A DNA stretch of 64,000 nucleotides, taken from NCBI GenBank assembly GCA_949743655.1, contig CATJUP010000106.1, positions 5,389 to 69,388 of the forward strand. Reading direction: 5' to 3'. The notes beneath the pieces are model-generated. The model saw nothing but the letters and a program-made list of their open reading frames with translations, did no database searches and was not told where the DNA came from. Origin of the DNA: an uncultured Eubacteriales bacterium (GTDB lineage Bacteria; Bacillota; Clostridia; Lachnospirales; Anaerotignaceae). A program made the position numbers and the translations under genes. Numbering within the stretch: the stretch's first letter is position 1; every line of letters starts with the position of its first letter. Positions 1 through 64,000 of the stretch are shown in pieces.

Positions 1-765
1 TTAGATGTTCCGGCAGAATTAATAAATGATAGAGTAATGATACCTGTAAGAGCTATAGCGGAGGGTTTTGATGCCGCTGTTGAGTGGAACGAAAATAATA
101 ACGCTATTTATATAACAACTGAAAATAGTGATATATATACAAAAAAAAGCTATGTTCAGTTGCAGGAATATGAAAATTACAATAGTGTGTCACAATTTTG
201 GACTGTTAAATCAACAGACAAAGTTTTGCTTAACGTAAACATAAGTTATCCAGCTATTAAAAACACTGTAATGAGTGACAACATAAATGTTTATATAGCT
301 AAAAGCGCTCATACAATAGCCGAAAAGTATATTGATGAGAATATAGCGGATATACAAAGGGAAAATAGTAGTTTTGTTAAACAAATAGATATTTCTTTTG
401 AGGATTTGTATATTGATTACGAAAAACATATATTGTCGTATTTAATTACATTTTCATTTTATAACGAAAATGATGTTTATACTACATATGGATATGGTAT
501 GACAATAGACACAAGTGTTGGCTCGGAGGTATCTGTAAGCGGAAATGGAAACACAGCGGCAGATATTGATAAGGCTTTTAATTATATTAAAAAAGAGGTT
601 TCTTTAAATCCTGATTATTATATTGAGAGTATAAATGAGGAATTAAAAGCAGGCAATTACGGATGTTATTTTGGCGATAACAAACTTATAATATTCGCCG
701 CGCCAGGTAATATAAAACCTTATGAGTATGGAATGGTTAAATTTGAGGTACCTCTTGTAGAGTAA
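1..765 (+). CDS. 3' part of a secreted/cell-envelope protein: copper-amine-oxidase N-terminal-like (stalk) repeat followed by a DUF4163/DUF3298-like region; 5' end outside window
   Basis: Frame 1 is open from base 1 (LDVPAELINDRVMIPVRAIAEGFDAAVEWNENNNAIYIT is typical of the CuAO-N-like repeat); stop at 763-765; strong terminator follows. Confidence 0.5.
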   Translation, partial: LDVPAELINDRVMIPVRAIAEGFDAAVEWNENNNAIYITTENSDIYTKKSYVQLQEYENYNSVSQFWTVKSTDKVLLNVNISYPAIKNTVMSDNINVYIAKSAHTIAEKYIDENIADIQRENSSFVKQIDISFEDLYIDYEKHILSYLITFSFYNENDVYTTYGYGMTIDTSVGSEVSVSGNGNTAADIDKAFNYIKKEVSLNPDYYIESINEELKAGNYGCYFGDNKLIIFAAPGNIKPYEYGMVKFEVPLVE

Positions 766-787
766 AAAAATATTAAATTTTAAAATC

Positions 788-818
788 AAACCCCCTCTTT
801 TTAAAAGAGGGGGTTTTT
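788..818 (+). terminator. Rho-independent terminator
   Basis: AAACCCCCTCTTTT / AAAAGAGGGGGTTT inverted repeat followed by a T-run (814-818). Confidence 0.8.
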
Positions 819-904
819 GTAGCAATGTATTGTAACTTTATTATTAATTGTTTCTTAGCATATGTAACGTTTTTTTGTAACTAAATTGTTGCAGTTAATG
901 TAAC

Positions 905-2728
905 TTAATATTTGCCATCGTATAATATTGTGCTTTCGCTGTTGCTGTTGTAGTTGCCATAATTGCTGTTATCATGGTCTTCGTATGAAGGCTTTGGTGG
1001 CTCTGGTACAGAAGTAGTTGTCTCTACTCCTGTACTTCTAAGACGAAATTTAAGCATAAGATTTTTAAGCAATGTTGCTTGACCAGAAAGTTCTTGGCTG
1101 GCAGCAGCGCTTTCTTCAGCCGTAGCCGAGTTTGTTTGTACAACAGATGAAATTTGGTCTATACCAACAGTAACTTGTGATATTGAGTCGGCCTGAGAGT
1201 TAGACGCATCTGTAATTTCGTCAATAAGTGTAACAACTTTTTTAGATTTTTCAGCAGCAGCGTTAAGTGATGTTGCTGTAGAGTTAGCAAGTTTAGAACC
1301 ATTATCAACAGCGCTTATTGAGTTTTCGATAAGAGCGGCTGTGTTTTTAGAAGCCTCGGCGCTTTTACTTGCAAGGTTTCTAACCTCGTCAGCTACTACG
1401 GCAAAGCCTTTTCCAGCAGCACCAGCACGAGCAGCCTCAACAGCAGCGTTAAGAGCAAGTATATTGGTTTGGAAAGCTATATCTTCTATAGTTTTTATAA
1501 TTTTGCCAATTTCGTTGGAGCTGTTTGTTATTTCTGTCATAGCTTTCATAAGCTCTTCCATTCTCTGGTTGCTTTCCTGCATTTCGCTGTTTACTTCTTT
1601 TATTTCTTGGTTAGCACTCTTAGCGCTTTGAGCTGTAAGATTTACATGCTGAGAAATATCATTTACAGTAGCAGCCAATTCTTCAACAGAGCTTGCCTGC
1701 TCAGTAGCACCTTGACTTAATGCCTGAGCGCCTGTAGCAACTTGGTCTGAACCTCCAGCAACTTGTTCGGACGCTTGTGTAATTTGTAAAAGTGTTGATG
1801 ATAATTTAGCATTTATTGTACGTACAGCCTCAAGTATAGGTAAAAATCCACCTACATAAAGATTTGCGTCACGTGAGCGTATGTCAAAATTTCCAGCAGC
1901 CATTTCGGTAAGAAGATTTGTCTCGTCATCAATAATATCTTTTACATTTTTGATAAGTGATTTTGTAGCTACGCAAAGTTCGCCGACCTCATCACTTGAT
2001 ACATAGTCAAACACAGGAGAGTCCAAATCGCCTTTAGAAAGAGCAAGAAGACGTTCTGTAAGTTTGTCCATAGGTCTTGATATGCTATGTGATACAAACA
2101 AGCCTATAAGCAGTGACAATAAAATAGATACTACTATTAAAACTGCAGTAACACCTGTAAGTATATTAGAAAGTGCTGTGTTTGAGTTATTTCTTGTGTT
2201 ACCACGATTAACTTTGCTGTCCATTATTGACTGAAGGTTGCTATAAATACTCTCATGAATAGGACTAAGCTCTTCAACAAGTCTTTCTTGAAGTTTTCTA
2301 GTCCTTGTGGCGTCAAGATTAGAGTTATCCGCTATAAGTTCTTTAGCGAGAGATACGTAACTGTTAAACTGTGTCTTAATCTCGTTAAAAAGTGATAAAG
2401 TTCCTTCTTCTTTAATATCGCTGGAAAGGTTGTCAAGAGCAGCTTCCATTTCTGGAATAAGGCTTAAAAACTCTTGTTCACTTTTTTCGCGCTCATTAGC
2501 GTCTGAAAGACTTATGGCATCATGAACATCAACATTAATCTCTCCTAAAAGAGAAAGTATTGTTCCTACTTTTCCTTGAGAGAAGCCATCAGTTACTAAA
2601 GTTTCATAATACTCAGCGCTAAGTTTTTTAGTAAATACCGTGCTTATAATGCCAGGTATAGAGGCCAAAATGGCGATTGCTAAGAATGCAACAATTAATT
2701 TCTTGACAATTTTCAAGTTTTTATACAT
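905..2728 (-). CDS. mcp: Methyl-accepting chemotaxis protein (2 TM, extracytoplasmic sensor, HAMP, MCP signalling domain)
   Basis: Two hydrophobic segments flanking a ~170-aa sensor region; invariant signalling hairpin [39 protein letters not shown]. Confidence 0.92.
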
Positions 2729-2774
2729 AGTTTACTGTAACCCCCTGTTATTTTTTGATGTTAATTATAAATCT

Positions 2775-2874
2775 GCCCTTTTCGCAATTTCGATATGTGA
2801 AATCGGCTATGGCAAAGCCGCCGAATGTTTTTCGGTACGTGGCTTGGGCTAAAAAATACAAAAGGACCTCCCTT
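2775..2874. promoter_or_regulatory. GC-rich structured element (two adjacent hairpins inside a closing stem) in the mcp-flgB divergent spacer; candidate riboswitch/leader, strand unresolved
   Basis: GCCC(2775-2778)/GGGC(2846-2849); ATTTC(2787-2791)/GAAAT(2799-2803); GCAAAGCC(2812-2819); GCC-G-CCGAA(2817-2825)/TTCGG-TACGT-GGC(2831-2843); alternative CCTTTT(2777-2782)/AAAAGG(2860-2865). It is a GC island within very AT-rich DNA. Confidence 0.3.
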
Positions 2875-2973
2875 CGTTGTGATTAAGCGGCAAAGTAAAA
2901 TTTTGACCTAAAAACAGCGCTTTTGTGTTGCAAAAGTATGGTTTCCACATTTGGCAATTTACCCACATAAAAA

Positions 2974-3000
2974 TTATCGACTAAAAAATTTTTTTATTAA
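2974..3000 (-). promoter_or_regulatory. Candidate sigma-28 (SigD/FliA)-type promoter for mcp
   Basis: Minus strand reads TTAA-N15-GTCGATAA (consensus TAAA-N15-GCCGATAA/T), about 245 nt upstream of the mcp ATG, implying a long leader. Confidence 0.35.
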
Positions 3001-3355
3001 GTTAAAGTCGAAAAAAACAAGATTTTTGTTGTTGGGTATAGAACGTTTTTGTTAGTAGGTGAATATATTATTTTTATTGGTTTTATATTTTTGTAAAAGA
3101 GACAATAACTAAATATGTTGGCGACAAAATATAAATATATTGTCTAATTTTGTAAGATGAGGTGTTTTTAAAATGTAATTAAATATTTTAAATTTGTTAA
3201 AATTTGTCAAAAATGAATTTTTTAATACTTTAAATTACAAGTATTTTGTACATTTTTAAGCATAAGGTTTACAAAAATTTAAATGTGCTAAAAAATAATT
3301 ATGTCATCAAAATAAAATTTTTAGACTATATTTTATGGAAATAATTTAATTATTC

Positions 3356-3384
3356 TTGAATTTGTGCTTGAAATTTGATATAGT
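3356..3384 (+). promoter_or_regulatory. Candidate sigma-A-type promoter for the flgB operon
   Basis: TTGAAT(3356-3361)-17 nt-TATAGT(3379-3384), ~85 nt upstream of the flgB ATG; the AT-rich context makes chance matches likely. Confidence 0.3.
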
Positions 3385-3467
3385 TACTTAGTATCAGTAA
3401 AAATTAAAGTGTATTTTGATATATATTGACAGTTTACATAAAATTACTTGGAAAGAAGGTGTTAAAT

Positions 3468-3848
3468 ATGGATTATTTAAACAACAATATGTTTTTGCTT
3501 AATCAAAAAGTTATGGACTTTTTATGGCAAAAACAGGTAGTTACCTCTGAGAATATATCTAACGCCGAAACACCAGGATATAAAGCGAGATATGTTACTT
3601 TTGAGGAAGAACTTAAAAAGAAACTTTCAGGCGGTAAATATAAAAAAGCCTCCGATATGGGAAGGGCTATTATTTCTGCGCGCGCTGAGGTGCATGATAC
3701 TCAAACCGAGTCTAATCGAGCTGATGAAAACAATGTAAATGTTGATGTAGAAAGCGTTGAGTTTGCTAAGTCTGCGCTTCAGTATGAATATTTGGTAAAA
3801 TCGTTTAACGATGACATAAAAAGGTTTAACTCTGTTATAAAAGGATAA
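3468..3848 (+). CDS. flgB: Flagellar basal-body rod protein FlgB
   Basis: MDYLNN..; SENISNAETPGYKA rod-protein N-motif; GAAAGAAGGTG RBS before ATG 3468 (the ORF-track start 3426 lacks an RBS). Confidence 0.93.
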   Translation: MDYLNNNMFLLNQKVMDFLWQKQVVTSENISNAETPGYKARYVTFEEELKKKLSGGKYKKASDMGRAIISARAEVHDTQTESNRADENNVNVDVESVEFAKSALQYEYLVKSFNDDIKRFNSVIKG

Positions 3849-3864
3849 ATGGGGAGGGATAATA

Positions 3865-4308
3865 TTGAGTTTTTTAAACGTTTTAAATGTCAGCGCATCT
3901 GGTATGACTGCCGAGAGGATGAGGCTTGACGTTGTTGCGGAGAATATATCTAACTCTAACACAACAAGAACAGAAAACGGCGGACCTTACAGAAGAAAGA
4001 TGGTTGTTTTTGAACAGGCGGGACAAAATGACTTTGGTAATGTTTTTCGTTCCGAAATAAGAAAACGCGGCGCCATGACAGGAGGAGTACGTGTGGCAGA
4101 AATCGTTGAAGACGAAAGGGATTTTCCTGTTGTATACGACCCTACTCATCCCGATGCGGATGAAAATGGATATGTACAAAGACCAAACGTTGACACGCTT
4201 AAAGAAATCGTTGACAGTATGGCGGCAAGCAGAGCTTACGATTCAAACCTTACTGTTTTTAATACAGTAAAAACAATGGCAGCTAAAGCACTTGAAATTG
4301 GAAGTTAA
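3865..4308 (+). CDS. flgC: Flagellar basal-body rod protein FlgC
   Basis: SASGMTAERMRLDVVAENISNSNTTRT.. and C-terminal MAASRAYDSNLTVFNTVKTM; TTG start after GGGGAGGG. Confidence 0.95.
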   Translation: MSFLNVLNVSASGMTAERMRLDVVAENISNSNTTRTENGGPYRRKMVVFEQAGQNDFGNVFRSEIRKRGAMTGGVRVAEIVEDERDFPVVYDPTHPDADENGYVQRPNVDTLKEIVDSMAASRAYDSNLTVFNTVKTMAAKALEIGS

Positions 4309-4337
4309 AAAAATATTATTTTGGAAGGAGATTTATT

Positions 4338-4637
4338 ATGTTTATAGAACCAATAAAAGGTATTGAGCCTTTGTTGAGTTTTGATAGTACACAAAAAGCT
4401 AATAAAAGTACAGACGCCACAATATTTGGCGATGTTTTTAAAAACGCTGTTGATAATGCCTTTGAAAAAGAAAAGGAACTCGAAAAAGCTCAGTATCTTT
4501 TAGCTACAGGTCAAATTCAAGATGCCCATACAGTGCCAATAGCTTCTGCTATGGCTCAGTTGTCTATTGACAGCATGGTTGCTCTTAGAAATAAGGCGTT
4601 AGAAGCGTATAATGAATTGATGAGATTAAACATATAA
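4338..4637 (+). CDS. fliE: Flagellar hook-basal body complex protein FliE
   Basis: 99 aa; C-terminal SAMAQLSIDSMVALRNKALEAYNELMRL; position after flgC. Confidence 0.9.
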   Translation: MFIEPIKGIEPLLSFDSTQKANKSTDATIFGDVFKNAVDNAFEKEKELEKAQYLLATGQIQDAHTVPIASAMAQLSIDSMVALRNKALEAYNELMRLNI

Positions 4638-4683
4638 TAAGTAACTGAAATAATAATACAGAAGGGTAAAGAAGGTAACAAAA

Positions 4684-6312
4684 TTGAACGAGCGCTTAAA
4701 TTCTATAATAACAAAAATAAAAGAAACGCTTAAAAATTTAAGTCCAAAAGCCAAAAAGCTAATAATCGCGGGAATAGCCCTTTCTATTATTTTTTCTGTT
4801 GGTATAGCTGCATGGCTTAATAACCGTCCATATGATACCCTTTTTACAGGCTTAAACGAGCAGGAGTCAAGTGAGCTTATAGGCAAACTTAGAGAAGACG
4901 GTATTGATTATAAATATGAGTCTCGCTCCGATGGCGGCGCAATACTTGTGCGTGAGAAAAACTCCGAGCAGATTAAAGCAGAATTAGTATACGAGGGTTA
5001 TCCTAAAAGCGGCTTTACTTATGATATATTTAATAACATAGATTTAACTACTTCTGAGTCAGAAAAACAAAGTTATATGCTTTTCCAGCTTCAAGAAAGA
5101 ATGGGAGCTACAATATCAGCGTTTTTTGACGATGTTAAAGAAGCGGTTGTTACAATAGCACTGGGTGAGGAAAGAAGATATGTTCTTGACGAAAATTCCG
5201 ATACCAAAGCTACAGCGTCTGTTACTTTAACAACAAAAAGCGGAAATGATTTAAGTACACAAGAGGTAGAGGCTATACAAAGATTAGTTTCAAAAAGTAT
5301 TCCACAGCTTGAGTTTGCTAATGTGGACGTAATATGTAACGGAAAAACAGTTACTGTTGACGGAAATAATACTCAAAGTGGCGCTAATCAACTTAAAATG
5401 GAAGTTGAAGCCGCTATAGACAACAAAATTAAAGGTAAAATACTTGATTTGCTTATACCTATTTATGGCGCAGAACATATTCAGGTGTCAGTAAAAAGTG
5501 AAGTTGATATAAACAAAAAAATAAGAGAACTTATAAATTACTCACCAGAAGACCAAAACAATACTGGTGTCAAATCATCCGAAAGTGCCCACCAAGAAGT
5601 ATCAAAAGACGGCGAAACAGTGGGCGGAGTACCAGGAACCGAGACAAACTCGGACATACCTATATACACAAGAATTACGCAGGATGGAAACGAGGACTAT
5701 ATAATAAGCGAAGGAGCTGTTGACTATCTTGTTGACCAAGTTAAAGAACAGCAGCAAGTTGACGCAGGCGACATTGTAGACCTTACAGTAGCAATAATTA
5801 TAGATACTGAAGATATGAGTGAGGGCACAAGAAATAATCTTATAAGTCTTGTGGCTAAGGCGGCTGGTATAAACACGCCTAACCTTGAGGATAAAATAGA
5901 ATTGCTTAATATGCCGTTTTATCGTGAAGCTGAAGAGCCAGAGCCTTCTGATGACGATAATATTCCGGATATGGAAAGAATAAAACGTTTACTCATAATA
6001 GGCGGTATAATAGTTGGAGCTTTACTTATAGTTTTGCTTATTATATTTATTATAGTAAGAAAGATATTAAAGAAAAGAAAGAAAAAACGCGGAGCAGCGG
6101 AAGACGCGTTTGGCGGAGAGCCTGTTGTTTATGATAATAACGGACCAAAATCCGAGCCGGCGCCTAATATAGCCGATGCGTTTATAAATCTTCAAAATGA
6201 GCGCAGTATGGAACTTAAAAATAAAATTAGAGAAATCACCGACGAAAATCCTGAAATTACAGCTCAGACGATTAAAACATGGTTAAGGGGAGAAAGCAAT
6301 GGAGGAAAATAA
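4684..6312 (+). CDS. fliF: Flagellar M-ring protein FliF
   Basis: N-terminal TM, YscJ/FliF-like periplasmic region, C-terminal TM and cytoplasmic tail; synteny; TTG start. Confidence 0.93.
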   Translation: MNERLNSIITKIKETLKNLSPKAKKLIIAGIALSIIFSVGIAAWLNNRPYDTLFTGLNEQESSELIGKLREDGIDYKYESRSDGGAILVREKNSEQIKAELVYEGYPKSGFTYDIFNNIDLTTSESEKQSYMLFQLQERMGATISAFFDDVKEAVVTIALGEERRYVLDENSDTKATASVTLTTKSGNDLSTQEVEAIQRLVSKSIPQLEFANVDVICNGKTVTVDGNNTQSGANQLKMEVEAAIDNKIKGKILDLLIPIYGAEHIQVSVKSEVDINKKIRELINYSPEDQNNTGVKSSESAHQEVSKDGETVGGVPGTETNSDIPIYTRITQDGNEDYIISEGAVDYLVDQVKEQQQVDAGDIVDLTVAIIIDTEDMSEGTRNNLISLVAKAAGINTPNLEDKIELLNMPFYREAEEPEPSDDDNIPDMERIKRLLIIGGIIVGALLIVLLIIFIIVRKILKKRKKKRGAAEDAFGGEPVVYDNNGPKSEPAPNIADAFINLQNERSMELKNKIREITDENPEITAQTIKTWLRGESNGGK

Positions 6313-7312
6313 AACCGCATTAACCTCGGAACAAAAGGCGGCAGCCGTAGTTATATCAATGGGCAGTGACAAAGCCTCTCAAATCTATAAATATCTTAGC
6401 GAAGAGGATGTGGAAAAACTTACAATCGAAATCGCTAAAATGAGGCATTTGTCATCAGAAGAGACAGAAGAGATTTTAGACGACTTTTATAAAGAGTGTA
6501 TGACCCAAAAAATTGTAACTGAAGGTGGGCTTGAATACGCGAGAAATATACTTGAAAAGGCGTTTGGTCAGCAAACGGCGTCGGTGCTTTTGGAAAAAGT
6601 AGCTAAATCTTTAAAAACAATGCCGTTTTCTTTCATACGAAAGTTAGACAGCAAAAACCTTTATTCTATATTACAGCACGAAAGAGCTCAAACAATAGCG
6701 CTTGTGCTGTCTTATGCCGAGCCAGACCAAGCGGCAAATGTTATTATAACTTTGCCTAAAGAAAAAAGAATTAAGGTTGTTGAGAGCATAGCTAAAATGG
6801 AAAATGTTTCTCCAGAGGCCATTAAAATAGTTGAAGGACAAATTGAGAAAAAATTCTCAGCTGTACTTACAACAGATTATACAAAAACTGGCGGCGTAGA
6901 TTATATAGCCGATGTAATGAACTATATGGACAGAGGCAGCGAGAAATATATATTTGATGAACTTGCTGTTAAAGACGCTAAACTTATGGAAGAAATCAAA
7001 AAACGTATGTTTGTATTTGAGGATATTACAACTATGGATAACCGCTCTATACAAAGATTTTTGCGCGATTGCGACTCAAAAGATATTGTTCTTGCGCTTA
7101 AACAAACTAATCCAGAGGTATCAAACCTTATATTCTCAAATATGTCTTCACGTATGGCAGAGTCTATTAAATCCGACCTTGAGGTTACAGTAAATGTAAG
7201 AATTAAAGATGTTGAGGAAGCTCAACAAAGAATTGTTAATATTATAAGACGCCTTGAAGAAGAGGGAGAAGTTGTTATTATGAAAGGCGGAAAGGATGAT
7301 ATAATTGCATAA
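6299..7312 (+). CDS. fliG: Flagellar motor switch protein FliG
   Basis: 337 aa; LTSEQKAAAVVISMGSDKASQIYKYL..., C-terminal torque-helix region; overlaps the fliF stop. Confidence 0.95.
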   Translation: MEENKTALTSEQKAAAVVISMGSDKASQIYKYLSEEDVEKLTIEIAKMRHLSSEETEEILDDFYKECMTQKIVTEGGLEYARNILEKAFGQQTASVLLEKVAKSLKTMPFSFIRKLDSKNLYSILQHERAQTIALVLSYAEPDQAANVIITLPKEKRIKVVESIAKMENVSPEAIKIVEGQIEKKFSAVLTTDYTKTGGVDYIADVMNYMDRGSEKYIFDELAVKDAKLMEEIKKRMFVFEDITTMDNRSIQRFLRDCDSKDIVLALKQTNPEVSNLIFSNMSSRMAESIKSDLEVTVNVRIKDVEEAQQRIVNIIRRLEEEGEVVIMKGGKDDIIA

Positions 7313-8207
7313 TCTTCTTAAAGCCTTTGCTCAAAAAGAAAACAATATAGAAAATTTTAAGTTTTTGACTAAATCGTTTAAAGGCTTTAATGAAGAAGAG
7401 GATATTGATTATGAGTCTAAAGGCGATGAAGAGAAAAACATAATAACAGAATTAGAGCTCTTAGAGCATGGCGATAAAAAAATAGAAAAACAAAAAAAAG
7501 AAAAAAAGAAAACAAAACAAAATGAATTAGAGCCTATAGAGGAAACTGCTGAAAACAGAGAGAAAAAAACAAACGATTTTGCCGAAAAAATGGCGGATGA
7601 AATTTTAAAAGATGCGAAAGAAAAAGCTGACGCTATATTGCAGCAGGCAAAAAATGACGCCGCACAAATGAAAATTGACGCCGAAAAGCAGGGGCACGAA
7701 GAGGGCTACGAAAAAGGCTATCAAGAAGGCTATGAAACAGCCGCCGCTGAGGTAAATAATACTCTTGAGATTAAAAGCTGGGAATATATAAACGAACTTA
7801 AAAGAACTGTTGACGATATAGGCTTGCAAAAAAACGAAATATTTAATAAATATAAATTAGATTTAAGAGATATGGCTATAGCTGTGGCAGAAAAAGTAAT
7901 ACAAGTAAGTCTTAAATCAAGCGGCGAGATAATAGAAAGAATGATAATTTCTGCTACAGAAAGGCTTAGCCCAAAATCGTGGGTAAAGGTATACATATCA
8001 AAAACCGATGCTGAAGCCATGATTGAAACAGACAGAGATATAACTAAAATATTATCAAATTTATCCGAAAATATAAAAGTAATATCTATGGAAAACGAAC
8101 CTCAGGGAACTTGTATTATAGAATTGCCTGATGAAATAATAGACGCAAGTGCTTATACACAGCTTGAAAATATAAGAGATATTATAAGCAGTTCTTCAAC
8201 GTCATAA
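7305..8207 (+). CDS. fliH: Flagellar assembly protein FliH (long Lys/Glu-rich N-terminus)
   Basis: Synteny between fliG and fliI; FliH/ATPase-E-like coiled coil (AEKMADEILKDAKEKADAILQQAKNDAAQ) and C-terminal domain; TTG start overlapping the fliG stop. Confidence 0.85.
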   Translation: MHNLLKAFAQKENNIENFKFLTKSFKGFNEEEDIDYESKGDEEKNIITELELLEHGDKKIEKQKKEKKKTKQNELEPIEETAENREKKTNDFAEKMADEILKDAKEKADAILQQAKNDAAQMKIDAEKQGHEEGYEKGYQEGYETAAAEVNNTLEIKSWEYINELKRTVDDIGLQKNEIFNKYKLDLRDMAIAVAEKVIQVSLKSSGEIIERMIISATERLSPKSWVKVYISKTDAEAMIETDRDITKILSNLSENIKVISMENEPQGTCIIELPDEIIDASAYTQLENIRDIISSSSTS

Positions 8208-8254
8208 AGTGTTTTAAACGGGGTATTTAATGTATTACATACAGAGGTAAACAT

Positions 8255-9559
8255 ATGTTTAAAAATATGCTTAATACAGTAAAACGTTCCGAAACAATAA
8301 GCCGTATAGGCAAAATAGAAAATATAGTAGGTATGACAATAGAAGCCTCCGGCGGAACAGCCGGTATAGGGGATATATGCGCTATATACAGTGAGCTTGC
8401 TAAAGGTCAGGTTTTAAGTGAGGTAATAGGTTTTAAAAACGAGCGTATATTGCTTATGCCATACGAGAGCACAAATGGCATTAAAGCCGGTAATTTTGTT
8501 AGAAACACAAGACAAAGACTAAAAATACCTGTAGGCGATTTTCTTAGAGGGCGTATTATAAATGCAATGGGTCAGCCTATAGATGGGTTGGGCGAGTTTT
8601 CGCCAAGCGAATATTATACGGTTGAAAATTCATATATAAACCCACTTGCAAGACCGCCTATAGACGAAAAAATGAGCTTTGGCATAAAAGCACTTGATGG
8701 AATGATAACAATAGGCAAAGGTCAAAGGATAGGTATATTTGCCGGAAGCGGTGTTGGAAAAAGTACGCTTTTGGGAATGGTAGCAAAAAATGTAAAAGCT
8801 GATATAAATGTAATAGCGCTTGTTGGAGAGCGTGGTCGTGAGGTTTTGGAGTTTGTTCAAAAAGACTTAGGAGAAGAAGGCATGGCACGCTCTGTACTTG
8901 TTGTAGCAACAAGCGACCAATCGCCTATGCTTAGAATGAAATGTCCTGTTGTAGCTACGGCTATAGCGGAATATTTTAAAGACCAGGGTAATGATGTACT
9001 TCTTATGATGGACTCACTTACACGTTTTGCTATGGCGCAAAGAGAAATTGGCTTGGCTATAGGCGAGCCTCCTATAGCCCGTGGATACACGCCTTCTATA
9101 TACTCAGAATTACCTAAACTTTTGGAAAGAAGCGGTAATTTTGGAAATGGTTCTATTACTGGTATATATACAGTGCTTGTAGAAGGTGACGACACAAACG
9201 AGCCTATAGCCGACACTGTAAGGGGTATACTTGACGGGCATATAGTTTTGTCACGAAAATTAGCTAACTCAAATCATTTTCCGGCTATAGATATAAACGC
9301 CAGTATTTCAAGGCTTATGTCAACAATAGTGTCAAATGAGCATAAAATCCTCGCCTCAAAATTTAGAGATATATTAAGTGTTTACAGCAAAAACGAGGAT
9401 TTAATATCAATAGGCGCTTATAAAGCTGGTACTAACAGAAATCTTGATTATGCTGTATCCAAAATAGATAAAGTAAACGCGTTTTTAACTCAAGGGGTTG
9501 GGGAGTCTTTCTCTTATGAAGAGATACTTGACCAGATGAGAAAAATTATAAACGAATAG
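8255..9559 (+). CDS. fliI: Flagellum-specific ATPase FliI
   Basis: Walker A GSGVGKST, Walker B VLLMMDSLTR, F1/T3SS-ATPase fold. Confidence 0.97.
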   Translation: MFKNMLNTVKRSETISRIGKIENIVGMTIEASGGTAGIGDICAIYSELAKGQVLSEVIGFKNERILLMPYESTNGIKAGNFVRNTRQRLKIPVGDFLRGRIINAMGQPIDGLGEFSPSEYYTVENSYINPLARPPIDEKMSFGIKALDGMITIGKGQRIGIFAGSGVGKSTLLGMVAKNVKADINVIALVGERGREVLEFVQKDLGEEGMARSVLVVATSDQSPMLRMKCPVVATAIAEYFKDQGNDVLLMMDSLTRFAMAQREIGLAIGEPPIARGYTPSIYSELPKLLERSGNFGNGSITGIYTVLVEGDDTNEPIADTVRGILDGHIVLSRKLANSNHFPAIDINASISRLMSTIVSNEHKILASKFRDILSVYSKNEDLISIGAYKAGTNRNLDYAVSKIDKVNAFLTQGVGESFSYEEILDQMRKIINE

Positions 9560-9575
9560 TTGGGAGCTTAATAAA

Positions 9576-10016
9576 ATGAAAAAGTTTTCTTTTAGGCTTG
9601 ACCCTGTACTCAAGTACAAAAATGATTTAATGGAAATTATAAAAGCCGAACACGCTGACGCGGTAAAAAAAGTAAATGTTCAAAATGATTTTATAAAAGA
9701 ACTTGAGTATGAGAAAAACCAAAAAGTGCAGGAATTTGATGACAAAAAGAAAAATGGCATATCAATAGCCGAAGCAGCTATGTACGAAGGATATTTACAT
9801 AAACAAAACTATATGATAAGTCTTGAAACCGAAAAACTTCATCAGCTTATGAAACAAGAAGATGAAAAAAGAGAAAAAATGGTTGACGCTAAAAAAGAAA
9901 TTTTATCAATAGAAAAACTAAAAGACATAAAAATTGATGAATATAATAAAGAGACTCAAAAAGAAAATGAGCTTTTTATAGAGGAGTTTGTCTCCAATGC
10001 CCGTGTAAGGGCTTAA
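9576..10016 (+). CDS. fliJ: Flagellar export chaperone/stalk protein FliJ
   Basis: 146-aa coiled-coil protein starting FSFRLDPVLKYK; position after fliI. Confidence 0.85.
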   Translation: MKKFSFRLDPVLKYKNDLMEIIKAEHADAVKKVNVQNDFIKELEYEKNQKVQEFDDKKKNGISIAEAAMYEGYLHKQNYMISLETEKLHQLMKQEDEKREKMVDAKKEILSIEKLKDIKIDEYNKETQKENELFIEEFVSNARVRA

Positions 10017-10110
10017 ATATGCCTGCAAGCTCTTAAAATGAGCTTTATTATAAAAGTTTAAATAAATTAAGCAGGGTTATAGAGCTATTATTTGAAAGGA
10101 GGTGAAAAAT

Positions 10111-11394
10111 ATGGCGATGAGCGACACTATGCTCGTAAATTCAATGCTAAATGTGGCTAAAACAGCTAACGCGTCTAAACCAAGCACAAAAAGTGATAGT
10201 AAAGACTTTAAAGACGTGTTACAGAAAGAAAGCCAAAACATTGACAAAAATGATGTTTCAGAAAACACTATTAAAGATAACAACCAAGACAATCAGCAAA
10301 AAACTGATGGCGCAAAAGACACAGACAACAAAGACAATACAAGTGATGTTGAAAACACAAAAAAACCAGGTGACTCAACAGAAAATACAAAACCTGTTAT
10401 GTCAGACAATGTTATTGAAAGCCAAATGGCTTTAAGCGGGCTTTTGGCACAAAATATTATTGTTGTTGATGTGGATACTCCTGTAAATGTTTCTGCTGTT
10501 GAGAAAAATACAGTTGAAGATGTTGTAATGCCAGTTTATGTTGATACAAACTCGGTTGAAACTGCACCTAAAACGGATTTTGTTCAGGTAGAGACAAAAC
10601 AAACTCAAAATGCGCAGACTGAAAATGTTGTTTTAAGTGGCGATTTAGTTCAAACAGCTAAACAAGACAATTTAAACAAATCAGAATTTAAAACGAATAA
10701 CAACACTGATGTTGATACTAAACAAAATACTGCTGAAACTACAATAAAGGATATTAATGTTGTTGACACTAAAAGCGACATAAACTCAAACACAACCAAC
10801 ACAAATACTACAGACGCAAAAGACACTCAAAACAGCGAAAAAAGTGCTTTTGAGGGTAAAGAAGTAGTTTTTGAAAATGCTGATGAAATGGCTAAAGACA
10901 AAAACACTTTAAACACAACTAATTTTGAATTTGATTTGCAGACAGTGCAAAATTACAATGGCAAAGATATAGTTAGTGTTAAAGTAGCTGATAAACTTCC
11001 GGTTGAGAATGAAAATATGGTTGAAATTTTAGCCGACAAAATAACAATGAGTGGTAAAAATGAGTTTGATTTACAGCTTGAGCCAGAGAATTTAGGTAAG
11101 ATACATATAAAACTTATATTCGATAAAGGTGAGACAAAACTGTCTATATTCTGCACAAACACTAAAGCTAACGAGCTCTTATCCGGTCATGCAGACCGTT
11201 TGGCGGCTATGCTTGAAAACCGCACAGGCAACTCAACAGTTGTTCAGGTACGTCAAGAAGAACAGCAGTTTTATCGTCAGGACTACAATGGCGAAGGCAG
11301 AAACGGACAAAACCAAAGTGAGCACAACGAAAAACGTAAAAAGAAAGACGAAAATATTGATTTTATAAATCAACTACGTTTAGGGCTTGTTTAA
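10111..11394 (+). CDS. fliK: Flagellar hook-length control protein FliK
   Basis: Low-complexity Thr/Asn/Asp-rich ruler region plus C-terminal Flg_hook/T3S4-type domain (LQLEPENLGKIHIKLIFDKGETKLSIF...); ATG 10111 follows AAGGAGG. Confidence 0.85.
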   Translation: MAMSDTMLVNSMLNVAKTANASKPSTKSDSKDFKDVLQKESQNIDKNDVSENTIKDNNQDNQQKTDGAKDTDNKDNTSDVENTKKPGDSTENTKPVMSDNVIESQMALSGLLAQNIIVVDVDTPVNVSAVEKNTVEDVVMPVYVDTNSVETAPKTDFVQVETKQTQNAQTENVVLSGDLVQTAKQDNLNKSEFKTNNNTDVDTKQNTAETTIKDINVVDTKSDINSNTTNTNTTDAKDTQNSEKSAFEGKEVVFENADEMAKDKNTLNTTNFEFDLQTVQNYNGKDIVSVKVADKLPVENENMVEILADKITMSGKNEFDLQLEPENLGKIHIKLIFDKGETKLSIFCTNTKANELLSGHADRLAAMLENRTGNSTVVQVRQEEQQFYRQDYNGEGRNGQNQSEHNEKRKKKDENIDFINQLRLGLV

Positions 11395-11417
11395 AAAAAT
11401 GACAGGAGGTGTGTATA

Positions 11418-11906
11418 TTGGCAGGTGAGGTAAACCGTTTTGAAAATTCGGTGGCTTTAAGACCTTTAACGTATAAAACGCCAACAACACTTAAACGCAA
11501 TGTGTCAAGCAGCCTTGATTTGGAAAGTTTTTTGCAGCTTATGGCAGCGCAGTTACAAAACCAAGACCCTTTAAATCCTACAAGCAATGAGGACTACATG
11601 ATGCAGTTAGCCCAAATGACAGTTGTAGAGGCTATGACAAACATGACACAGGTGTCTTTAAGCACTTATGCGGCATCTATGGTAGGCAAAGAGGTTACAT
11701 TGGCTGAATACGACAAAAACGGAAATATGAAACAGGTTACCGGCACAGTTACAGGTGTAACCATATATAATAATGACCCTGTAATTTATGTAGGTGACAA
11801 GGCTTATAGTTTAGACCAGCTTATAGCGGTTGGAACACTTCCAAAAGACACTGAAGACAGTGGAAATACAGGAGATAATGGAAACACTGATACTGATAAA
11901 GAGTAA
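11418..11906 (+). CDS. flgD: Flagellar hook assembly/capping protein FlgD
   Basis: LDLESFLQLMAAQLQNQDPLNPTSNEDYMMQLAQMT motif; start uncertain (TTG 11418 after AGGAGG, or GTG 11409). Confidence 0.9.
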   Translation: MAGEVNRFENSVALRPLTYKTPTTLKRNVSSSLDLESFLQLMAAQLQNQDPLNPTSNEDYMMQLAQMTVVEAMTNMTQVSLSTYAASMVGKEVTLAEYDKNGNMKQVTGTVTGVTIYNNDPVIYVGDKAYSLDQLIAVGTLPKDTEDSGNTGDNGNTDTDKE

Positions 11907-11924
11907 TTAGTGGAGGTGATAGCC

Positions 11925-12308
11925 GTGATAGAAAATATTAATGATTTAAAAATTCGTCAAATCCAGACAGGACAGCCGGTTTTATCACCAGGATATAAAG
12001 ACACACAGAAAAATGGATTTGGCGATATAATGGCGCGAACTATTGAGGAGTCAAAAGAACTTCATTTTTCTAAGCACTCCAAAGAGAGAATAGCGCAAAG
12101 GGGAATTGAAATGACAGACACGCTTTTAACAAGGCTTAACACAGCGGCTAACAGCGCCAGACAAAAAGGCGCTAAAGACGTGGTTGTGATAGGTCCTGAT
12201 GCGGCGTTTATAGTAAATATCCCAAATAATGTTGTTGTTACAGCTATTAACGGCAATGAGTTAAAAAGCAATGTGTTTACTAATATAGATAGCGCCGTAC
12301 TTTTATAA
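11925..12308 (+). CDS. Flagellar operon protein of the TIGR02530-like family (function unknown)
   Basis: Small protein between flgD and flgE with FSKHSKERIAQRGIEMT.. as in Firmicute flagellar operons; GTG 11925 after GGAGGTG. Confidence 0.6.
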   Translation: MIENINDLKIRQIQTGQPVLSPGYKDTQKNGFGDIMARTIEESKELHFSKHSKERIAQRGIEMTDTLLTRLNTAANSARQKGAKDVVVIGPDAAFIVNIPNNVVVTAINGNELKSNVFTNIDSAVLL

Positions 12309-12331
12309 GCTGGACTCAATAAGAGAAGCTT

Positions 12332-12360
12332 TGGGGTTCGTTCTGAAGAAATAAACCCCA
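12332..12360 (+). other. Intercistronic hairpin upstream of flgE
   Basis: TGGGGTT(12332-12338)/AACCCCA(12354-12360), 15-nt loop, no clean T-run. Confidence 0.35.
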
Positions 12361-12392
12361 TGTACGGCATTTTGTGGAGAGGAGAATAAGAA

Positions 12393-13424
12393 ATGATAAG
12401 GTCAATGTTTTCCGGTGTGGCAGGCTTACGTACTCACCAGAGCAAAATGGACGTAATAGGTAATAATATAGCTAACGTAAATACAGCAGGTTTTAAAGCT
12501 GGAAGGGCTGTTTTTCAAGAGTCGATATATCAAACAACAAAAAAAGCAAGTGCGGGAAATGACGTATATGGCGGTTCTAACCCAAGCCAGGTAGGTTATG
12601 GAAGCCAATTAGCATCAATAGACGTAAACCACGGCACAAGCAATTATGAGCCTACAGGTTATGGAACAGACTGTATGATTGACGGTGGCGGATATTTTCT
12701 TGTAGGTCCTAAAGTAAGCGCCGATGGAGGCGCTGGCGGCGGACAGGGCGGAGGAGGAGTAAACAACACTCCTAATGTTGCCGGCGGTCAAGGCAACACA
12801 GTGGGAGTAACAAGCCTTTATCTTACAAGAGTAGGTAAATTTAGTTTTGACGGAAACGGCTATTTGGTAGACGCAAATAAAAATTTTGTTTATGGTTTTA
12901 GACCAGATGAGGCTGTAGCTGGAACTACAGATATTATGGGAGATGACGGTTTAGGTGAGCCTGATGTAGACGCGGGTGGTTCTCAGACATATGGAGAACT
13001 TAAACCTATACGTATATGCGCGGCAGATGACCACGCTATTGATGATGAGACACCAGCTAATGATCTTATGACACTTTCTGATATATCTATTGACGAAAAT
13101 GGTGTTGTAAGCGGCACAGGTCCTGACGGACAGGTATACAAACTTGGAATTGTGGCTGTTGCCAATGTGCCTAACCCTAACGCTCTTGAGAAAGCTGGAA
13201 ACTCATATTACAAGGCTAAAGATAACACAGGTGATGTTGTAGGATTTGTACCAGGATATGGAACAACAGGTCTTCTTATGTCTAACGGTCTTGAAATGGC
13301 TAATGTAGACCTTGCCACAGAGTTTTCAAATATGATTACAACACAAAGAGGTTTTCAGGCTAACTCTAAAATAATTACTGTCTCAGACCAAATGCTTGAG
13401 GAACTTATAAACATGAAGAGATAA
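12393..13424 (+). CDS. flgE: Flagellar hook protein FlgE (short form with Gly-rich insert)
   Basis: MIRSMFSGVAGLRTHQSKMDVIGNNIANVNTAGFK N-terminus and C-terminal LATEFSNMITTQRGFQANSKIITVSDQMLEELINM. Confidence 0.95.
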   Translation: MIRSMFSGVAGLRTHQSKMDVIGNNIANVNTAGFKAGRAVFQESIYQTTKKASAGNDVYGGSNPSQVGYGSQLASIDVNHGTSNYEPTGYGTDCMIDGGGYFLVGPKVSADGGAGGGQGGGGVNNTPNVAGGQGNTVGVTSLYLTRVGKFSFDGNGYLVDANKNFVYGFRPDEAVAGTTDIMGDDGLGEPDVDAGGSQTYGELKPIRICAADDHAIDDETPANDLMTLSDISIDENGVVSGTGPDGQVYKLGIVAVANVPNPNALEKAGNSYYKAKDNTGDVVGFVPGYGTTGLLMSNGLEMANVDLATEFSNMITTQRGFQANSKIITVSDQMLEELINMKR

Positions 13425-13436
13425 TTAACGGGAAAC

Positions 13437-13468
13437 TGCCCCGGTTTTCTTAAATGAAAAGCGGGGCA
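13437..13468 (+). other. Stable hairpin immediately 3' of flgE (putative mRNA stabiliser/partial terminator)
   Basis: TGCCCCG-G-TTTTC ... GAAAA-G-CGGGGCA (one G/G mismatch); no T-run follows. Confidence 0.4.
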
Positions 13469-13510
13469 AAGTACCCAAAGTTTTAAATTTTTTTGGGGAG
13501 AGTAGTGGAA

Positions 13511-13735
13511 ATGATAAAACTAAACAGGCTTAATGGAGAGTCGTTTGTGTTAAACTGCAAGCAAATTGAATATATAGAGTCTATGGCTGACACAAAAGTG
13601 ACAATGATGAATAAAGAATTCTTTTTAGTTACGAACACTGTTGATGAAATTATAGATAAAATAATAGAATATAACGCTAAAATTTATGACATGCACAATC
13701 GTATAATTGTAATTGACCCACAAAAAAGCGAATAA
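13511..13735 (+). CDS. flbD: Flagellar protein FlbD
   Basis: MIKLNRLNGESFVLNCKQIEYIES.. typical FlbD; ATG 13511 after GGGGAGAG. Confidence 0.88.
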   Translation: MIKLNRLNGESFVLNCKQIEYIESMADTKVTMMNKEFFLVTNTVDEIIDKIIEYNAKIYDMHNRIIVIDPQKSE

Positions 13736-13789
13736 AAGATTAACAAAACAATTTATTGGAGATATTAAAATTAGTAGAGGATTTGGATT

Positions 13790-14632
13790 ATGGATACTAC
13801 GACAATAATAGGTGTTATACTTGGAACAATTTTAATGGTTTTTGGTGTAATTTTTGACCAAGCCACAATGTCTGTCAACCCAACAAAATTATTTAATTTT
13901 ATTGATGTACCAAGTCTTATAATAACAGTTGGCGGTACAATAGCGGCAGTAATAGCGTCTTATCCGGCAAGCTCTCTAAAACAAATACCAAAACATTTAA
14001 AAATAATGCTTAACAGCAAATCTTACGACCCAATGGTATATGTTGATAAGTTAGTTGAGTTTGCTCAAATAGCAAGAAAAAATGGACTGTTGTCTCTTGA
14101 AGAAAAAGTGGCGGCAGAGACAGACCCATTTTTTAAACAAAGCGTAATGCTTATTGTAGATGCTACAGACCCAGATAAAGTTCAGGCAATGCTTAATACA
14201 GACCTTGACTATTTAGCGGACAGACACAGTGAGACAGTGGGTATGTATGAAAAGGCTTCGGCTACAGCACCGGCTTTTGGTATGATAGGTACGTTGATTG
14301 GTCTTGTTAATATGCTTAAAAGTATGGATGTTGAAGGAGAGGGAGGAGCCTCAAACCTTGGACCAAGTATGTCTGTTGCGCTTATAACAACACTTTATGG
14401 ATGTATTTTGGCAAACCTTATATTTTCTCCTATAGCTAAAAAACTTAGTATAAGAAACGATGAAGAATATTTATGCAAACAGATAATTATTGAGGGTGTG
14501 TTATCTATACAAGCAGGCGAGAACCCTAAGTTTATGAAAGAAAAACTCATTTCGTACCTCTCTCAAAGAGAAAGAGAAAATGCTGTTGGTGGCGGCGGCA
14601 AAAAAGAGTCTAAAGGAAAAAAGAAAAAATAA
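13790..14632 (+). CDS. motA: Flagellar stator protein MotA
   Basis: 4 TM MotA/TolQ/ExbB channel family (PAFGMIGTLIGLVNML; LYGCILANLIFSPIAKKL). Confidence 0.95.
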   Translation: MDTTTIIGVILGTILMVFGVIFDQATMSVNPTKLFNFIDVPSLIITVGGTIAAVIASYPASSLKQIPKHLKIMLNSKSYDPMVYVDKLVEFAQIARKNGLLSLEEKVAAETDPFFKQSVMLIVDATDPDKVQAMLNTDLDYLADRHSETVGMYEKASATAPAFGMIGTLIGLVNMLKSMDVEGEGGASNLGPSMSVALITTLYGCILANLIFSPIAKKLSIRNDEEYLCKQIIIEGVLSIQAGENPKFMKEKLISYLSQRERENAVGGGGKKESKGKKKK

Positions 14633-14680
14633 AAATAGATACTAAAAACTTATAAATGACGTTAGGGATGTGTTTTTGTT

Positions 14681-15442
14681 ATGGCAGGAAAAAAGAAAAA
14701 AAGCGGCGGTGGCGGCGCTAACTGGATGGATACATACGGTGATATGGTAACGCTTCTGTTATGTTTTTTTGTGCTTTTATATTCTATGTCAACTATTGAT
14801 GTTCAAAAATGGGAAATACTTGTAAAAAGTTTTAACCCGGATGTGAAAGAGACATCTCAAATAGTAGTAGAGCAAAAAGAAAAAGCGGAAGACTACGACG
14901 TTACAGGACAGCCGCCGGAACATTTAGACCAGTTTGATGAATTATATTATACTCTTCAGCAATATATACAAGAAAATAATTTCGAGTCGCAGATAGAATT
15001 ATCAAAAGGCGATGGATTTACATTTATAACTTTTAAAGACAATGTGTTTTTTGATGGAAACAGCTATGTGCTTAAAGATGAAGGAAAAAAAATACTTGAT
15101 GATTTTTCGGGAGCGTTAGCTGACGCTAAAGAATCTATACAGGAGTTACAAGTGTTTGGTCATACTTCTCAGGCACTACCAGACCAGCCAAATGAACCTG
15201 TAAGCGATAGGTTTTTATCATCAAACCGCGCTAACGAGGTTTTACTTTATATACAGCTTAAAAATATATTAGACCCCTCAAAAATGATAGCAAGCGGCTT
15301 TGGTCAATTTAGACCTATAAGCTCTTTTGACACAACCGAAAGCCGCGCGCGCAACAGACGTGTTGAAATATTACTTACAAAAACAGACAGCGTTGTAAAA
15401 TCACTTGATGAATATTATAAAGAAGCTAAAATAATTGAATAA
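14681..15442 (+). CDS. motB: Flagellar stator protein MotB (OmpA-like C-terminus)
   Basis: WMDTYGDMVTLLLCFFVLLYSMS plug/TM with conserved Asp; C-terminal OmpA-like NRRVEILL. Confidence 0.93.
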   Translation: MAGKKKKSGGGGANWMDTYGDMVTLLLCFFVLLYSMSTIDVQKWEILVKSFNPDVKETSQIVVEQKEKAEDYDVTGQPPEHLDQFDELYYTLQQYIQENNFESQIELSKGDGFTFITFKDNVFFDGNSYVLKDEGKKILDDFSGALADAKESIQELQVFGHTSQALPDQPNEPVSDRFLSSNRANEVLLYIQLKNILDPSKMIASGFGQFRPISSFDTTESRARNRRVEILLTKTDSVVKSLDEYYKEAKIIE

Positions 15443-15524
15443 AATTAATGTAATATTCTTCGGTTTGTTGTATAATGTTTTGTATACTTAAAAATTTGGG
15501 GCGAAAGGGGGTAGATTTAAAAAG

Positions 15525-16505
15525 ATGCCGGAAGTATTAACACAAAGTCAGATAGACGCCCTTATAAAGTCAATGAACAGCGGCGAAACGGTAGAAGAAC
15601 AACCAGAAAAAGAAGAAAAGAAGTATAAAAAATACGACTTTTACAGTCCTAAAAAGTTTACAAAAGATAAACTTAAACTTTTATTTGGAATATATGAAAA
15701 CTACGCGAGACAATGTACATCAAGAATAAATAACCTTGTAAGAATGTCAAGCAATGTTGAGGTATTAACAGTTGAGGAACAAAGATATTATGAGTTTAGC
15801 AATGCTCTTGATGAAAATGATGTGCTTACGTTAGTTAATGTTACACTTCCGAATGGCATTACAAATGGACCTGTTATACTTCACTCTACAAACCAGGTAA
15901 TTCTTTGTATGATTGATAGAATGATAGGCGGAACTGGAGATGACTTTGACGACATACCTGTTTCTTATGTTTATACAGATATAGAAATATCACTATATAA
16001 AAACATAGTAAATTATCTTGTATCAATAATGGGTGATGGATGGGTTAATTATTTAAAGCTGGATTTTGAGCTTGATAAAATTGAAACAAACCCAGGAATG
16101 ATGCAAAAAATTGGCAGGGATGAAACAATAGTTATAGTTGTTTTGAATGTAGAAATTGGAAGAATGAAGGGCAAAATAAATATTTGCCTTCCTGGCAATT
16201 TGTTAGTAAGTATATTCCATATACTTGAAGAAGAGCCAGAAGAAAAGAATGATGAAGAAATAACAGAGCAAATATTTAGTGGTATCAAAAGCACGCCAAT
16301 GGAAATTAAGGCGGAGCTTGGAGAATCCATGCTTATGCTTAAAGATTTATTTAATCTTCAAGTTGGAGATGTTATAAACTTAAATAAGCCAAAAGACTCA
16401 GATGTTTTTCTTTATATTGAGGGCAAACCTTGGTTCAAGGGAGAACTTGGCAAAAATAATAAAAACATGGCTATAAAAATAAACGAAATTTGTGAAAAAA
16501 AATAG
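15525..16505 (+). CDS. fliM: Flagellar motor switch protein FliM
   Basis: N-terminal CheY-P docking peptide LTQSQIDALI, CheC-like middle domain, C-terminal SpoA-like domain. Confidence 0.95.
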   Translation: MPEVLTQSQIDALIKSMNSGETVEEQPEKEEKKYKKYDFYSPKKFTKDKLKLLFGIYENYARQCTSRINNLVRMSSNVEVLTVEEQRYYEFSNALDENDVLTLVNVTLPNGITNGPVILHSTNQVILCMIDRMIGGTGDDFDDIPVSYVYTDIEISLYKNIVNYLVSIMGDGWVNYLKLDFELDKIETNPGMMQKIGRDETIVIVVLNVEIGRMKGKINICLPGNLLVSIFHILEEEPEEKNDEEITEQIFSGIKSTPMEIKAELGESMLMLKDLFNLQVGDVINLNKPKDSDVFLYIEGKPWFKGELGKNNKNMAIKINEICEKK

Positions 16506-16532
16506 TTTCATCAATAAGGAGAATGGAATAAC

Positions 16533-17900
16533 ATGGATTCAAAATTTTTTAACTCTATGGAGATAGACGCCATAGGCGAGATACTTAATATATCTCTTGG
16601 CGCTTCGGCTACCGCTGTCTCTACCTTACTTGGAAAGAGAGTTGATATAACCACTCCTGATGTAAAGGTTGCCTCTTTTGATGAATTTAACTATGAGGAA
16701 TTAGAGCCGGCAGTAGGAGTTGAGATAACATACGTGTCAGGTTTAAGCGGAAGTAACATAATGCTGCTTAAACGTAATGATGTAAGGCTCATAGTTGGCT
16801 TGCTTATGGGCATTGATATGCCAGAGGAAGAGTTTGAGTTAAATGAGATAAACATGAGCGCCGTATGTGAGGTTATGAACCAGATGATGGGCGCGTCTTC
16901 AACAGCCCTGTCTGAGTTTTTAAACGATGTGGTTAATATATCAACACCTAAAGCGTTTGAAGTAGTTGAAGTAAACAAATTTAAAGAAAAATGCTTTAAT
17001 GGTCAAGAAAATATGGTTGTAGTTGACTTTCAATTAAAAATTGAGGATATGGTTGAAAGCCGATTTATGAACCTTATGCCTATAAACTTGGCAAAAAAAC
17101 TTATATCATCATTTGGTTTAAGTGATTATGCTGTAGAAGAGCAAGCACCAGAGCCACAGCCAGAAATACAGGCAGAGCCAAGCTCCTCAAAAATGCTAAG
17201 TCAGGAGGAAATAGAAAAATTAATAAGTGGTGATACGCCGCCAGAGCCGCCAAAACCAGAAAGCTCCTCAAAAACATTAAGTCAAGAAGAAATAGAAAAA
17301 TTAATAAGCGGCAACACACAATCAGCGCCGCCACCACAGCCAGAAAGTTCCTCAAAACAGCTTAGTCAAGAAGAAATAGAGAAGTTAGTAAATGGCAGCG
17401 CGGCACAAACACCACCGCCGCCACAGCCACAGCCTATGCCTCAGCCAATACCACCACAGCCACAGCCTATGCCAATGCCTGACGGTGCGGGGATGTATTA
17501 TGGTCAAATGCCATATATGAACCCTATGTACGCTGTACCGCCGCCACAGCCAGCAGCGCCTAAAATGATTAATGCGCAGCCTTTAAACCCACAGCAGTTT
17601 GTTGCGCCAGAAAGTATGGGTGAAGAACAGGCTGAAAACCTTGCGCTTATAATGGATGTGCCTTTGGAAATATCGGTTGAAATCGGCAGAACAAAGAGAA
17701 TGATTAAAGAAATATTAGAGTTTTCGGAAGGTTCGCTTATTGTGCTTGATAAACTTGCGGGAGACCAAGTTGACATTTATGCAAATGGTCAGTGCATAGC
17801 TAAAGGTGATGTTGTTGTGGTTGATGACAGTTTTGGTGTTAGAATTACCGAAATTGTTAAACGACCTGATATTTTTAATACTAATAAAAATAATGTGTAA
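16533..17900 (+). CDS. fliY: Flagellar switch protein/CheY-P phosphatase FliY (CheC-like domain + repeat linker + FliN domain)
   Basis: Both D/S-x3-E-x2-N-x22-P motifs are present (DAIGEILN..x22..P and SAVCEVMN..x22..P); C-terminal FliN/SpoA domain LEISVEIGRTKRMIKEILEFSEGSLIVLDK. Confidence 0.92.
   Translation: MDSKFFNSMEIDAIGEILNISLGASATAVSTLLGKRVDITTPDVKVASFDEFNYEELEPAVGVEITYVSGLSGSNIMLLKRNDVRLIVGLLMGIDMPEEEFELNEINMSAVCEVMNQMMGASSTALSEFLNDVVNISTPKAFEVVEVNKFKEKCFNGQENMVVVDFQLKIEDMVESRFMNLMPINLAKKLISSFGLSDYAVEEQAPEPQPEIQAEPSSSKMLSQEEIEKLISGDTPPEPPKPESSSKTLSQEEIEKLISGNTQSAPPPQPESSSKQLSQEEIEKLVNGSAAQTPPPPQPQPMPQPIPPQPQPMPMPDGAGMYYGQMPYMNPMYAVPPPQPAAPKMINAQPLNPQQFVAPESMGEEQAENLALIMDVPLEISVEIGRTKRMIKEILEFSEGSLIVLDKLAGDQVDIYANGQCIAKGDVVVVDDSFGVRITEIVKRPDIFNTNKNNV
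17181..17432 (+). repeat. Three tandem ~81-87-nt coding repeats inside fliY (SSSKxLSQEEIEKL[IV][SN]G + Pro-rich tail)
   Basis: Units start at 17181, 17262 and 17346; peptide units SSSKMLSQEEIEKLISGDTPPEPPKPE / SSSKTLSQEEIEKLISGNTQSAPPPQPE / SSSKQLSQEEIEKLVNGSAAQTPPPPQPQ. Confidence 0.9.
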
Positions 17901-17925
17901 ACAAGATAAAGGAAGGTAGATAAAA

Positions 17926-18285
17926 ATGGCAAAAATTTTATTAGTTGACGATGCGGCTTTTATGAGAATGATGGAAAAAGACGCTCTTACAAAAAATGGC
18001 TATACAGAAATATTTGAAGCAAGTGACGGTGCACAGGCTGTTGAGAAATTTGAGGAGTTAAAACCAGACCTTGTTATAATGGATATAACAATGCCTAATA
18101 TGGACGGTCTTGAGGCGCTTAAAGCTATTAAGGGAAAACATCCAGAGGCTACTGTTGTTATGTGTTCGGCTATGGGTCAGGAAGCAATGGTTATAGATGC
18201 TTTAAAATCAGGCGCAAAATACTTTATAGTAAAACCTTTTAAACCAGATAGACTTCTTAAAACAGTAACTACATTGCTTGGTTAA
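17926..18285 (+). CDS. cheY: Chemotaxis response regulator CheY
   Basis: 119-aa stand-alone receiver: LVDD..., VIMDITMPNMDG, CSAMG, VKPF. Confidence 0.95.
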   Translation: MAKILLVDDAAFMRMMEKDALTKNGYTEIFEASDGAQAVEKFEELKPDLVIMDITMPNMDGLEALKAIKGKHPEATVVMCSAMGQEAMVIDALKSGAKYFIVKPFKPDRLLKTVTTLLG

Positions 18286-18298
18286 TACTTAAAAGGGC

Positions 18299-18655
18299 GT
18301 GATTGAAATTCTTGGTGAATTGCTTACCCTTTTAGGAGTTATTGTGGCTGTTATAGGGGTGCTTACGCTAAGTTATGTTGTTTCAAAAAGAATAGGTCAA
18401 GGCATGATGGGCTCTTACGGTCCTTCGGGAATGAAAGTTGTAAGTAGGCTTGTAGTAGGACAAGATAAAAGTATTGTTATTATTAATATAGGCGCTAAAT
18501 TTTATCTTATAGGCATATCAAACGATAACATAAATCTTTTGCGTGAGATACCGCCTGAGGATATAAAAGATATACCGTCTGAGGGCAATAAAATATCAGA
18601 GGGACTACCGCAGTTTAAGGATTTTTTTTCTGATATATTGAGAAAAAAACATTGA
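18299..18655 (+). CDS. fliO: Flagellar biosynthesis protein FliO (FliZ of B. subtilis)
   Basis: Single N-terminal TM, then VVSRLVVGQDKSIVIINIGAKFYLIGIS; position before fliP; GTG start. Confidence 0.75.
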   Translation: MIEILGELLTLLGVIVAVIGVLTLSYVVSKRIGQGMMGSYGPSGMKVVSRLVVGQDKSIVIINIGAKFYLIGISNDNINLLREIPPEDIKDIPSEGNKISEGLPQFKDFFSDILRKKH

Positions 18656-18677
18656 CATTTGTTTTGGAGTGAGTTTA

Positions 18678-19334
18678 ATGAGTGACGCTATGGTCAATAT
18701 TAATGGCAGCAATGTTCAAACCCTTGAGTTGTTTTTTATACTTACGGTAATGATGCTGTTGCCGTCTATAATAATAATGACAACGTCTTTTACAAGAATA
18801 GTAATTGTACTTTCATTTACCAGAAGTGCTATAGGAACACAGCAGACACCGCCTAACACTGTTTTAATAGGTATAGCGTTGTTTTTAACAATGTTTATAA
18901 TGTCGCCTGTTATTGATGATATTAATCAACAGGCTTATGTGCCATATAAAAATGAGGAAATTGACCAAAGAGAGGCTTTAACAAGGGCATCGGTGCCGTT
19001 AAGAAATTTTATGCTTAGAAACACCGAAAATGAGGCACTAAATATGTTTTTAGACTTTGCTGATGAAGATATGCCTGAAAATACTGATGAGCTGCCTATG
19101 AGAATAGTTATACCATCTTTTATAACAAGTGAGTTAAAAAGAGCTTTTGTTATAGGTTTTTTGCTTTTTATACCATTTTTGCTTATAGATATTGTAGTCT
19201 CAAGCGCGCTTATGTCTATGGGTATGATTATGTTGCCTCCAGCTACTATATCGCTGCCGTTTAAACTTTTACTGTTTGTAACGGTTGACGGATGGCAATT
19301 ATTGTTTTCTGCCATTGTTAGGGGCTTTAACTAA
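18678..19334 (+). CDS. fliP: Flagellar export apparatus protein FliP
   Basis: TTSFTRIVIVLSFTRSAIGTQQTPPN.. hallmark; ATG 18678 after GGAG. Confidence 0.95.
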   Translation: MSDAMVNINGSNVQTLELFFILTVMMLLPSIIIMTTSFTRIVIVLSFTRSAIGTQQTPPNTVLIGIALFLTMFIMSPVIDDINQQAYVPYKNEEIDQREALTRASVPLRNFMLRNTENEALNMFLDFADEDMPENTDELPMRIVIPSFITSELKRAFVIGFLLFIPFLLIDIVVSSALMSMGMIMLPPATISLPFKLLLFVTVDGWQLLFSAIVRGFN

Positions 19335-19355
19335 TTAAGCGGGAGGAAAAGTATA

Positions 19356-19616
19356 ATGACTAATACGCAGGTACTTGATATTATGCGCTCCGCTGTTATG
19401 GTTGGTGTTAAACTAAGTGCGCCTATACTGCTTTTAAGTATGGCTGTAGGTATATTAATATCAATACTTCAGGCAGCCACACAAATACATGAGCAGACAA
19501 TAACTTTTGTGCCTAAGCTAATTGTTATTGTGGCGGTATTGCTTATAGGCGGTTCATGGATGCTTAATGTAATGCAGGATTTTACGGTAGAGCTTTTTGT
19601 GATTATGCAGGGCTAA
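19356..19616 (+). CDS. fliQ: Flagellar export apparatus protein FliQ
   Basis: 86 aa, 2 TM, SILQAATQIHEQTITFVPKL motif. Confidence 0.95.
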   Translation: MTNTQVLDIMRSAVMVGVKLSAPILLLSMAVGILISILQAATQIHEQTITFVPKLIVIVAVLLIGGSWMLNVMQDFTVELFVIMQG

Positions 19617-19634
19617 AAATTAAGGAGTATTTTT

Positions 19635-20399
19635 ATGTTTGGCGTAAATAATATTCTGCTGTTTTCGCTTATAGTTATGCGTATAAGTGGTTGTATTTTG
19701 TTTAACCCTATATTTGGAAGGCGTAATATTCCGGCTATTATAAAAACTGGAATTATAATCGCTTTAAGTTTTTTAATAATATCTTACCAACAGCCATATT
19801 ACGCAGTAGAGGCTGAAAATGCTATTGTATACGCGGTTTTGCTTTTAAAAGAGCTTTTGCTGGGGTTTTCTATAGGTGTAGTAGTAACGCTGTTTTTGTA
19901 TATAATAATACTTTCAGGCGAGTTTATGGATTTACAAATGGGTCTTTCAATGTCTAAAATATACGATGCCCAAAGTAACTCCTCACTGTCATTAAGCTCC
20001 ACATTTTTTAATATACTGTTTATGCTGCTCTTTTTTACAAGCAACGCACACTTAGCTATTATAAGGCTATTTATTGATTCACAAAAAATAATACCTTATG
20101 GCGAAATTACATTTAACAGATTACTTAGCTCCGCCATACTTACGATATTTTGCGATTGTACTATTTTAGCATTTAAATTTGCTATGCCTATATTCGCGGC
20201 GGAGTTTTTAACTGAAATGGGTGTGGGTATTTTAATGAAAACAATTCCGCAAATAAATGTGTTTGTGGTAAATATACAAATGAAAGTTTTATTGGGACTT
20301 ATACTGCTGTTTATATTATTTACACCTATGTCGCAGTTTGTTGAAAACATTATCGAGCTTATGTTTGGCTCTATACAGGAAATAATGTCTTTAATGTAA
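19635..20399 (+). CDS. fliR: Flagellar export apparatus protein FliR
   Basis: 254-aa polytopic membrane protein, synteny fliQ-fliR-flhB. Confidence 0.9.
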   Translation: MFGVNNILLFSLIVMRISGCILFNPIFGRRNIPAIIKTGIIIALSFLIISYQQPYYAVEAENAIVYAVLLLKELLLGFSIGVVVTLFLYIIILSGEFMDLQMGLSMSKIYDAQSNSSLSLSSTFFNILFMLLFFTSNAHLAIIRLFIDSQKIIPYGEITFNRLLSSAILTIFCDCTILAFKFAMPIFAAEFLTEMGVGILMKTIPQINVFVVNIQMKVLLGLILLFILFTPMSQFVENIIELMFGSIQEIMSLM

Positions 20400-20414
20400 G
20401 AGAGGTGACACTAC

Positions 20415-21476
20415 TTGGCAGGAGAATCTAAGACCGAGAAAGCCACCGATAAAAAGCGACGGGATGAACGAAAACGCGGTAATATATTTATGAGCCGCGA
20501 TGTTGTAACACTCGCATCGCTTTTGGTTATGTTTTTTAGTATTAAAATTCTTTTTCCATTTTTTTATGGTCAAATAAAAGAATATATGGTAAACAGCATA
20601 TCAAAAGCGGGTAATACCACAAGTGTTACAAATACATTTGTTATAAACGGCATGATAGAGTTTATGCTTATGTTTTTAAAGTTGGCTGTGCCGCTTTTAA
20701 TTATATCAATGTTAGTTTCTATTGTTGCTACAATGTTTCAAACAAAAATGCTGTTTGTCACAGAGGGTTTTAAACCTAAATTTAACCGTTTGAGTCCTTT
20801 GCAAGGTATTAAAAAGATTATATCTATTAGAAGTGTTGTAGAAATAGTTAAAGGGCTTATAAAAATAACAATACTTCTTGTTATTTTATTTCAGTATATA
20901 AAAAGCCGTATTGTAGATTTCCCTAGGCTTATGTCGATAGATTTAATATCTTCGGTTACATATATACTAAGCATAGTTATGGGGATGATTATTAATATAG
21001 GTATAGCTTTTGCCGCTGTTTCTGTTTTTGACTATTTTTATCAATGGTGGGACTATGAAAGACAGATAAAAATGTCAAAAGAGGAAATTAAAGAGGAATA
21101 CAAACAGCTTGAGGGTGACCCTAAAATTAAAGGCAAAATTAAAGAAAATCAAAGAAAAATTGCTATGTCAAGAATGATGCAGTCTGTTCCAACTGCTGAT
21201 GTTGTAATTAAAAACCCTACTCATTTTGCGGTAGCGCTTAAATACGATATGGAAAAAGGTGTTGGCGCGCCTGTAGTAGTGGCTAAGGGTCAAGATGAGT
21301 TGGCGCTTAGAATTATAAAAGTAGCCGAGGAAAATAACATTTATGTTATTGAGAATAAACCGTTGGCAAGAGCTATTTACGCAGCTGTAGACATAAACAT
21401 GCAAATACCGGTTGATTATTATGGAGCTGTAGCCGAAATACTTGTTTATGTATACAAGCTAAAAAATAAATTGTAA
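20415..21476 (+). CDS. flhB: Flagellar export switch protein FlhB
   Basis: ESKTEKATDKKRRDERKRGN N-terminus, 4 TM, NPTH autocleavage motif (VVIKNPTHFAVALKY); TTG start. Confidence 0.95.
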   Translation: MAGESKTEKATDKKRRDERKRGNIFMSRDVVTLASLLVMFFSIKILFPFFYGQIKEYMVNSISKAGNTTSVTNTFVINGMIEFMLMFLKLAVPLLIISMLVSIVATMFQTKMLFVTEGFKPKFNRLSPLQGIKKIISIRSVVEIVKGLIKITILLVILFQYIKSRIVDFPRLMSIDLISSVTYILSIVMGMIINIGIAFAAVSVFDYFYQWWDYERQIKMSKEEIKEEYKQLEGDPKIKGKIKENQRKIAMSRMMQSVPTADVVIKNPTHFAVALKYDMEKGVGAPVVVAKGQDELALRIIKVAEENNIYVIENKPLARAIYAAVDINMQIPVDYYGAVAEILVYVYKLKNKL

Positions 21477-21499
21477 GCATTAAAAATGGAGAAGCGGGA

Positions 21500-23581
21500 A
21501 TGAAAAGTTTATTTAATAATATAATCTCAATATTTGTAATATTTATAGTCTTATTATTAATCATACCTCTTAATCCGTTTGTTATAGATATATTTTTTAT
21601 ACTTAATATATCGCTTTCACTTATTATACTGCTTATAACAATGAATATAAAAGAAGCGCTGGAATTTTCAATATTCCCGTCATTACTGCTTATAACTACC
21701 CTTTTTAGGTTGGGTCTTAATGTTTCGTCAACAAGGCTTATACTTACAAAACAGGGTCAGGCAGGTCAGGTAATATCGGCTTTTGGAAATTTCGTTCTTC
21801 AAGGCAACATAGTTGTCGGCGTTGTTATATTCCTTATTATAGTTTTAGTGCAGTTTATAGTTATATCAAAAGGCGCGGAGAGAGTTGCCGAGGTAGCAGC
21901 AAGATTTACATTGGACGCTATGCCAGGAAAACAAATGGCTATAGACGCCGATTTAAGCTCTGGTCTTATTGACGAGCAGGAAGCTAAATTACGCCGTTAC
22001 AAAATACAAAAAGAAGCGGATTTTTACGGCGCTATGGATGGAGCTACAAAAATAGTAAAAGGCGATGCTATAATGTCTATTATTATTACCGTTATAAACT
22101 TTGTGGCTGGAACGGTAATAGGTATAATACAGTCTAACATGGCATTTGGTGAGGTACTTCAAGTATACTCAATAGCTACAATAGGTGACGGACTTGTATC
22201 TCAAATCCCAGCGCTTTTAATATCAACGGCAACAGGTATGATTGTTACCCGTGCCGTATCAGAAGGAAGTCTTAATACTGATGTTACATCACAGTTTTTG
22301 TCACAGCCACATGCTATTATTACAGGCGGTGTTATATTAGCTGTAATATCAATTTTGCCAAGTATGCCGCATATTCAGCTTATAATGATTTCGGCAGTGC
22401 TTATAGCGCTTGGTCTTACTACATCTAAACGAATGAAAGCAGCCGCTATAGAGGCTGTTATGCAGCAAGAAGAAGCTGAAATACCCGAAGAAATTCAGCC
22501 GGAGGATACATTTAAAGACATTAACAGCGTGTATTCACTGCTAAATGTAGAGCCTATAGAAATGGAGTTTGGATATAGCCTTATACCTCTTGCAGACGAG
22601 AGCAGCGGCGGAAAACTTATTAACAGAATTGTTATTTTTAGAAGACAGTTTGCCCAAGAAATGGGTCTTGTAATACCTTCAATAAGGCTTAGGGATAGCT
22701 CTAATTTGAGCACAAACCAGTATGTTATAAAAATAAAAGGCGAAGAAGTAGCCAAAGGTGAAATACTTGTAGATTATTTTTTGGCATTAGAGCCGCCTAA
22801 CCCTACGGGCGAAATTGATGGCATAGATACTATAGAACCAGCTTATGGAATACCTAGCAAATGGATTACACCGGATTTGAAAGAGGATGCCGAAATATAC
22901 GGTTATACTGTAATAGACCCTCTTTCTGTTGTTGTAACACACCTTTCGGAGATAATAAGAGCGCATTCTTATGAGCTTTTAACAAGAAACGAGATTATGC
23001 AGCTTATAGAAAACCTCAAAAAAACATCAAAAGAGCTTGTTGAAGAGGCGTTTCCTAATATTATATCATACGGCAATTTTCAAAAAATACTTGGAAACCT
23101 TTTAAAAGAAGGAATACCTATAAAAGACCTTAGCACTATTGTTGAGTGTATTGTTGATTCGTCAACAGAAACAAGAGATATTGACACACTTATGGGTAAT
23201 ATAAGAGTAGAATTAAAAAGAACAATAACAAGAAAGTTTTGCGAAAATGGTCAAATGCGAGTTATAACTTTAGACGGAGAAACCGAAAGACTTATAGCCT
23301 CAAGCCTTATTAAAGGCGACAGAGGAATATACTTAGCCTTAAATCCAGATGTTATGCAGAATTTTGTGGCGCAATTATCCGAAAATATTAAAAAGTTTGG
23401 CGAGCTTTCGCAGGCACCTATTATATTAACAAGCCATGTTATAAGGCTTTATGTTTACCGTCTTGTTGAACAGTTTTATCCTAATGTTTACGTTTTATCT
23501 TTTAACGAGATTGCTAATAATGTACAAATTCAAGCAGTTGGTAATATAATGCTTGAAGGAGCAAGGGCGCAGTCAAGTTAA
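21500..23581 (+). CDS. flhA: Flagellar export gate protein FlhA
   Basis: 693 aa; FHIPEP region (RFTLDAMPGKQMAIDADL), large cytoplasmic C-domain. Confidence 0.97.
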   Translation: MKSLFNNIISIFVIFIVLLLIIPLNPFVIDIFFILNISLSLIILLITMNIKEALEFSIFPSLLLITTLFRLGLNVSSTRLILTKQGQAGQVISAFGNFVLQGNIVVGVVIFLIIVLVQFIVISKGAERVAEVAARFTLDAMPGKQMAIDADLSSGLIDEQEAKLRRYKIQKEADFYGAMDGATKIVKGDAIMSIIITVINFVAGTVIGIIQSNMAFGEVLQVYSIATIGDGLVSQIPALLISTATGMIVTRAVSEGSLNTDVTSQFLSQPHAIITGGVILAVISILPSMPHIQLIMISAVLIALGLTTSKRMKAAAIEAVMQQEEAEIPEEIQPEDTFKDINSVYSLLNVEPIEMEFGYSLIPLADESSGGKLINRIVIFRRQFAQEMGLVIPSIRLRDSSNLSTNQYVIKIKGEEVAKGEILVDYFLALEPPNPTGEIDGIDTIEPAYGIPSKWITPDLKEDAEIYGYTVIDPLSVVVTHLSEIIRAHSYELLTRNEIMQLIENLKKTSKELVEEAFPNIISYGNFQKILGNLLKEGIPIKDLSTIVECIVDSSTETRDIDTLMGNIRVELKRTITRKFCENGQMRVITLDGETERLIASSLIKGDRGIYLALNPDVMQNFVAQLSENIKKFGELSQAPIILTSHVIRLYVYRLVEQFYPNVYVLSFNEIANNVQIQAVGNIMLEGARAQSS

Positions 23582-23630
23582 GTTTAGCGTCAAGCGCCAT
23601 ACAATATAAATTATAATAGGGGATATTCGT

Positions 23631-24428
23631 ATGAGTAAAGAATTTGACGAGAAAACAAGCGAACAACTTCTTGAGGAGTATGGCCGCACAGGTGACCAGA
23701 GAATAAAACAGGAAATAGTATTAAGATATGTTTATTTAATAAAAAGTATAGCTATACAATTTCGCGGCGTTTACGCAAGTTTTGCCCAAGTGGAGGATAT
23801 TGTAAATGAGAGTATAATAGTTCTAATGAACGCTGTTGATAAATATAAGCCAGAAAAAAACGCTAAATTTGAAACTTTTATATCAAAGCGCCTTAGGGGT
23901 TTAATTATTGATATAGCGAGAAAACAGGACTGGGTTCCTCGTAATATAAGAAAAGAACTTAAAGAAATTGATGATGCCACTAAAATACTTTATGATAAAC
24001 TTGGAAGGTATCCAACAGACCAAGAAACGGCGGATTACTTGAATATAAATATTGATAAGTATATAAAACTGTTGGCACGGTCTAATATATATAATTTAAT
24101 ATCGCTTGATTATTTTTTAAGTGAGCAGGCAGGCGAGCAAAATATAGAAAGTCTTGTAAGCCATGATATGTTGCCAGAACAAAGAATGGAGCAGCAAGAA
24201 CTGCAAAAAGTTTTAAAAGAAGGCATTATGCAGCTTAAAAAGAATGAACAAATTGTATTATCGCTTTATTACCGCAAGGAGCTTAAAATGAAAGAAATTG
24301 CTGAGGTAATGCAGCTTAGCAAACCTCGAATTTCTCAAATACATGCCAGGGCTCTTTGCAAACTTAGAGTTTATATAGAAAAAAATTATACATTAGGAGG
24401 TACGGACGATGTTTCAGGGGTTTTATAA
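23631..24428 (+). CDS. sigD: Flagellar sigma-28 factor (FliA/SigD/WhiG family)
   Basis: Sigma-70 regions 2-4 (YKPEKNAKFETFISKRLRGLIID; EIAEVMQLSKPRISQIHARAL); located directly after flhA. Confidence 0.9.
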   Translation: MSKEFDEKTSEQLLEEYGRTGDQRIKQEIVLRYVYLIKSIAIQFRGVYASFAQVEDIVNESIIVLMNAVDKYKPEKNAKFETFISKRLRGLIIDIARKQDWVPRNIRKELKEIDDATKILYDKLGRYPTDQETADYLNINIDKYIKLLARSNIYNLISLDYFLSEQAGEQNIESLVSHDMLPEQRMEQQELQKVLKEGIMQLKKNEQIVLSLYYRKELKMKEIAEVMQLSKPRISQIHARALCKLRVYIEKNYTLGGTDDVSGVL

Positions 24429-25158
24429 TTTAACCTCAGGTATGTTAACCCAAAACAGAAATCTTGATATAGTAAGCAATAATATAGCCAATGTTTTAAC
24501 TCCAGGCTTTAAAAAAGATGTAATGGCTTCAAGCACTTTTCAGGAGGAAATGATAGCAAGAACGGGAAACATCGACAAAAATAATCCTGAACAGCTTAAT
24601 AATTTTGCTATGTTACGTACTGCCACAGAAGTAAATACTGATTACAGCCAGGGGGTTTTAGAGTCTACAGGCAATCCTTTGGATTTGGCTATAACATCTG
24701 AAGGCAGTTTTTTTCAAATTCAAACTCAAAATGGCACAGTTTACACAAGAAACGGTTCATTTATTATTGATAATGAAGGATATATGTGTTTATCAGAAGT
24801 TGGGCGTGTTTTAGGTGAAAACGGACCAATTTATATAGGCTCAGACGACATAATTGTTGAAAAAACCGGTATTGTTACACGAGCTGACGGAATGATGGCA
24901 GATAAAATAGCTCTTGTTCAATTTGATGATATGACACAGTTGAAAAAAATGGGCGACAGCGCTTATACATCAAATGCCCAGCCTACAGCTTCGGATGCCA
25001 ATATAATGCAAAATACGCTTGAAAGGTCTAATGTAAATGCGCTTGATTGTATGGTAAGTATGATTGAAAGCCAAAGGGCACTGCAAAGTGCTGCTGAGGT
25101 ACTTAAAATATATGACCAGCTTATGAGCAAAGCCGCTAATGATATTGCAAGAATTTGA
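24409..25158 (+). CDS. flgF: Flagellar basal-body rod protein (FlgF/FlgG family, FlhO-like)
   Basis: MFQGFYNLTSGMLTQNRNLDIVSNNIANVLTPGFK; C-terminal MIESQRALQSAAEVLKIYD; overlaps the sigD 3' end by 20 nt. Confidence 0.88.
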   Translation: MFQGFYNLTSGMLTQNRNLDIVSNNIANVLTPGFKKDVMASSTFQEEMIARTGNIDKNNPEQLNNFAMLRTATEVNTDYSQGVLESTGNPLDLAITSEGSFFQIQTQNGTVYTRNGSFIIDNEGYMCLSEVGRVLGENGPIYIGSDDIIVEKTGIVTRADGMMADKIALVQFDDMTQLKKMGDSAYTSNAQPTASDANIMQNTLERSNVNALDCMVSMIESQRALQSAAEVLKIYDQLMSKAANDIARI

Positions 25159-25174
25159 TAAGGAGGTGTTATAA

Positions 25175-25888
25175 TTGAATTACTCATTTTTTTCGGGTGC
25201 TGTTGGCGCGTGGCAAATGCAAAACCGTATGGACGTTATAGCTAACAATATATCAAATGTTAATACACAGGGTTTTAAGGCTAAAAATGGTGTTTTTACA
25301 GAGCTTGTTTATAAAAATTTAAATGCCGCTGAGGGTACTGACACAAGGCTTATATATGGTGCGGCAGCTAAAATGAATAAAACCGACACCGATTTTTCTC
25401 AAGGTGTGCCAATAGAAACAGGAGAGCCTTTGGATTATCTTATAATGGGGGAAGGATTTTTTGCTGTTTATAATCCAGAAACCGAAGATATAAGTTATAC
25501 AAGAGACGGAAGTTTTAAATTGTCACGTCAACTTAATGGTCAGTTTTATCTTACAAATTCTTTAGGTGAGTGGGTTTTAGATGAGAGACAAAACCCTATA
25601 ACTGCTGATATGGCTAGTAATCCCGAGTCGATAGGTATTTATGTTTTTGAACAAAAAAACGGAATGGAAAACATAGGAGACAACAAATTTACCATTACAG
25701 AAAAAAATGGTGCTCCGGTAGTGTTTAACGGTTTGGGAAGACTTACACAGGGCTATATTGAAGAATCAAATGTTGACTTAGCTAAAGAAATAACAAGAGT
25801 TATAGAAACTCAAAGAGCTTATCAGTTATCTTTGAGAATGGTACAGACGACAGACGAGATAGAAAATACAATAAACAATCTTCGCTGA
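25175..25888 (+). CDS. flgG: Flagellar distal rod protein FlgG (FlhP-like)
   Basis: QMQNRMDVIANNISNVNTQGFK; C-terminal LAKEITRVIETQRAYQLSLRMVQT; TTG after AAGGAGG. Confidence 0.9.
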   Translation: MNYSFFSGAVGAWQMQNRMDVIANNISNVNTQGFKAKNGVFTELVYKNLNAAEGTDTRLIYGAAAKMNKTDTDFSQGVPIETGEPLDYLIMGEGFFAVYNPETEDISYTRDGSFKLSRQLNGQFYLTNSLGEWVLDERQNPITADMASNPESIGIYVFEQKNGMENIGDNKFTITEKNGAPVVFNGLGRLTQGYIEESNVDLAKEITRVIETQRAYQLSLRMVQTTDEIENTINNLR

Positions 25889-25907
25889 CGTTTAGGGAGG
25901 GCTTAAA

Positions 25908-26534
25908 ATGACAATTTCAAATTATGACGACATGAGCCGTTTTGAACTTGATGTATTAAAAGAAATAGGAAGTATAGGCACAGGCAACGCCGCTACAGCT
26001 CTTTCACAAATGCTTAACAGAAAAATAGAAATGGGACTGCCTGAAGTTAAAATAATGGACTACAATAAAGCTATATCCGAACTGGGAGGACCAGAAACTG
26101 TTGTAGCAGGAGTGTTAGTACACCTTTCGGGTGAAGTAAACGGAATAATGCTTTATCTGCAAAGACTTGATTTTATAAATATTGTGCTTGAAAGTCTTGT
26201 AGGGAAAAAAATTAACGACTTTATGTATCTTGACGAAATGGGTATTTCGGCGCTTATAGAGGCGGGAAATATAATTATATCTTCATATGTAAATGCCATA
26301 TCTACGCTTACTGGCATAACAATAAATTTATCAGTGCCTGGAATATCAGTAAATATGCTTGGGGGTATAATGAATGTGCCTATGGCGGAATATGGATATG
26401 AGACAGACAAACTTATGACTATAGGCGGAACTTTTATATGTGACGGAAAAGAAGTATATAGCAATCTTATACTTCTTCCGGATATAAAATCGCTTAACTA
26501 TTTAATGAAGAAACTGGGTGTTAAAAGTGAATAA
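25908..26534 (+). CDS. cheC: CheY-P phosphatase / CheD partner CheC
   Basis: ELDVLKEIGSIGTGNAATALSQML and second repeat SALIEAGN..x22..P. Confidence 0.9.
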   Translation: MTISNYDDMSRFELDVLKEIGSIGTGNAATALSQMLNRKIEMGLPEVKIMDYNKAISELGGPETVVAGVLVHLSGEVNGIMLYLQRLDFINIVLESLVGKKINDFMYLDEMGISALIEAGNIIISSYVNAISTLTGITINLSVPGISVNMLGGIMNVPMAEYGYETDKLMTIGGTFICDGKEVYSNLILLPDIKSLNYLMKKLGVKSE

Positions 26535-27015
26535 GGACTATATTGTTGGAATTGCTGATATGAAGATATGTCGCGCTCCAGGAGTATTGGTAACTTATGC
26601 GTTAGGCTCTTGTATAGGGGTATGTCTTTATGACCCTGTACTGCATTTAGCAGGACTTTTACATATAATGCTGCCTAATATGTACCAAAATCATAAAGAT
26701 AATATCTTTAAGTATGCCGATACAGGCGTAGTTGAAATGATACGTAAAATGGAGGCTTTTGGTGCTGTGCGCTCTAGATTTGTATGTAAAATAGCTGGAG
26801 GAGCTAAAATGTTTGAAATGGGCGGCGGCGGAAATAACTCTGTTGGCAATATAGGCGCGAGAAATATAGATAGTGTAAAGGCTGTTTTATTACACGAAAG
26901 AATAAAAATAGCGCGTGAAGACGTAGGCGGAAATTACTCAAGAACTGTTAGTTTTGATGCTTCCACAGGAGAGGTTACAATAAAATCTTATGGAAGAAAA
27001 GAGCTTAAATTATAA
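26518..27015 (+). CDS. cheD: Chemoreceptor glutamine deamidase CheD
   Basis: ALGSCIGVCLYDP..AGLLHIMLP.. catalytic Cys/His context; the exact start is uncertain (alternative GTG 26527). Confidence 0.9.
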   Translation: MLKVNKDYIVGIADMKICRAPGVLVTYALGSCIGVCLYDPVLHLAGLLHIMLPNMYQNHKDNIFKYADTGVVEMIRKMEAFGAVRSRFVCKIAGGAKMFEMGGGGNNSVGNIGARNIDSVKAVLLHERIKIAREDVGGNYSRTVSFDASTGEVTIKSYGRKELKL

Positions 27016-27139
27016 GCCTAAAACACTTAACCAATAAAAAACCACTGTTTTATTTAAAATAGAATTTATGCTATAACTAAATTGTAAGTTGACATAATTT
27101 ATATTTTTATCAGTGAGCGCGGTTTTTGGCTATTTTATA

Positions 27140-27166
27140 TTATTTTTTGTGCATTTTAACCGATAT
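27140..27166 (+). promoter_or_regulatory. Candidate sigma-28-type promoter for cheV
   Basis: TTAT-N15-ACCGATAT about 50 nt upstream of the cheV ATG; the -35 match is weak. Confidence 0.35.
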
Positions 27167-27217
27167 TAATATAAAAAGGAATACGATTTTTGGTATTAAT
27201 ACGCAGGGGGTTTTGTT

Positions 27218-28147
27218 ATGGAGAATGATGAAAAAAAACTTGGCATATTATTAGAGTCGGGTACTAACGAGATTGAAGTAATGGAATTTACTATAAATGG
27301 AAACTTATACGGTATTAATGTGGCTAAATTGCGTGAGATTATGATGTCTAGCAAAGTTAAGCCCATGCCACATACGCACCCGGCTGTAGAAGGCGTTTTT
27401 AAACCGAGGGATATTCTCCTTACAGTTGTTGATTTGCCTATGTATCTTACAGGTATTCCTTCAGCTAAAGAGGAACGCGATTTATTTATGATAACAAATT
27501 TTAATAATTTATATATAGCTTTTCGCGTACATACAGTAGAAGGAATATGTCGTATATCGTGGAATGATATACAAAAACCTGATAATACTATATCTGGTGG
27601 AGAAGAAGGCGTGGCAACAGGAATAGCCCAATGCGGAAAAGATTTGGTTACTATACTTGATTTTGAAAAAATAGTGGCGGATATAGCGCCTGAGACGGGA
27701 ATACAATTAAGAGATATAGAAAAACTTGGCGAACGTTCTCAAAACACCTCGCCTATAATTATGGCTGAAGACTCGATATTGCTTTCTAAAATGATAGAAA
27801 ACTCACTTACAAAAGCGGGATATGTTAATTTAAAACAGTTTAATAACGGTCAGGAGGCTTGGGAATATCTTTTAAAAGTAAAAGAAGAGGGAACTTTAAA
27901 AGAAAAAGTTTCAATAGTTATAACTGATATTGAAATGCCTAGAATGGACGGACACAGACTTACAAAATTAATTAAAAGTGATGAGGAACTTAAAAACTTA
28001 CCTGTAATTATATTCTCATCTCTTATTAATCAAGAAATGGAAATAAAAGGAAAACAACTTGGTGCTGATGAGCAGCTTACAAAACCTGAAATTGGGCATT
28101 TAGTTGAAGTAATAGACCACCTTCTTTTAAAAGGTCAGCAGCAGTAA
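27218..28147 (+). CDS. cheV: Chemotaxis coupling protein CheV (CheW-like + receiver)
   Basis: N-terminal CheW-like domain (NEIEVMEFTINGNLYGINVAKLREI) fused to REC (IMAEDS.., VITDIEMPRMDG, FSSL, KPE). Confidence 0.92.
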   Translation: MENDEKKLGILLESGTNEIEVMEFTINGNLYGINVAKLREIMMSSKVKPMPHTHPAVEGVFKPRDILLTVVDLPMYLTGIPSAKEERDLFMITNFNNLYIAFRVHTVEGICRISWNDIQKPDNTISGGEEGVATGIAQCGKDLVTILDFEKIVADIAPETGIQLRDIEKLGERSQNTSPIIMAEDSILLSKMIENSLTKAGYVNLKQFNNGQEAWEYLLKVKEEGTLKEKVSIVITDIEMPRMDGHRLTKLIKSDEELKNLPVIIFSSLINQEMEIKGKQLGADEQLTKPEIGHLVEVIDHLLLKGQQQ

Positions 28148-28176
28148 ATTGAGAAATAGTTGCAGGAGGGTTTGCC

Positions 28177-29538
28177 ATGAATAAATTCATAGTCAGACAA
28201 CCAATAAAAACGCCGGATGGGGCAACATTTGGTTATGAAATTGTATTTAGTGTTGAAAACGAGCTGTATAATCAAAACAGAGACTACGCCGCCGCCGAAA
28301 ATATGTCTTCTTTTTTACTGCAAAATAGCAGTAAAGTTGTGTCTAAAGGCATAACGTTTATGACGGTAACGCCTAATCTGCTTTTTAAAAGTATGCCAAA
28401 AATGTTTAAACCAGGTGAGCTTGTTATACAAATAGAAGACAATATTGTAATACACCCTTTAGCAGAAACAATAATAAAACGCTATAGAGATGAAGGATAC
28501 AAGTTTTGTATAAATGAGTTTCAGTTTGCACCAAGGTATTTTGCACTTTTGGAATATGTGGATTATATAAAAATAGATGTTAATATAGCTAGGGACAAAA
28601 CCGCATTAAATAACATAATGAATTTTGGAAAAGGTTTTAAAAAGAAGTGTATTATTACTGGCATTAATGATGCTGATTTGTACGAAATGGCTAAATATGT
28701 TCCAGCCGATTACTATCAGGGCACATATATAGCTGAAGCTATGGTTGTAAAAAGCGGTAAGTCTGAATATCTTAAAAGTAACTTTTTTCAGCTCGTTGTG
28801 GCTGTAAACAAAGAAGAGCCTGATATTGAGGAAATTGAGGACATAGTAAAAAGAGACGCATTTTTAACATATGCTCTTTTAAAAATGGTAAACTCTGTGC
28901 ATTTTGCATTAAGACATAAAACCTCGTCAATTAAGCAGGCTATAGCTATAGTTGGTTTAAGTCAATTAAGACAATGGGTATATCTGCTTAGCTTTGGAAA
29001 CAACGAAATAAACGAAAACAATGGTGAAATACTTAAATTATCTTACCAAAGAGCTAATTTTTGTCAGGAGTTATGTGGGCTTGTGCCTTTAAACATATCA
29101 AAATCTGATGCTTATCTTATGGGAATACTCTCAACGCTTGATGTATTAGTTGACGCGCCTATAGAAGAAATAATAGAGGAAATACCTCTTAATGAAAATG
29201 TGAAAGAGGCGTTAATTAACCATAGTGGAAGTGCTGGAACATTACTCAAGTTAGTATTGAGTTATGAAAAAGCCGACTGGAAGAAAATAAAACAATACGC
29301 TAGTGAGTTAGATATGCGTACAGACTCTTTGGCACAGGTATATTTTGATTGCTTAGAGCAGGTAAATATAGTTTGGGAGAGTATTATAAATAGTTCTTTG
29401 CCAGAAGATGACGTAACTCAAAATATTGAGGAAGTAGCCCAAAATATTGAGGAAAAAATTGATGAGATAAGTGAGATAGATGAAATAAATGATATAGATA
29501 ATATAGATGATATGGATAAGAGCAAAATTTTAGAGTAA
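28177..29538 (+). CDS. Degenerate EAL domain - HDOD domain protein with acidic repeat tail
   Basis: FIVRQPI..FGYEIVF start is typical of EAL-HDOD proteins. Catalytic motifs are altered (EIVFS for EALxR, QIED for ExxE, NEFQFA for DDFGTG, TGIN for EGVE). HDOD-like LLKMVNSVHFALRHKTSSIKQAIAIVGLSQLRQWV. Confidence 0.7.
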   Translation: MNKFIVRQPIKTPDGATFGYEIVFSVENELYNQNRDYAAAENMSSFLLQNSSKVVSKGITFMTVTPNLLFKSMPKMFKPGELVIQIEDNIVIHPLAETIIKRYRDEGYKFCINEFQFAPRYFALLEYVDYIKIDVNIARDKTALNNIMNFGKGFKKKCIITGINDADLYEMAKYVPADYYQGTYIAEAMVVKSGKSEYLKSNFFQLVVAVNKEEPDIEEIEDIVKRDAFLTYALLKMVNSVHFALRHKTSSIKQAIAIVGLSQLRQWVYLLSFGNNEINENNGEILKLSYQRANFCQELCGLVPLNISKSDAYLMGILSTLDVLVDAPIEEIIEEIPLNENVKEALINHSGSAGTLLKLVLSYEKADWKKIKQYASELDMRTDSLAQVYFDCLEQVNIVWESIINSSLPEDDVTQNIEEVAQNIEEKIDEISEIDEINDIDNIDDMDKSKILE

Positions 29539-29543
29539 TAACT

Positions 29544-29570
29544 AAAAAAACCGTGCATAAGCGCGGTTTT
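29544..29570. terminator. Bidirectional Rho-independent terminator between convergent genes
   Basis: A-run, CCGTGC-ATAA-GCGCGG (one G-U pair on the + strand), T-run. Confidence 0.65.
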
Positions 29571-29613
29571 AATTTTATTGAATTAAAAATTTTATACTAA
29601 ACAAATGTATTAT

Positions 29614-30510
29614 TTAATCATTAAAACTTTTGTGTCTTGGTGACTCACTTACTTTAAGGCATGCTTTTGTAAGCTCTGTCATTATAGCCACGCTAAATTT
29701 ACTGTCATAAAAATTTAGTAACTGGGCTATTTTTTCATGATTTTCAATAACTATATATTTTGGCGGAAGATTGCTTAAAGCCAAAGCCATAACATCAGCC
29801 ACACAACGGCTGCATTTGCAAACATTAAATTTTTCTATATAGCTTGTTATTTGTTCTCTTACAAGAACTTCTATAACATTCATATACAAAAATTCTTTTT
29901 TAAAATCATCAAATTTAGAAGGTTCAGTTTTTTCTGTTAAATTATGCGGAATATTTTGTTCAATTTCGTCTGTTTTAGAGTCTTTGTTAACATCATTGTT
30001 TAAATAGTCGTTTAAAGCCGCTTTAACGGCGTTTGAAGCTGTGTTGTCGCTTTCGTTGATGTTTGGATTGTCTTTTTGTTCTAATGCCTCTGAGCGCGGT
30101 TTTTCGTGTTTTATTGTATCTTCTGCAGAAGGAGTGTTTTCTCTTATAAATTCCTCAGCATCATTTGGCTCTTCTAACTCATCTAATACAAAGTCTGTTA
30201 CGTTTTTCAATTCGTCCACAGTAGTTTCTGATTTTGAATTGGCTATTTGGCTGTCATCGCTTTTTTCAACAGTGTCAAGTTCCTCTAACAGATTATCTTT
30301 TATTTTGTCTGACAACACCTCATCTCTTGCCGCTTTTTCAAGACTGCTCTTTATTGATGACACAACAGGAGAGGTAATAGCGGGTTTTTGCTGAGCTGTA
30401 TTGTCAGAAGGGGATTGTTCGTTGTTTTCGGTAGTTTCTGCCGATTGTACCGGCTTTTTTGATATTAAATTTAAAACATGGGCTGTTTTAGTGCTTTTTT
30501 TGTTAGCCAT
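29614..30510 (-). CDS. ComFB-domain protein with basic N-terminal peptide and long acidic low-complexity spacer
   Basis: C-terminal ~95 aa carry ComFB hallmarks (NVCKCSRCVADVMALALSNLPPKYIV ... KVSESPRH); N-terminus MANKKSTKTAHVLNLISKK; AAGGGAG RBS; 20 nt downstream of the ParA-like gene. Confidence 0.7.
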   Translation of the reverse strand: MANKKSTKTAHVLNLISKKPVQSAETTENNEQSPSDNTAQQKPAITSPVVSSIKSSLEKAARDEVLSDKIKDNLLEELDTVEKSDDSQIANSKSETTVDELKNVTDFVLDELEEPNDAEEFIRENTPSAEDTIKHEKPRSEALEQKDNPNINESDNTASNAVKAALNDYLNNDVNKDSKTDEIEQNIPHNLTEKTEPSKFDDFKKEFLYMNVIEVLVREQITSYIEKFNVCKCSRCVADVMALALSNLPPKYIVIENHEKIAQLLNFYDSKFSVAIMTELTKACLKVSESPRHKSFND

Positions 30511-30530
30511 ATTTAAAGCTCCCTTCTTAA

Positions 30531-31295
30531 TTATTTATTTAATTTTTTTAACACTTCCTCAACAAAATTGCTGTAATCTACAGCAGGATTTGATGAGGGA
30601 GCGTAATTAATAACGCTTTCGCCATAAGCCGGAGCCTCGGCAACAGCAACACTTGTGCGTATTTTTGTTTCAAAAACATCTGTGTCTAATTGATTTGCTA
30701 TGTTATCTGCCATGTCGTTTACTTCTTTTGAAAGATTAAATCGCGCGTTGTATCTTGTAAGAAGTATTCCTAAAACAGATAAATTTTTGTTATAAGACAT
30801 TTTTACAGTGTCTATAGTTTCTTTTATCTGGCTTACGCCTAAAAGGCTGAGAATTTCGGGTATCATAGGTATTATAAGTGCCTGTGAGGCAACATAAGCG
30901 TTTACAGTAAGTATGTTAAGCGCTGGAGGTGTATCTATAATTATATAATCATATTTATTATCGACATCCGACAATATATTTTTAAGTATAAACTCACGTC
31001 CGGCACGGTTAAACTCAATTTCGGCACCGCTTAAAAGTATGTTTGACGCTATAACATCTCCGTGCTCTGTTTTTTGTATAGCGCTTTGCAAAGCTGTTTT
31101 GCCTTTTATTATTTCGTATATTGTAGGGCAGTTTTCTATATCAACCCCCATACTAAAGCCAAGATTGCCCTGTGGGTCTAAATCTACACCCAAAACTTTA
31201 TTGCCCTTAGAGACCAAGCCGCTTATAAGGGCACATGACGTAGTTGTTTTACCAACGCCGCCTTTTTGATTAGTTAAAGCAATTATGTAAGCCAA
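30531..31295 (-). CDS. Orphan ParA/Soj-type deviant Walker-A ATPase
   Basis: IIALTNQKGGVGKTTTS, VDLDPQGN, IIIDTPP; TTG start after AAGGGGGAA; no ParB-like gene nearby. Confidence 0.88.
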   Translation of the reverse strand: MAYIIALTNQKGGVGKTTTSCALISGLVSKGNKVLGVDLDPQGNLGFSMGVDIENCPTIYEIIKGKTALQSAIQKTEHGDVIASNILLSGAEIEFNRAGREFILKNILSDVDNKYDYIIIDTPPALNILTVNAYVASQALIIPMIPEILSLLGVSQIKETIDTVKMSYNKNLSVLGILLTRYNARFNLSKEVNDMADNIANQLDTDVFETKIRTSVAVAEAPAYGESVINYAPSSNPAVDYSNFVEEVLKKLNK

Positions 31296-31342
31296 AAAAA
31301 TTCCCCCTTGCTATATATTATAATAATTTTTCGCTCCAATAT

Positions 31343-31369
31343 TAATTAAAACGTACTATATGCCGATAA
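31343..31369 (+). promoter_or_regulatory. Candidate sigma-28 promoter for fliD-fliS-fliT
   Basis: TAAT-N15-GCCGATAA (perfect -10 octamer at 31362-31369), ~70 nt upstream of the fliD ATG. Confidence 0.55.
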
Positions 31370-31438
31370 ATAATTATATAAAATAGATTATAATATTGCA
31401 AATTTTTTATTGCTATAAATCAAGTGAGGAGGAATATT

Positions 31439-34015
31439 ATGGCATCTATAGGCAGCATAAGCGCGAGAACAAGCGGTTTAATAGGCGGAGCCAACAGAAT
31501 TACAGGTCTTGCTAGTGGTCTTGACGTTGACTCATTGGTAGAAAGCATGACAATGGGTACACTCAATAAAATTCAAAAACAACAGCAGGCAAAACAAAAA
31601 CTTGAGTGGAAAATGAACGATTATAGGTCTATAAGTTCAAAGTTAATATCGTTCCAAAACAAATATAATTCTTACTCATCTTCAACAAATTTAAGAAGCC
31701 CAAGTTTTTACGACAAATCTATTGTAACAGCTTTAGGCGAAAACAGCAAGTATATAAGTGTAAGCGGAAAATCATCAGCGGCTGAAACAATGGCTATTAA
31801 AGCTGTAAAACAGCTTGCTAAGGATACAAGCTATGTTTCAAAAAACAGTGTTTCGGACCAAACGCTTACAGGCAGCGCTATAAGCGGTGATGAGACATTT
31901 ACTAAAAGTCTTTTAGAAGGCAATACATTACAATTAACATATGGTAATTCAACTTATAATGTTAGACTTGAGATGGGTAAAGAGTATGGAACTGCTCAAG
32001 AAGTAGTAGATGGGCTTAATGACGCGCTTAAAAAAATAAATTATGGTAAAGACGGCGGAAATTTAGGCGATAAAATTAAAATAAGCCTTAACAGCAACGA
32101 CAAGGTAGAGATTAATTATGCAAGCAAAGAAATAGCCAATAAAGGAGATACACTTAAAGTAAGCGGCGGAAGTGAAAATCTTTTAAAAGCACTTGGTGTT
32201 TCTAAAGATATGGAAGCTACAAAAACTGGCGCTATAGTGGGCAAAACAAGTATGACTGACAGTCTCCTTCAAGGTCCTTTCCAACAAAAACTTAAAGCCA
32301 GAGACATGATTACAGGCGCTGATAAAACTCTTTCTTTCAACTATAATGGTACTACTGTAAAAATAGACGTTCCAAGTGCTGATGAGAAAGTAAAAATAAA
32401 CGGCGTAGAGACAAATGTTTTTGAAGAAGACGGAAGCGTTAATATGGAAGCTATGGCTCAATATCTTGAAAATAAACTCGCAGATGAGTTTGGCTCGGGT
32501 CGTATTGACGTAAGCTATAAAGACGGCGCTCTTGCGTTTGACACATTAAAACCATCAGGTGATAAAGATACAAGCTCGGTTCTTAGATTTACCGCGGGAG
32601 ATGCTAATGCGGCTAAGGCTTTGGGTCTTACTTATGGCGATTCTAACAGATTAAACACAAGCGCGGCTCTTAAAGATTCTGGTTTAAAACTTAAAAATGA
32701 CGGAACAAACGACACTGTGCTTAGTAATGGAAAAGATGCTGACGGAAACAAAGTTGGTCAAAATGACTATGTTATAAATATAAAAAATAACGCTACAGGT
32801 GAAATAGTGTCAATAAGCAAAACCGTTGACGGCAAAGATTTTGACGAGAATACATCTTTAAGCGACATTATGAAAGCTATTAACGAAAGTGGCGCTAATG
32901 TAAAAGTTTCTTATCTTGAAACATCTGATAAACTTAGCATAGTATCAACCGAAAAAGGCGCGAGCGGAGATTTTTCTATAGTAGGCGGAGCGCTTGATAA
33001 AGACGGAAATGACGTTAGCTCAAGCTCGTTTAATTTAGGTCAGGCTATATTTGGCGACAGTGTAGGCACTGGTGAAAGCGATGATTACTCATATACAAAA
33101 GGTCAAGACGCTATAATATTGGTTGACTATGACGGAGATGGCGGAGCTGACCCTATAGAAATAACACGCTCATCAAACTCGTTTAATTTAGATGGTCTTA
33201 ATGTTACTGTAAACAACACGTTTGGAATGACAGCAGACGGAAAAGTTGATGAAACAAGCGAGGCTATTACATTTAGCGCTAAAGTTGACTCAGACAAAAT
33301 AACAGAAGCTGTAAAGAACATGATTAACGAATTTAATGAGATTATAGAATTAAGCAACTCAAAACTTTCAGAAAAGCCTAACAGAAAATACACACCTCTT
33401 ACAGATGAGCAAAAAGAGGACATGAGTGACAGTGAAATTGAAAAATATGAGGAACTTGCAAAAGCTGGTATGCTCTTTAATGATGTAAACCTTAGAGGAT
33501 TTACAACAGATATTCGTTTTATATTTGGCTCAAGCTCAGAACAGATAAAAATGCTTGAGGATATGGGAATAACAACATCGTCATCTTATACAGACAATGG
33601 AAAATTAGTTTTTGACGAGGAGAAATTTAAATCTTATCTTGAGGCTAATAATGATAAAGTAGCGGAGATATTTACAGAGCCAGCGAAAACTGTTACCGAC
33701 AGTAATGGAAACACATCCAAAATAGGCGGCGGCGTAATGACTCAAATTTACACTGTTTTTGAGAAATACGCAGCAACAACAGGCTCTACAAAAGGTATAT
33801 TTGTAGAAATAGCAGGAGCTAAAGAGTCACCTTTGTCTATACTTAACAACTCGCTTCAAAAACAAATGAATGAGATTGACAACCGTATAGATGAACTTTT
33901 GGATAAATACGAGGATGAGGTTGAGAGAGCTTATAACAAATACTCATCTCTTGAGACATATATTTCACAGATGAACAGCCAAAGCAGTTATCTTTCATCT
34001 ATGAATGGTCAGTAA
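31439..34015 (+). CDS. fliD: Flagellar filament cap protein FliD (unusually long, 858 aa)
   Basis: N-terminal ITGLASGLDVDSLVESMTMGTLNKIQKQQQ and C-terminal coiled coil LQKQMNEIDNRIDELLDKYEDEVERAYNKYSSLETYISQMN; ATG 31439 after GAGGAGG. Confidence 0.9.
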   Translation: MASIGSISARTSGLIGGANRITGLASGLDVDSLVESMTMGTLNKIQKQQQAKQKLEWKMNDYRSISSKLISFQNKYNSYSSSTNLRSPSFYDKSIVTALGENSKYISVSGKSSAAETMAIKAVKQLAKDTSYVSKNSVSDQTLTGSAISGDETFTKSLLEGNTLQLTYGNSTYNVRLEMGKEYGTAQEVVDGLNDALKKINYGKDGGNLGDKIKISLNSNDKVEINYASKEIANKGDTLKVSGGSENLLKALGVSKDMEATKTGAIVGKTSMTDSLLQGPFQQKLKARDMITGADKTLSFNYNGTTVKIDVPSADEKVKINGVETNVFEEDGSVNMEAMAQYLENKLADEFGSGRIDVSYKDGALAFDTLKPSGDKDTSSVLRFTAGDANAAKALGLTYGDSNRLNTSAALKDSGLKLKNDGTNDTVLSNGKDADGNKVGQNDYVINIKNNATGEIVSISKTVDGKDFDENTSLSDIMKAINESGANVKVSYLETSDKLSIVSTEKGASGDFSIVGGALDKDGNDVSSSSFNLGQAIFGDSVGTGESDDYSYTKGQDAIILVDYDGDGGADPIEITRSSNSFNLDGLNVTVNNTFGMTADGKVDETSEAITFSAKVDSDKITEAVKNMINEFNEIIELSNSKLSEKPNRKYTPLTDEQKEDMSDSEIEKYEELAKAGMLFNDVNLRGFTTDIRFIFGSSSEQIKMLEDMGITTSSSYTDNGKLVFDEEKFKSYLEANNDKVAEIFTEPAKTVTDSNGNTSKIGGGVMTQIYTVFEKYAATTGSTKGIFVEIAGAKESPLSILNNSLQKQMNEIDNRIDELLDKYEDEVERAYNKYSSLETYISQMNSQSSYLSSMNGQ

Positions 34016-34087
34016 TTAGTAAATAGAATGTTTTAATTTTTGCGGAACAAAACGCTCATAACTAACAGATATTTGACAGCTATTTTT

Positions 34088-34147
34088 GTATTAATTTGGG
34101 AGCGCAAGCTCCTAAGTTAATACAGGAGTAAATATTGTGGTTTACTC
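34088..34147 (+). other. Two adjacent hairpins in the fliD-fliS spacer
   Basis: GTATTAA-TTT-GGGAGC-GCAA-GCTCC-TAAG-TTAATAC (34088-34123) and GAGTAAA-N8-TTTACTC (34126-34147); an AGGAG lies between them. Confidence 0.4.
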
Positions 34148-34184
34148 AATAAGTTAAAATATATGAAAGGGCAAAGATTGCTTT

Positions 34185-34559
34185 ATGAATAACAATGGAT
34201 ACCAGCAATACAGGCAGCAAATGGTAAATACAATGACCAAAGATGAGATGCTTATACTTTTGTATGACGAAAGTATAAAAAGACTCGTTAGAGCTCAGTT
34301 TAATTTGGAGCATCAAAACTATGACGAGTTTAATGACTCTGTTGAGCGGGTTGAGAAAATAATAAGGTATTTGAGCTCTATTTTGGACCACAAGTATCCT
34401 ATAAGCGCGGAATTGTATCGTCTTTATGATTATTTTTTGTTTAGATTAGGTCAGCTTAAAGCTGGTAGAAATAAAGAAGTTATAGACGATATTAAACCAA
34501 AAATAATTGAGTTAAGAGACGCTTTTAAAGAGGCGTCAAAATCAAACGGAAAAGCATAA
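34185..34559 (+). CDS. fliS: Flagellin-specific chaperone FliS
   Basis: 124 aa; YQQYRQQMVNTMTKDEMLILLYDESIKRL.. four-helix FliS pattern; after fliD. Confidence 0.9.
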   Translation: MNNNGYQQYRQQMVNTMTKDEMLILLYDESIKRLVRAQFNLEHQNYDEFNDSVERVEKIIRYLSSILDHKYPISAELYRLYDYFLFRLGQLKAGRNKEVIDDIKPKIIELRDAFKEASKSNGKA

Positions 34560-34658
34560 GTTAATAAATCAAAAATTTCTATATAAAATGCAATAAAAAA
34601 CTTCTGTGGAATTTTGAATGTAAAATGCGGCAAATGTTTTTAGCGTGAGGTGTTTGAT

Positions 34659-35051
34659 ATGGAGTCTGAAAAGGCGTTGAGTGAAATAAAAGAGAGGCTT
34701 GAAAAAAAATATGTAAGCCTTGTTGAAATTATGCGTCTTACTGACGAATTAAACGAGGCGCTAAGTATGAATGATAGAAGAAGTATACGTCTGGTTATGA
34801 CTATGCGTGGCGGTGAAATGGAAAAAATGGGCGTTCTTGACGGCGAAATAGAGTCGCTTATGGATTTTGTATCCGCTAAAGAGCGAGATACTATAAATAA
34901 TTACAAAACTAAAGAAGAATGCTCTAAAAGCGTAGAAAGAATATGCCAAATAAAACAAAGAACACAAAGACTTTTGGATAAAGTAATAGAAAAAGATAAA
35001 GCTATGAGTAAAAGAGTTTATGGCGACTCATCTTTTTATTCTGATAAATAA
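34659..35051 (+). CDS. Small helical protein in the fliT position (putative FliT-like chaperone)
   Basis: 130-aa predicted helical protein directly after fliS, as in the B. subtilis fliD-fliS-fliT order; I recognise no diagnostic motif. Confidence 0.4.
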   Translation: MESEKALSEIKERLEKKYVSLVEIMRLTDELNEALSMNDRRSIRLVMTMRGGEMEKMGVLDGEIESLMDFVSAKERDTINNYKTKEECSKSVERICQIKQRTQRLLDKVIEKDKAMSKRVYGDSSFYSDK

Positions 35052-35092
35052 TGTTTTAAATACTGAATAATTAGGCTTTATGCGGTTTGGTT

Positions 35093-35788
35093 TTAATTAA
35101 AATTTGGTGTTATAATCCACATTGGACCATTATAACCGCAACCATATTTGGCTTCCTGAATTATTATATCAGGAAGCCATTCTGTATTTGAGTTTTCAAA
35201 ACTTTTTGGGTCGGCTATTAAATAGTTACCCTCAAGAGATACACCACGAAGTATTATAAAATGTCCGCTTTCAGTAAAATGCCCTTTTCCAACTAACACC
35301 ACAATTAAGTTTCCGGTTGATAAAAGAGTTGTTATATTTTCATTTGAATATTCATTAAGAGGCGTTACATTAAGCCCCCATTTGGCGGCACCCTGAGATA
35401 TTATAGAGTGGTACGAACCACTGTTTTCACAAAAATAACCGTTATCATAACACCATGCCGCCATATCATCAGGCGTTATTACAGTATCGGTAAGGCTTGA
35501 CACAAGCATAGCTAAAACTGTTGGTCCGCAACCATACACAGCTATAGTATCGTCAGCACCATAAAATTTGTCAGCCCAAAGAGGGTTTGTTTGGTTATAA
35601 TATGTAATATTAACTGAAGTACCGGAAAGAATAATATTATTATTTTGTTCATCAGTGTTTTCAATTACAGATGATTTTTCGGATATTATAGGTTTGTAGT
35701 TTTGTGGTTCTCCTGTTTTTATATCAAAAAATAAAATTGTAACAGCTATTATTGAAAACAGAGTTAATAATTTGCTTAAAAAACTCAT
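35093..35788 (-). CDS. Membrane-anchored C39-like (Peptidase_C39_2-type) cysteine peptidase domain protein
   Basis: N-terminal TM (LLTLFSIIAVTILFF). YNQTNPLWADKFYG..VYGCGPTVLAMLV (Cys), SGHFIILRGV (His) and IADP (Asp) match the C39-like triad layout. Confidence 0.65.
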   Translation of the reverse strand: MSFLSKLLTLFSIIAVTILFFDIKTGEPQNYKPIISEKSSVIENTDEQNNNIILSGTSVNITYYNQTNPLWADKFYGADDTIAVYGCGPTVLAMLVSSLTDTVITPDDMAAWCYDNGYFCENSGSYHSIISQGAAKWGLNVTPLNEYSNENITTLLSTGNLIVVLVGKGHFTESGHFIILRGVSLEGNYLIADPKSFENSNTEWLPDIIIQEAKYGCGYNGPMWIITPNFN

Positions 35789-35910
35789 TTAATACCTCCA
35801 AAATACAAAAAATTTTTGGTTTTGAGGAAAAATTTTTAACATTTTTATTATTATAACATATTTAAACATGTATTGTATATTTTTATTTTACAAAGAAAGA
35901 CGGGAAAAAT

Positions 35911-36603
35911 ATGTATTCGGTGACACTTGAGAACGTGGGAAAAACGTATCGCAATGGTGTAAGAGGATTGAGAGATATTAATCTGCATATTAATGCTGGT
36001 GAATTTGTATTTTTATCCGGCAAAAGTGGCTCTGGAAAGAGTACGCTTATTAATATAATTACTAAAGAAATTGAGCCCACAGAAGGCAAGGTTTATTTTG
36101 GAAATGTAGATATAACAGATATGCAAAGAAAAGAAATACCATATTTTAGAAGAAAATTAGGCATTATTAAAGGCGATGGACTTTTGCTTGATAAACGCAC
36201 GGTTTATAAAAATATAGAGCTGGCTCTTTTAGCATCTGGAAAGAGCGCAAGGGGAATGAAAGAAACAATATTAACTGCTCTTGGAATGGTTGGTTTAAGA
36301 GATAAGGCGAATGCAAAACCTTTTGAATTATCAGGCGGTGAGAGGTCTAAAATAGCTTTTGTAAGAGCGCTTGTTAATAACCCCAGCATACTTATAGCCG
36401 ATGAGCCAACATTGGGGCTTGATAATGACGCAGCTTATGATATTATGAGATTTTTGGGCGAAATTAACCGCCTTAACATTACTACAATAATAGCTACACA
36501 CGAAAAAGACTTAGTTAATATTATGAAAAAAAGAGTTATTACACTTTATGACGGTCACATTATAGGTGACGTTAAACATGGAAAATATGGCGACCTTGTA
36601 TAA
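35911..36603 (+). CDS. FtsE-like ABC ATPase, orphan (no FtsX), with degenerate Q-loop and signature
   Basis: GKSGSGKST Walker A; RRKLGIIKGDGLLL where FtsE has RRxIGxxFQDxxLL (Q to G); LSGGERSKIAFVRA signature; LIADEPTLGLD; ATHE. Confidence 0.8.
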   Translation: MYSVTLENVGKTYRNGVRGLRDINLHINAGEFVFLSGKSGSGKSTLINIITKEIEPTEGKVYFGNVDITDMQRKEIPYFRRKLGIIKGDGLLLDKRTVYKNIELALLASGKSARGMKETILTALGMVGLRDKANAKPFELSGGERSKIAFVRALVNNPSILIADEPTLGLDNDAAYDIMRFLGEINRLNITTIIATHEKDLVNIMKKRVITLYDGHIIGDVKHGKYGDLV

Positions 36604-36644
36604 ATAAAATATTGGTGTACACTTATAAAAAAGTGCCTTAAATA

Positions 36645-36671
36645 TTATTTTTAGAACTAAAATGACGATAT
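36645..36671 (+). promoter_or_regulatory. Candidate sigma-28-type promoter for flgM operon
   Basis: TTAT-N15-GACGATAT ~50 nt upstream of the flgM ATG; the -35 match is weak. Confidence 0.35.
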
Positions 36672-36723
36672 TATTTATATGTAAAGTAAAATGTATCTCT
36701 ACCATAAGAGCGGAGTTGATAAA

Positions 36724-37038
36724 ATGAGAATATTGCCCGGCAGCAAAGATTTAATATATTTTAGAAAACTTAATAATGTTTCAAAAAACGCCACGGGCGA
36801 CGGCACGGTTGATTTTAACAATGAATTGTCTAAAACAGTAAAAAAATTTGATGAGATAACTATAAATAAAAATAAAGTTATTCCAGATGATAAATTTGCT
36901 GAGGGACTTAAAAACCAAATTATGAAGGAGGTAAATGAGCAACCGTCCCAAAAGGCTCTTGAGGAACTTAAAATCCAAATTGAAAATGACACTTATCAAG
37001 TAGGTATTGACGAAATTGCAAGAAAAATTATGCTTTAA
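36724..37038 (+). CDS. flgM: Anti-sigma-28 factor FlgM
   Basis: C-terminal LEELKIQIENDTYQVGIDEIARKIM is a typical FlgM signature; ATG 36724 after GGAG. Confidence 0.85.
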   Translation: MRILPGSKDLIYFRKLNNVSKNATGDGTVDFNNELSKTVKKFDEITINKNKVIPDDKFAEGLKNQIMKEVNEQPSQKALEELKIQIENDTYQVGIDEIARKIML

Positions 37039-37055
37039 ATTTTGGGAGAGTATAA

Positions 37056-37517
37056 ATGGAAAAAATCATAGAAATATTGCTTGAAACATTGCAATTTATA
37101 CGTGATATAACAGAAATTGAAAAAGCTAAGTTTAATGCCGCTAATAAAAACGATGTTTTTCTTATAAATAAATATATGGAAAAAGAACAAGCGTTATTGC
37201 TTAAAATAAGAGGTATTGACAAAAAGCGCGAGAAAATTCAAAAAGAGCTTGGTTTTGATAATTTAAAACTTAAAGATATAATAGAAAAAACATCGGGCGA
37301 CGAAAGAAAACGTCTTGAAAATGTTTATAATGATATTAACAATAGCCTAAAAATTTATAAAGAAAGTTTTGATGACGCTAAACAGGCTTTGGAGCTTAAT
37401 ATACACAGAATAAATAAAAAATTAAACGATATGGACGTTTATCAAAACAATGGCATTTACAGCGAAAGCGGAGATATTATAAACTCAAAAAGTAGTTTTA
37501 CAAGCAGAAGAGTTTAA
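37056..37517 (+). CDS. flgN: FlgN-like chaperone for FlgK/FlgL
   Basis: 153-aa helical protein between flgM and flgK (B. subtilis yvyG position). Confidence 0.6.
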   Translation: MEKIIEILLETLQFIRDITEIEKAKFNAANKNDVFLINKYMEKEQALLLKIRGIDKKREKIQKELGFDNLKLKDIIEKTSGDERKRLENVYNDINNSLKIYKESFDDAKQALELNIHRINKKLNDMDVYQNNGIYSESGDIINSKSSFTSRRV

Positions 37518-37542
37518 TTATTTTTTAAGGAGGAAGTTTGTA

Positions 37543-39147
37543 TTGATTAACTCAACTTTTGGAAATTTTATGACAGCAAGACTTGGTATGAGCGTTGCCC
37601 AAAAGGGTTTAAGCGTTACAGGTCAAAATATATCAAATATAAGCACTGTAGGTTACACAAGGCAAAGGCTTGACCAAGTTAGTTTAAATGTTGGTGGCGG
37701 CTCTAACAGATATTCATCTAAATTTTCAACAAATATAGGCAATGGCGCTCTTGTAAATAGAGTGGCGCAGGTTAGAGACCCTTTTCTTGACAGACGTTAC
37801 CGCAAAGAATTAGGAAAGGTTGGAGAGTACGACAGATGGCTTGCTGGTCTTGATGAGTTGGCAGGTGTTTTAGATGAAGTTACCCTCACAGAAGAAGGCG
37901 GCGGAATAAACAAACAATTACAGGATTTACAAAGTAAACTTGATAAACTATCGTCTAATGTTGGTAACGGCGAGTTTGATACAATGGTAAAATCTTCGGC
38001 AGAGTCACTTGTTAAACTCCTTAACTCAGCAGCATCATCATTAGAAGGTTTAAAAGAAACTCAAATAGAAGATATAGAACAAATTGATATTCCAGACATA
38101 AACAATATATTAAAAAACATACAACAGCTTAATTTATCAATACGTAATAGCGAAATACATGGTAACGAGGCTTTAGAGCTTAGAGACCAAAGAAATTTAC
38201 TTATAGACGATTTAGCTACATACTTTAATATAGAAGTAAGATATACAGACGAGAAAATATCAGACGCCACAAGCGTTGAAAAACTTACAATAAACCTTGT
38301 TAAAAGCGATGGCACTAAAATAGATTTAATAAACGATGACGAAGCGCGTCAGTTTAAAATTGAGGAAGACGCGGCTACAGGAAAATGGAATTTAAGTGTT
38401 TCGCCACAAACTTATAAATCTGAAGATATAGAAAATATTACTGATACTTTTGTTCAAATAACTGCTGATGAACTTGGAACGGGTTCTATAAAATCGGCGC
38501 TTAATTTATTAAATAACGGCGGTGAGTTTGATAACCCACCTACTACAAAAGGAATACCATATTATCAAAAGTCACTTGATTTGTTAGCTCAACAGCTTGC
38601 TACAACACTTAATGACGCTAATAACTTAAAGGGAACAGGTAATGACATGACTGGACACGACCTTTTTGAGTCAAATGACGGTAACCCTATAACAGCGGCT
38701 AACATAATGGTAGCTACAGGCTGGGCTAATAACTCTTACGGCATTACAGCATCTCAAGACCCTAATGCGCCTTCAGGAGACAATACAAATATTACTCATA
38801 TGATTTCGCTTATGAAAGAATCAATGAAATTTATGGCTCCAGACCCAACAAACCCAGCAGGTACTGGTAACCAAATTTTTGAGGGTACATTCCAAGAGTT
38901 TTTTGTTAATATGGGTATTACGCTTGGTCTTGACCAAGACTCAACGGCTGATGTACTTAAAAACCATGTTTCTATGGCATCAAGCATAAGTGATGACCGT
39001 GACAATGTATCAGGCGTTTCTCTTGATGAGGAAGGTATGAACATGTTGCAGTATGGAAAGGCTTACAGCGCCGCAGCAAGACTTATGACAACGCTTGATG
39101 AGGCACTTGATACGCTTATTAACAAAATGGGTGTTGTTGGTAGATAA
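37543..39147 (+). CDS. flgK: Hook-associated protein 1 FlgK
   Basis: STFGNFMTARLGMSVAQKGLSVTGQNISNISTVGYTRQ; C-terminal SLDEEGMNMLQYGKAYSAAARLMTTLDEALDTLIN; TTG after AAGGAGG. Confidence 0.93.
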   Translation: MINSTFGNFMTARLGMSVAQKGLSVTGQNISNISTVGYTRQRLDQVSLNVGGGSNRYSSKFSTNIGNGALVNRVAQVRDPFLDRRYRKELGKVGEYDRWLAGLDELAGVLDEVTLTEEGGGINKQLQDLQSKLDKLSSNVGNGEFDTMVKSSAESLVKLLNSAASSLEGLKETQIEDIEQIDIPDINNILKNIQQLNLSIRNSEIHGNEALELRDQRNLLIDDLATYFNIEVRYTDEKISDATSVEKLTINLVKSDGTKIDLINDDEARQFKIEEDAATGKWNLSVSPQTYKSEDIENITDTFVQITADELGTGSIKSALNLLNNGGEFDNPPTTKGIPYYQKSLDLLAQQLATTLNDANNLKGTGNDMTGHDLFESNDGNPITAANIMVATGWANNSYGITASQDPNAPSGDNTNITHMISLMKESMKFMAPDPTNPAGTGNQIFEGTFQEFFVNMGITLGLDQDSTADVLKNHVSMASSISDDRDNVSGVSLDEEGMNMLQYGKAYSAAARLMTTLDEALDTLINKMGVVGR

Positions 39148-39175
39148 AATAAATTTATGAAAGGAGGTAATTAAA

Positions 39176-40186
39176 ATGAATACACGTATAAGTACAAAAT
39201 CAATAATAAGCGGTTACGGGCGTAACCTTAATAAAACAATATCAAACTTAAATGCCTCAAGAACGAGGGTTTTAACTAAAAGAAATTTTAACTCTATAGC
39301 AGAAAACCCAGCGTCAGCTACAAGATCTTATAAACTTTGGCGCAGTTATAACGAAACAGCCGATTATTTAGAAAACACAAAGTCAACCGAGGAACTTATA
39401 GACAGTGTATCATCAAGCGCGCTGCAAGTAAGTAAACTTTATTCTGGCACAATAAGCGAGGATGTTTTAAGGTCTATAAATGGCACTATGGATATAGACG
39501 CGCGTAAAACATACGCAACAACACTTAGAGGCATGCAAGAGGCTATTGTTTTAAATATGAATAGCACTTATGGCGACAGATTTCTTTATAATGGTGCCGA
39601 CACTAAAAACCCGCCTTTTGAACTTAGTGAAGACGGACTTACACTTACTTACAGAGGAAAAGATGTAAATGACCCAGCTGTTCAAGATGAGCTTAAAGCG
39701 CTTACTGAAGAGACATTGTTTATTGACATAGGTCTTGGAATGAAAGAAATGACTGGTACTTCAAGCGTTCAAAAAGACAGCGCTTTTAACACTGCTATAA
39801 GCGGTTTGGATATGCTTGGATATGGAAATACTGATACAGGCGTAAGCAAAAATGCTGTAACACTTTTAGGTCAAATGGCTCAAGAGCTTGAAAAAGAAGA
39901 GTTAGACGATGACAGATTTGGTGAACTTTTAACTCAATTTAAAACATCAAAAAGTCAAATAGCAGATTTTGTTGCTGACTTAGGAACAAAAAGTGAATTT
40001 TTGGAAAACAACCAAAAAAGACTTGAAAAAAATGCAGACTCTCTTAATGAGCAAATTCTCGCTGTGGATTATGTTGATATGCCAGAGGCTATAAGCGATT
40101 ATATATGGCAGCAATACGCTTACAATGCCGCTTTAAAAGTGGGAACAAGTATATTGTCACAATCGTTTATTGATTTTATAAGTTAA
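39176..40186 (+). CDS. flgL: Hook-associated protein 3 FlgL
   Basis: Flagellin-fold termini (MNTRISTKS...; C-terminal AISDYIWQQYAYNAALKVGTSILSQSFIDFI) directly after flgK. Confidence 0.88.
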   Translation: MNTRISTKSIISGYGRNLNKTISNLNASRTRVLTKRNFNSIAENPASATRSYKLWRSYNETADYLENTKSTEELIDSVSSSALQVSKLYSGTISEDVLRSINGTMDIDARKTYATTLRGMQEAIVLNMNSTYGDRFLYNGADTKNPPFELSEDGLTLTYRGKDVNDPAVQDELKALTEETLFIDIGLGMKEMTGTSSVQKDSAFNTAISGLDMLGYGNTDTGVSKNAVTLLGQMAQELEKEELDDDRFGELLTQFKTSKSQIADFVADLGTKSEFLENNQKRLEKNADSLNEQILAVDYVDMPEAISDYIWQQYAYNAALKVGTSILSQSFIDFIS

Positions 40187-40232
40187 TAATAAATTTAGTT
40201 ATAAGTTATAATGTAAGTGGGGTGTAATTATT

Positions 40233-40844
40233 ATGGAACCTTTAATAAAAATTACAAATGTACCTATAGTTTTTGAGATGAAAATTAATAAAGCTCGTCT
40301 TGAGTATAAAAATGGTACGGCAGATTTAGAAATAAGCCGCAACAAAGGCGGCATGAAAATAAGCAGCAGCCCTATACGTCTTAATATAGACACATTTCAG
40401 GCGAGAGACTCAATAAGACCAGCGTCTGTAGGCAGTAGTATAAAAAATTATGCGGCACAAGGTAAATCTTCGGTTTATGAAACTATGTCGGCTACCATGC
40501 AAGAGGGGAAACTTATGCTAAAAGCGAAACTTGGAGAAGATGCTATAGGTAACATAATAGCATCTAAAACAGGAAAGTATTTTGAAGTTCCCGATATAGG
40601 TATAGATTTTATACCACACTCTAAAGCGGAACTTAGTTGGTCTCAACCTGATATTACAATAGATTACGAAATGGACAAAATGAATTTTGACTGGAGAGTT
40701 TTAAAAGGGGATTTTGAGTTTATACCAGGTAATATTGAGATGAACATAACGCAGTATCCAGGTGTTAATATTGAGTATGTAGGCGGACCTATATATGTTC
40801 CTCCAAGCTCTGACCCAAGTTCTCAGATTGATGTTAAAGCCTAA
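40233..40844 (+). CDS. yviE: YviE-like protein (DUF6470 family) of late flagellar operons
   Basis: 203-aa protein between flgL and fliW, as in the B. subtilis flgL-yviE-fliW-csrA order. Confidence 0.6.
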   Translation: MEPLIKITNVPIVFEMKINKARLEYKNGTADLEISRNKGGMKISSSPIRLNIDTFQARDSIRPASVGSSIKNYAAQGKSSVYETMSATMQEGKLMLKAKLGEDAIGNIIASKTGKYFEVPDIGIDFIPHSKAELSWSQPDITIDYEMDKMNFDWRVLKGDFEFIPGNIEMNITQYPGVNIEYVGGPIYVPPSSDPSSQIDVKA

Positions 40845-40866
40845 TTTTTAAATGAGGTGGAATGTT

Positions 40867-41304
40867 ATGGATATAATGACAAAATATTTTGGACAGCTAT
40901 CGTTTGAAGAAAACGAGATAATATGTTTTGATGATGGTCTTTTTGGTTTTGATGAACTCCATAAGTTCGCTCTTATACGTTTTGATAATGAAAACGGAAA
41001 TATGCTTTGTCTTCAAAGTCTTGATAAAAGTGAAATTGCTTTTACAATTATAAATCCGTTTGCCTTTATTCCGGACTATAAGCCGTGCCCAGCGGAGTAT
41101 GATTTGAAAAAAATAGGACTGTCAAACGAAAAAGAGGCGCTGTTTTATAATGTTTGTGTAATACATGATAAAATTAAAGAAAGCACTGTAAATATGAGAT
41201 GTCCTATTGTTATTAATATTGATAACAGAAAAGCCGTGCAAGTTGTGCTTGATGGTAACTACTCCTTTAAACATCCGTTTATTGATTTGATAAAGGAGGA
41301 GTGA
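40867..41304 (+). CDS. fliW: Flagellar assembly factor FliW (CsrA antagonist)
   Basis: MTKYFGQLSFEENEIICFDDGLFGFDELHKFALI.. typical FliW; ATG 40867 after GAGGTGG. Confidence 0.92.
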   Translation: MDIMTKYFGQLSFEENEIICFDDGLFGFDELHKFALIRFDNENGNMLCLQSLDKSEIAFTIINPFAFIPDYKPCPAEYDLKKIGLSNEKEALFYNVCVIHDKIKESTVNMRCPIVINIDNRKAVQVVLDGNYSFKHPFIDLIKEE

Positions 41305-41309
41305 TGCCA

Positions 41310-41555
41310 ATGCTTATATTACGCAGAAAAATAGGCGAGTCAATTAAAATAAACAACAATGTGGATGTAACAATAGTTGAGGTAAGCGGTGACGTGGTAA
41401 AATTAGCTATTAATGCGCCTAAAGAAGTGAGTATTGTTAGAAGTGAACTTCTTATGGCTGCTGATGTAAATAAGGAGTCGGCAGCGCAAAAATCGGATTT
41501 ATCGCTGTTGAGGGATATTTTGAAAAAAACGGAGAGCAGCGAAAGGGAGAAATAG
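41310..41555 (+). CDS. csrA: Carbon storage/translation regulator CsrA
   Basis: MLILRRKIGESIKINNNVDVTIVEVSGDVVKLAINAPKEVSIVRSEL; the start could also be 41304. Confidence 0.95.
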   Translation: MLILRRKIGESIKINNNVDVTIVEVSGDVVKLAINAPKEVSIVRSELLMAADVNKESAAQKSDLSLLRDILKKTESSEREK

Positions 41556-41604
41556 GTAATGCGCCTAAACACACTTAAATTAGCTAAAAATAAAACAAAT
41601 TAAA

Positions 41605-41640
41605 ATATAGCCTTTTTTTGACAAAAGGCTATATTTTTTT
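41605..41640. terminator. Rho-independent terminator after csrA (also faces the cheB 3' end)
   Basis: 12-bp stem ATATAGCCTTTT/AAAAGGCTATAT, 6-nt loop, T6 run. Confidence 0.85.
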
Positions 41641-41647
41641 ACGTTTT

Positions 41648-42694
41648 TTACAAATTAAGTTGTTTAAGTTTTTGTATAATTAAATCGGGTACTTTTTCAC
41701 AAGCTGCCTGGATACATACACCACCAATGTTGTAAGCTACCATTGGCATACCATATACTACACAAGACTCTTTAGACTGACCTATTGTATAAGCGCCATT
41801 TTGACGCATTTTTAAAAGCCCTTTAGCGCCGTCACTTCCCATTCCTGTTAATATAACGCCTATAGCGTTGGCTTTAGCTGTTTCGGCAACAGAATTAAAA
41901 AGAACGTCTACACTTGGTTTGTGTCCGCTTACTTTTTCACCTTCAGAGCAGCTTATACTATATCGGTTTCCTATACGCACAACACGCATTTGTTTGTCAC
42001 CAGGCGCTATATATGCACAGCCGCTTGTTACTATGTCGCCGTTTTGTGCCTCTTTTACAGATATTTGGCACAGTCTGTCAAGGCGTTCGGCATACATTTT
42101 GGTAAATCCGGGCGGCATATGCTGTGTAACTACTATTCCAGGAAGGTTTTTAGGCAAGTCTTTTAAAACACTCAATGTAGCCTCTGTACCGCCTGTTGAG
42201 GCGCCTATAGCTATTATCATACTATCTAATTTTGATGTAGAAGAAAATGCTATGTTGGACATAGGCGCTCTTATGCCAGCATTTGGCTTTGGAGGATGAA
42301 CCTGTGCTTTTGAGGCTATTATAATTTTTCTGTGTAATTCTGATATAAAAATATTTGTTGGCTGCTGAGGAATAGGCTTTCTTACAAAGTCAACAGCGCC
42401 AGCAGATAAAGCCTCAAATACATTGAGATTGAGTGATGAAACAAGTATAACTGGTATAGGGTTTTCGGGTATTAACTGTTTTAAAAAGTCTATACCACTT
42501 AAACCAGGCATTTCAACATCAAGAGTAACTACATCAGGTTTTAATATTGGGATTTTTCTTTTGGCGTCAAACGCGTTTGGACAAGTACCTAATATCTCAA
42601 TATCTTTGTATGCTGATAAACCGTCTGTTAAAACTTTTCTAAATAATATTGAATCGTCAACGACCAAAACTTTAAGTTTATTATTTAATACCAT
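41648..42694 (-). CDS. cheB: Chemotaxis methylesterase/deamidase CheB
   Basis: N-terminal REC (VLVVDDS..VTLDVEMPGLSG) plus CheB esterase domain (GASTGG, HMPPGFT). Confidence 0.95.
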   Translation of the reverse strand: MVLNNKLKVLVVDDSILFRKVLTDGLSAYKDIEILGTCPNAFDAKRKIPILKPDVVTLDVEMPGLSGIDFLKQLIPENPIPVILVSSLNLNVFEALSAGAVDFVRKPIPQQPTNIFISELHRKIIIASKAQVHPPKPNAGIRAPMSNIAFSSTSKLDSMIIAIGASTGGTEATLSVLKDLPKNLPGIVVTQHMPPGFTKMYAERLDRLCQISVKEAQNGDIVTSGCAYIAPGDKQMRVVRIGNRYSISCSEGEKVSGHKPSVDVLFNSVAETAKANAIGVILTGMGSDGAKGLLKMRQNGAYTIGQSKESCVVYGMPMVAYNIGGVCIQAACEKVPDLIIQKLKQLNL

Positions 42695-42719
42695 TTTTAA
42701 TCAATCCTTTAATTTGTTG

Positions 42720-43526
42720 TTACTTTCTATATGTAGCCGGCATAATGTATTTATATGGTACAGCGGCACGGTTTACACTTTCGGAATGACCTATCAATAA
42801 ATACCCACCTGGATTTGTAGCGTTGTAAAAACGGTTTACAAGAGCATCTTTTGTTGGTTGGTCAAAATAAATCATAACATTACGGCAGAATATAACATCA
42901 AATTTCATTTTAAAATTTATTGGGTCCATAAGATTAAATGTTCTAAAAATAACATTATCTTTAACCGCTTTTGTTACACATACTTTAGAAGGATTAGTGG
43001 TTTTGGAAAAATATGATGTTTTCCAATGTGGAGGAACCTCTTTTATAGATTCTATAGCATATTCACCTTTCATAGCAGTAGAAAGTACGTTTTGAGAAAT
43101 ATCGGTAGCTAATATCCTTGTGTCCCAGCCAGGTTGTTTAGAAAAATAATCTTTTAAAAGCATCGTTAAAGTGTATGGCTCCTCGCCAGAAGAACAGCCA
43201 GCACTCCATATGCTTAAAATTTTGCTGGTTTTTTTAGTCTCGGCAAGATAAGGAAGTATTGTGTCTTTAAAAAAATCAAAATGTTCCCTCTCACGCATAA
43301 AGTATGTGTAGTTTGTTGTAAGTTTATTAAGCATTAAGTCAATATCGTTTTTGTTTTTTGTTGTTGTAATGTACTTTACATAGCTTGAAAAGTCGCTATA
43401 GCCTTTTTCTTTTAATGTATTTGACAGTCTGCTTTCTATAAGCTGCTTTTTTCGTGACAAATCTATACCAAAATTATGCTGTACAAAATTTACTAATTTT
43501 GTAAAGTCTTCTTGTAATATATTCAT
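42720..43526 (-). CDS. cheR: Chemotaxis methyltransferase CheR
   Basis: YFMREREHFDF, IWSAGCSSGEEPYTLTM, FCRNVMIYFD. Confidence 0.95.
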   Translation of the reverse strand: MNILQEDFTKLVNFVQHNFGIDLSRKKQLIESRLSNTLKEKGYSDFSSYVKYITTTKNKNDIDLMLNKLTTNYTYFMREREHFDFFKDTILPYLAETKKTSKILSIWSAGCSSGEEPYTLTMLLKDYFSKQPGWDTRILATDISQNVLSTAMKGEYAIESIKEVPPHWKTSYFSKTTNPSKVCVTKAVKDNVIFRTFNLMDPINFKMKFDVIFCRNVMIYFDQPTKDALVNRFYNATNPGGYLLIGHSESVNRAAVPYKYIMPATYRK

Positions 43527-43537
43527 ATTGACACCTC

Positions 43538-44014
43538 TTATGCTTTAATAAGTGCCTCATGGTCTAATGAGAGCATAGTTGTTCCGTCTGATAAAGTAAT
43601 TATTCCATTTATAAGCTCATTATTGTTATTAGCAGTAGGCGGAGCTATAAGATTTGTGTTAATATCAAGCACTTGGCTTACACTGTCAACAGTAATGCCA
43701 ATGCTTACAGAATTTATGTTAAGCACTATAATGCAGTTTGTGCCTTCTGGTTTTTCAGCCTCAGGTTTGCCCATAAGCAAACGTATGTCAATAATAGCTA
43801 TGGTTTGACCTCTTAAATTTATAATGCCTTTAATAAAGTAAGGAACCATAGGTAAAAATGTTACATTGTGATTAATAATAATTTCGGTTACATATGAGGC
43901 GTCAATACCAAAAACAAGATTATCTGATATAAATGTAAGGAATTTTTTTATTGTTTCCGCTTCTTCTGTATCTAAATCGTCAACGGATAAAAGCTGGTCA
44001 TTTGTTTTAGACAT
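43538..44014 (-). CDS. cheW: Chemotaxis coupling protein CheW
   Basis: 158 aa; FGIDASYVTEIII..IKGIINLRGQTIAIIDIRLL. Confidence 0.93.
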   Translation of the reverse strand: MSKTNDQLLSVDDLDTEEAETIKKFLTFISDNLVFGIDASYVTEIIINHNVTFLPMVPYFIKGIINLRGQTIAIIDIRLLMGKPEAEKPEGTNCIIVLNINSVSIGITVDSVSQVLDINTNLIAPPTANNNNELINGIITLSDGTTMLSLDHEALIKA

Positions 44015-44034
44015 TAATAATTTCCTCCCCTAAT

Positions 44035-46143
44035 TTAGTTAAAATTGTGGACTTTCGTATATAAGTTTTGAGTATCAAGAATTATACTTATATTGCCGTC
44101 ACCTAATATTGTACAGCCCGAAATTCCAGAACTTTTAAGGTCAAATGGATTTAAGTATGTAGGCAAAGGTTTTACTACTACTTGCTGTTCTCCCAAAATC
44201 TCATCAACAAAAAGGCAATATGACTTTTCACCAGATTCAACCCATATTACAATACCGTCTTCTATATTTGTAATATCTGTTTTAAGATTATATATTTCAT
44301 GCAGTCTTATAACAGGTAAAAATTCGTTCATGCGTTTAATTACCTCTGTGCTGTCAACGTTATGTATAATTTCTTGAGAGGTAGCTTTAAACGACTGACG
44401 TATATTGTTTATAGGTATTGTAAATGTTGAGTTTCCAACAGCAATTTCCATACCGTCAACTATAGCCATTGTAAGAGGGATTTTAAGCGTTACGCATGAA
44501 CCCTTACCAAATTCACTTGATATTGAAACAACGCCGCCAACTTTTTCTATATTCTTTTTTACAACGTCCATACCAACGCCACGCCCTGAATACTCGGTAA
44601 CAACCTCGTTTGTAGAAAAACCAGGCATCATGAGAAGACCAAGAATTTCTTTTTTAGAATATTCTGTCTCAGGTTTGGTCAATATACCATTTCTTGCGGC
44701 TTTTTGAAGTATAGCGTCAGTGTCCATACCGCGTCCGTCATCCTCAACGGATATTATAACCTCGCTGCCAGTGTGTTCGGCTTTAAGTATTATTTTTGCT
44801 TTAGCTGGTTTTCCAGCATCAATTCTTTCCTGAGCGTTTTCTTCAACACCATGGTCCATAGAATTACGTACTATATGCATTATAGGGTCGCCTATACTAT
44901 CAACAATGGCTTTGTCAACCTCTGTATCCTCACCTATTAAAACAAGCTCTGTATCCCTGTTTAATTTTTGACTCATGTCACGCACGATACGGTTCATTTT
45001 TTGGAACACACCAGATATAGGCACCATTCTTACAGACATAACTGTATCTTGAAGCTCATCGGTAAGTTTACGTAATTGACGAGCCGATTTTGTAAAATTA
45101 TCAAGTTTAAGTCCAACAAGGTCTGGAGAAGAAGTTACCATTGACTCGGTTATTACTATTTCTCCTACAATAGCCATAAGAGCATCAAGTTTAGAAAGAT
45201 TAACGCTTATAAGACTTTGTTTTACCTGTGTGTTGCTGCTTGATGCACCTGCATCTTTTTTGGTTTTAGCAGGAGGAGCAGTTTTAGGTTTAACATCTGT
45301 TTTAGAGTCCTCTTTAGGTTCTTCCTTTTTAGGCTCTGGTTCGGATGCGTTTTCTATAAGCTCATAAGAAAGTATATTACTTTGGCTTTTTAAAACGCTG
45401 AGAGTTTTTTCGGCAAACTCTTTTGTTTTAAAGCCCATAAAAAATCCTTCATCAATTATGGCTTGAGAAGTAGCTGAGTTTGTTTCAACATCACTTGGAT
45501 AGAAAGTAAAATCTGAACAAAACTCACTAACTTGTGTTACAAGCAAAAATGCTCTTAAATTTTCCATACCACAGCCTTCGTCAAAAAATATTTTTACAAA
45601 ATATGGCGAACTGTCTGGAAGAGCATCGGAAGATTTTTCTGCTGTTTTACTGTCTCCTGTTGGAGCAGCATTTTTGTCGCTTTCGGCAGCTTCTTCAGCC
45701 TCGCTACCATTAAGATGTGTAGTAATTTTATTGATAAAATCATTAATCTTTTCTAATTGACTGTCGATATTATCAGTAAGCGGTTCGTTACTTTCTATTT
45801 TTTCGATTTCAGAGCGCATAAAGTCAACTGCTCCGAATACTATGTCAAATAACATATGACGGTCACTTTCGGGGCATAACTCGTCAAAAGTATCAACGCC
45901 TTTATCGCGGATAAGGAAAAATAAATCTTCTGTTTTATGAGCTATTTTCATTAAAGAGGAGAATTCCATCATTGCTGATGAACCCTTGATTGTGTGCATT
46001 GTACGGAAAATCTCATTTACATCATCTACGGTGAAACGTTTGGATTTTTCAGCGTTAAGCAGTATACCGTCAAGCTGTTCTAAAAGTGTGTTTGTTTCAA
46101 ATAAATACATATCCAGCATGTTGTCCATACCGTTGTCCATCGT
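44035..46143 (-). CDS. cheA: Chemotaxis histidine kinase CheA
   Basis: HPt (FRTMHTIKGSSAMMEF), dimerisation, HATPase_c (DDGRGMD; GRGVGMDVV) and C-terminal CheW-like domain; ATG 46143 follows AAGGTGG (the ORF-track GTG 46152 overlaps the RBS). Confidence 0.95.
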   Translation of the reverse strand, partial: TMDNGMDNMLDMYLFETNTLLEQLDGILLNAEKSKRFTVDDVNEIFRTMHTIKGSSAMMEFSSLMKIAHKTEDLFFLIRDKGVDTFDELCPESDRHMLFDIVFGAVDFMRSEIEKIESNEPLTDNIDSQLEKINDFINKITTHLNGSEAEEAAESDKNAAPTGDSKTAEKSSDALPDSSPYFVKIFFDEGCGMENLRAFLLVTQVSEFCSDFTFYPSDVETNSATSQAIIDEGFFMGFKTKEFAEKTLSVLKSQSNILSYELIENASEPEPKKEEPKEDSKTDVKPKTAPPAKTKKDAGASSSNTQVKQSLISVNLSKLDALMAIVGEIVITESMVTSSPDLVGLKLDNFTKSARQLRKLTDELQDTVMSVRMVPISGVFQKMNRIVRDMSQKLNRDTELVLIGEDTEVDKAIVDSIGDPIMHIVRNSMDHGVEENAQERIDAGKPAKAKIILKAEHTGSEVIISVEDDGRGMDTDAILQKAARNGILTKPETEYSKKEILGLLMMPGFSTNEVVTEYSGRGVGMDVVKKNIEKVGGVVSISSEFGKGSCVTLKIPLTMAIVDGMEIAVGNSTFTIPINNIRQSFKATSQEIIHNVDSTEVIKRMNEFLPVIRLHEIYNLKTDITNIEDGIVIWVESGEKSYCLFVDEILGEQQVVVKPLPTYLNPFDLKSSGISGCTILGDGNISIILDTQNLYTKVHNFN

Positions 46144-46199
46144 GTGCACCACCTTAAATTTATATATAGTTTAAAATTAAAAATTACGCTTTAAATTTA

Positions 46200-46226
46200 A
46201 TATCGTCAAAAAATTGAAAATAATAA
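46200..46226 (-). promoter_or_regulatory. Candidate sigma-28-type promoter for cheA-cheW-cheR-cheB
   Basis: Minus strand reads TTAT-N15-GACGATAT ~55 nt upstream of the cheA ATG; the -35 match is weak. Confidence 0.35.
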
Positions 46227-46254
46227 TAGTTTCCGTAGATAGAAGGTGAATTTT

Positions 46255-47706
46255 ATGTCCGATATGTTAAGGGTAACTACCCCGCCAACAAATATTGAAA
46301 ACGCGCCGCGTACACAGCCAGTATCAGTAAATAACCCCAATATACAAAATATAGCAGACCCTACAAAAGTTACAAGACCAGACGGACAGGGCAATGAACA
46401 AAAAGAGCAGCTTGGGCTTAGTTACGATTCTAATTATGGCGCATTTTTAACAGCTTTAAGAGATACTCCAAACATTACGGAAACATTTTCGCAGTTGTTT
46501 TTTCAGTTAGGCATAGAGGTAAATGATAATGTTCAAACAGGTCTTAGCGCTGAATTTGTAAGTTTACTTAAAGGGCTTGATATGACAGAGGAACAACTGC
46601 TTGATTTTGTAAAAGAACAGGCGTCATCTGCCGTAAAGTTTGGCGGTAATTTTTTTGAAGGAATTGACGAAGTTTTAAAAAGCACAAACTCTCCAGAACT
46701 TCAAAGAGAGATTATAAATTTTGTTAAAACATTTAATGCTGTTGATTCAAGCGCCTCAACGCTTAAAAATATAAAATCTATACTTCAAAACTTAACTATG
46801 TATATGACATCAAATTATAAAATACCTCTTGAGGAGCTTACAGAAAAGCTGAATATGAGCGCCACAAAACTTAACTTTAAAAATGTGTCTGATTTAAGAC
46901 AAATATTAAATAGTTTAGGCGAAAACCCACAAAACACAGCGTTATTAAAAAAAGAGATAATACCGTTTTTATCTAATTATATAAAACAAACAAATAATAT
47001 GGGTAAAGCCCGAGACCTTATTACAATGCTTACGCTTAATGTGGCAAAGTATGAAACGGGAAATATGGAAAAGCTGCTTTTTAGTTTTAGCAAACTAATG
47101 GATTTTAGAGATTTTAAAAGCAAATTTTCAAATATCACTCCTGAAGAATTAATAAAAAATATTGTTAAAAATACCGTTAATAAAAGTAACTCCGATTTTA
47201 CAGAACAGTTTATTAATGTTTTGAAAAAAGGAGTTGATGGAAAAGGTGGCTGGGAAACAAAAGCCGCTTTTAGAGGTGTAATTAACTCATTTTTGTTAAA
47301 TCAAAGTGTTTATATGCCGCTTAGTCACTTTATAGTCCCTGCTGGAATTGACGGAAAAATGCTGTTTTCTGAAATATGGGTAGACCATGAGCATAATGAA
47401 AAAAATGAGAGAGGCGAAAAAGAAAACTGTCGCCGAATGCTTATAAAATTTGATGTTAAAGATGTTGGATTTTTTGATTTAGTTATTACACAACATCCAA
47501 ACGAGCAAGTGGATTTGCAGCTTTTTTATCCCGAGCAGCTTTCAAATAGAGAAAACGAAATCAAAAAAGACATAAACAATATTATGGGTAAAAATGGTAT
47601 AGATTTGCGTAATTTTGCTGTTAATAAATCATTAATACCAAAAAAAATTTCTGAGGTTTTTCCGCGGATATATGAAAGGATAAATGCTGTAGATGTTAAA
47701 ATCTAA
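46255..47706 (+). CDS. Hypothetical protein, possible FliK-like partner of the downstream FlhB-C-terminal-like protein
   Basis: 483 aa. The C-terminal segment RRMLIKFDVKDVGFFDLVITQHPNEQVDLQLFYPEQ resembles the Flg_hook/T3S4 beta-pattern of FliK. Its 3' end overlaps the next gene by 14 nt. Confidence 0.35.
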   Translation: MSDMLRVTTPPTNIENAPRTQPVSVNNPNIQNIADPTKVTRPDGQGNEQKEQLGLSYDSNYGAFLTALRDTPNITETFSQLFFQLGIEVNDNVQTGLSAEFVSLLKGLDMTEEQLLDFVKEQASSAVKFGGNFFEGIDEVLKSTNSPELQREIINFVKTFNAVDSSASTLKNIKSILQNLTMYMTSNYKIPLEELTEKLNMSATKLNFKNVSDLRQILNSLGENPQNTALLKKEIIPFLSNYIKQTNNMGKARDLITMLTLNVAKYETGNMEKLLFSFSKLMDFRDFKSKFSNITPEELIKNIVKNTVNKSNSDFTEQFINVLKKGVDGKGGWETKAAFRGVINSFLLNQSVYMPLSHFIVPAGIDGKMLFSEIWVDHEHNEKNERGEKENCRRMLIKFDVKDVGFFDLVITQHPNEQVDLQLFYPEQLSNRENEIKKDINNIMGKNGIDLRNFAVNKSLIPKKISEVFPRIYERINAVDVKI

Positions 47707-47977
47707 TTTAAATAAAAAAGCTGTGGCTCTTAGTTATGAAAGTGATGATAACGCACCTGTTGTTGTGGCTACTGGCATGGGGTATATGGCCGAAAAAATA
47801 GTGGAAACAGCTATAGAAAATAATGTTCCGGTTTTTGAAGATAACTCGCTTGCAACTCTTTTGTCGCGGCTTGAGCTTGGTCAGGAAATACCAGAGGAAC
47901 TTTATAAAGCTATAGTTGACATATATGTGTATTTTTTAAGATTTTCAATGGATAAACATAAAGAAAATGTCGATTAA
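47693..47977 (+). CDS. Free-standing FlhB C-terminal (FlhB-CC)-like protein, EscU/YscU/HrcU family (YlqH-like)
   Basis: KKAVALSYESDDNAPVVVATGMGYMAEKIVETAIENNVPVFEDNSLATLL..IPEELYKAIVDIYVY aligns with FlhB residues just after NPTH (FAVALKYD..APVVVAKGQDELALRIIKVAEENNIYVIENKPLARAIY..IPVDYYGAVAEILVYVY); it has no NPTH and no TM region. Confidence 0.85.
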   Translation: MLKSNLNKKAVALSYESDDNAPVVVATGMGYMAEKIVETAIENNVPVFEDNSLATLLSRLELGQEIPEELYKAIVDIYVYFLRFSMDKHKENVD

Positions 47978-48043
47978 ACACTGTACTTTTGTCTTTATAT
48001 TATTTATAATTGATAATATAAAAAACTTGGGGGAATAAACAAT

Positions 48044-48679
48044 ATGATAGACAAAGTTACGATATTAGACAAACCTGGTCAATATAAAATTGGTGGTAGA
48101 ATTAAATTTTATGCCACTAAAAAAGAGGCTGCAATTTCTCTTGATGAAAAAGAGGTAAAAGGAGTTGATTTTTCTGCTAATGAGGAAATAAAACTTATTG
48201 TATATGGAAGTTATTATGAGTATTATTCCGCTGTAGTTGACGTTTTTGATAGGGATTTTAAAGTTTTAAAAGTTAAAAATATATGTACTAACGGAGAAGG
48301 CAAGGGACCAGAAGACTTAAAAGTTGACATGGAGTGTAAGCTGTCAATAATGTTTAAAAATGAAAACAATGATACAATGAGTTTGGAAGTACGGCTTAGA
48401 GATTTAAGTGCCAGTGGTTTTTGTTTTGTGTCACAAAAAGACTTAGCACAAGACATAAGATATGAACTTATATTTTCAATATTGAAAGAACCTATTATAA
48501 TTAATTTTGATATTCTAAGAAAAGTTTATCGTTATGAAGAAAAAGAGTATGTTTACGGCTGTAAGTTTGTAAATTTGGATGAAAAGGAGGAAGAAATGTT
48601 ACGCCAACAGGTTTATCATACAAACTATGTCGCTTTAAAAAAATTAAATTATAAAAATAAGTTAAAGCAGGAGGTTTGA
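48044..48679 (+). CDS. PilZ-like (YcgR-type) protein with DxSxxG but no evident RxxxR
   Basis: LRDLSASGFCFVS (DxSxxG) and C-terminal beta-barrel-like pattern ending YGCKFVNLDEKEEEMLRQ; no RxxxR in the 20-40 residues upstream. Confidence 0.5.
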   Translation: MIDKVTILDKPGQYKIGGRIKFYATKKEAAISLDEKEVKGVDFSANEEIKLIVYGSYYEYYSAVVDVFDRDFKVLKVKNICTNGEGKGPEDLKVDMECKLSIMFKNENNDTMSLEVRLRDLSASGFCFVSQKDLAQDIRYELIFSILKEPIIINFDILRKVYRYEEKEYVYGCKFVNLDEKEEEMLRQQVYHTNYVALKKLNYKNKLKQEV

Positions 48680-48681
48680 TA

Positions 48682-51600
48682 ATGATTAAAAAAGTTGTAG
48701 CCGCTGTTATGTCGGCGGTATTAATATTAGGTACGGTAACAATAGGTTATGCCGCCGACCAAAATCATTGGGCACAGCCTTATTTAGAAAATCTTTTTAA
48801 TTATGGAATTATGCGTGGTGACATATCAGGTAGTTTTGAGCCTGATAGACCTATAACAAGAGCGGAATTTGTTTCTATGACAAATAGGGCTTTTGGTTAT
48901 GACGATTATAAAGGAAAAAACCCTTTTAGAGATATAACAGGAAAAGAATGGTACGCTGATGATATGGCTATAGCGTATTATAAGGGCTATTTATCTGGTG
49001 TTGGAAGAAATGTGGCAGACCCTGACGGGGAGCTTACAAGAGAACAAGCGGTAAGTATTATATGCCGTAATCTTAAATTAGAAACACCTTTGGGTGAGGA
49101 CCTTCATTTTACAGATAGCCGTACATTTAGTACATGGAGCAGAGGACACATAGCTACATCTGCTGAAAGAGGTTATATAAACGGATACACAGACGGTTCT
49201 TTTCGTCCTAAAAACAATATAACAAGGGGCGAGGCGGCAAAAATATTTTCTGACGTAGTTGGAAAACTTATAAATAACAACGGAAATTATACATTTGGTA
49301 ATGTAAGCGGAAACGTTACAATAGCCAGTACAGATGTTGAACTTTCTGACACAACTATTTATGGTGATTTATATATTACATCTGGAGTTGGTACTGGTTT
49401 TGTAAGGCTTAATAATGTTAGCGTAATGGGCGAAACTATTATAAACGGCGGTGGAGAAAGTAACGCCGGTGATAATAGTATTGACTTTGATAGTTGTTTT
49501 ATAAACAAACTTATTATAGACGGTGATAAAGATAAAGTAGTTGCTTTATCATGTTCAAATGAAAGCACTATTGTAAAAACAATAGCTAAAACAGATACGT
49601 ATATAGAAGATTTTGATGAGACAGGAAGTGGATTTTTAGATATTGAAGTATCAGGAGAACCTGGAACAACACTTACAGTTTCTGGTGATTTTGATAAAAT
49701 ATCAATAATGAAACCTGAAAACAGGCTTGTTGTTGGTAGAGGCACTGTACAAAATATAGTTGTTGATGAAGACGCTATTGACAGTATTTTAGAATTAAGC
49801 AGAAATAGTTATGTAAGTGAGTTAAGTATTGACGCTAACTGCACTGTTACAGGAACGGGAGATATAGGAAGAGCCGTTATAAACACACAGGGTGTTACAG
49901 TTGAGGGACTTCCAGATGATATTATTATACGTCCAGGTATTACAGCAACTGTAAATGGAAGAAACATGACAAGCTCGGACGGAGAAATGGCATCTTCACA
50001 GCCAAGAATATCAGCAGGATACCCAAAAGAATATGAAATGGGACCTAAGACAGCTAATCTGCTTTTTGAAACAAATAAAGCGGGAACTATATATTGGGCT
50101 GTAACTCTTGAAGAAGATGATGAACCTTCTAAAGATGAGATAATGAAGCCTAAAAATGTAAAAAGAATTTTAAAAAGCGGAATTGTGAAAATGACAGATG
50201 GAAATGTTGAGACAAACTTAAACGTAAGTGGTCTTAGCGCTGACGAGGACTATGTTATATCAGCCGTTTTGGAAGATGAGAGAAGCGACACAAGCCGTAT
50301 AAAAACTTATGAGTTTACTACTCTTGATAATTTAATACCAAATTTTGGCAAAGGCTATCCAGCGGTTAAATCAACAACAAGCACAAGCGCAACTTTCCGT
50401 ATTATGACAGACAAAGATTGTAGTGCTTACTGGTCAGTTCTTCCGCGTAACTATACGGCGCCTACAGAGCGTCAGCTTAAAAATGACGATATTGACGGCG
50501 ATAAAGACAGCGGTTCTGAAAGAGGATTAAAGAAAAATAGAGAAGAGACATTTACAGCTACAGGACTTAATGAAAAAACAAACTATGATATTTACATAGT
50601 GCTTACTGACGGCGATAATGACTCTAAAATTTCAAAAATAAGTTTTATGACATCAGATACAACTCCTCCTGAGTTTGCGGCTGATTATCCTAAAGAAGAC
50701 AAAAAGACCGAAAAAAGTGTTGACGTAAGAATAAAAGTAAATGAAACAGCTACAGTTTATTATGTTGCTGTGCCAAAAGGTTCTGTATTTCCACCGCCTG
50801 TACCTCCAGCTATAAAACCGCCGGCACTTGACTCGCAGGCTGCTAAAGATGCTGTTAAAACAGGCAACAACACAGTGGTAAACGGAAGATTTAGTGTTAA
50901 AGAAAACACCGAAGGAATACTTAAAGTAAATAAACTTGAGGCTGAAACAATGTACGACCTTTATTTAATGGCTGAAGACGCTTCAGGCAATCAGTCGGTG
51001 GTTGTAAAAACAAGCATAAAAACAACTGATATGGTTCCTCCTACCGCGTCACTATCATTTAGCGATGAAATTAATGGAGAGCCAAAAGTTACATCTGATG
51101 TAAGTATTGTGTTTAGTGAGGAAGTTTGGGACAGAATTACTTTACAGCCTATTACTATGGAAGACTTAAAAAGCCATGTATCATTTTATGATATGTCTGA
51201 GAGAAAAGAAGTGCTTATGGATATAGACTACTCTTTGGCTAAAATAGAATTAGACGAAGAATATATGCGTACGGTTATTACTTTCCCTCCAGAGGCGCTT
51301 AATCTTAACAGTGGCGATAGCTATCAGGTTGAGTTAAACCAAATAGTGGATACATCTAATAACAGAATGAAAGACAAAACTCGTCTTCCTATATTTAAAA
51401 CAGTTTCGCCTCAGGTCGAAATCAGAAGAACTGAATCGCCTGATGACATGGATATAACATTTGAAATAAGTCCAGAGTCTGTTAAAACAGCAGACACAAC
51501 AATGTTTGACATGATATTTGAATCTGACACAACAGTTGAGTTTGATTTGTTTATTAAAGACGAAAATGGAGAGTTTGTTAAAGTTTTAAATAAAAGGGGA

Positions 51601-53229
51601 TATAGACCTCTTATATTTGAAAACAGCGCAATGACACTTCACTATATGATAGACAGAATGGACGAACGTAAAGAGGACTATGTATTTGAAAAATTTAATG
51701 AACTTACGTATAGAGAATATGGAATAAGGTTTACAGGCATAGAGGGAATAGCTGAACGCGGAAGCTGGAATAAAGATATAGAGATAAGCATAAAGTGTGT
51801 TATAGGCTCAAAAACAGTATTAAGCGCTCTTGCTGGAAACCCTATAAACGGTTTTGCGACTGCTCTTAAAAATGGGGCGTCACAGGTAAACTTCCCACTT
51901 GAGTTTAGCGTTTCAGCATCATTTACAGATACTGTAATACCAGAGTTTGTTTATGAAACAGAAAACGCTGACAGGCAATATCCTCGCCTTACAAACAACG
52001 AAATAGGCGATACATTGATACGACCAATTATTATGACAACTAAAAACGCAGAACTCTATTATCTTATAGCGCCAAAGGGCACAGTTTCGTATGATGATGA
52101 CGATATAGCCAAACAAAAAGAATTTGCGTTACTTGTTATGGGCGGCTCTATAAGACCAAATGGAGGAGTAAGAGGCTCGTATACAGTTGAGAGCGCATTT
52201 GTAGAGTATCCTCTTCTTATTGAGGGACTTACACCTGAAACAGATTACGATTTGTTTATGTTCCTTAAAGGTACTCCGGCGGAACCTTCAAATGTGACTC
52301 ATAGAGTATTTAGAACAGCTAAAGTAGCACCTCCTATAATTTCTGTACAGGTAACATCAAGAGGAGAAGACAGTGTTACATTAAGAATTGAGTCTAATAA
52401 AAACGCCACTGTGGATTGGATACTTTTGCCAAGCCTTAGCACAGATGGTTGGTTTAATGAAGATAAAACGGATTTAAACCCTGGTAATGAAGAATTTATA
52501 GCCGGTATTATACGTAATGGTAAAGAAAATGAGGTTTATCGACCAATAGACTTTGGCACTACAAAAGTACGATATAACCGAACAGAAAATAAATATTATA
52601 CAGAGGTAACAGTAAAAGGCATAGAAAGAAATGTGTACTATAATTTCTTTGCTGTGGCTAAAACTACTCTCGGCAGCGGAGAGACTAATGTTGGTGATGA
52701 CTCTAATATAGCTTTCCAAAGAGAAATTACACCGGTTGACGTAACGCCGCCTACAATACATGTAAATACAGTTATAAATAATGGCAGCAAACAGAGTGCC
52801 GGAAAACCATATAGTGGAACTGTTATGATTGAGTTTTCGGAGGAGGTATTGTATCTTCCAGGTGAAAACTTAGACCCACAACCTCTTACAGCCGAATTTT
52901 TTGCTAACAGTATAAGAACTTCAGCTCAAAGTAAAGACGATATTTTTGATGTTGACGATGACCTTCCGCCAGCACCAGAAACTACAGTAGCGTTGTTTGA
53001 TTATACAACAGCAAAAAATGCAGATGGTGAAAGATATATTAAAACAATAACATTTAGATTTAAAAGGGTAGTGCATAATGTTGAAATCGTATTCCCTTAC
53101 CTTATTTGTGATAAAAATAGAAATATAGCCGGAATGTTAAGACTTACTTTTGTTGATAAAGAAACCGGAACAGAAGGTGAAGGAAGAAAAAGCTCAGAGT
53201 TTGTTGGAAGTTTCTATATGGAAAATTGA
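48682..53229 (+). CDS. Giant S-layer-homology (SLH) anchored surface protein with at least five Ig/Fn3-like repeat modules
   Basis: Signal peptide (..TIGYA/ADQ). Three SLH repeats (WAQPYLENLFNYGIMRGD..; WYADDMAIAYYKGYLSG..; WSRGHIATSAERGYINGYTDGSFRP). Recurring ~100-aa modules begin GYPKEYEM.., GYPAVKST.., DYPKEDKK.., QYPRLTNN... ATG 48682 after AGGAGG, 2 nt after the PilZ-like stop. Confidence 0.85.
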   Translation: MIKKVVAAVMSAVLILGTVTIGYAADQNHWAQPYLENLFNYGIMRGDISGSFEPDRPITRAEFVSMTNRAFGYDDYKGKNPFRDITGKEWYADDMAIAYYKGYLSGVGRNVADPDGELTREQAVSIICRNLKLETPLGEDLHFTDSRTFSTWSRGHIATSAERGYINGYTDGSFRPKNNITRGEAAKIFSDVVGKLINNNGNYTFGNVSGNVTIASTDVELSDTTIYGDLYITSGVGTGFVRLNNVSVMGETIINGGGESNAGDNSIDFDSCFINKLIIDGDKDKVVALSCSNESTIVKTIAKTDTYIEDFDETGSGFLDIEVSGEPGTTLTVSGDFDKISIMKPENRLVVGRGTVQNIVVDEDAIDSILELSRNSYVSELSIDANCTVTGTGDIGRAVINTQGVTVEGLPDDIIIRPGITATVNGRNMTSSDGEMASSQPRISAGYPKEYEMGPKTANLLFETNKAGTIYWAVTLEEDDEPSKDEIMKPKNVKRILKSGIVKMTDGNVETNLNVSGLSADEDYVISAVLEDERSDTSRIKTYEFTTLDNLIPNFGKGYPAVKSTTSTSATFRIMTDKDCSAYWSVLPRNYTAPTERQLKNDDIDGDKDSGSERGLKKNREETFTATGLNEKTNYDIYIVLTDGDNDSKISKISFMTSDTTPPEFAADYPKEDKKTEKSVDVRIKVNETATVYYVAVPKGSVFPPPVPPAIKPPALDSQAAKDAVKTGNNTVVNGRFSVKENTEGILKVNKLEAETMYDLYLMAEDASGNQSVVVKTSIKTTDMVPPTASLSFSDEINGEPKVTSDVSIVFSEEVWDRITLQPITMEDLKSHVSFYDMSERKEVLMDIDYSLAKIELDEEYMRTVITFPPEALNLNSGDSYQVELNQIVDTSNNRMKDKTRLPIFKTVSPQVEIRRTESPDDMDITFEISPESVKTADTTMFDMIFESDTTVEFDLFIKDENGEFVKVLNKRGYRPLIFENSAMTLHYMIDRMDERKEDYVFEKFNELTYREYGIRFTGIEGIAERGSWNKDIEISIKCVIGSKTVLSALAGNPINGFATALKNGASQVNFPLEFSVSASFTDTVIPEFVYETENADRQYPRLTNNEIGDTLIRPIIMTTKNAELYYLIAPKGTVSYDDDDIAKQKEFALLVMGGSIRPNGGVRGSYTVESAFVEYPLLIEGLTPETDYDLFMFLKGTPAEPSNVTHRVFRTAKVAPPIISVQVTSRGEDSVTLRIESNKNATVDWILLPSLSTDGWFNEDKTDLNPGNEEFIAGIIRNGKENEVYRPIDFGTTKVRYNRTENKYYTEVTVKGIERNVYYNFFAVAKTTLGSGETNVGDDSNIAFQREITPVDVTPPTIHVNTVINNGSKQSAGKPYSGTVMIEFSEEVLYLPGENLDPQPLTAEFFANSIRTSAQSKDDIFDVDDDLPPAPETTVALFDYTTAKNADGERYIKTITFRFKRVVHNVEIVFPYLICDKNRNIAGMLRLTFVDKETGTEGEGRKSSEFVGSFYMEN

Positions 53230-53240
53230 TAACCACAATA

Positions 53241-53267
53241 AAAAAACCGCGCGTTTGCGCGGTTTTT
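53241..53267 (+). terminator. Rho-independent terminator
   Basis: A-run, CCGCGC-GTTT-GCGCGG, T5. Confidence 0.85.
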
Positions 53268-53330
53268 ATAACTAAATAAAGTGTGTTTTAATATAAATTT
53301 TTTAATAACACTTTTTTTTTAGATTTTTTA

Positions 53331-53347
53331 GCCGATAAATAATTATA
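53331..53347 (+). promoter_or_regulatory. Sigma-28-type -10 box, 17-mer identical to the fliD promoter
   Basis: GCCGATAAATAATTATA occurs identically at 31362-31378 and 53331-53347; no good TAAA at the -35 position here. Confidence 0.4.
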
Positions 53348-53392
53348 GAAGTTTTATAAATATTATTATCGTTTTTTGTAGGTGATTAAAAA

Positions 53393-54400
53393 GTGAAATT
53401 TAAACTTAAAAGGAAAAAAGTTCAGGATGAAGAAGATATAATAAATATAGAAGAAACTGAACAAGAAACTGAAAATATGGATTTGTCTGATGACGATGAC
53501 ACTAATGAAGACATTGAAAACAGTGAAAACATTGAAAGCAATGAAAATGACAAAAGCAGTGAAAACAACGAAATTGACGAAAATGACGAAACCGAAGAGA
53601 ACAACGAAAATGATAAGAGTAAGCCGAATAAAAAAAAGGTTAGTAAAAAGTTTATAGTTCTTATATTGGTTGTTTTTATAGCGGCATTTGTGGCAGGCTT
53701 TTTGTTTATAAGTAACAAAAATAATAATAAAAAGTCTTCTCAAACTGTAGATGAATATTCTATAAATATGGATAGTGTTGAGTCTATAACAGCTTTTTCA
53801 ATAAACAGCAAAGATTGTAAACTTAAAGAAATAGTGCCTTTTCAAGAGGACAGTATAAATAAAATACAGTATATATATAAAAATGATAAAAATTCTGAAG
53901 AAATAATTGAGCTTTATTCTAACTTTTTACAAAACGAGAGAGAGTTTGTGCCTTTGGAAGTAACAGAATATGAGGTTGAAGAGGGTACAGAGCTTTTAAG
54001 TTTTGCAAAACCTTCTTCTGTTGAGGATAAAATGTTTAGGATTGACATTAAAAAAGCTCAAAAAAATTACTCAATTATAATATCACGCCCTGAAAATACT
54101 ATTCCTAAGCCAGAAAAAGAAGAAAAAGAAGAAAATGTTTTTTCAAGAGACAGTGCCTTAACAGAATTTAAAGATATTATGAGTGAAAAAAATATTTTGC
54201 CTAATGATATAGAAAGCTATACACAAATTTTTGATATAGGTCAAACAATTATTAATGGTGAAGAATGTTATGGCATTACTGTATACGAAGAGGGCGATAG
54301 CGGCTATAATGATTATGTAAACAAATTCTTTATCTCCTTAAAAAGTAAAAGTATATATGTTTATAGTACAGAAACAGGAGAAACAACGAAGTTAAATTAA
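53393..54400 (+). CDS. Hypothetical single-pass membrane protein with highly acidic Asn/Glu/Asp-repeat N-terminus
   Basis: GTG start after GTAGGTGA; NEDIENSENIESNENDKSSENNEIDENDETEENNEND, TM FIVLILVVFIAAFVAGFLFI, ~220-aa extracytoplasmic region of unknown fold. Confidence 0.6.
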   Translation: MKFKLKRKKVQDEEDIINIEETEQETENMDLSDDDDTNEDIENSENIESNENDKSSENNEIDENDETEENNENDKSKPNKKKVSKKFIVLILVVFIAAFVAGFLFISNKNNNKKSSQTVDEYSINMDSVESITAFSINSKDCKLKEIVPFQEDSINKIQYIYKNDKNSEEIIELYSNFLQNEREFVPLEVTEYEVEEGTELLSFAKPSSVEDKMFRIDIKKAQKNYSIIISRPENTIPKPEKEEKEENVFSRDSALTEFKDIMSEKNILPNDIESYTQIFDIGQTIINGEECYGITVYEEGDSGYNDYVNKFFISLKSKSIYVYSTETGETTKLN

Positions 54401-54428
54401 GCCGGTTTTAATAAGGAGGTATTATAAG

Positions 54429-54908
54429 TTGTATCGGTTTAGAACTACATTTGAAATGAATAATAAACAAATAAAAAAATATATAGGCGTATATGAAAGA
54501 AGGAGAGACAGACCTTTTGTTTTTATTGTTATTATGATAGCTGTTGTGTTTTTGAGCTTAACAATATTTTTGGATATTATAAACACTTTATATTTAAAAT
54601 TAATTATATGCGCTGTAGTAATAGCATTTGTAGTATTATTTTTAATGGCGTTTAAGGCTATAAGAAAAAAGTATTTAAGAATGAAACTGCCTTTTGCTAT
54701 AGGTTCTCATGTTACATTTGAGGTTAGAGACGGATATTTAAATATAAATTGTTCTGGTATTATGAAGGGCTATCCGCCTAATTCATTAAAAAGAAAAGTA
54801 ACTATGGGCGGCGATTATATACTTACACATAAAAAAGATATTATTGTAATACCTAAAAATGTGCTTACGCCTATGGTGGTTGATGAGCTTGAAAACTATG
54901 TGATTTAA
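54429..54908 (+). CDS. Hypothetical 2-TM membrane protein (YcxB-like architecture)
   Basis: Two adjacent TM helices followed by a small C-terminal domain ending IIVIPKNVLTPMVVDELENYV; TTG start after AAGGAGG. Confidence 0.45.
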   Translation: MYRFRTTFEMNNKQIKKYIGVYERRRDRPFVFIVIMIAVVFLSLTIFLDIINTLYLKLIICAVVIAFVVLFLMAFKAIRKKYLRMKLPFAIGSHVTFEVRDGYLNINCSGIMKGYPPNSLKRKVTMGGDYILTHKKDIIVIPKNVLTPMVVDELENYVI

Positions 54909-54984
54909 AAATTGGAGCTTTGGCAGTTTTATGCTAAATTGCTTTATTATTACTTATTGTACATAAATATAATTTTTAATATGA

Positions 54985-55021
54985 GAAACGACTCTTTTGT
55001 TAAAAGAGCCGTTTCTTCTTT
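54985..55021 (+). terminator. Rho-independent terminator
   Basis: GAAACGACTCTTTT-GTT-AAAAGAGCCGTTTC (one mismatch) followed by a T-rich tract. Confidence 0.7.
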
Positions 55022-55042
55022 TCCTTGGGGAAGGATGGTATT

Positions 55043-55126
55043 ATGAATTGCTTTTTTAGGGGTTTTATTTTATTGGGGGTTTGTAAGAACATATTTGTTT
55101 CTTACAAGTTATATTATGCTATATAA
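55043..55126 (+). CDS. Possible 27-codon small ORF (MNCFFRGFILLGVCKNIFVSYKLYYAI) upstream of the ABC exporter genes
   Basis: ATG preceded by GGGGAAGGATGG; contains a 9-bp hairpin TTGTAAGAA/TTCTTACAA (55081-55107); may be spurious. Confidence 0.2.
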   Translation: MNCFFRGFILLGVCKNIFVSYKLYYAI

Positions 55127-55245
55127 TTGTTAATCCAATATATATAATCTGTAAACAAATTGTTAATATGTCTGTTTAATTGTTATATATAAAAAAGAAA
55201 TATGTTATTATAAAACTATAAATAATATAGTTTGTCAAAAAAATT

Positions 55246-55276
55246 GAGACATTATATTGTGTTGGTCTCTTTTTTT
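55246..55276 (+). terminator. Terminator-like hairpin + T7 immediately upstream of the ABC exporter RBS (candidate attenuator)
   Basis: GAGAC(55246-55250)/GTCTC(55265-55269), 14-nt loop, TTTTTTT(55270-55276); flanked by an A7 run upstream. Confidence 0.35.
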
Positions 55277-55303
55277 GATTTTATAAAAAAGGAGGGTTTT
55301 AAA

Positions 55304-57037
55304 ATGGTTAAACGATTATCACAATGTATAAGACAGTATAAAAAGGCGTCTGTTTTAGCCCCTATGTTGGTTATACTTGAGGTGCTTATGGAGGTTTTTA
55401 TACCTAAAATTATGGCTAAACTTATAGATAACGGCATAAATATGGGAGATATGAGCGTTGTAGTTAATACAGGTTTTATACTTATTTTAGCTTGTGTGTT
55501 TTCACTTATATTTGGAATACTTTCTGGAAAATTTGCGGCAGAGGCATCGACAGGTTTTGCTAGTAATTTGAGAAAAGATATGTTTTATAATGTACAAAAT
55601 TTTTCTTTTGAGAATATAGATAAATTTTCAACATCAAGCATAGTAACAAGGCTTACAACCGATATTACAAATATTCAAAATGCTTATCAAATGGTAGTAC
55701 GTGTGGCGGTGCGCTGCCCTGTAATGCTTTTTTCGGCGCTTTTAATGGCTTTTAGCGTAAACAGCCGTTTGGCTCTTATTTTTTTGTGCGTTGTACCAAT
55801 ATTAGGTTTAGGGCTTTTTATTATAATGCGCGGGGCTCATTCAATATTTGAAAAGGTATTTAAAATGTATGATAATTTAAATCTTGTTGTTCAAGAAAAC
55901 TTGCGTGGCATACGTGTTGTAAAGTCTTTTGTAAGAGAAGATTTTGAAGAGAAAAAATTTAAAAATGTGTCACAAAATATACACGATAACTCAATAAAAG
56001 CCGAAAAATTATTAATGCTTAATATGCCTCTTATGCAGCTTTGCATGTATGCCTGTATACTGCTTATATCATGGTTTGGCGCTAAATTTGTATTAAACGC
56101 CTCAATGACAACAGGAGAGCTTATGATTGTTTTTTCTTACGCTACACAGATACTTATGAGTCTTATGATGCTTTCAATGGTATTTGTAATGCTTATAATG
56201 AGCAGGGCGTCTGCTGAAAGAGTAGTTGAGGTACTTGATGAGAAAAGCACATTAAAAAATGACAATACACCTATTTACGAAATAAAAGACGGAAGTATAG
56301 ATTTTGAGAATGTGTATTTTAGTTACTCACACGATAATAAAGAACGTACGTATGTATTAAGCGATATTAATATTCATATAAACTCTGGTGAAACAATAGG
56401 CATAATAGGCGGCACTGGAAGTTCAAAATCAAGTCTTGTTCAGCTTATACCACGACTTTTTGATGTTTCAAAAGGCGTTGTTAAAGTTGGCGGTAACAAT
56501 GTTAAAAAATATGATATTGAGACTTTGCGTAAAAACGTGTCAATGGTTCTTCAAAAAAACGAGCTGTTTTCGGGAACAATAAAACAAAATTTACTATGGG
56601 GAAACGAAAACGCTAGTGACAGCGAAATTGAGCACGCTTGCCAAATGGCACAGGCTGACAGTTTTATACGTGAGTTTAAAAATGGATACGATACTTATAT
56701 AGAACAAGGAGGCGCCAATGTATCAGGCGGTCAAAAGCAAAGACTGTGTATAGCAAGAGCGTTGTTAAGAAAACCAAAAATACTTATATTTGACGACTCT
56801 ACAAGCGCTGTTGATACAAAAACAGACGCTATTATACGCAATACGCTTTTAAATGAAATACCAGACACAACAAAAATAATTATAGCCCAAAGAATATCAT
56901 CAATAGAGAATGCTGACAAAATAATAATACTTGATAATGGGCATATTGAGGCGTTTGGAACGCATGAGTATTTGCTTAAAAACAGTCCTATTTATAGTGA
57001 GCTTTACTATTCTCAGATTAAAGGAGGCGATGAGTAA
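55304..57037 (+). CDS. ABC exporter half-transporter (TMD-NBD), degenerate-site subunit of a heterodimer
   Basis: 6-TM exporter domain; Walker A GGTGSSKSS; canonical signature VSGGQKQRL; Walker B ILIFDDSTSAVD with Asp in place of the catalytic Glu; ATG 55304 after AAGGAGGG. Confidence 0.9.
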   Translation: MVKRLSQCIRQYKKASVLAPMLVILEVLMEVFIPKIMAKLIDNGINMGDMSVVVNTGFILILACVFSLIFGILSGKFAAEASTGFASNLRKDMFYNVQNFSFENIDKFSTSSIVTRLTTDITNIQNAYQMVVRVAVRCPVMLFSALLMAFSVNSRLALIFLCVVPILGLGLFIIMRGAHSIFEKVFKMYDNLNLVVQENLRGIRVVKSFVREDFEEKKFKNVSQNIHDNSIKAEKLLMLNMPLMQLCMYACILLISWFGAKFVLNASMTTGELMIVFSYATQILMSLMMLSMVFVMLIMSRASAERVVEVLDEKSTLKNDNTPIYEIKDGSIDFENVYFSYSHDNKERTYVLSDINIHINSGETIGIIGGTGSSKSSLVQLIPRLFDVSKGVVKVGGNNVKKYDIETLRKNVSMVLQKNELFSGTIKQNLLWGNENASDSEIEHACQMAQADSFIREFKNGYDTYIEQGGANVSGGQKQRLCIARALLRKPKILIFDDSTSAVDTKTDAIIRNTLLNEIPDTTKIIIAQRISSIENADKIIILDNGHIEAFGTHEYLLKNSPIYSELYYSQIKGGDE

Positions 57038-58926
57038 TGCCTAAATTTGCGCCAAAAACCAAAAAATTATCTAAAAGTGACTTAAATACTGTTAAAAGGC
57101 TGCTTGAATATTTTAAAGCATATAAAGTACAGTTTACTATTGTGCTTGTGTGTATATTTTTAAGCGCAATAGCGTCTGTAAGCGGCTCTATGTTTATAAA
57201 AACACTTATAGATGATTATATAACCCCAATGCTTTTAACACAAAATCCGCAGTATGGCGGGCTTATAACAGCTATATTAAAAATGTGCGCTATATATGCT
57301 TTTGGTATATTGTCTACATTTATTTATTCAAGAATTATGGTAACAATAGCTCAAGGAATATTAAAAACAATACGTGACAAAATGTTTACACATATGCAGT
57401 CACTTCCTATAAAATATTTTGACACTAATTCTTTTGGAGATGTAATGAGTAGATACACAAACGATGCGGACTCTTTAAGGCAAATGCTCTCAATGTCAAT
57501 ACCGCAAATGTTTTCATCTCTTATAACTATAGTCTCGGTTTTTTGTGCAATGATATATAGAAGTTTTTATTTGACTGTTTTGGTAATAATAGTGCTTATT
57601 GTAATGCTTAAAGCCACAAAATTTATAGCGTCTAAAAGCGGGCATTATTTTGTTGAACAGCAAAAAGCGCTTGGCAAAATAAACGGATATATAGAGGAAA
57701 TAATAAACGGTCAAAAAGTTGTAAAGGTTTTTTGTCACGAGGAAAAAACTAAACAAGAGTTTGATATGCTAAACGAAAATATGCGCAATACATCGTATAA
57801 GGCCAATAATTTTGCTAATATACTTATGCCCGTAATGAGCAATATAGGAAATATGCAGTATGTGTTTGTGGCAATAGTTGGCGGTATGCTTGCTATAAGT
57901 GGTATAGGAGGTCTTACACTTGGCGATATAGCATCGTTTTTGCAGTTAAGCCGTAGTTTTACAATGCCTGTAGCGCAAATATCAAACCAGTTTAACGCTA
58001 TAATAATGGCGCTTGCCGGTGCAGAAAGAATATTTACACTTATGGATGAAAAGCCAGAGACTGATGAAGGAAATATAACACTTGTAAACGCCGAAATTGA
58101 TAATGAGGGGAATATTATTCCGGCTGAAAATTATACTGGAAAATGGGCATGGAAATGTCCTAAAAAAGAATGTGGTTTTGATTATATAAAAGTTGAGGGA
58201 AGAGTTGATTTTGATAATGTTGATTTTAGTTATGACAATGTAAGTACTATACTGCATGATATAACTCTTTTTGCCAAACCAGGACAAAAAGTAGCTTTTG
58301 TTGGCGCTACTGGAGCGGGAAAAACAACTATAACAAATCTTATAAACAGATTTTATGACATAGCGGACGGAAAAATACAGTATGACGGCATAAATATAAA
58401 CAGCATTAAAAAAGATGATTTGCGTCATTCTTTGGGTATAGTTTTACAGGATACAAATCTTTTTACCGACACCGTAATGGAGAATATAAGATATGGTCGT
58501 CCTAACGCTACTGACGAGGATGTTTATGCCGCTGCAAAACTTACAAACGCCGATGGTTTTATACGTATGTTGCCAGAAGGATATAATACAGTAATATCTG
58601 GAAGTGGCTCAGAACTTAGTCAAGGTCAAAAACAGTTAATAACAATAGCGAGAGCAGCTATAGCAGAACCACCTGTTATGATACTTGATGAGGCTACAAG
58701 CAGTATAGATACCCGTACAGAGGCTATAGTACAAAAAGGAATGGACGCGCTTATGAAAGGAAGAACAGTTTTTGTTATAGCGCATAGGTTGTCAACAGTG
58801 CGAAACTCAGATGTTATAATGGTTCTTGAACATGGGCGTATTATAGAAAGAGGTAGCCATAAACAACTTATAGAACAAAAAGGTATGTATTACAAACTTT
58901 ATACAGGAGCTTTTGAAATGGACTAA
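57037..58926 (+). CDS. ABC exporter half-transporter (TMD-NBD), consensus-site subunit of the heterodimer
   Basis: Walker A GATGAGKTT; Walker B MILDEATSSID (catalytic Glu present); deviant signature LSQGQKQLI; start overlaps the upstream stop by 1 nt. Confidence 0.9.
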   Translation: MPKFAPKTKKLSKSDLNTVKRLLEYFKAYKVQFTIVLVCIFLSAIASVSGSMFIKTLIDDYITPMLLTQNPQYGGLITAILKMCAIYAFGILSTFIYSRIMVTIAQGILKTIRDKMFTHMQSLPIKYFDTNSFGDVMSRYTNDADSLRQMLSMSIPQMFSSLITIVSVFCAMIYRSFYLTVLVIIVLIVMLKATKFIASKSGHYFVEQQKALGKINGYIEEIINGQKVVKVFCHEEKTKQEFDMLNENMRNTSYKANNFANILMPVMSNIGNMQYVFVAIVGGMLAISGIGGLTLGDIASFLQLSRSFTMPVAQISNQFNAIIMALAGAERIFTLMDEKPETDEGNITLVNAEIDNEGNIIPAENYTGKWAWKCPKKECGFDYIKVEGRVDFDNVDFSYDNVSTILHDITLFAKPGQKVAFVGATGAGKTTITNLINRFYDIADGKIQYDGININSIKKDDLRHSLGIVLQDTNLFTDTVMENIRYGRPNATDEDVYAAAKLTNADGFIRMLPEGYNTVISGSGSELSQGQKQLITIARAAIAEPPVMILDEATSSIDTRTEAIVQKGMDALMKGRTVFVIAHRLSTVRNSDVIMVLEHGRIIERGSHKQLIEQKGMYYKLYTGAFEMD

Positions 58927-59000
58927 CGCTAATATTTTAGAATTTATACAGCCCAAAGCGCATAAATAATATAATAACATAATTAAAATAAGGTGCAATT

Positions 59001-59270
59001 ATGCCAAAAAATATAAGACACGTGTTTGCTGATGTTTTTGAGCTTCCGGTGGAGGCTGTGAGCGCCCTTCCAGTAATTACTCTTACAGGTCAGGTTGATA
59101 TGATTGTGGAGAATTATGGTGGAATTATAGAGTATTCTGATACAAGAATAATGCTTAACACAGCCACCGGTATAATTAAAATAGAAGGAATAGAACTTGA
59201 TATTAAATATATGAACTCACAATGCGTAACTATAAAAGGCGTTATAAATAATTTTTGTTTTGAAAAATAA
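59001..59270 (+). CDS. yqfC: Sporulation protein YqfC (YabP family)
   Basis: 89 aa; LPVITLTGQVDMIVENYGGIIEYSDTRIMLNTATGIIKIEGIELDIKYM; followed by yqfD. Confidence 0.85.
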   Translation: MPKNIRHVFADVFELPVEAVSALPVITLTGQVDMIVENYGGIIEYSDTRIMLNTATGIIKIEGIELDIKYMNSQCVTIKGVINNFCFEK

Positions 59271-59310
59271 TAATTAACGCCTAATGTTTTAACGTAAAGG
59301 AGTTTTTGAT

Positions 59311-60486
59311 ATGGCTATATGGAATTATTTTAGAGGATATGTTATTATAAAAGCATCTGGTCTTTCGGCTGGAAAATTTATAAATATGTCGGCGTTTTAT
59401 GGTGTAAATATTTGGGATATAGAAAATGACGGGAAATATTATTTTATTAAAGCTGATATAAGAGATAAAGACGAGCTAAAAGAAATATCCAGAAAAAGCG
59501 GATGCCGTACTGAGATTGTGGCTTATAAAGGGCTTCCATGTGTTTTAAAACAAATGCGCCGTAAAAGCGCTTATGTGTTTGGCGCATTTGCATTTGTGGC
59601 GGCTATATATGCTCTTTCAGGATTTGTGTGGACTGTTTCGGTGGAAGGGAACTACAGAGTAAGTACAAATGACATAAAAAACTTTTGCCGTCAAAAAGGC
59701 ATTTATCCTGGAAATTTAAAAAGCAAAATAAACACAGAATTAATATCTAATGGTATAATAGCCGAGTTTGAGGATGTAGGCTGGGCGGCGGTAAATATAA
59801 AAGGAACAAAAGCCACAATATCAATTTCTGAAACAATACCTAAAATAGAAATTATTGATAATAGTTTATATTGTGATATAATATCAGAGACGGACGGAAT
59901 AATAGAAAGTATAACTGTAATAAACGGAACTCCGCTTGTTAGGGCTAATGATGTTGTAAAAAAAGGCGATGTCATTGTGTCAGGAGTTCTTGATATAAAA
60001 GACGGCGAAGAAATTAAGGGTCAAAAATACGTAAAAGCCGAGGCATATATTAGGGCTGTTACTGTACATAATGTTTTTTTTCAAGTTGACATGACCGAAA
60101 ATGAAAAAAAGTACACAGGCAAAAAGTCAAAAGGTATAGAGATTTATGCTTTTGAAAAAAAAATAGACTTTTCAACGCCTTTTGGGTATGATAAATTTGA
60201 TAAAACAGAGGGATATAGTTTTGGGCTTAATATAGGCGAATACAATATACCTTTTGGTTTTAAAATTTATAATATTAACGAATATACTATAAACCAAAAA
60301 AAATTATCACAGCAGGAAGCGGAGAAAAAAGCCGCCGATTTTTTGTCAGCTTATAAAGAAGAGCATTTTGGTATGGAAGATTATGTGTTAAGTGAAGATA
60401 TAAAAAGCAATATAAAAGATAATAAACTTGAATATAAAGTTACTATAACTGTATCTCAAACTATAGGGGAAACTAAAACGCGGTAA
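59311..60486 (+). CDS. yqfD: Sporulation protein YqfD
   Basis: WNYFRGYVIIKASGLSAGKFINM.. N-terminus, central TM; conserved yqfC-yqfD-phoH order. Confidence 0.85.
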   Translation: MAIWNYFRGYVIIKASGLSAGKFINMSAFYGVNIWDIENDGKYYFIKADIRDKDELKEISRKSGCRTEIVAYKGLPCVLKQMRRKSAYVFGAFAFVAAIYALSGFVWTVSVEGNYRVSTNDIKNFCRQKGIYPGNLKSKINTELISNGIIAEFEDVGWAAVNIKGTKATISISETIPKIEIIDNSLYCDIISETDGIIESITVINGTPLVRANDVVKKGDVIVSGVLDIKDGEEIKGQKYVKAEAYIRAVTVHNVFFQVDMTENEKKYTGKKSKGIEIYAFEKKIDFSTPFGYDKFDKTEGYSFGLNIGEYNIPFGFKIYNINEYTINQKKLSQQEAEKKAADFLSAYKEEHFGMEDYVLSEDIKSNIKDNKLEYKVTITVSQTIGETKTR

Positions 60487-60539
60487 AATTATGTGTTTGG
60501 ATAACAGGCATATTCAATGTTTTGAGAGGTGGTTTTTTA

Positions 60540-61532
60540 GTGGAGAATGAGGCGTTGTTTTCTATTAAAAACAGCGATGTATCGGCTGTTTTTGGACAAT
60601 TTGACAGAAATGTTAAAAAGATAGAAAAAGAGTTTAATGTAAAAATAGTAAACAGAGGAGATTATATAAAAGTAAAAGGTGACGATGTAACAGGCGCTGT
60701 TAAAACTGTTGAGTGTCTTATAAAAGCCGCCGAGAATAATATTGATATAACCGAACAGTCTTTAAATTATACTATAGAGTCTATAAAAGATAATAATGAG
60801 AAAGATGCCGAAGATATAAATGGAGAGCTTATATGCGTTACAGTAAATGGGCGACCTGTTAGAGCAAAAACCACTGGTCAAAAAAAATATGCCGATGCTA
60901 TAAAGAAAAACACTGTTGTTTTTGGTGTTGGTCCAGCCGGAACGGGTAAAACATATATAGCTATGGCGCTTGCGATAAACGCTTTTAAAAATAATGAGGT
61001 AAACCGTATTATACTTACAAGACCTGCTATAGAGGCGGGTGAGAAATTAGGTTTTTTGCCTGGTGACCTGCAGCAAAAAGTAGACCCATATTTAAGACCG
61101 CTTTATGACGCCCTTTATGATATAATGGGAGCTGACAGTTTTGTTAAAAATATGGAAAAAGGACTTATAGAAGTAGCGCCTTTGGCTTATATGAGAGGAA
61201 GAACTCTTGACAATGCTTTTATTGTGCTTGATGAGGCTCAAAACACAACGCCCGAGCAGATGAAAATGTTTTTAACACGTATAGGCTATGACTCTAAAGC
61301 TGTTATAACGGGCGATATTACACAAATCGACCTTTCGGACGGAAAAAGAAGCGGATTAAAAGAGGCTGTCCAAATATTGGACAACATTGAAGATATAAAA
61401 ATAATAACACTTACAAATAGAGATGTTGTAAGGCATCCTCTTGTTCAAAAAATTATATTGGCTTATGAAAAACATGAACAGCATTTGCAGAAAAAACAGA
61501 ATGCCGTAAATGGCGCTAAAAAACGGAAGTGA
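60540..61532 (+). CDS. phoH: PhoH-family ATPase
   Basis: GVGPAGTGKTYIAMA Walker A, FIVLDEAQN Walker B, ITGDITQIDL; GTG 60540 after GAGAGGTGG. Confidence 0.93.
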   Translation: MENEALFSIKNSDVSAVFGQFDRNVKKIEKEFNVKIVNRGDYIKVKGDDVTGAVKTVECLIKAAENNIDITEQSLNYTIESIKDNNEKDAEDINGELICVTVNGRPVRAKTTGQKKYADAIKKNTVVFGVGPAGTGKTYIAMALAINAFKNNEVNRIILTRPAIEAGEKLGFLPGDLQQKVDPYLRPLYDALYDIMGADSFVKNMEKGLIEVAPLAYMRGRTLDNAFIVLDEAQNTTPEQMKMFLTRIGYDSKAVITGDITQIDLSDGKRSGLKEAVQILDNIEDIKIITLTNRDVVRHPLVQKIILAYEKHEQHLQKKQNAVNGAKKRK

Positions 61533-61539
61533 TAACTTT

Positions 61540-63732
61540 ATGAAAAAAATATTTGAGTCTATTAATCGTTTTTCAAAAAGAGCAATAAACACGCTTATTT
61601 TAATTTTAGCTTTTTTGCTTACTGTTTTTGTTATTTTTGTAGGGGCTTTTACACCTTATGCTTCAACGATTAATATAGGCGATATAGCGCCAAAAAGGTA
61701 TGTGGCCACAAGAAGTATTGAAAATAAAATTGAGACTGAAAGACTGCGTAAATTAGCTGAAAATAGTGTTGGGGAACTTTATAAACATAATCCTGATGTG
61801 GCTGTTGGTGCTGAGCTTGAGATAGACGATATATTTAAAACAATAGATGAAGGCATAAACAGCATGAAATTGTATGCCCAGGAAGAAGCCGCCAGACAAA
61901 ATACACTAAATAAAATAGGCGCTAATTTAGATGATTATCAAGTTGTAAGCCCAAAATATGATTATTCGCTTAGTCTTACTTTTGGCGCGCCGCTTTATTT
62001 TACATCAAGCCAGTATGAGCTTTATGATAAACTTAGCGCAAATGATAAAACCGAGTTTATAAGTGATATAAAATATGCCGTAAACTATGCTTTTGAACAA
62101 GGAATAACAACTGATACAAGACAAAATATTATATCCCAAATAAAAGATATGATAAACGCTCTTAAATGGGGAGAAACATTAAAATCAATGGCTTATTCAA
62201 TATGCGACTCTGTAATAGTGCCTAATCTTATTATAGATAACGATGCTGTAATTGCCGCTAAAGCGCAAAAAGCCTCAGAAATTGAACCGGTAATTATTGT
62301 TAAAGACCAAAAAATTATAGACAGCGGAGAGGTTATAACAGCCGAGACATACGCCATATTAACAGAGCTTAAACTTATAAACACAGGTTATAACGAAAGT
62401 GTTGTACATGTTTTGGGTAGTGTAATTATAATAGCGCTGTGTTTTGTTTCGGCGTTTGTTTATTTGTATACATTGCAGAAAAAGATTTTTGAAAAAAACA
62501 GTTCAGCAGTTTTGCTATTTTTTATATATGCCTTGTCTTTGGCTATAATGTTCTGTACAGAGCGTTTTGAAAACTTTGCGCTTGTGCCTTTAGGTGTTTT
62601 TGCTATGCTTACCTCTGTACTTATAAAACCTAAAATAGCCGTTGTGCTTAACTCTTTTGTGTGCGTAATAGGCTCTATTATATTTAATGGTGATATATAC
62701 TGTCTTATATATTTTATAATTACAGGAAGTTTATCAGCCGTGCTTGTGCAATATACTCAAAAAAGAACAATGGTTGTTATTGTGGCTGTGTCTACAGGAA
62801 TTTTAAACGCTCTTACTTATTTTGGAATAGCTACTTTTGTATACGGCTACTCACAGCAGATTGTAAAAGACAGTCTTTTTGCCTGTGCTACAGGTGTTGT
62901 GTCGCTTGTTATGGTTATAGGCAGTCTTCCGCTTTGGGAAGGAATATTTGGAATGAACACAAAATTTACTCTCACGGAACTTGCTAACCCAAATAACGAG
63001 CTTATGAGAAGACTTATAATACAAACTCCAGGAACGTATCATCACTGTCTTGTTGTGTCAAATTTGGCTGAAACGGCGGCTTACGAAATATACGCCAATG
63101 AAACACTTGCTAAAGTAGGAGGGCTTTTTCACGATATAGGTAAACTTAGCAGTCCTCAGTATTTTAGTGAAAACCAGTTTGGAGTCAATATACATGATAA
63201 GTTAGACCCATATATAAGCGCGCAGGTTATAATAAAACATGTAAAAGATGGTATTGATATAGCTAATAAAGAAAAACTTCCTAATGTGCTAAAAGATATA
63301 ATACAACAGCACCATGGTACAACGCTTGTTAAATATTTCTATGTAAAAAGCGCTAAACAAAAAGAAAACACAGATGAGGTTGTGCACGAAAAAGATTATC
63401 GTTATCCGGGACCTATACCGCAAAGTAAAGAAGCGGCAATAGTAATGCTTGCTGATACAGTTGAGGCGGCTGTTAGAAGTTACGTTTCAACAGGCAAAGA
63501 CGCTAACGAAATAGAAGCGCTTGTTGACGCGCTTTTTAAAGACAAGCTAAATGACGGGCAATTAAATGACTGTCGTCTTGACCTTAAAGAAATTGAGACA
63601 ATAAAAAAATCATTTTTAAAAATGCTCAGCGGAATGTATCATCATAGAGTATCTTATCCAAAAGAGGAAGAAATACAGGCTACAAGAGAAAAAGAGGCTA
63701 TACTCGAAAAGAAAGAGGAAAAAGGACAATGA
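61540..63732 (+). CDS. pgpH: 7TM-HD membrane phosphohydrolase (YqfF/PgpH-type, c-di-AMP phosphodiesterase family)
   Basis: N-terminal extracellular region, 7 TM, C-terminal HD domain (HHCLVVSNLAE..LFHDIGK..QQHHGT); ATG 61540 directly after the phoH stop. Confidence 0.88.
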   Translation: MKKIFESINRFSKRAINTLILILAFLLTVFVIFVGAFTPYASTINIGDIAPKRYVATRSIENKIETERLRKLAENSVGELYKHNPDVAVGAELEIDDIFKTIDEGINSMKLYAQEEAARQNTLNKIGANLDDYQVVSPKYDYSLSLTFGAPLYFTSSQYELYDKLSANDKTEFISDIKYAVNYAFEQGITTDTRQNIISQIKDMINALKWGETLKSMAYSICDSVIVPNLIIDNDAVIAAKAQKASEIEPVIIVKDQKIIDSGEVITAETYAILTELKLINTGYNESVVHVLGSVIIIALCFVSAFVYLYTLQKKIFEKNSSAVLLFFIYALSLAIMFCTERFENFALVPLGVFAMLTSVLIKPKIAVVLNSFVCVIGSIIFNGDIYCLIYFIITGSLSAVLVQYTQKRTMVVIVAVSTGILNALTYFGIATFVYGYSQQIVKDSLFACATGVVSLVMVIGSLPLWEGIFGMNTKFTLTELANPNNELMRRLIIQTPGTYHHCLVVSNLAETAAYEIYANETLAKVGGLFHDIGKLSSPQYFSENQFGVNIHDKLDPYISAQVIIKHVKDGIDIANKEKLPNVLKDIIQQHHGTTLVKYFYVKSAKQKENTDEVVHEKDYRYPGPIPQSKEAAIVMLADTVEAAVRSYVSTGKDANEIEALVDALFKDKLNDGQLNDCRLDLKEIETIKKSFLKMLSGMYHHRVSYPKEEEIQATREKEAILEKKEEKGQ

Positions 63733-64000
63733 CAGTTTTAATAAACAATGATACAAGTTTTGATATTGAGGAATATGAGAAGCTGTTTAATGATGTTGTG
63801 TTGGAGAGTATTAATTTTGAAAATTTTGAGAGTGAATGCGAGATAAGTATATCATTGGTTGATAATTGCAATATACAAAAACTAAATAAACAATTTAGAA
63901 ATATAGACGCGCCTACAGACGTGCTGAGTTTTCCTATGTTAAATTTTGAAAAGGATGAGAAGCCGGAAAAGAACGAAAACGGTGAAATAATTTTAGGTGA
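63729..64000 (+). CDS. ybeY: rRNA maturation endoribonuclease YbeY (5' part; 3' end outside window)
   Basis: Own translation: MTVLINNDTSFDIEEYEKLFNDVVLES..ISISLVDNCNIQKLNKQFRNIDAPTDVLSFPM..; ATGA overlap with the pgpH stop; the frame is open to the window end. Confidence 0.85.
   Translation, partial: MTVLINNDTSFDIEEYEKLFNDVVLESINFENFESECEISISLVDNCNIQKLNKQFRNIDAPTDVLSFPMLNFEKDEKPEKNENGEIILG

Follow-up and report, generated by a model that had tools for sequence, protein, structure and literature searches.

A conserved pair of ParA-type ATPase and ComFB-domain protein genes in the flagellar regulon of Clostridia

What might a Soj-type ATPase do beside a ComFB-domain protein within a set of motility genes? 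The two genes, here called ParAx and ComFBx, are found in a 64-kb stretch of DNA (hereafter, the window), between an EAL-HDOD gene and fliD and inside a complete fla/che regulon. An earlier note on this DNA described them as two minus-strand genes 20 nt apart, divergent from fliD and convergent with the EAL-HDOD gene, the first encoding a Soj/ParA-type deviant Walker-A ATPase and the second a protein with a C-terminal ComFB domain; the open reading frames, their motifs and the HMM check of the domain all agree with this description. The note's account of the ComFB family as c-di-NMP receptors, and of comFB as adjoining the flgM block in B. subtilis, also agrees with the literature (PMC12448109, PMC12265714). 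The family is linked to motility control: in B. subtilis and in Shewanella, ComFB proteins have been shown to bind c-di-GMP and to act as inhibitors of motility (PMC12448109, PMC12265714). The B. subtilis study lists finding the ComFB target as an open question (PMC12265714), and our literature search returned no paper linking ComFB with ParA.

The ATPase and its ComFB-domain neighbour

The parA-like gene (30531..31295, minus strand) encodes a protein of 254 amino acids from a TTG start, which is preceded by AAGGGGGA. The NQKGGVGKTT and DLDPQGN motifs were confirmed in this open reading frame, the deviant Walker A motif (K11-G-G-V-G-K16-T), D38/D40 and IIIDTPP were all present, and the protein matched the Pfam families AAA_31 (177 bits, for a curated cut-off of 27) and CbiA (90 bits). 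Its best solved relatives were ParA/Soj proteins, namely 8RAY (157 bits), 1WCV and 6IUB. None of the catalytic or dimerisation residues of Soj is missing from the ParAx sequence, and K11, G12, K16, D38, D40, R100, R185 and R213 were kept in at least 90% of the 73 orthologs aligned, which were 51-76% identical to the window protein. R185, located in an NAR motif, aligned with the arginine of the D-x-R motif in 8RAY. We take this residue to be the counterpart of R189 of B. subtilis Soj. The latter is a DNA-binding residue (PMC10711552), and the ParAx ATPase probably works on the nucleoid.

ParAx ends with the ATPase core (its residue 250, of 254, aligned with residue 252 of the ParA in 8RAY, which has 255 aa), and an extra C-terminal membrane-targeting helix is absent. 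MinD models scored far below ParA models, both in NCBIfam and among the PDB matches. An FlhG-like or MinD-like identity was rejected, since the best NCBIfam and PDB matches were ParA/Soj proteins; no NCBIfam equivalog cut-off was reached (103 bits for ParA_partition, versus 180). The FlhF/FlhG system (FleN, YlxH) likewise involves a ParA/MinD superfamily ATPase encoded in a fla/che cluster but, unlike FlhG, ParAx is Soj-like and has neither a C-terminal membrane-targeting extension nor an FlhF GTPase partner. In databases, ParAx is named merely 'ParA family protein' or 'chromosome partitioning protein'.

The comFB-like gene (29614..30510, minus strand) is separated from ParAx by a spacer of exactly 20 nt (30511..30530, minus strand), which runs from the TAA stop of ParAx to the ATG start of ComFBx and holds the ComFBx ribosome-binding site AAGAAGGGAG. 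Its 298-aa product consists of a basic N-terminal tag, a conserved helix (helix 2), an acidic linker and the ComFB domain. The tag (residues 1-19, MANKKSTKTAHVLNLISKK; 30454..30510, minus strand) contains five K+R and zero D/E, for a pI of 10.6, and AF2 predicted a short helix within it (residues 9-17); the earlier note's short basic peptide thus stands, and is proposed to bind ParAx and activate its ATPase. Helix 2 (residues 52-84; 30259..30357, minus strand) carries the motif [LI]-[SA]-x-x-I-[KR]-x-x-L-[ED]-x-E, in which I70, L74 and E77 are invariant or almost so in the family, and was predicted as a helix by AF2 with a pLDDT of 76-83. The linker (residues 85-205; 29896..30258, minus strand) is hypervariable, disordered (pLDDT <50) and acidic (32 D+E versus 14 K+R, pI 4.3), and accounts for most of the variation in protein length across the family (172-436 aa). 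The '~190 aa low complexity' reported by the earlier note therefore holds for the linker (residues ~85-205), but not for residues 52-84, which form the conserved and confidently predicted helix.

The ComFB domain (residues 206-293; 29632..29895, minus strand) matched PF10719 with 63.4 bits (curated cut-off 25) and, in sequence, 4WAI (E=1.4e-5). Its AF2 model (pLDDT >90) was related by Foldseek, with a probability of 1.0, to 4WAI (TM 0.72) and 8HJA, so that HMM, sequence and predicted fold all place ComFBx with the c-di-NMP receptors BsComFB/CdgR (PF10719; 4WAI, 8HJA). The CKCSRC, ALALSNLPPKY and VSESPRH motifs were confirmed. A Pfam scan of ComFBx returned the ComFB domain only, with no DNA-binding, MCP, CheW or ParP-like domain, and the score against NF052654, the NCBIfam equivalog of BsComFB, was 38.2 bits, below the cut-off of 120.

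Ligand and zinc residues were mapped in BsComFB numbering, after PMC12448109. The domain contains a cysteine cluster (C231, C233, C236 and C284, with H293), the first three members of which aligned with the Zn-binding C25, C27 and C30 of BsComFB; C88 of BsComFB was unaligned and, within the ComFBx subfamily, neither C284 nor H293 varies. The fourth Cys of the zinc site is not conserved in Bacillota (PMC12448109). BsComFB residues Asn4, Glu7, Asp33, Ala36/Leu37 and Tyr46/Val47 were also conserved in ComFBx, and R235 and K251, together with C284 and H293, are family-specific invariant residues. Among the c-di-GMP contacts compared (BsComFB D33, A36, L37, N40, K/R41, V47 and Y55), the positions kept in ComFBx were D239, A242, L243 and I253. 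N40 corresponds to S246 (Ser/Thr across the subfamily) and K41 to N247 (an invariant Asn), while at the position of Y55, where the alignment is ambiguous, the window protein has Q263 and the family Pro. The N40A and D33A mutations strongly impair binding by BsComFB (PMC12448109). Because Asn40 and Lys41, which are ligand and dimer residues, are both replaced, cyclic-dinucleotide binding by ComFBx may be altered or lost. We give binding of c-di-GMP or c-di-AMP an even chance, and the ComFB partner may respond to c-di-GMP.

Other features also distinguish ComFBx from BsComFB: an N-terminal extension of ~205 aa with an invariant tag and a second conserved helix, an obligatory upstream ParA gene, and the absence of comFA/comFC neighbours. 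The main text of PMC12448109 lists no ComFB protein built in this way. Like that of BsComFB, the ComFBx gene lies beside a late flagellar block.

Conservation of the pair and of the tag

Relatives are encoded in 249 species genomes from three orders of Clostridia. ParA was located directly upstream of ComFB, on the same strand, in 76 of the 80 loci that were fetched, i.e., in 76 of the 78 not cut by a contig end (loci L011 and L057 are cut; L055 and L058 are the two loci without ParA). In most of these 76 loci the gap between the genes was short, typically 0-30 nt, and a reverse look-up from ParA orthologs of two further lineages again found ComFB directly downstream and fliD divergent. The ParA-ComFB pair is a conserved module, and its conservation beside flagellar and chemotaxis genes, which the earlier note had singled out as a check, was observed in the same 76 of 78 uncut loci. 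All the computational checks proposed in that note came out in its favour, and none of the refuting outcomes it named that can be computed occurred.

The Pfam scan of the 64-kb window found no FlhF, FlhG, ParB, SRP-type GTPase or second ParA/MinD-type ATPase, and no parS was found in the window; the absence of ParB had been claimed by the earlier note. Within ±10 kb of any locus, no second ParA/MinD ATPase was detected. The two genes might still be fortuitous neighbours, one a chromosomal or plasmid Soj/ParA and the other an unrelated ComFB paralog, as the generic database names would allow and as would fit the similarity of ParAx to Soj structures, which is about usual for paralogs. Given the adjacency in 76 of 78 uncut loci across three orders and two arrangements, the absence of a nearby ParB and the joint loss of ParA and tag described below, we regard this reading as close to refuted.

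The most conserved part of ComFBx was the short basic tag. Its consensus, M-A-[KR]-K-[ST]-x-K-T-x-H-V-L-N-L, is almost invariant: in a logo of 74 proteins, the core residues K and T were present in 74 out of 74, H in 69, V in 72, L in 69, N in 67 and the last L in 73. This near-invariant K-T-x-H-V-L-N-L core is to be compared with a mean column identity of 20% for the whole ComFBx protein. Rare variants were also observed (H to R, N to G, L to M and A to N); the co-variation test of tag variants against ParA columns contained too few independent events and was confounded by phylogeny.

The tag was present in one copy per locus, solely at the N-terminus of ComFBx. An exhaustive profile search of 1.84 billion representatives found it in 587 clusters (at 50% identity), nearly always at residue 1. 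A ComFB domain was present in 101 of the 133 tagged proteins inspected; the other 32 were mostly short (86-190 aa), two of them stopping where the ComFB domain begins, and accordingly look truncated. No other genuine domain, including MCP or CheW, was found on these 133 representatives. When solved structures were compared with the 27-aa tag, the one match, to a herpesvirus capsid protein, was due to chance.

The two loci without ParA, L055 and L058, have a 273-bp gap in its place, in which tblastn detected no remnant. At the position of the tag they read NKPNNLLN, versus SKTAHVLGLITNGK in their nearest relatives; helix 2 was retained nearly unchanged (IQRPDDTSHVSEIIKEKL versus IKRPDDTSHISEVIKQKL in the nearest relatives), as was the ComFB domain. 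Since L055 and L058 are 89% identical, the loss of ParA and tag was probably a single evolutionary event. Two other loci, L030 and L048, were rejected as tag-less candidates: scaffold gaps (runs of N) explained their appearance, and the tag is present. In total, 76 loci had both ParA and tag and two had neither, while the tag without ParA was found in none of the loci where the contig permits a call. These sequences indicate that ComFBx is evolutionarily dependent, via its tag, on its cognate ATPase, and suggest that helix 2 has a function independent of ParA.

Partners of ParA/MinD ATPases carry short, positively charged N-terminal activating peptides on unrelated interaction modules, as the earlier note had stated (PMC7993993, PMC10241942). 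ComFBx has the same build, with a basic conserved N-terminal extension on an unrelated module. Strong, if indirect, support for an adaptor function comes from the conservation of this basic peptide, its exclusivity to ComFB and its decay after loss of ParA, and an interaction between the tag and ParAx is highly likely. The outline of the tag (MAKK..K...LN.L) also resembles what we take to be the N-terminus of Spo0J (MAKGLGKGINALF), a resemblance that we treat as a lead only. As in the Soj/ParA-Spo0J/ParB systems, the ATPase is of Soj size with the same K11/G12/K16/D38/D40 numbering and an aligned DNA-binding Arg, and the gene directly downstream encodes a partner with a basic N-terminal peptide. 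Unlike ParB, ComFBx lacks the ParB fold as well as any HTH or CTPase domain, and the context of the pair is flagellar rather than oriC or a plasmid.

Flagellar neighbourhood and regulatory signals

Flagellar or chemotaxis genes were found in 78 of the 80 loci, the remaining two being contigs of <5 kb. The pair was divergent from fliD in 53 loci, as it is from the fliD gene of the window (31424..34015), and co-directional in 14 (plus two cut before fliD); in most of the latter arrangement, ParA lay 3-30 nt past the last fla/che gene. Its position is always the boundary at which the fla/che operon meets that of fliD. The gene seen most often beside the pair (28177..29538, plus strand) encodes the EAL-HDOD protein (HDOD 68 bits, partial EAL 39.6 bits); it flanks ComFB in 26 of the 53 divergent loci and immediately precedes ParA in 9 of the 14 co-directional ones. 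Compared with solved structures, the EAL-HDOD protein gave matches for its HDOD part only and none to an EAL structure. This protein is possibly a non-catalytic c-di-GMP sensor, and it is possibly functionally linked to the pair. A GC-rich hairpin (29547..29570), located between the convergent ComFBx and EAL-HDOD genes, is probably a bidirectional terminator.

Chemotaxis genes are also close by. The pair directly follows cheV or cheC-cheD-cheV in many loci, and the window encodes cheB/R/W/A and an MCP, as well as a PilZ protein. The pair could place cytoplasmic or membrane chemosensory arrays, as do PpfA/TlpT in Rhodobacter and ParC/ParP in Vibrio. We consider this very improbable: ComFBx has no MCP, CheW or ParP-like domain, and so is neither an MCP like TlpT nor CheW-like as ParP is; the tag occurs on no other protein family; fliD, rather than any che gene, accompanies the pair most constantly; and in Oscillospiraceae-type loci the ComFB side is flanked by fliW, DUF6470 and flgL. 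Both late genes (fliD, fliS) and che genes adjoin the pair and, for this reason, the neighbourhood does not separate basal-body placement, motor control and array placement.

In the window, a sigma-28-type gene (23631..24428) comes immediately after flhA (21500..23581), as expected from the earlier note, which had reported FlhF/FlhG as missing after flhA. The gap between flhA and sigD was at most 100 nt in 49 out of 49 loci, with no flhF/flhG at the usual place. From this absence at the flhA-sigD junction, we infer that ParAx-ComFBx may replace FlhF/FlhG. A literature search on FlhF/FlhG in Lachnospiraceae found nothing relevant.

The divergent intergenic region between ParAx and fliD (31296..31423) contains two promoter matches: a sigma-70-like TTGCAA-N17-TATAAT directed towards ParAx (31401..31373), which is a consensus match only, in AT-rich DNA, and a sigma-28-type -10 box GCCGATAA directed towards fliD (31362..31369), likewise a consensus match only. 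Among the 53 related divergent regions, a GCCGATA[AT] box was found in the fliD sense in 13 and in the ParA sense in 0, and no sigma-28-type promoter was found before ParA. An Rfam scan of the window for riboswitches (e.g., c-di-GMP) returned zero matches.

The location of the pair, at the junction between an early operon, whose end is close to sigD, and the late fliD promoter of sigma-28 type, would suit a role in transcription, in which the ComFB domain binds a transcription factor or a sigma/anti-sigma factor and ParAx either carries it to DNA or acts as its regulator, such that flagellar expression is tuned. Cyanobacterial ComFB/CdgR is reported to act via transcription factors (PMC10068817, 10.64898/2026.03.27.713163), and the DNA-binding Arg is kept in ParAx. 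On the other side, ComFBx has no DNA-binding domain, the DNA binding of Soj-type proteins is non-specific, and the conservation of the tag fits ATPase activation better than recruitment. On balance, we judge a transcriptional role improbable.

A candidate ATPase-adaptor pair for flagella

The earlier note read the two genes as a possible ParA-driven positioning module whose adaptor senses a cyclic dinucleotide, and this reading is supported in part. The explanation that we prefer, with slightly more confidence than doubt, is that the two proteins form a cognate pair belonging to the flagellar regulon, with ParAx as the ParA-type ATPase and ComFBx as the adaptor that activates it. That the pair has some flagellar or motility role is very probable; a true positioning role is a more tentative proposal, which we hold to be possible but rather less than evenly supported. 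According to the preferred explanation, ATP-bound ParAx dimers would coat the nucleoid. ComFBx, dimeric via its ComFB domain, would reach these dimers with two tags and stimulate ATP hydrolysis, as ParB, McdB, TlpT, PomX and MinE do on their own ATPases. Helix 2 and the ComFB domain would hold a flagellar component or regulator, and the module would distribute or place this cargo along the cell body, thereby affecting flagellar number, placement or partitioning in bacteria without flhF/flhG at the usual place. A cyclic dinucleotide on the ComFB domain may gate the binding of the cargo.

The same logic is found in McdA/McdB (carboxysomes), PpfA/TlpT and ParC/ParP (chemoreceptor arrays) and PomZ/PomX (division site), in which a ParA-type ATPase is encoded with the genes of its cargo. 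The partners in these pairs are non-homologous; each has a positive N-terminal activating peptide joined to an interaction module, and disordered regions are common in them (PMC7993993, PMC10241942). A partner domain with a cyclic-dinucleotide receptor fold and a flagellar context, as in ParAx-ComFBx, are undescribed for them.

A different use of the same parts would be sequestration. ComFBx would then be a c-di-GMP-dependent flagellar inhibitor, like B. subtilis ComFB, and nucleoid-bound ParAx would act as a sink that holds it, via the tag, away from the motors in the membrane; ATP turnover or ligand binding would free ComFBx, so that its availability, and not placement, is controlled. Helix 2 and the ComFB domain are kept in the lineage without ParA, which implies that the effector part works without the ATPase, and the EAL-HDOD and PilZ proteins of the locus make c-di-GMP control of motility likely here. 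Yet the Asn40 and Lys41 positions are changed in ComFBx, and we know of no ParA/MinD ATPase that acts as a pure sink. Moreover, cargo adaptors typically combine a terminal tag with a long flexible linker (PMC7993993). We see sequestration as unlikely. The PilZ effectors MotI/YcgR may share an output with the pair, namely second-messenger control of flagella, but the fold of ComFBx is unrelated to theirs and they have no ATPase partner.

The cognate pair that we prefer could, in its most far-reaching form, be a third kind of system for flagellar placement and number, beside those based on FlhF/FlhG and on landmark proteins. In Clostridia without FlhF/FlhG, the number of flagella that are built or kept active, and their sites, would then be set by a ParA gradient templated on the nucleoid, which a ComFB adaptor would read and c-di-GMP would gate. 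We regard this as speculative and doubtful; if true, it would couple a second messenger directly to a ParA positioning machine.

That ComFB proteins are widespread receptors of c-di-GMP/c-di-AMP and curb motility has become known only recently, and the ComFBx subfamily, with its genetically linked Soj-type ATPase and short-motif interface, offers a handle on how ComFB acts. The ParA/MinD field gains a large unrecognised class of ATPase and partner (587 clusters, 249 species), which is new in having flagellar cargo genes and a second-messenger receptor fold as adaptor. Many of the carriers are abundant gut Lachnospiraceae and Oscillospiraceae, and those that can be cultured include Clostridium symbiosum ATCC 14940 (L019), Anaerotignum propionicum (L071), Lacrimispora and Mediterraneibacter (L066). 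The pair may explain how flagella are organised without flhF/flhG at the usual locus, and its conservation points to an undescribed spatial control of flagella.

The ParAx/ComFBx pair and its products

Both genes of the pair lie on the minus strand. The gene encoding the ParA-like ATPase ParAx (30531..31295, 254 aa) has a TTG start and the ribosome-binding site AAGGGGGA, and that of its ComFB-domain partner ComFBx (29614..30510, 298 aa) has an ATG start and the site AAGAAGGGAG, with a spacer of exactly 20 nt between the two. On one side, fliD (31424..34015) is transcribed away from the pair; on the other, the EAL-HDOD gene (28177..29538) runs towards it, with a hairpin terminator between that gene and ComFBx. 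The observation made in the earlier note was confirmed: both ORFs and every quoted motif were present, orientation and spacing were as described, and the Pfam-annotated 64 kb contained no ParB.

ParAx matched AAA_31 (177 bits) and CbiA (90 bits) far over the Pfam thresholds, and its nearest solved structures were ParA/Soj proteins (8RAY, 157 bits; Thermus Soj, 1WCV; Helicobacter Soj, 6IUB), with much weaker scores for MinD and McdA, in agreement with the Soj/ParA assignment first made by eye. Orthologs were 51-76% identical to the window protein and the Soj structures roughly 40%; no NCBIfam equivalog cut-off was reached, and database names for this ATPase type are generic only. Residues K11, G12, K16, D38 and D40, numbered as in Soj, are conserved, as is R185, which aligned with the arginine of the D-x-R motif; in B. 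subtilis Soj, R189A reduces and R189E abolishes DNA binding (PMC10711552). A MinD/FlhG-type membrane helix is absent from ParAx, which stops at the end of the ATPase core. Based on these conserved residues and the missing helix, ParAx is expected to form ATP-dependent dimers on the nucleoid.

In an AlphaFold2 model built from 51 homologs, ComFBx was characterized by a basic N-terminal tag (residues 1-19, pI 10.6) with a predicted short helix (9-17), a disordered stretch (20-51), a second conserved element, helix 2 (52-84, pLDDT 76-83), with near-invariant I70, L74 and E77, an acidic disordered linker (85-205, pI 4.3), whose length sets the family range of 172-436 aa, and the ComFB domain (206-293, pLDDT above 90). 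Pfam placed ComFB (PF10719) at residues 211-291 (63.4 bits versus a cut-off of 25), ComFBx matched the structure of B. subtilis ComFB (BsComFB; 4WAI, E=1.4e-5), and the modelled domain superposed on 4WAI (TM 0.72) and on the c-di-GMP complex of the cyanobacterial receptor CdgR (8HJA), which bears out the C-terminal assignment of the earlier note. ComFBx is therefore a ComFB family member by model and fold; it is not a BsComFB equivalog, which NCBIfam ruled out (38 bits versus a cut-off of 120). By analogy with B. subtilis ComFB, ParAx might do no more than regulate how much of a ComFB-type motor inhibitor is available, the most credible of the alternatives to spatial control of flagella. A transcriptional role of the pair, such as that of cyanobacterial CdgR, seems less probable.

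BsComFB numbering (PMC12448109) was carried over through the 4WAI alignment to map the ligand site. Asn4, Glu7, Cys25/27/30, Asp33, Ala36/Leu37 and Tyr46/Val47 are kept in ComFBx; in its subfamily, Asn40 is replaced by Ser/Thr and Lys41 by an invariant Asn, and this is not an alignment shift since the Asp33-to-Tyr46 spacing is identical. For Tyr55, the alignment gave no clear counterpart. Since BsComFB binds and dimerises poorly once N40A or D33A is introduced (PMC12448109), we rate cyclic-dinucleotide binding by ComFBx no higher than plausible. Invariants peculiar to the subfamily are R235, K251, C284 and H293. In two loci, a second ComFB paralog, some 88 aa long and standing alone, is encoded within a few kb of the tagged protein, with neither tag nor adjoining ParA (L017, 13155..13421; L018, 12288..12554, minus strand).

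Conservation of the pair in flagellar loci

Scanning 185,579 species, each represented by a single genome, revealed a ComFBx relative in 249 of the genomes, and the best 80 loci were fetched with 10-kb flanks. They came from Lachnospirales (Lachnospiraceae, Anaerotignum), Eubacteriales (Oscillospiraceae, Acutalibacter, others) and Peptostreptococcales. When window proteins were searched against every ORF of the loci, a ParAx ortholog immediately preceded ComFB on the same strand in 76 of these 80 loci; of the four exceptions, two were truncated at a contig end, and the others, L055 and L058, were truly without ParA. Flagellar or chemotaxis genes were found in 78 of the 80, the remaining two being contigs under 5 kb. 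Conservation of the pair with such genes across Clostridia, a check proposed in the earlier note, was thus found, and chance adjacency of the two genes, the least credible alternative, is essentially excluded. When the search was begun instead with ParAx orthologs of two more lineages (the Sinanaerobacter chromosome CP141728.1; a metagenome bin), ComFB was again the next gene downstream, and a divergent fliD lay upstream.

Among the same best 80 loci, 53 had the arrangement of the window, with pair and fliD divergent, whereas pair and fliD were co-directional in 14, plus 2 cut before fliD. In the co-directional loci, ParA begins, in most cases, 3-30 nt after the last fla/che gene (EAL-HDOD, cheV or flgG); fliD follows ComFB by at least 93 nt, sometimes with its own sigma-28-type -10 box, and the pair reads as the final two cistrons of the early operon. 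As both arrangements show, its place is always where the early fla/che operon meets the late fliD operon. EAL-HDOD was the commonest neighbour of the pair in related loci.

The N-terminal tag and its probable dependence on ParA

The first 16 residues, M-A-[KR]-K-[ST]-[NS]-K-T-[AN]-H-V-L-N-L-[LI]-[STA], are the best-conserved stretch of ComFBx in alignments (K and T in 74 of 74 proteins, then H in 69, V in 72, L in 69, N in 67 and L in 73), mean column identity over the whole protein being 20%. The tag occurs once per locus and nowhere else in it. A profile covering the N-terminal module (tag and helix 2), run exhaustively with HMMER against 1.84 billion representative proteins, returned 587 clusters at E<=0.001, the match beginning at residue 1 in nearly all. 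ComFB was present on 101 of the 133 new representatives, and no other real domain on any of them; the other 32 were mostly short (86-190 aa) and looked truncated, two stopping exactly at the start of the ComFB domain. Judged from this confinement to ComFB proteins, the tag is private to the ComFBx-type subfamily.

L055 and L058 (89% identical) have a 273-bp AT-rich gap at the expected ParA position, and tblastn found no trace of a ParA remnant. Compared with their nearest tagged relatives, L027 and L022, their ComFB proteins read M-NKPNNLLN versus MAAKKSNKTAHVLGLITNGK at the tag, whereas helix 2, about 30 residues further on, is nearly unaltered (IQRPDDTSHVSEIIKEKLIEALE versus IKRPDDTSHISEVIKQKLIEEFE) and the ComFB domain is still present. 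Such decay suggests that constraint on the tag depends on ParA and that constraint on the rest of ComFBx does not; this is suggestive rather than statistical, as the two loci probably represent one evolutionary event. Co-variation analysis of tag and ParAx was uninformative. L030 and L048, considered as further tag-less loci, were rejected because of scaffold gaps. The ComFB gene of L055 and L058 (about 9617..10279) also encodes CxCxHC where CxCxRC is otherwise invariant, so that R235 is the sole invariant ComFB-domain residue changed along with ParA loss.

These comparative data tie the tag to ParAx. By analogy, ComFBx fits the description of ParA/MinD ATPase-activating partners, among them ParB, SopB, ParG, MinE, PomX and probably TlpT and McdB (PMC7993993; PMC10241942).

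The surrounding motility regulon and the proposed role

The window comprises a complete motility regulon in 64 kb: an MCP; flgB to flgE, motAB, fliMY, cheY, fliOPQR, flhB and flhA; a sigma-28-type factor, the next gene after flhA, followed by two rod genes, cheC, cheD, cheV and EAL-HDOD; the ParAx/ComFBx pair; fliD, fliS, flgM, flgN, flgK, flgL, DUF6470 and fliW; cheB/R/W/A, on the opposite strand; and a PilZ protein. No FlhF, FlhG, ParB or second ParA/MinD-type ATPase was found in these 64 kb, and an Rfam scan of the window returned nothing. The gap between flhA and the sigma gene was <=100 nt in all 49 loci covering both (among the best 80 of 249), which leaves no room there for flhF/flhG, an absence that applies locally, to the loci and the window.

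Several neighbouring genes were also characterized. The EAL match of the EAL-HDOD protein (28177..29538, plus strand) is confined to the Pfam model's C-terminal half (39.6 bits), no solved EAL structure was matched, and its catalytic motifs look degenerate by eye (YEIVF for EALxR, NEFQF for DDFGTG, TGIN for EGVE); the protein may sense c-di-GMP without being catalytic. Upstream of fliD, a sigma-28-type box (31340..31369, plus strand; like all promoter calls here, a consensus match) reads AAAACGTACTATATGCCGATAA, versus TAAAGTATACTATATGCCGATAA in relatives, and hardly differs between distant Lachnospiraceae; compared with what we take to be the B. subtilis SigD consensus, its TAAA and GCCGATAA are closer together. 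A 133-aa ORF without Pfam match directly after fliS (34650..35051, plus strand), kept there in most related loci spanning the region, may encode a FliT-like chaperone. Inserted between fliS and flgM are genes for an ABC ATPase and, on the minus strand, a C39-like cysteine peptidase (together 35093..36603), as in many related flagellar loci; in L083, an FtsA/PilM-like protein follows.

A three-gene plus-strand run (46246..48679) consists of a 486-aa ORF without Pfam match, a gene whose 94-aa product is similar to the C-terminal domain of FlhB (47693..47977) and, beside the che operon, the gene of the PilZ-domain protein (48044..48679), possibly a c-di-GMP brake of the MotI/YcgR type. The motility genes are closely followed by one for a 1517-aa protein that contains three S-layer homology repeats (48676..53229, plus strand). 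A 7TM-HD membrane protein in a yqfD-phoH operon (61510..63732, plus strand; 7TMR-HDED, 7TM-7TMR_HD and HD domains) has presumably the architecture of PgpH-type c-di-AMP phosphodiesterases; its surroundings resemble those of housekeeping genes. In L081 (Sinanaerobacter sp. ZZT-01), the rod genes are separated from cheC by a gene (10757..12238) for a FapA-domain protein (flagellar assembly protein A family), which is absent from the window.

The module would work like ParA/partner positioning pairs. It differs from ParABS in having no ParB or parS, from FlhFG in that ParAx is Soj-like, without membrane helix or FlhF, and from ParC/ParP and PpfA/TlpT in that ComFBx has no array domain; by these missing features, it is none of these systems. 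Positioning of chemoreceptor arrays by the pair seems more doubtful than sequestration or a transcriptional role. The main text of a ComFB family survey describes many architectures and neighbourhoods, not those of ComFBx, and no ParA link (PMC12448109); no paper connecting ComFB and ParA was found in the literature searched.

The interpretation in the earlier note, a ParA-driven positioning module with a cyclic-dinucleotide-sensing adaptor that possibly replaces FlhF/FlhG, was partly supported: tag and locus conservation strongly support ParA-adaptor pairing and flagellar association. From the engagement of ParAx by ComFBx onward, we infer the mechanism. ATP-bound ParAx would be located on the nucleoid, and dimeric ComFBx would contact it via two tags on long flexible arms and set off hydrolysis, while helix 2 and the ComFB domain would grip a flagellar component or regulator. 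Flagella would thereby come under spatial control, with c-di-GMP as a possible gate.
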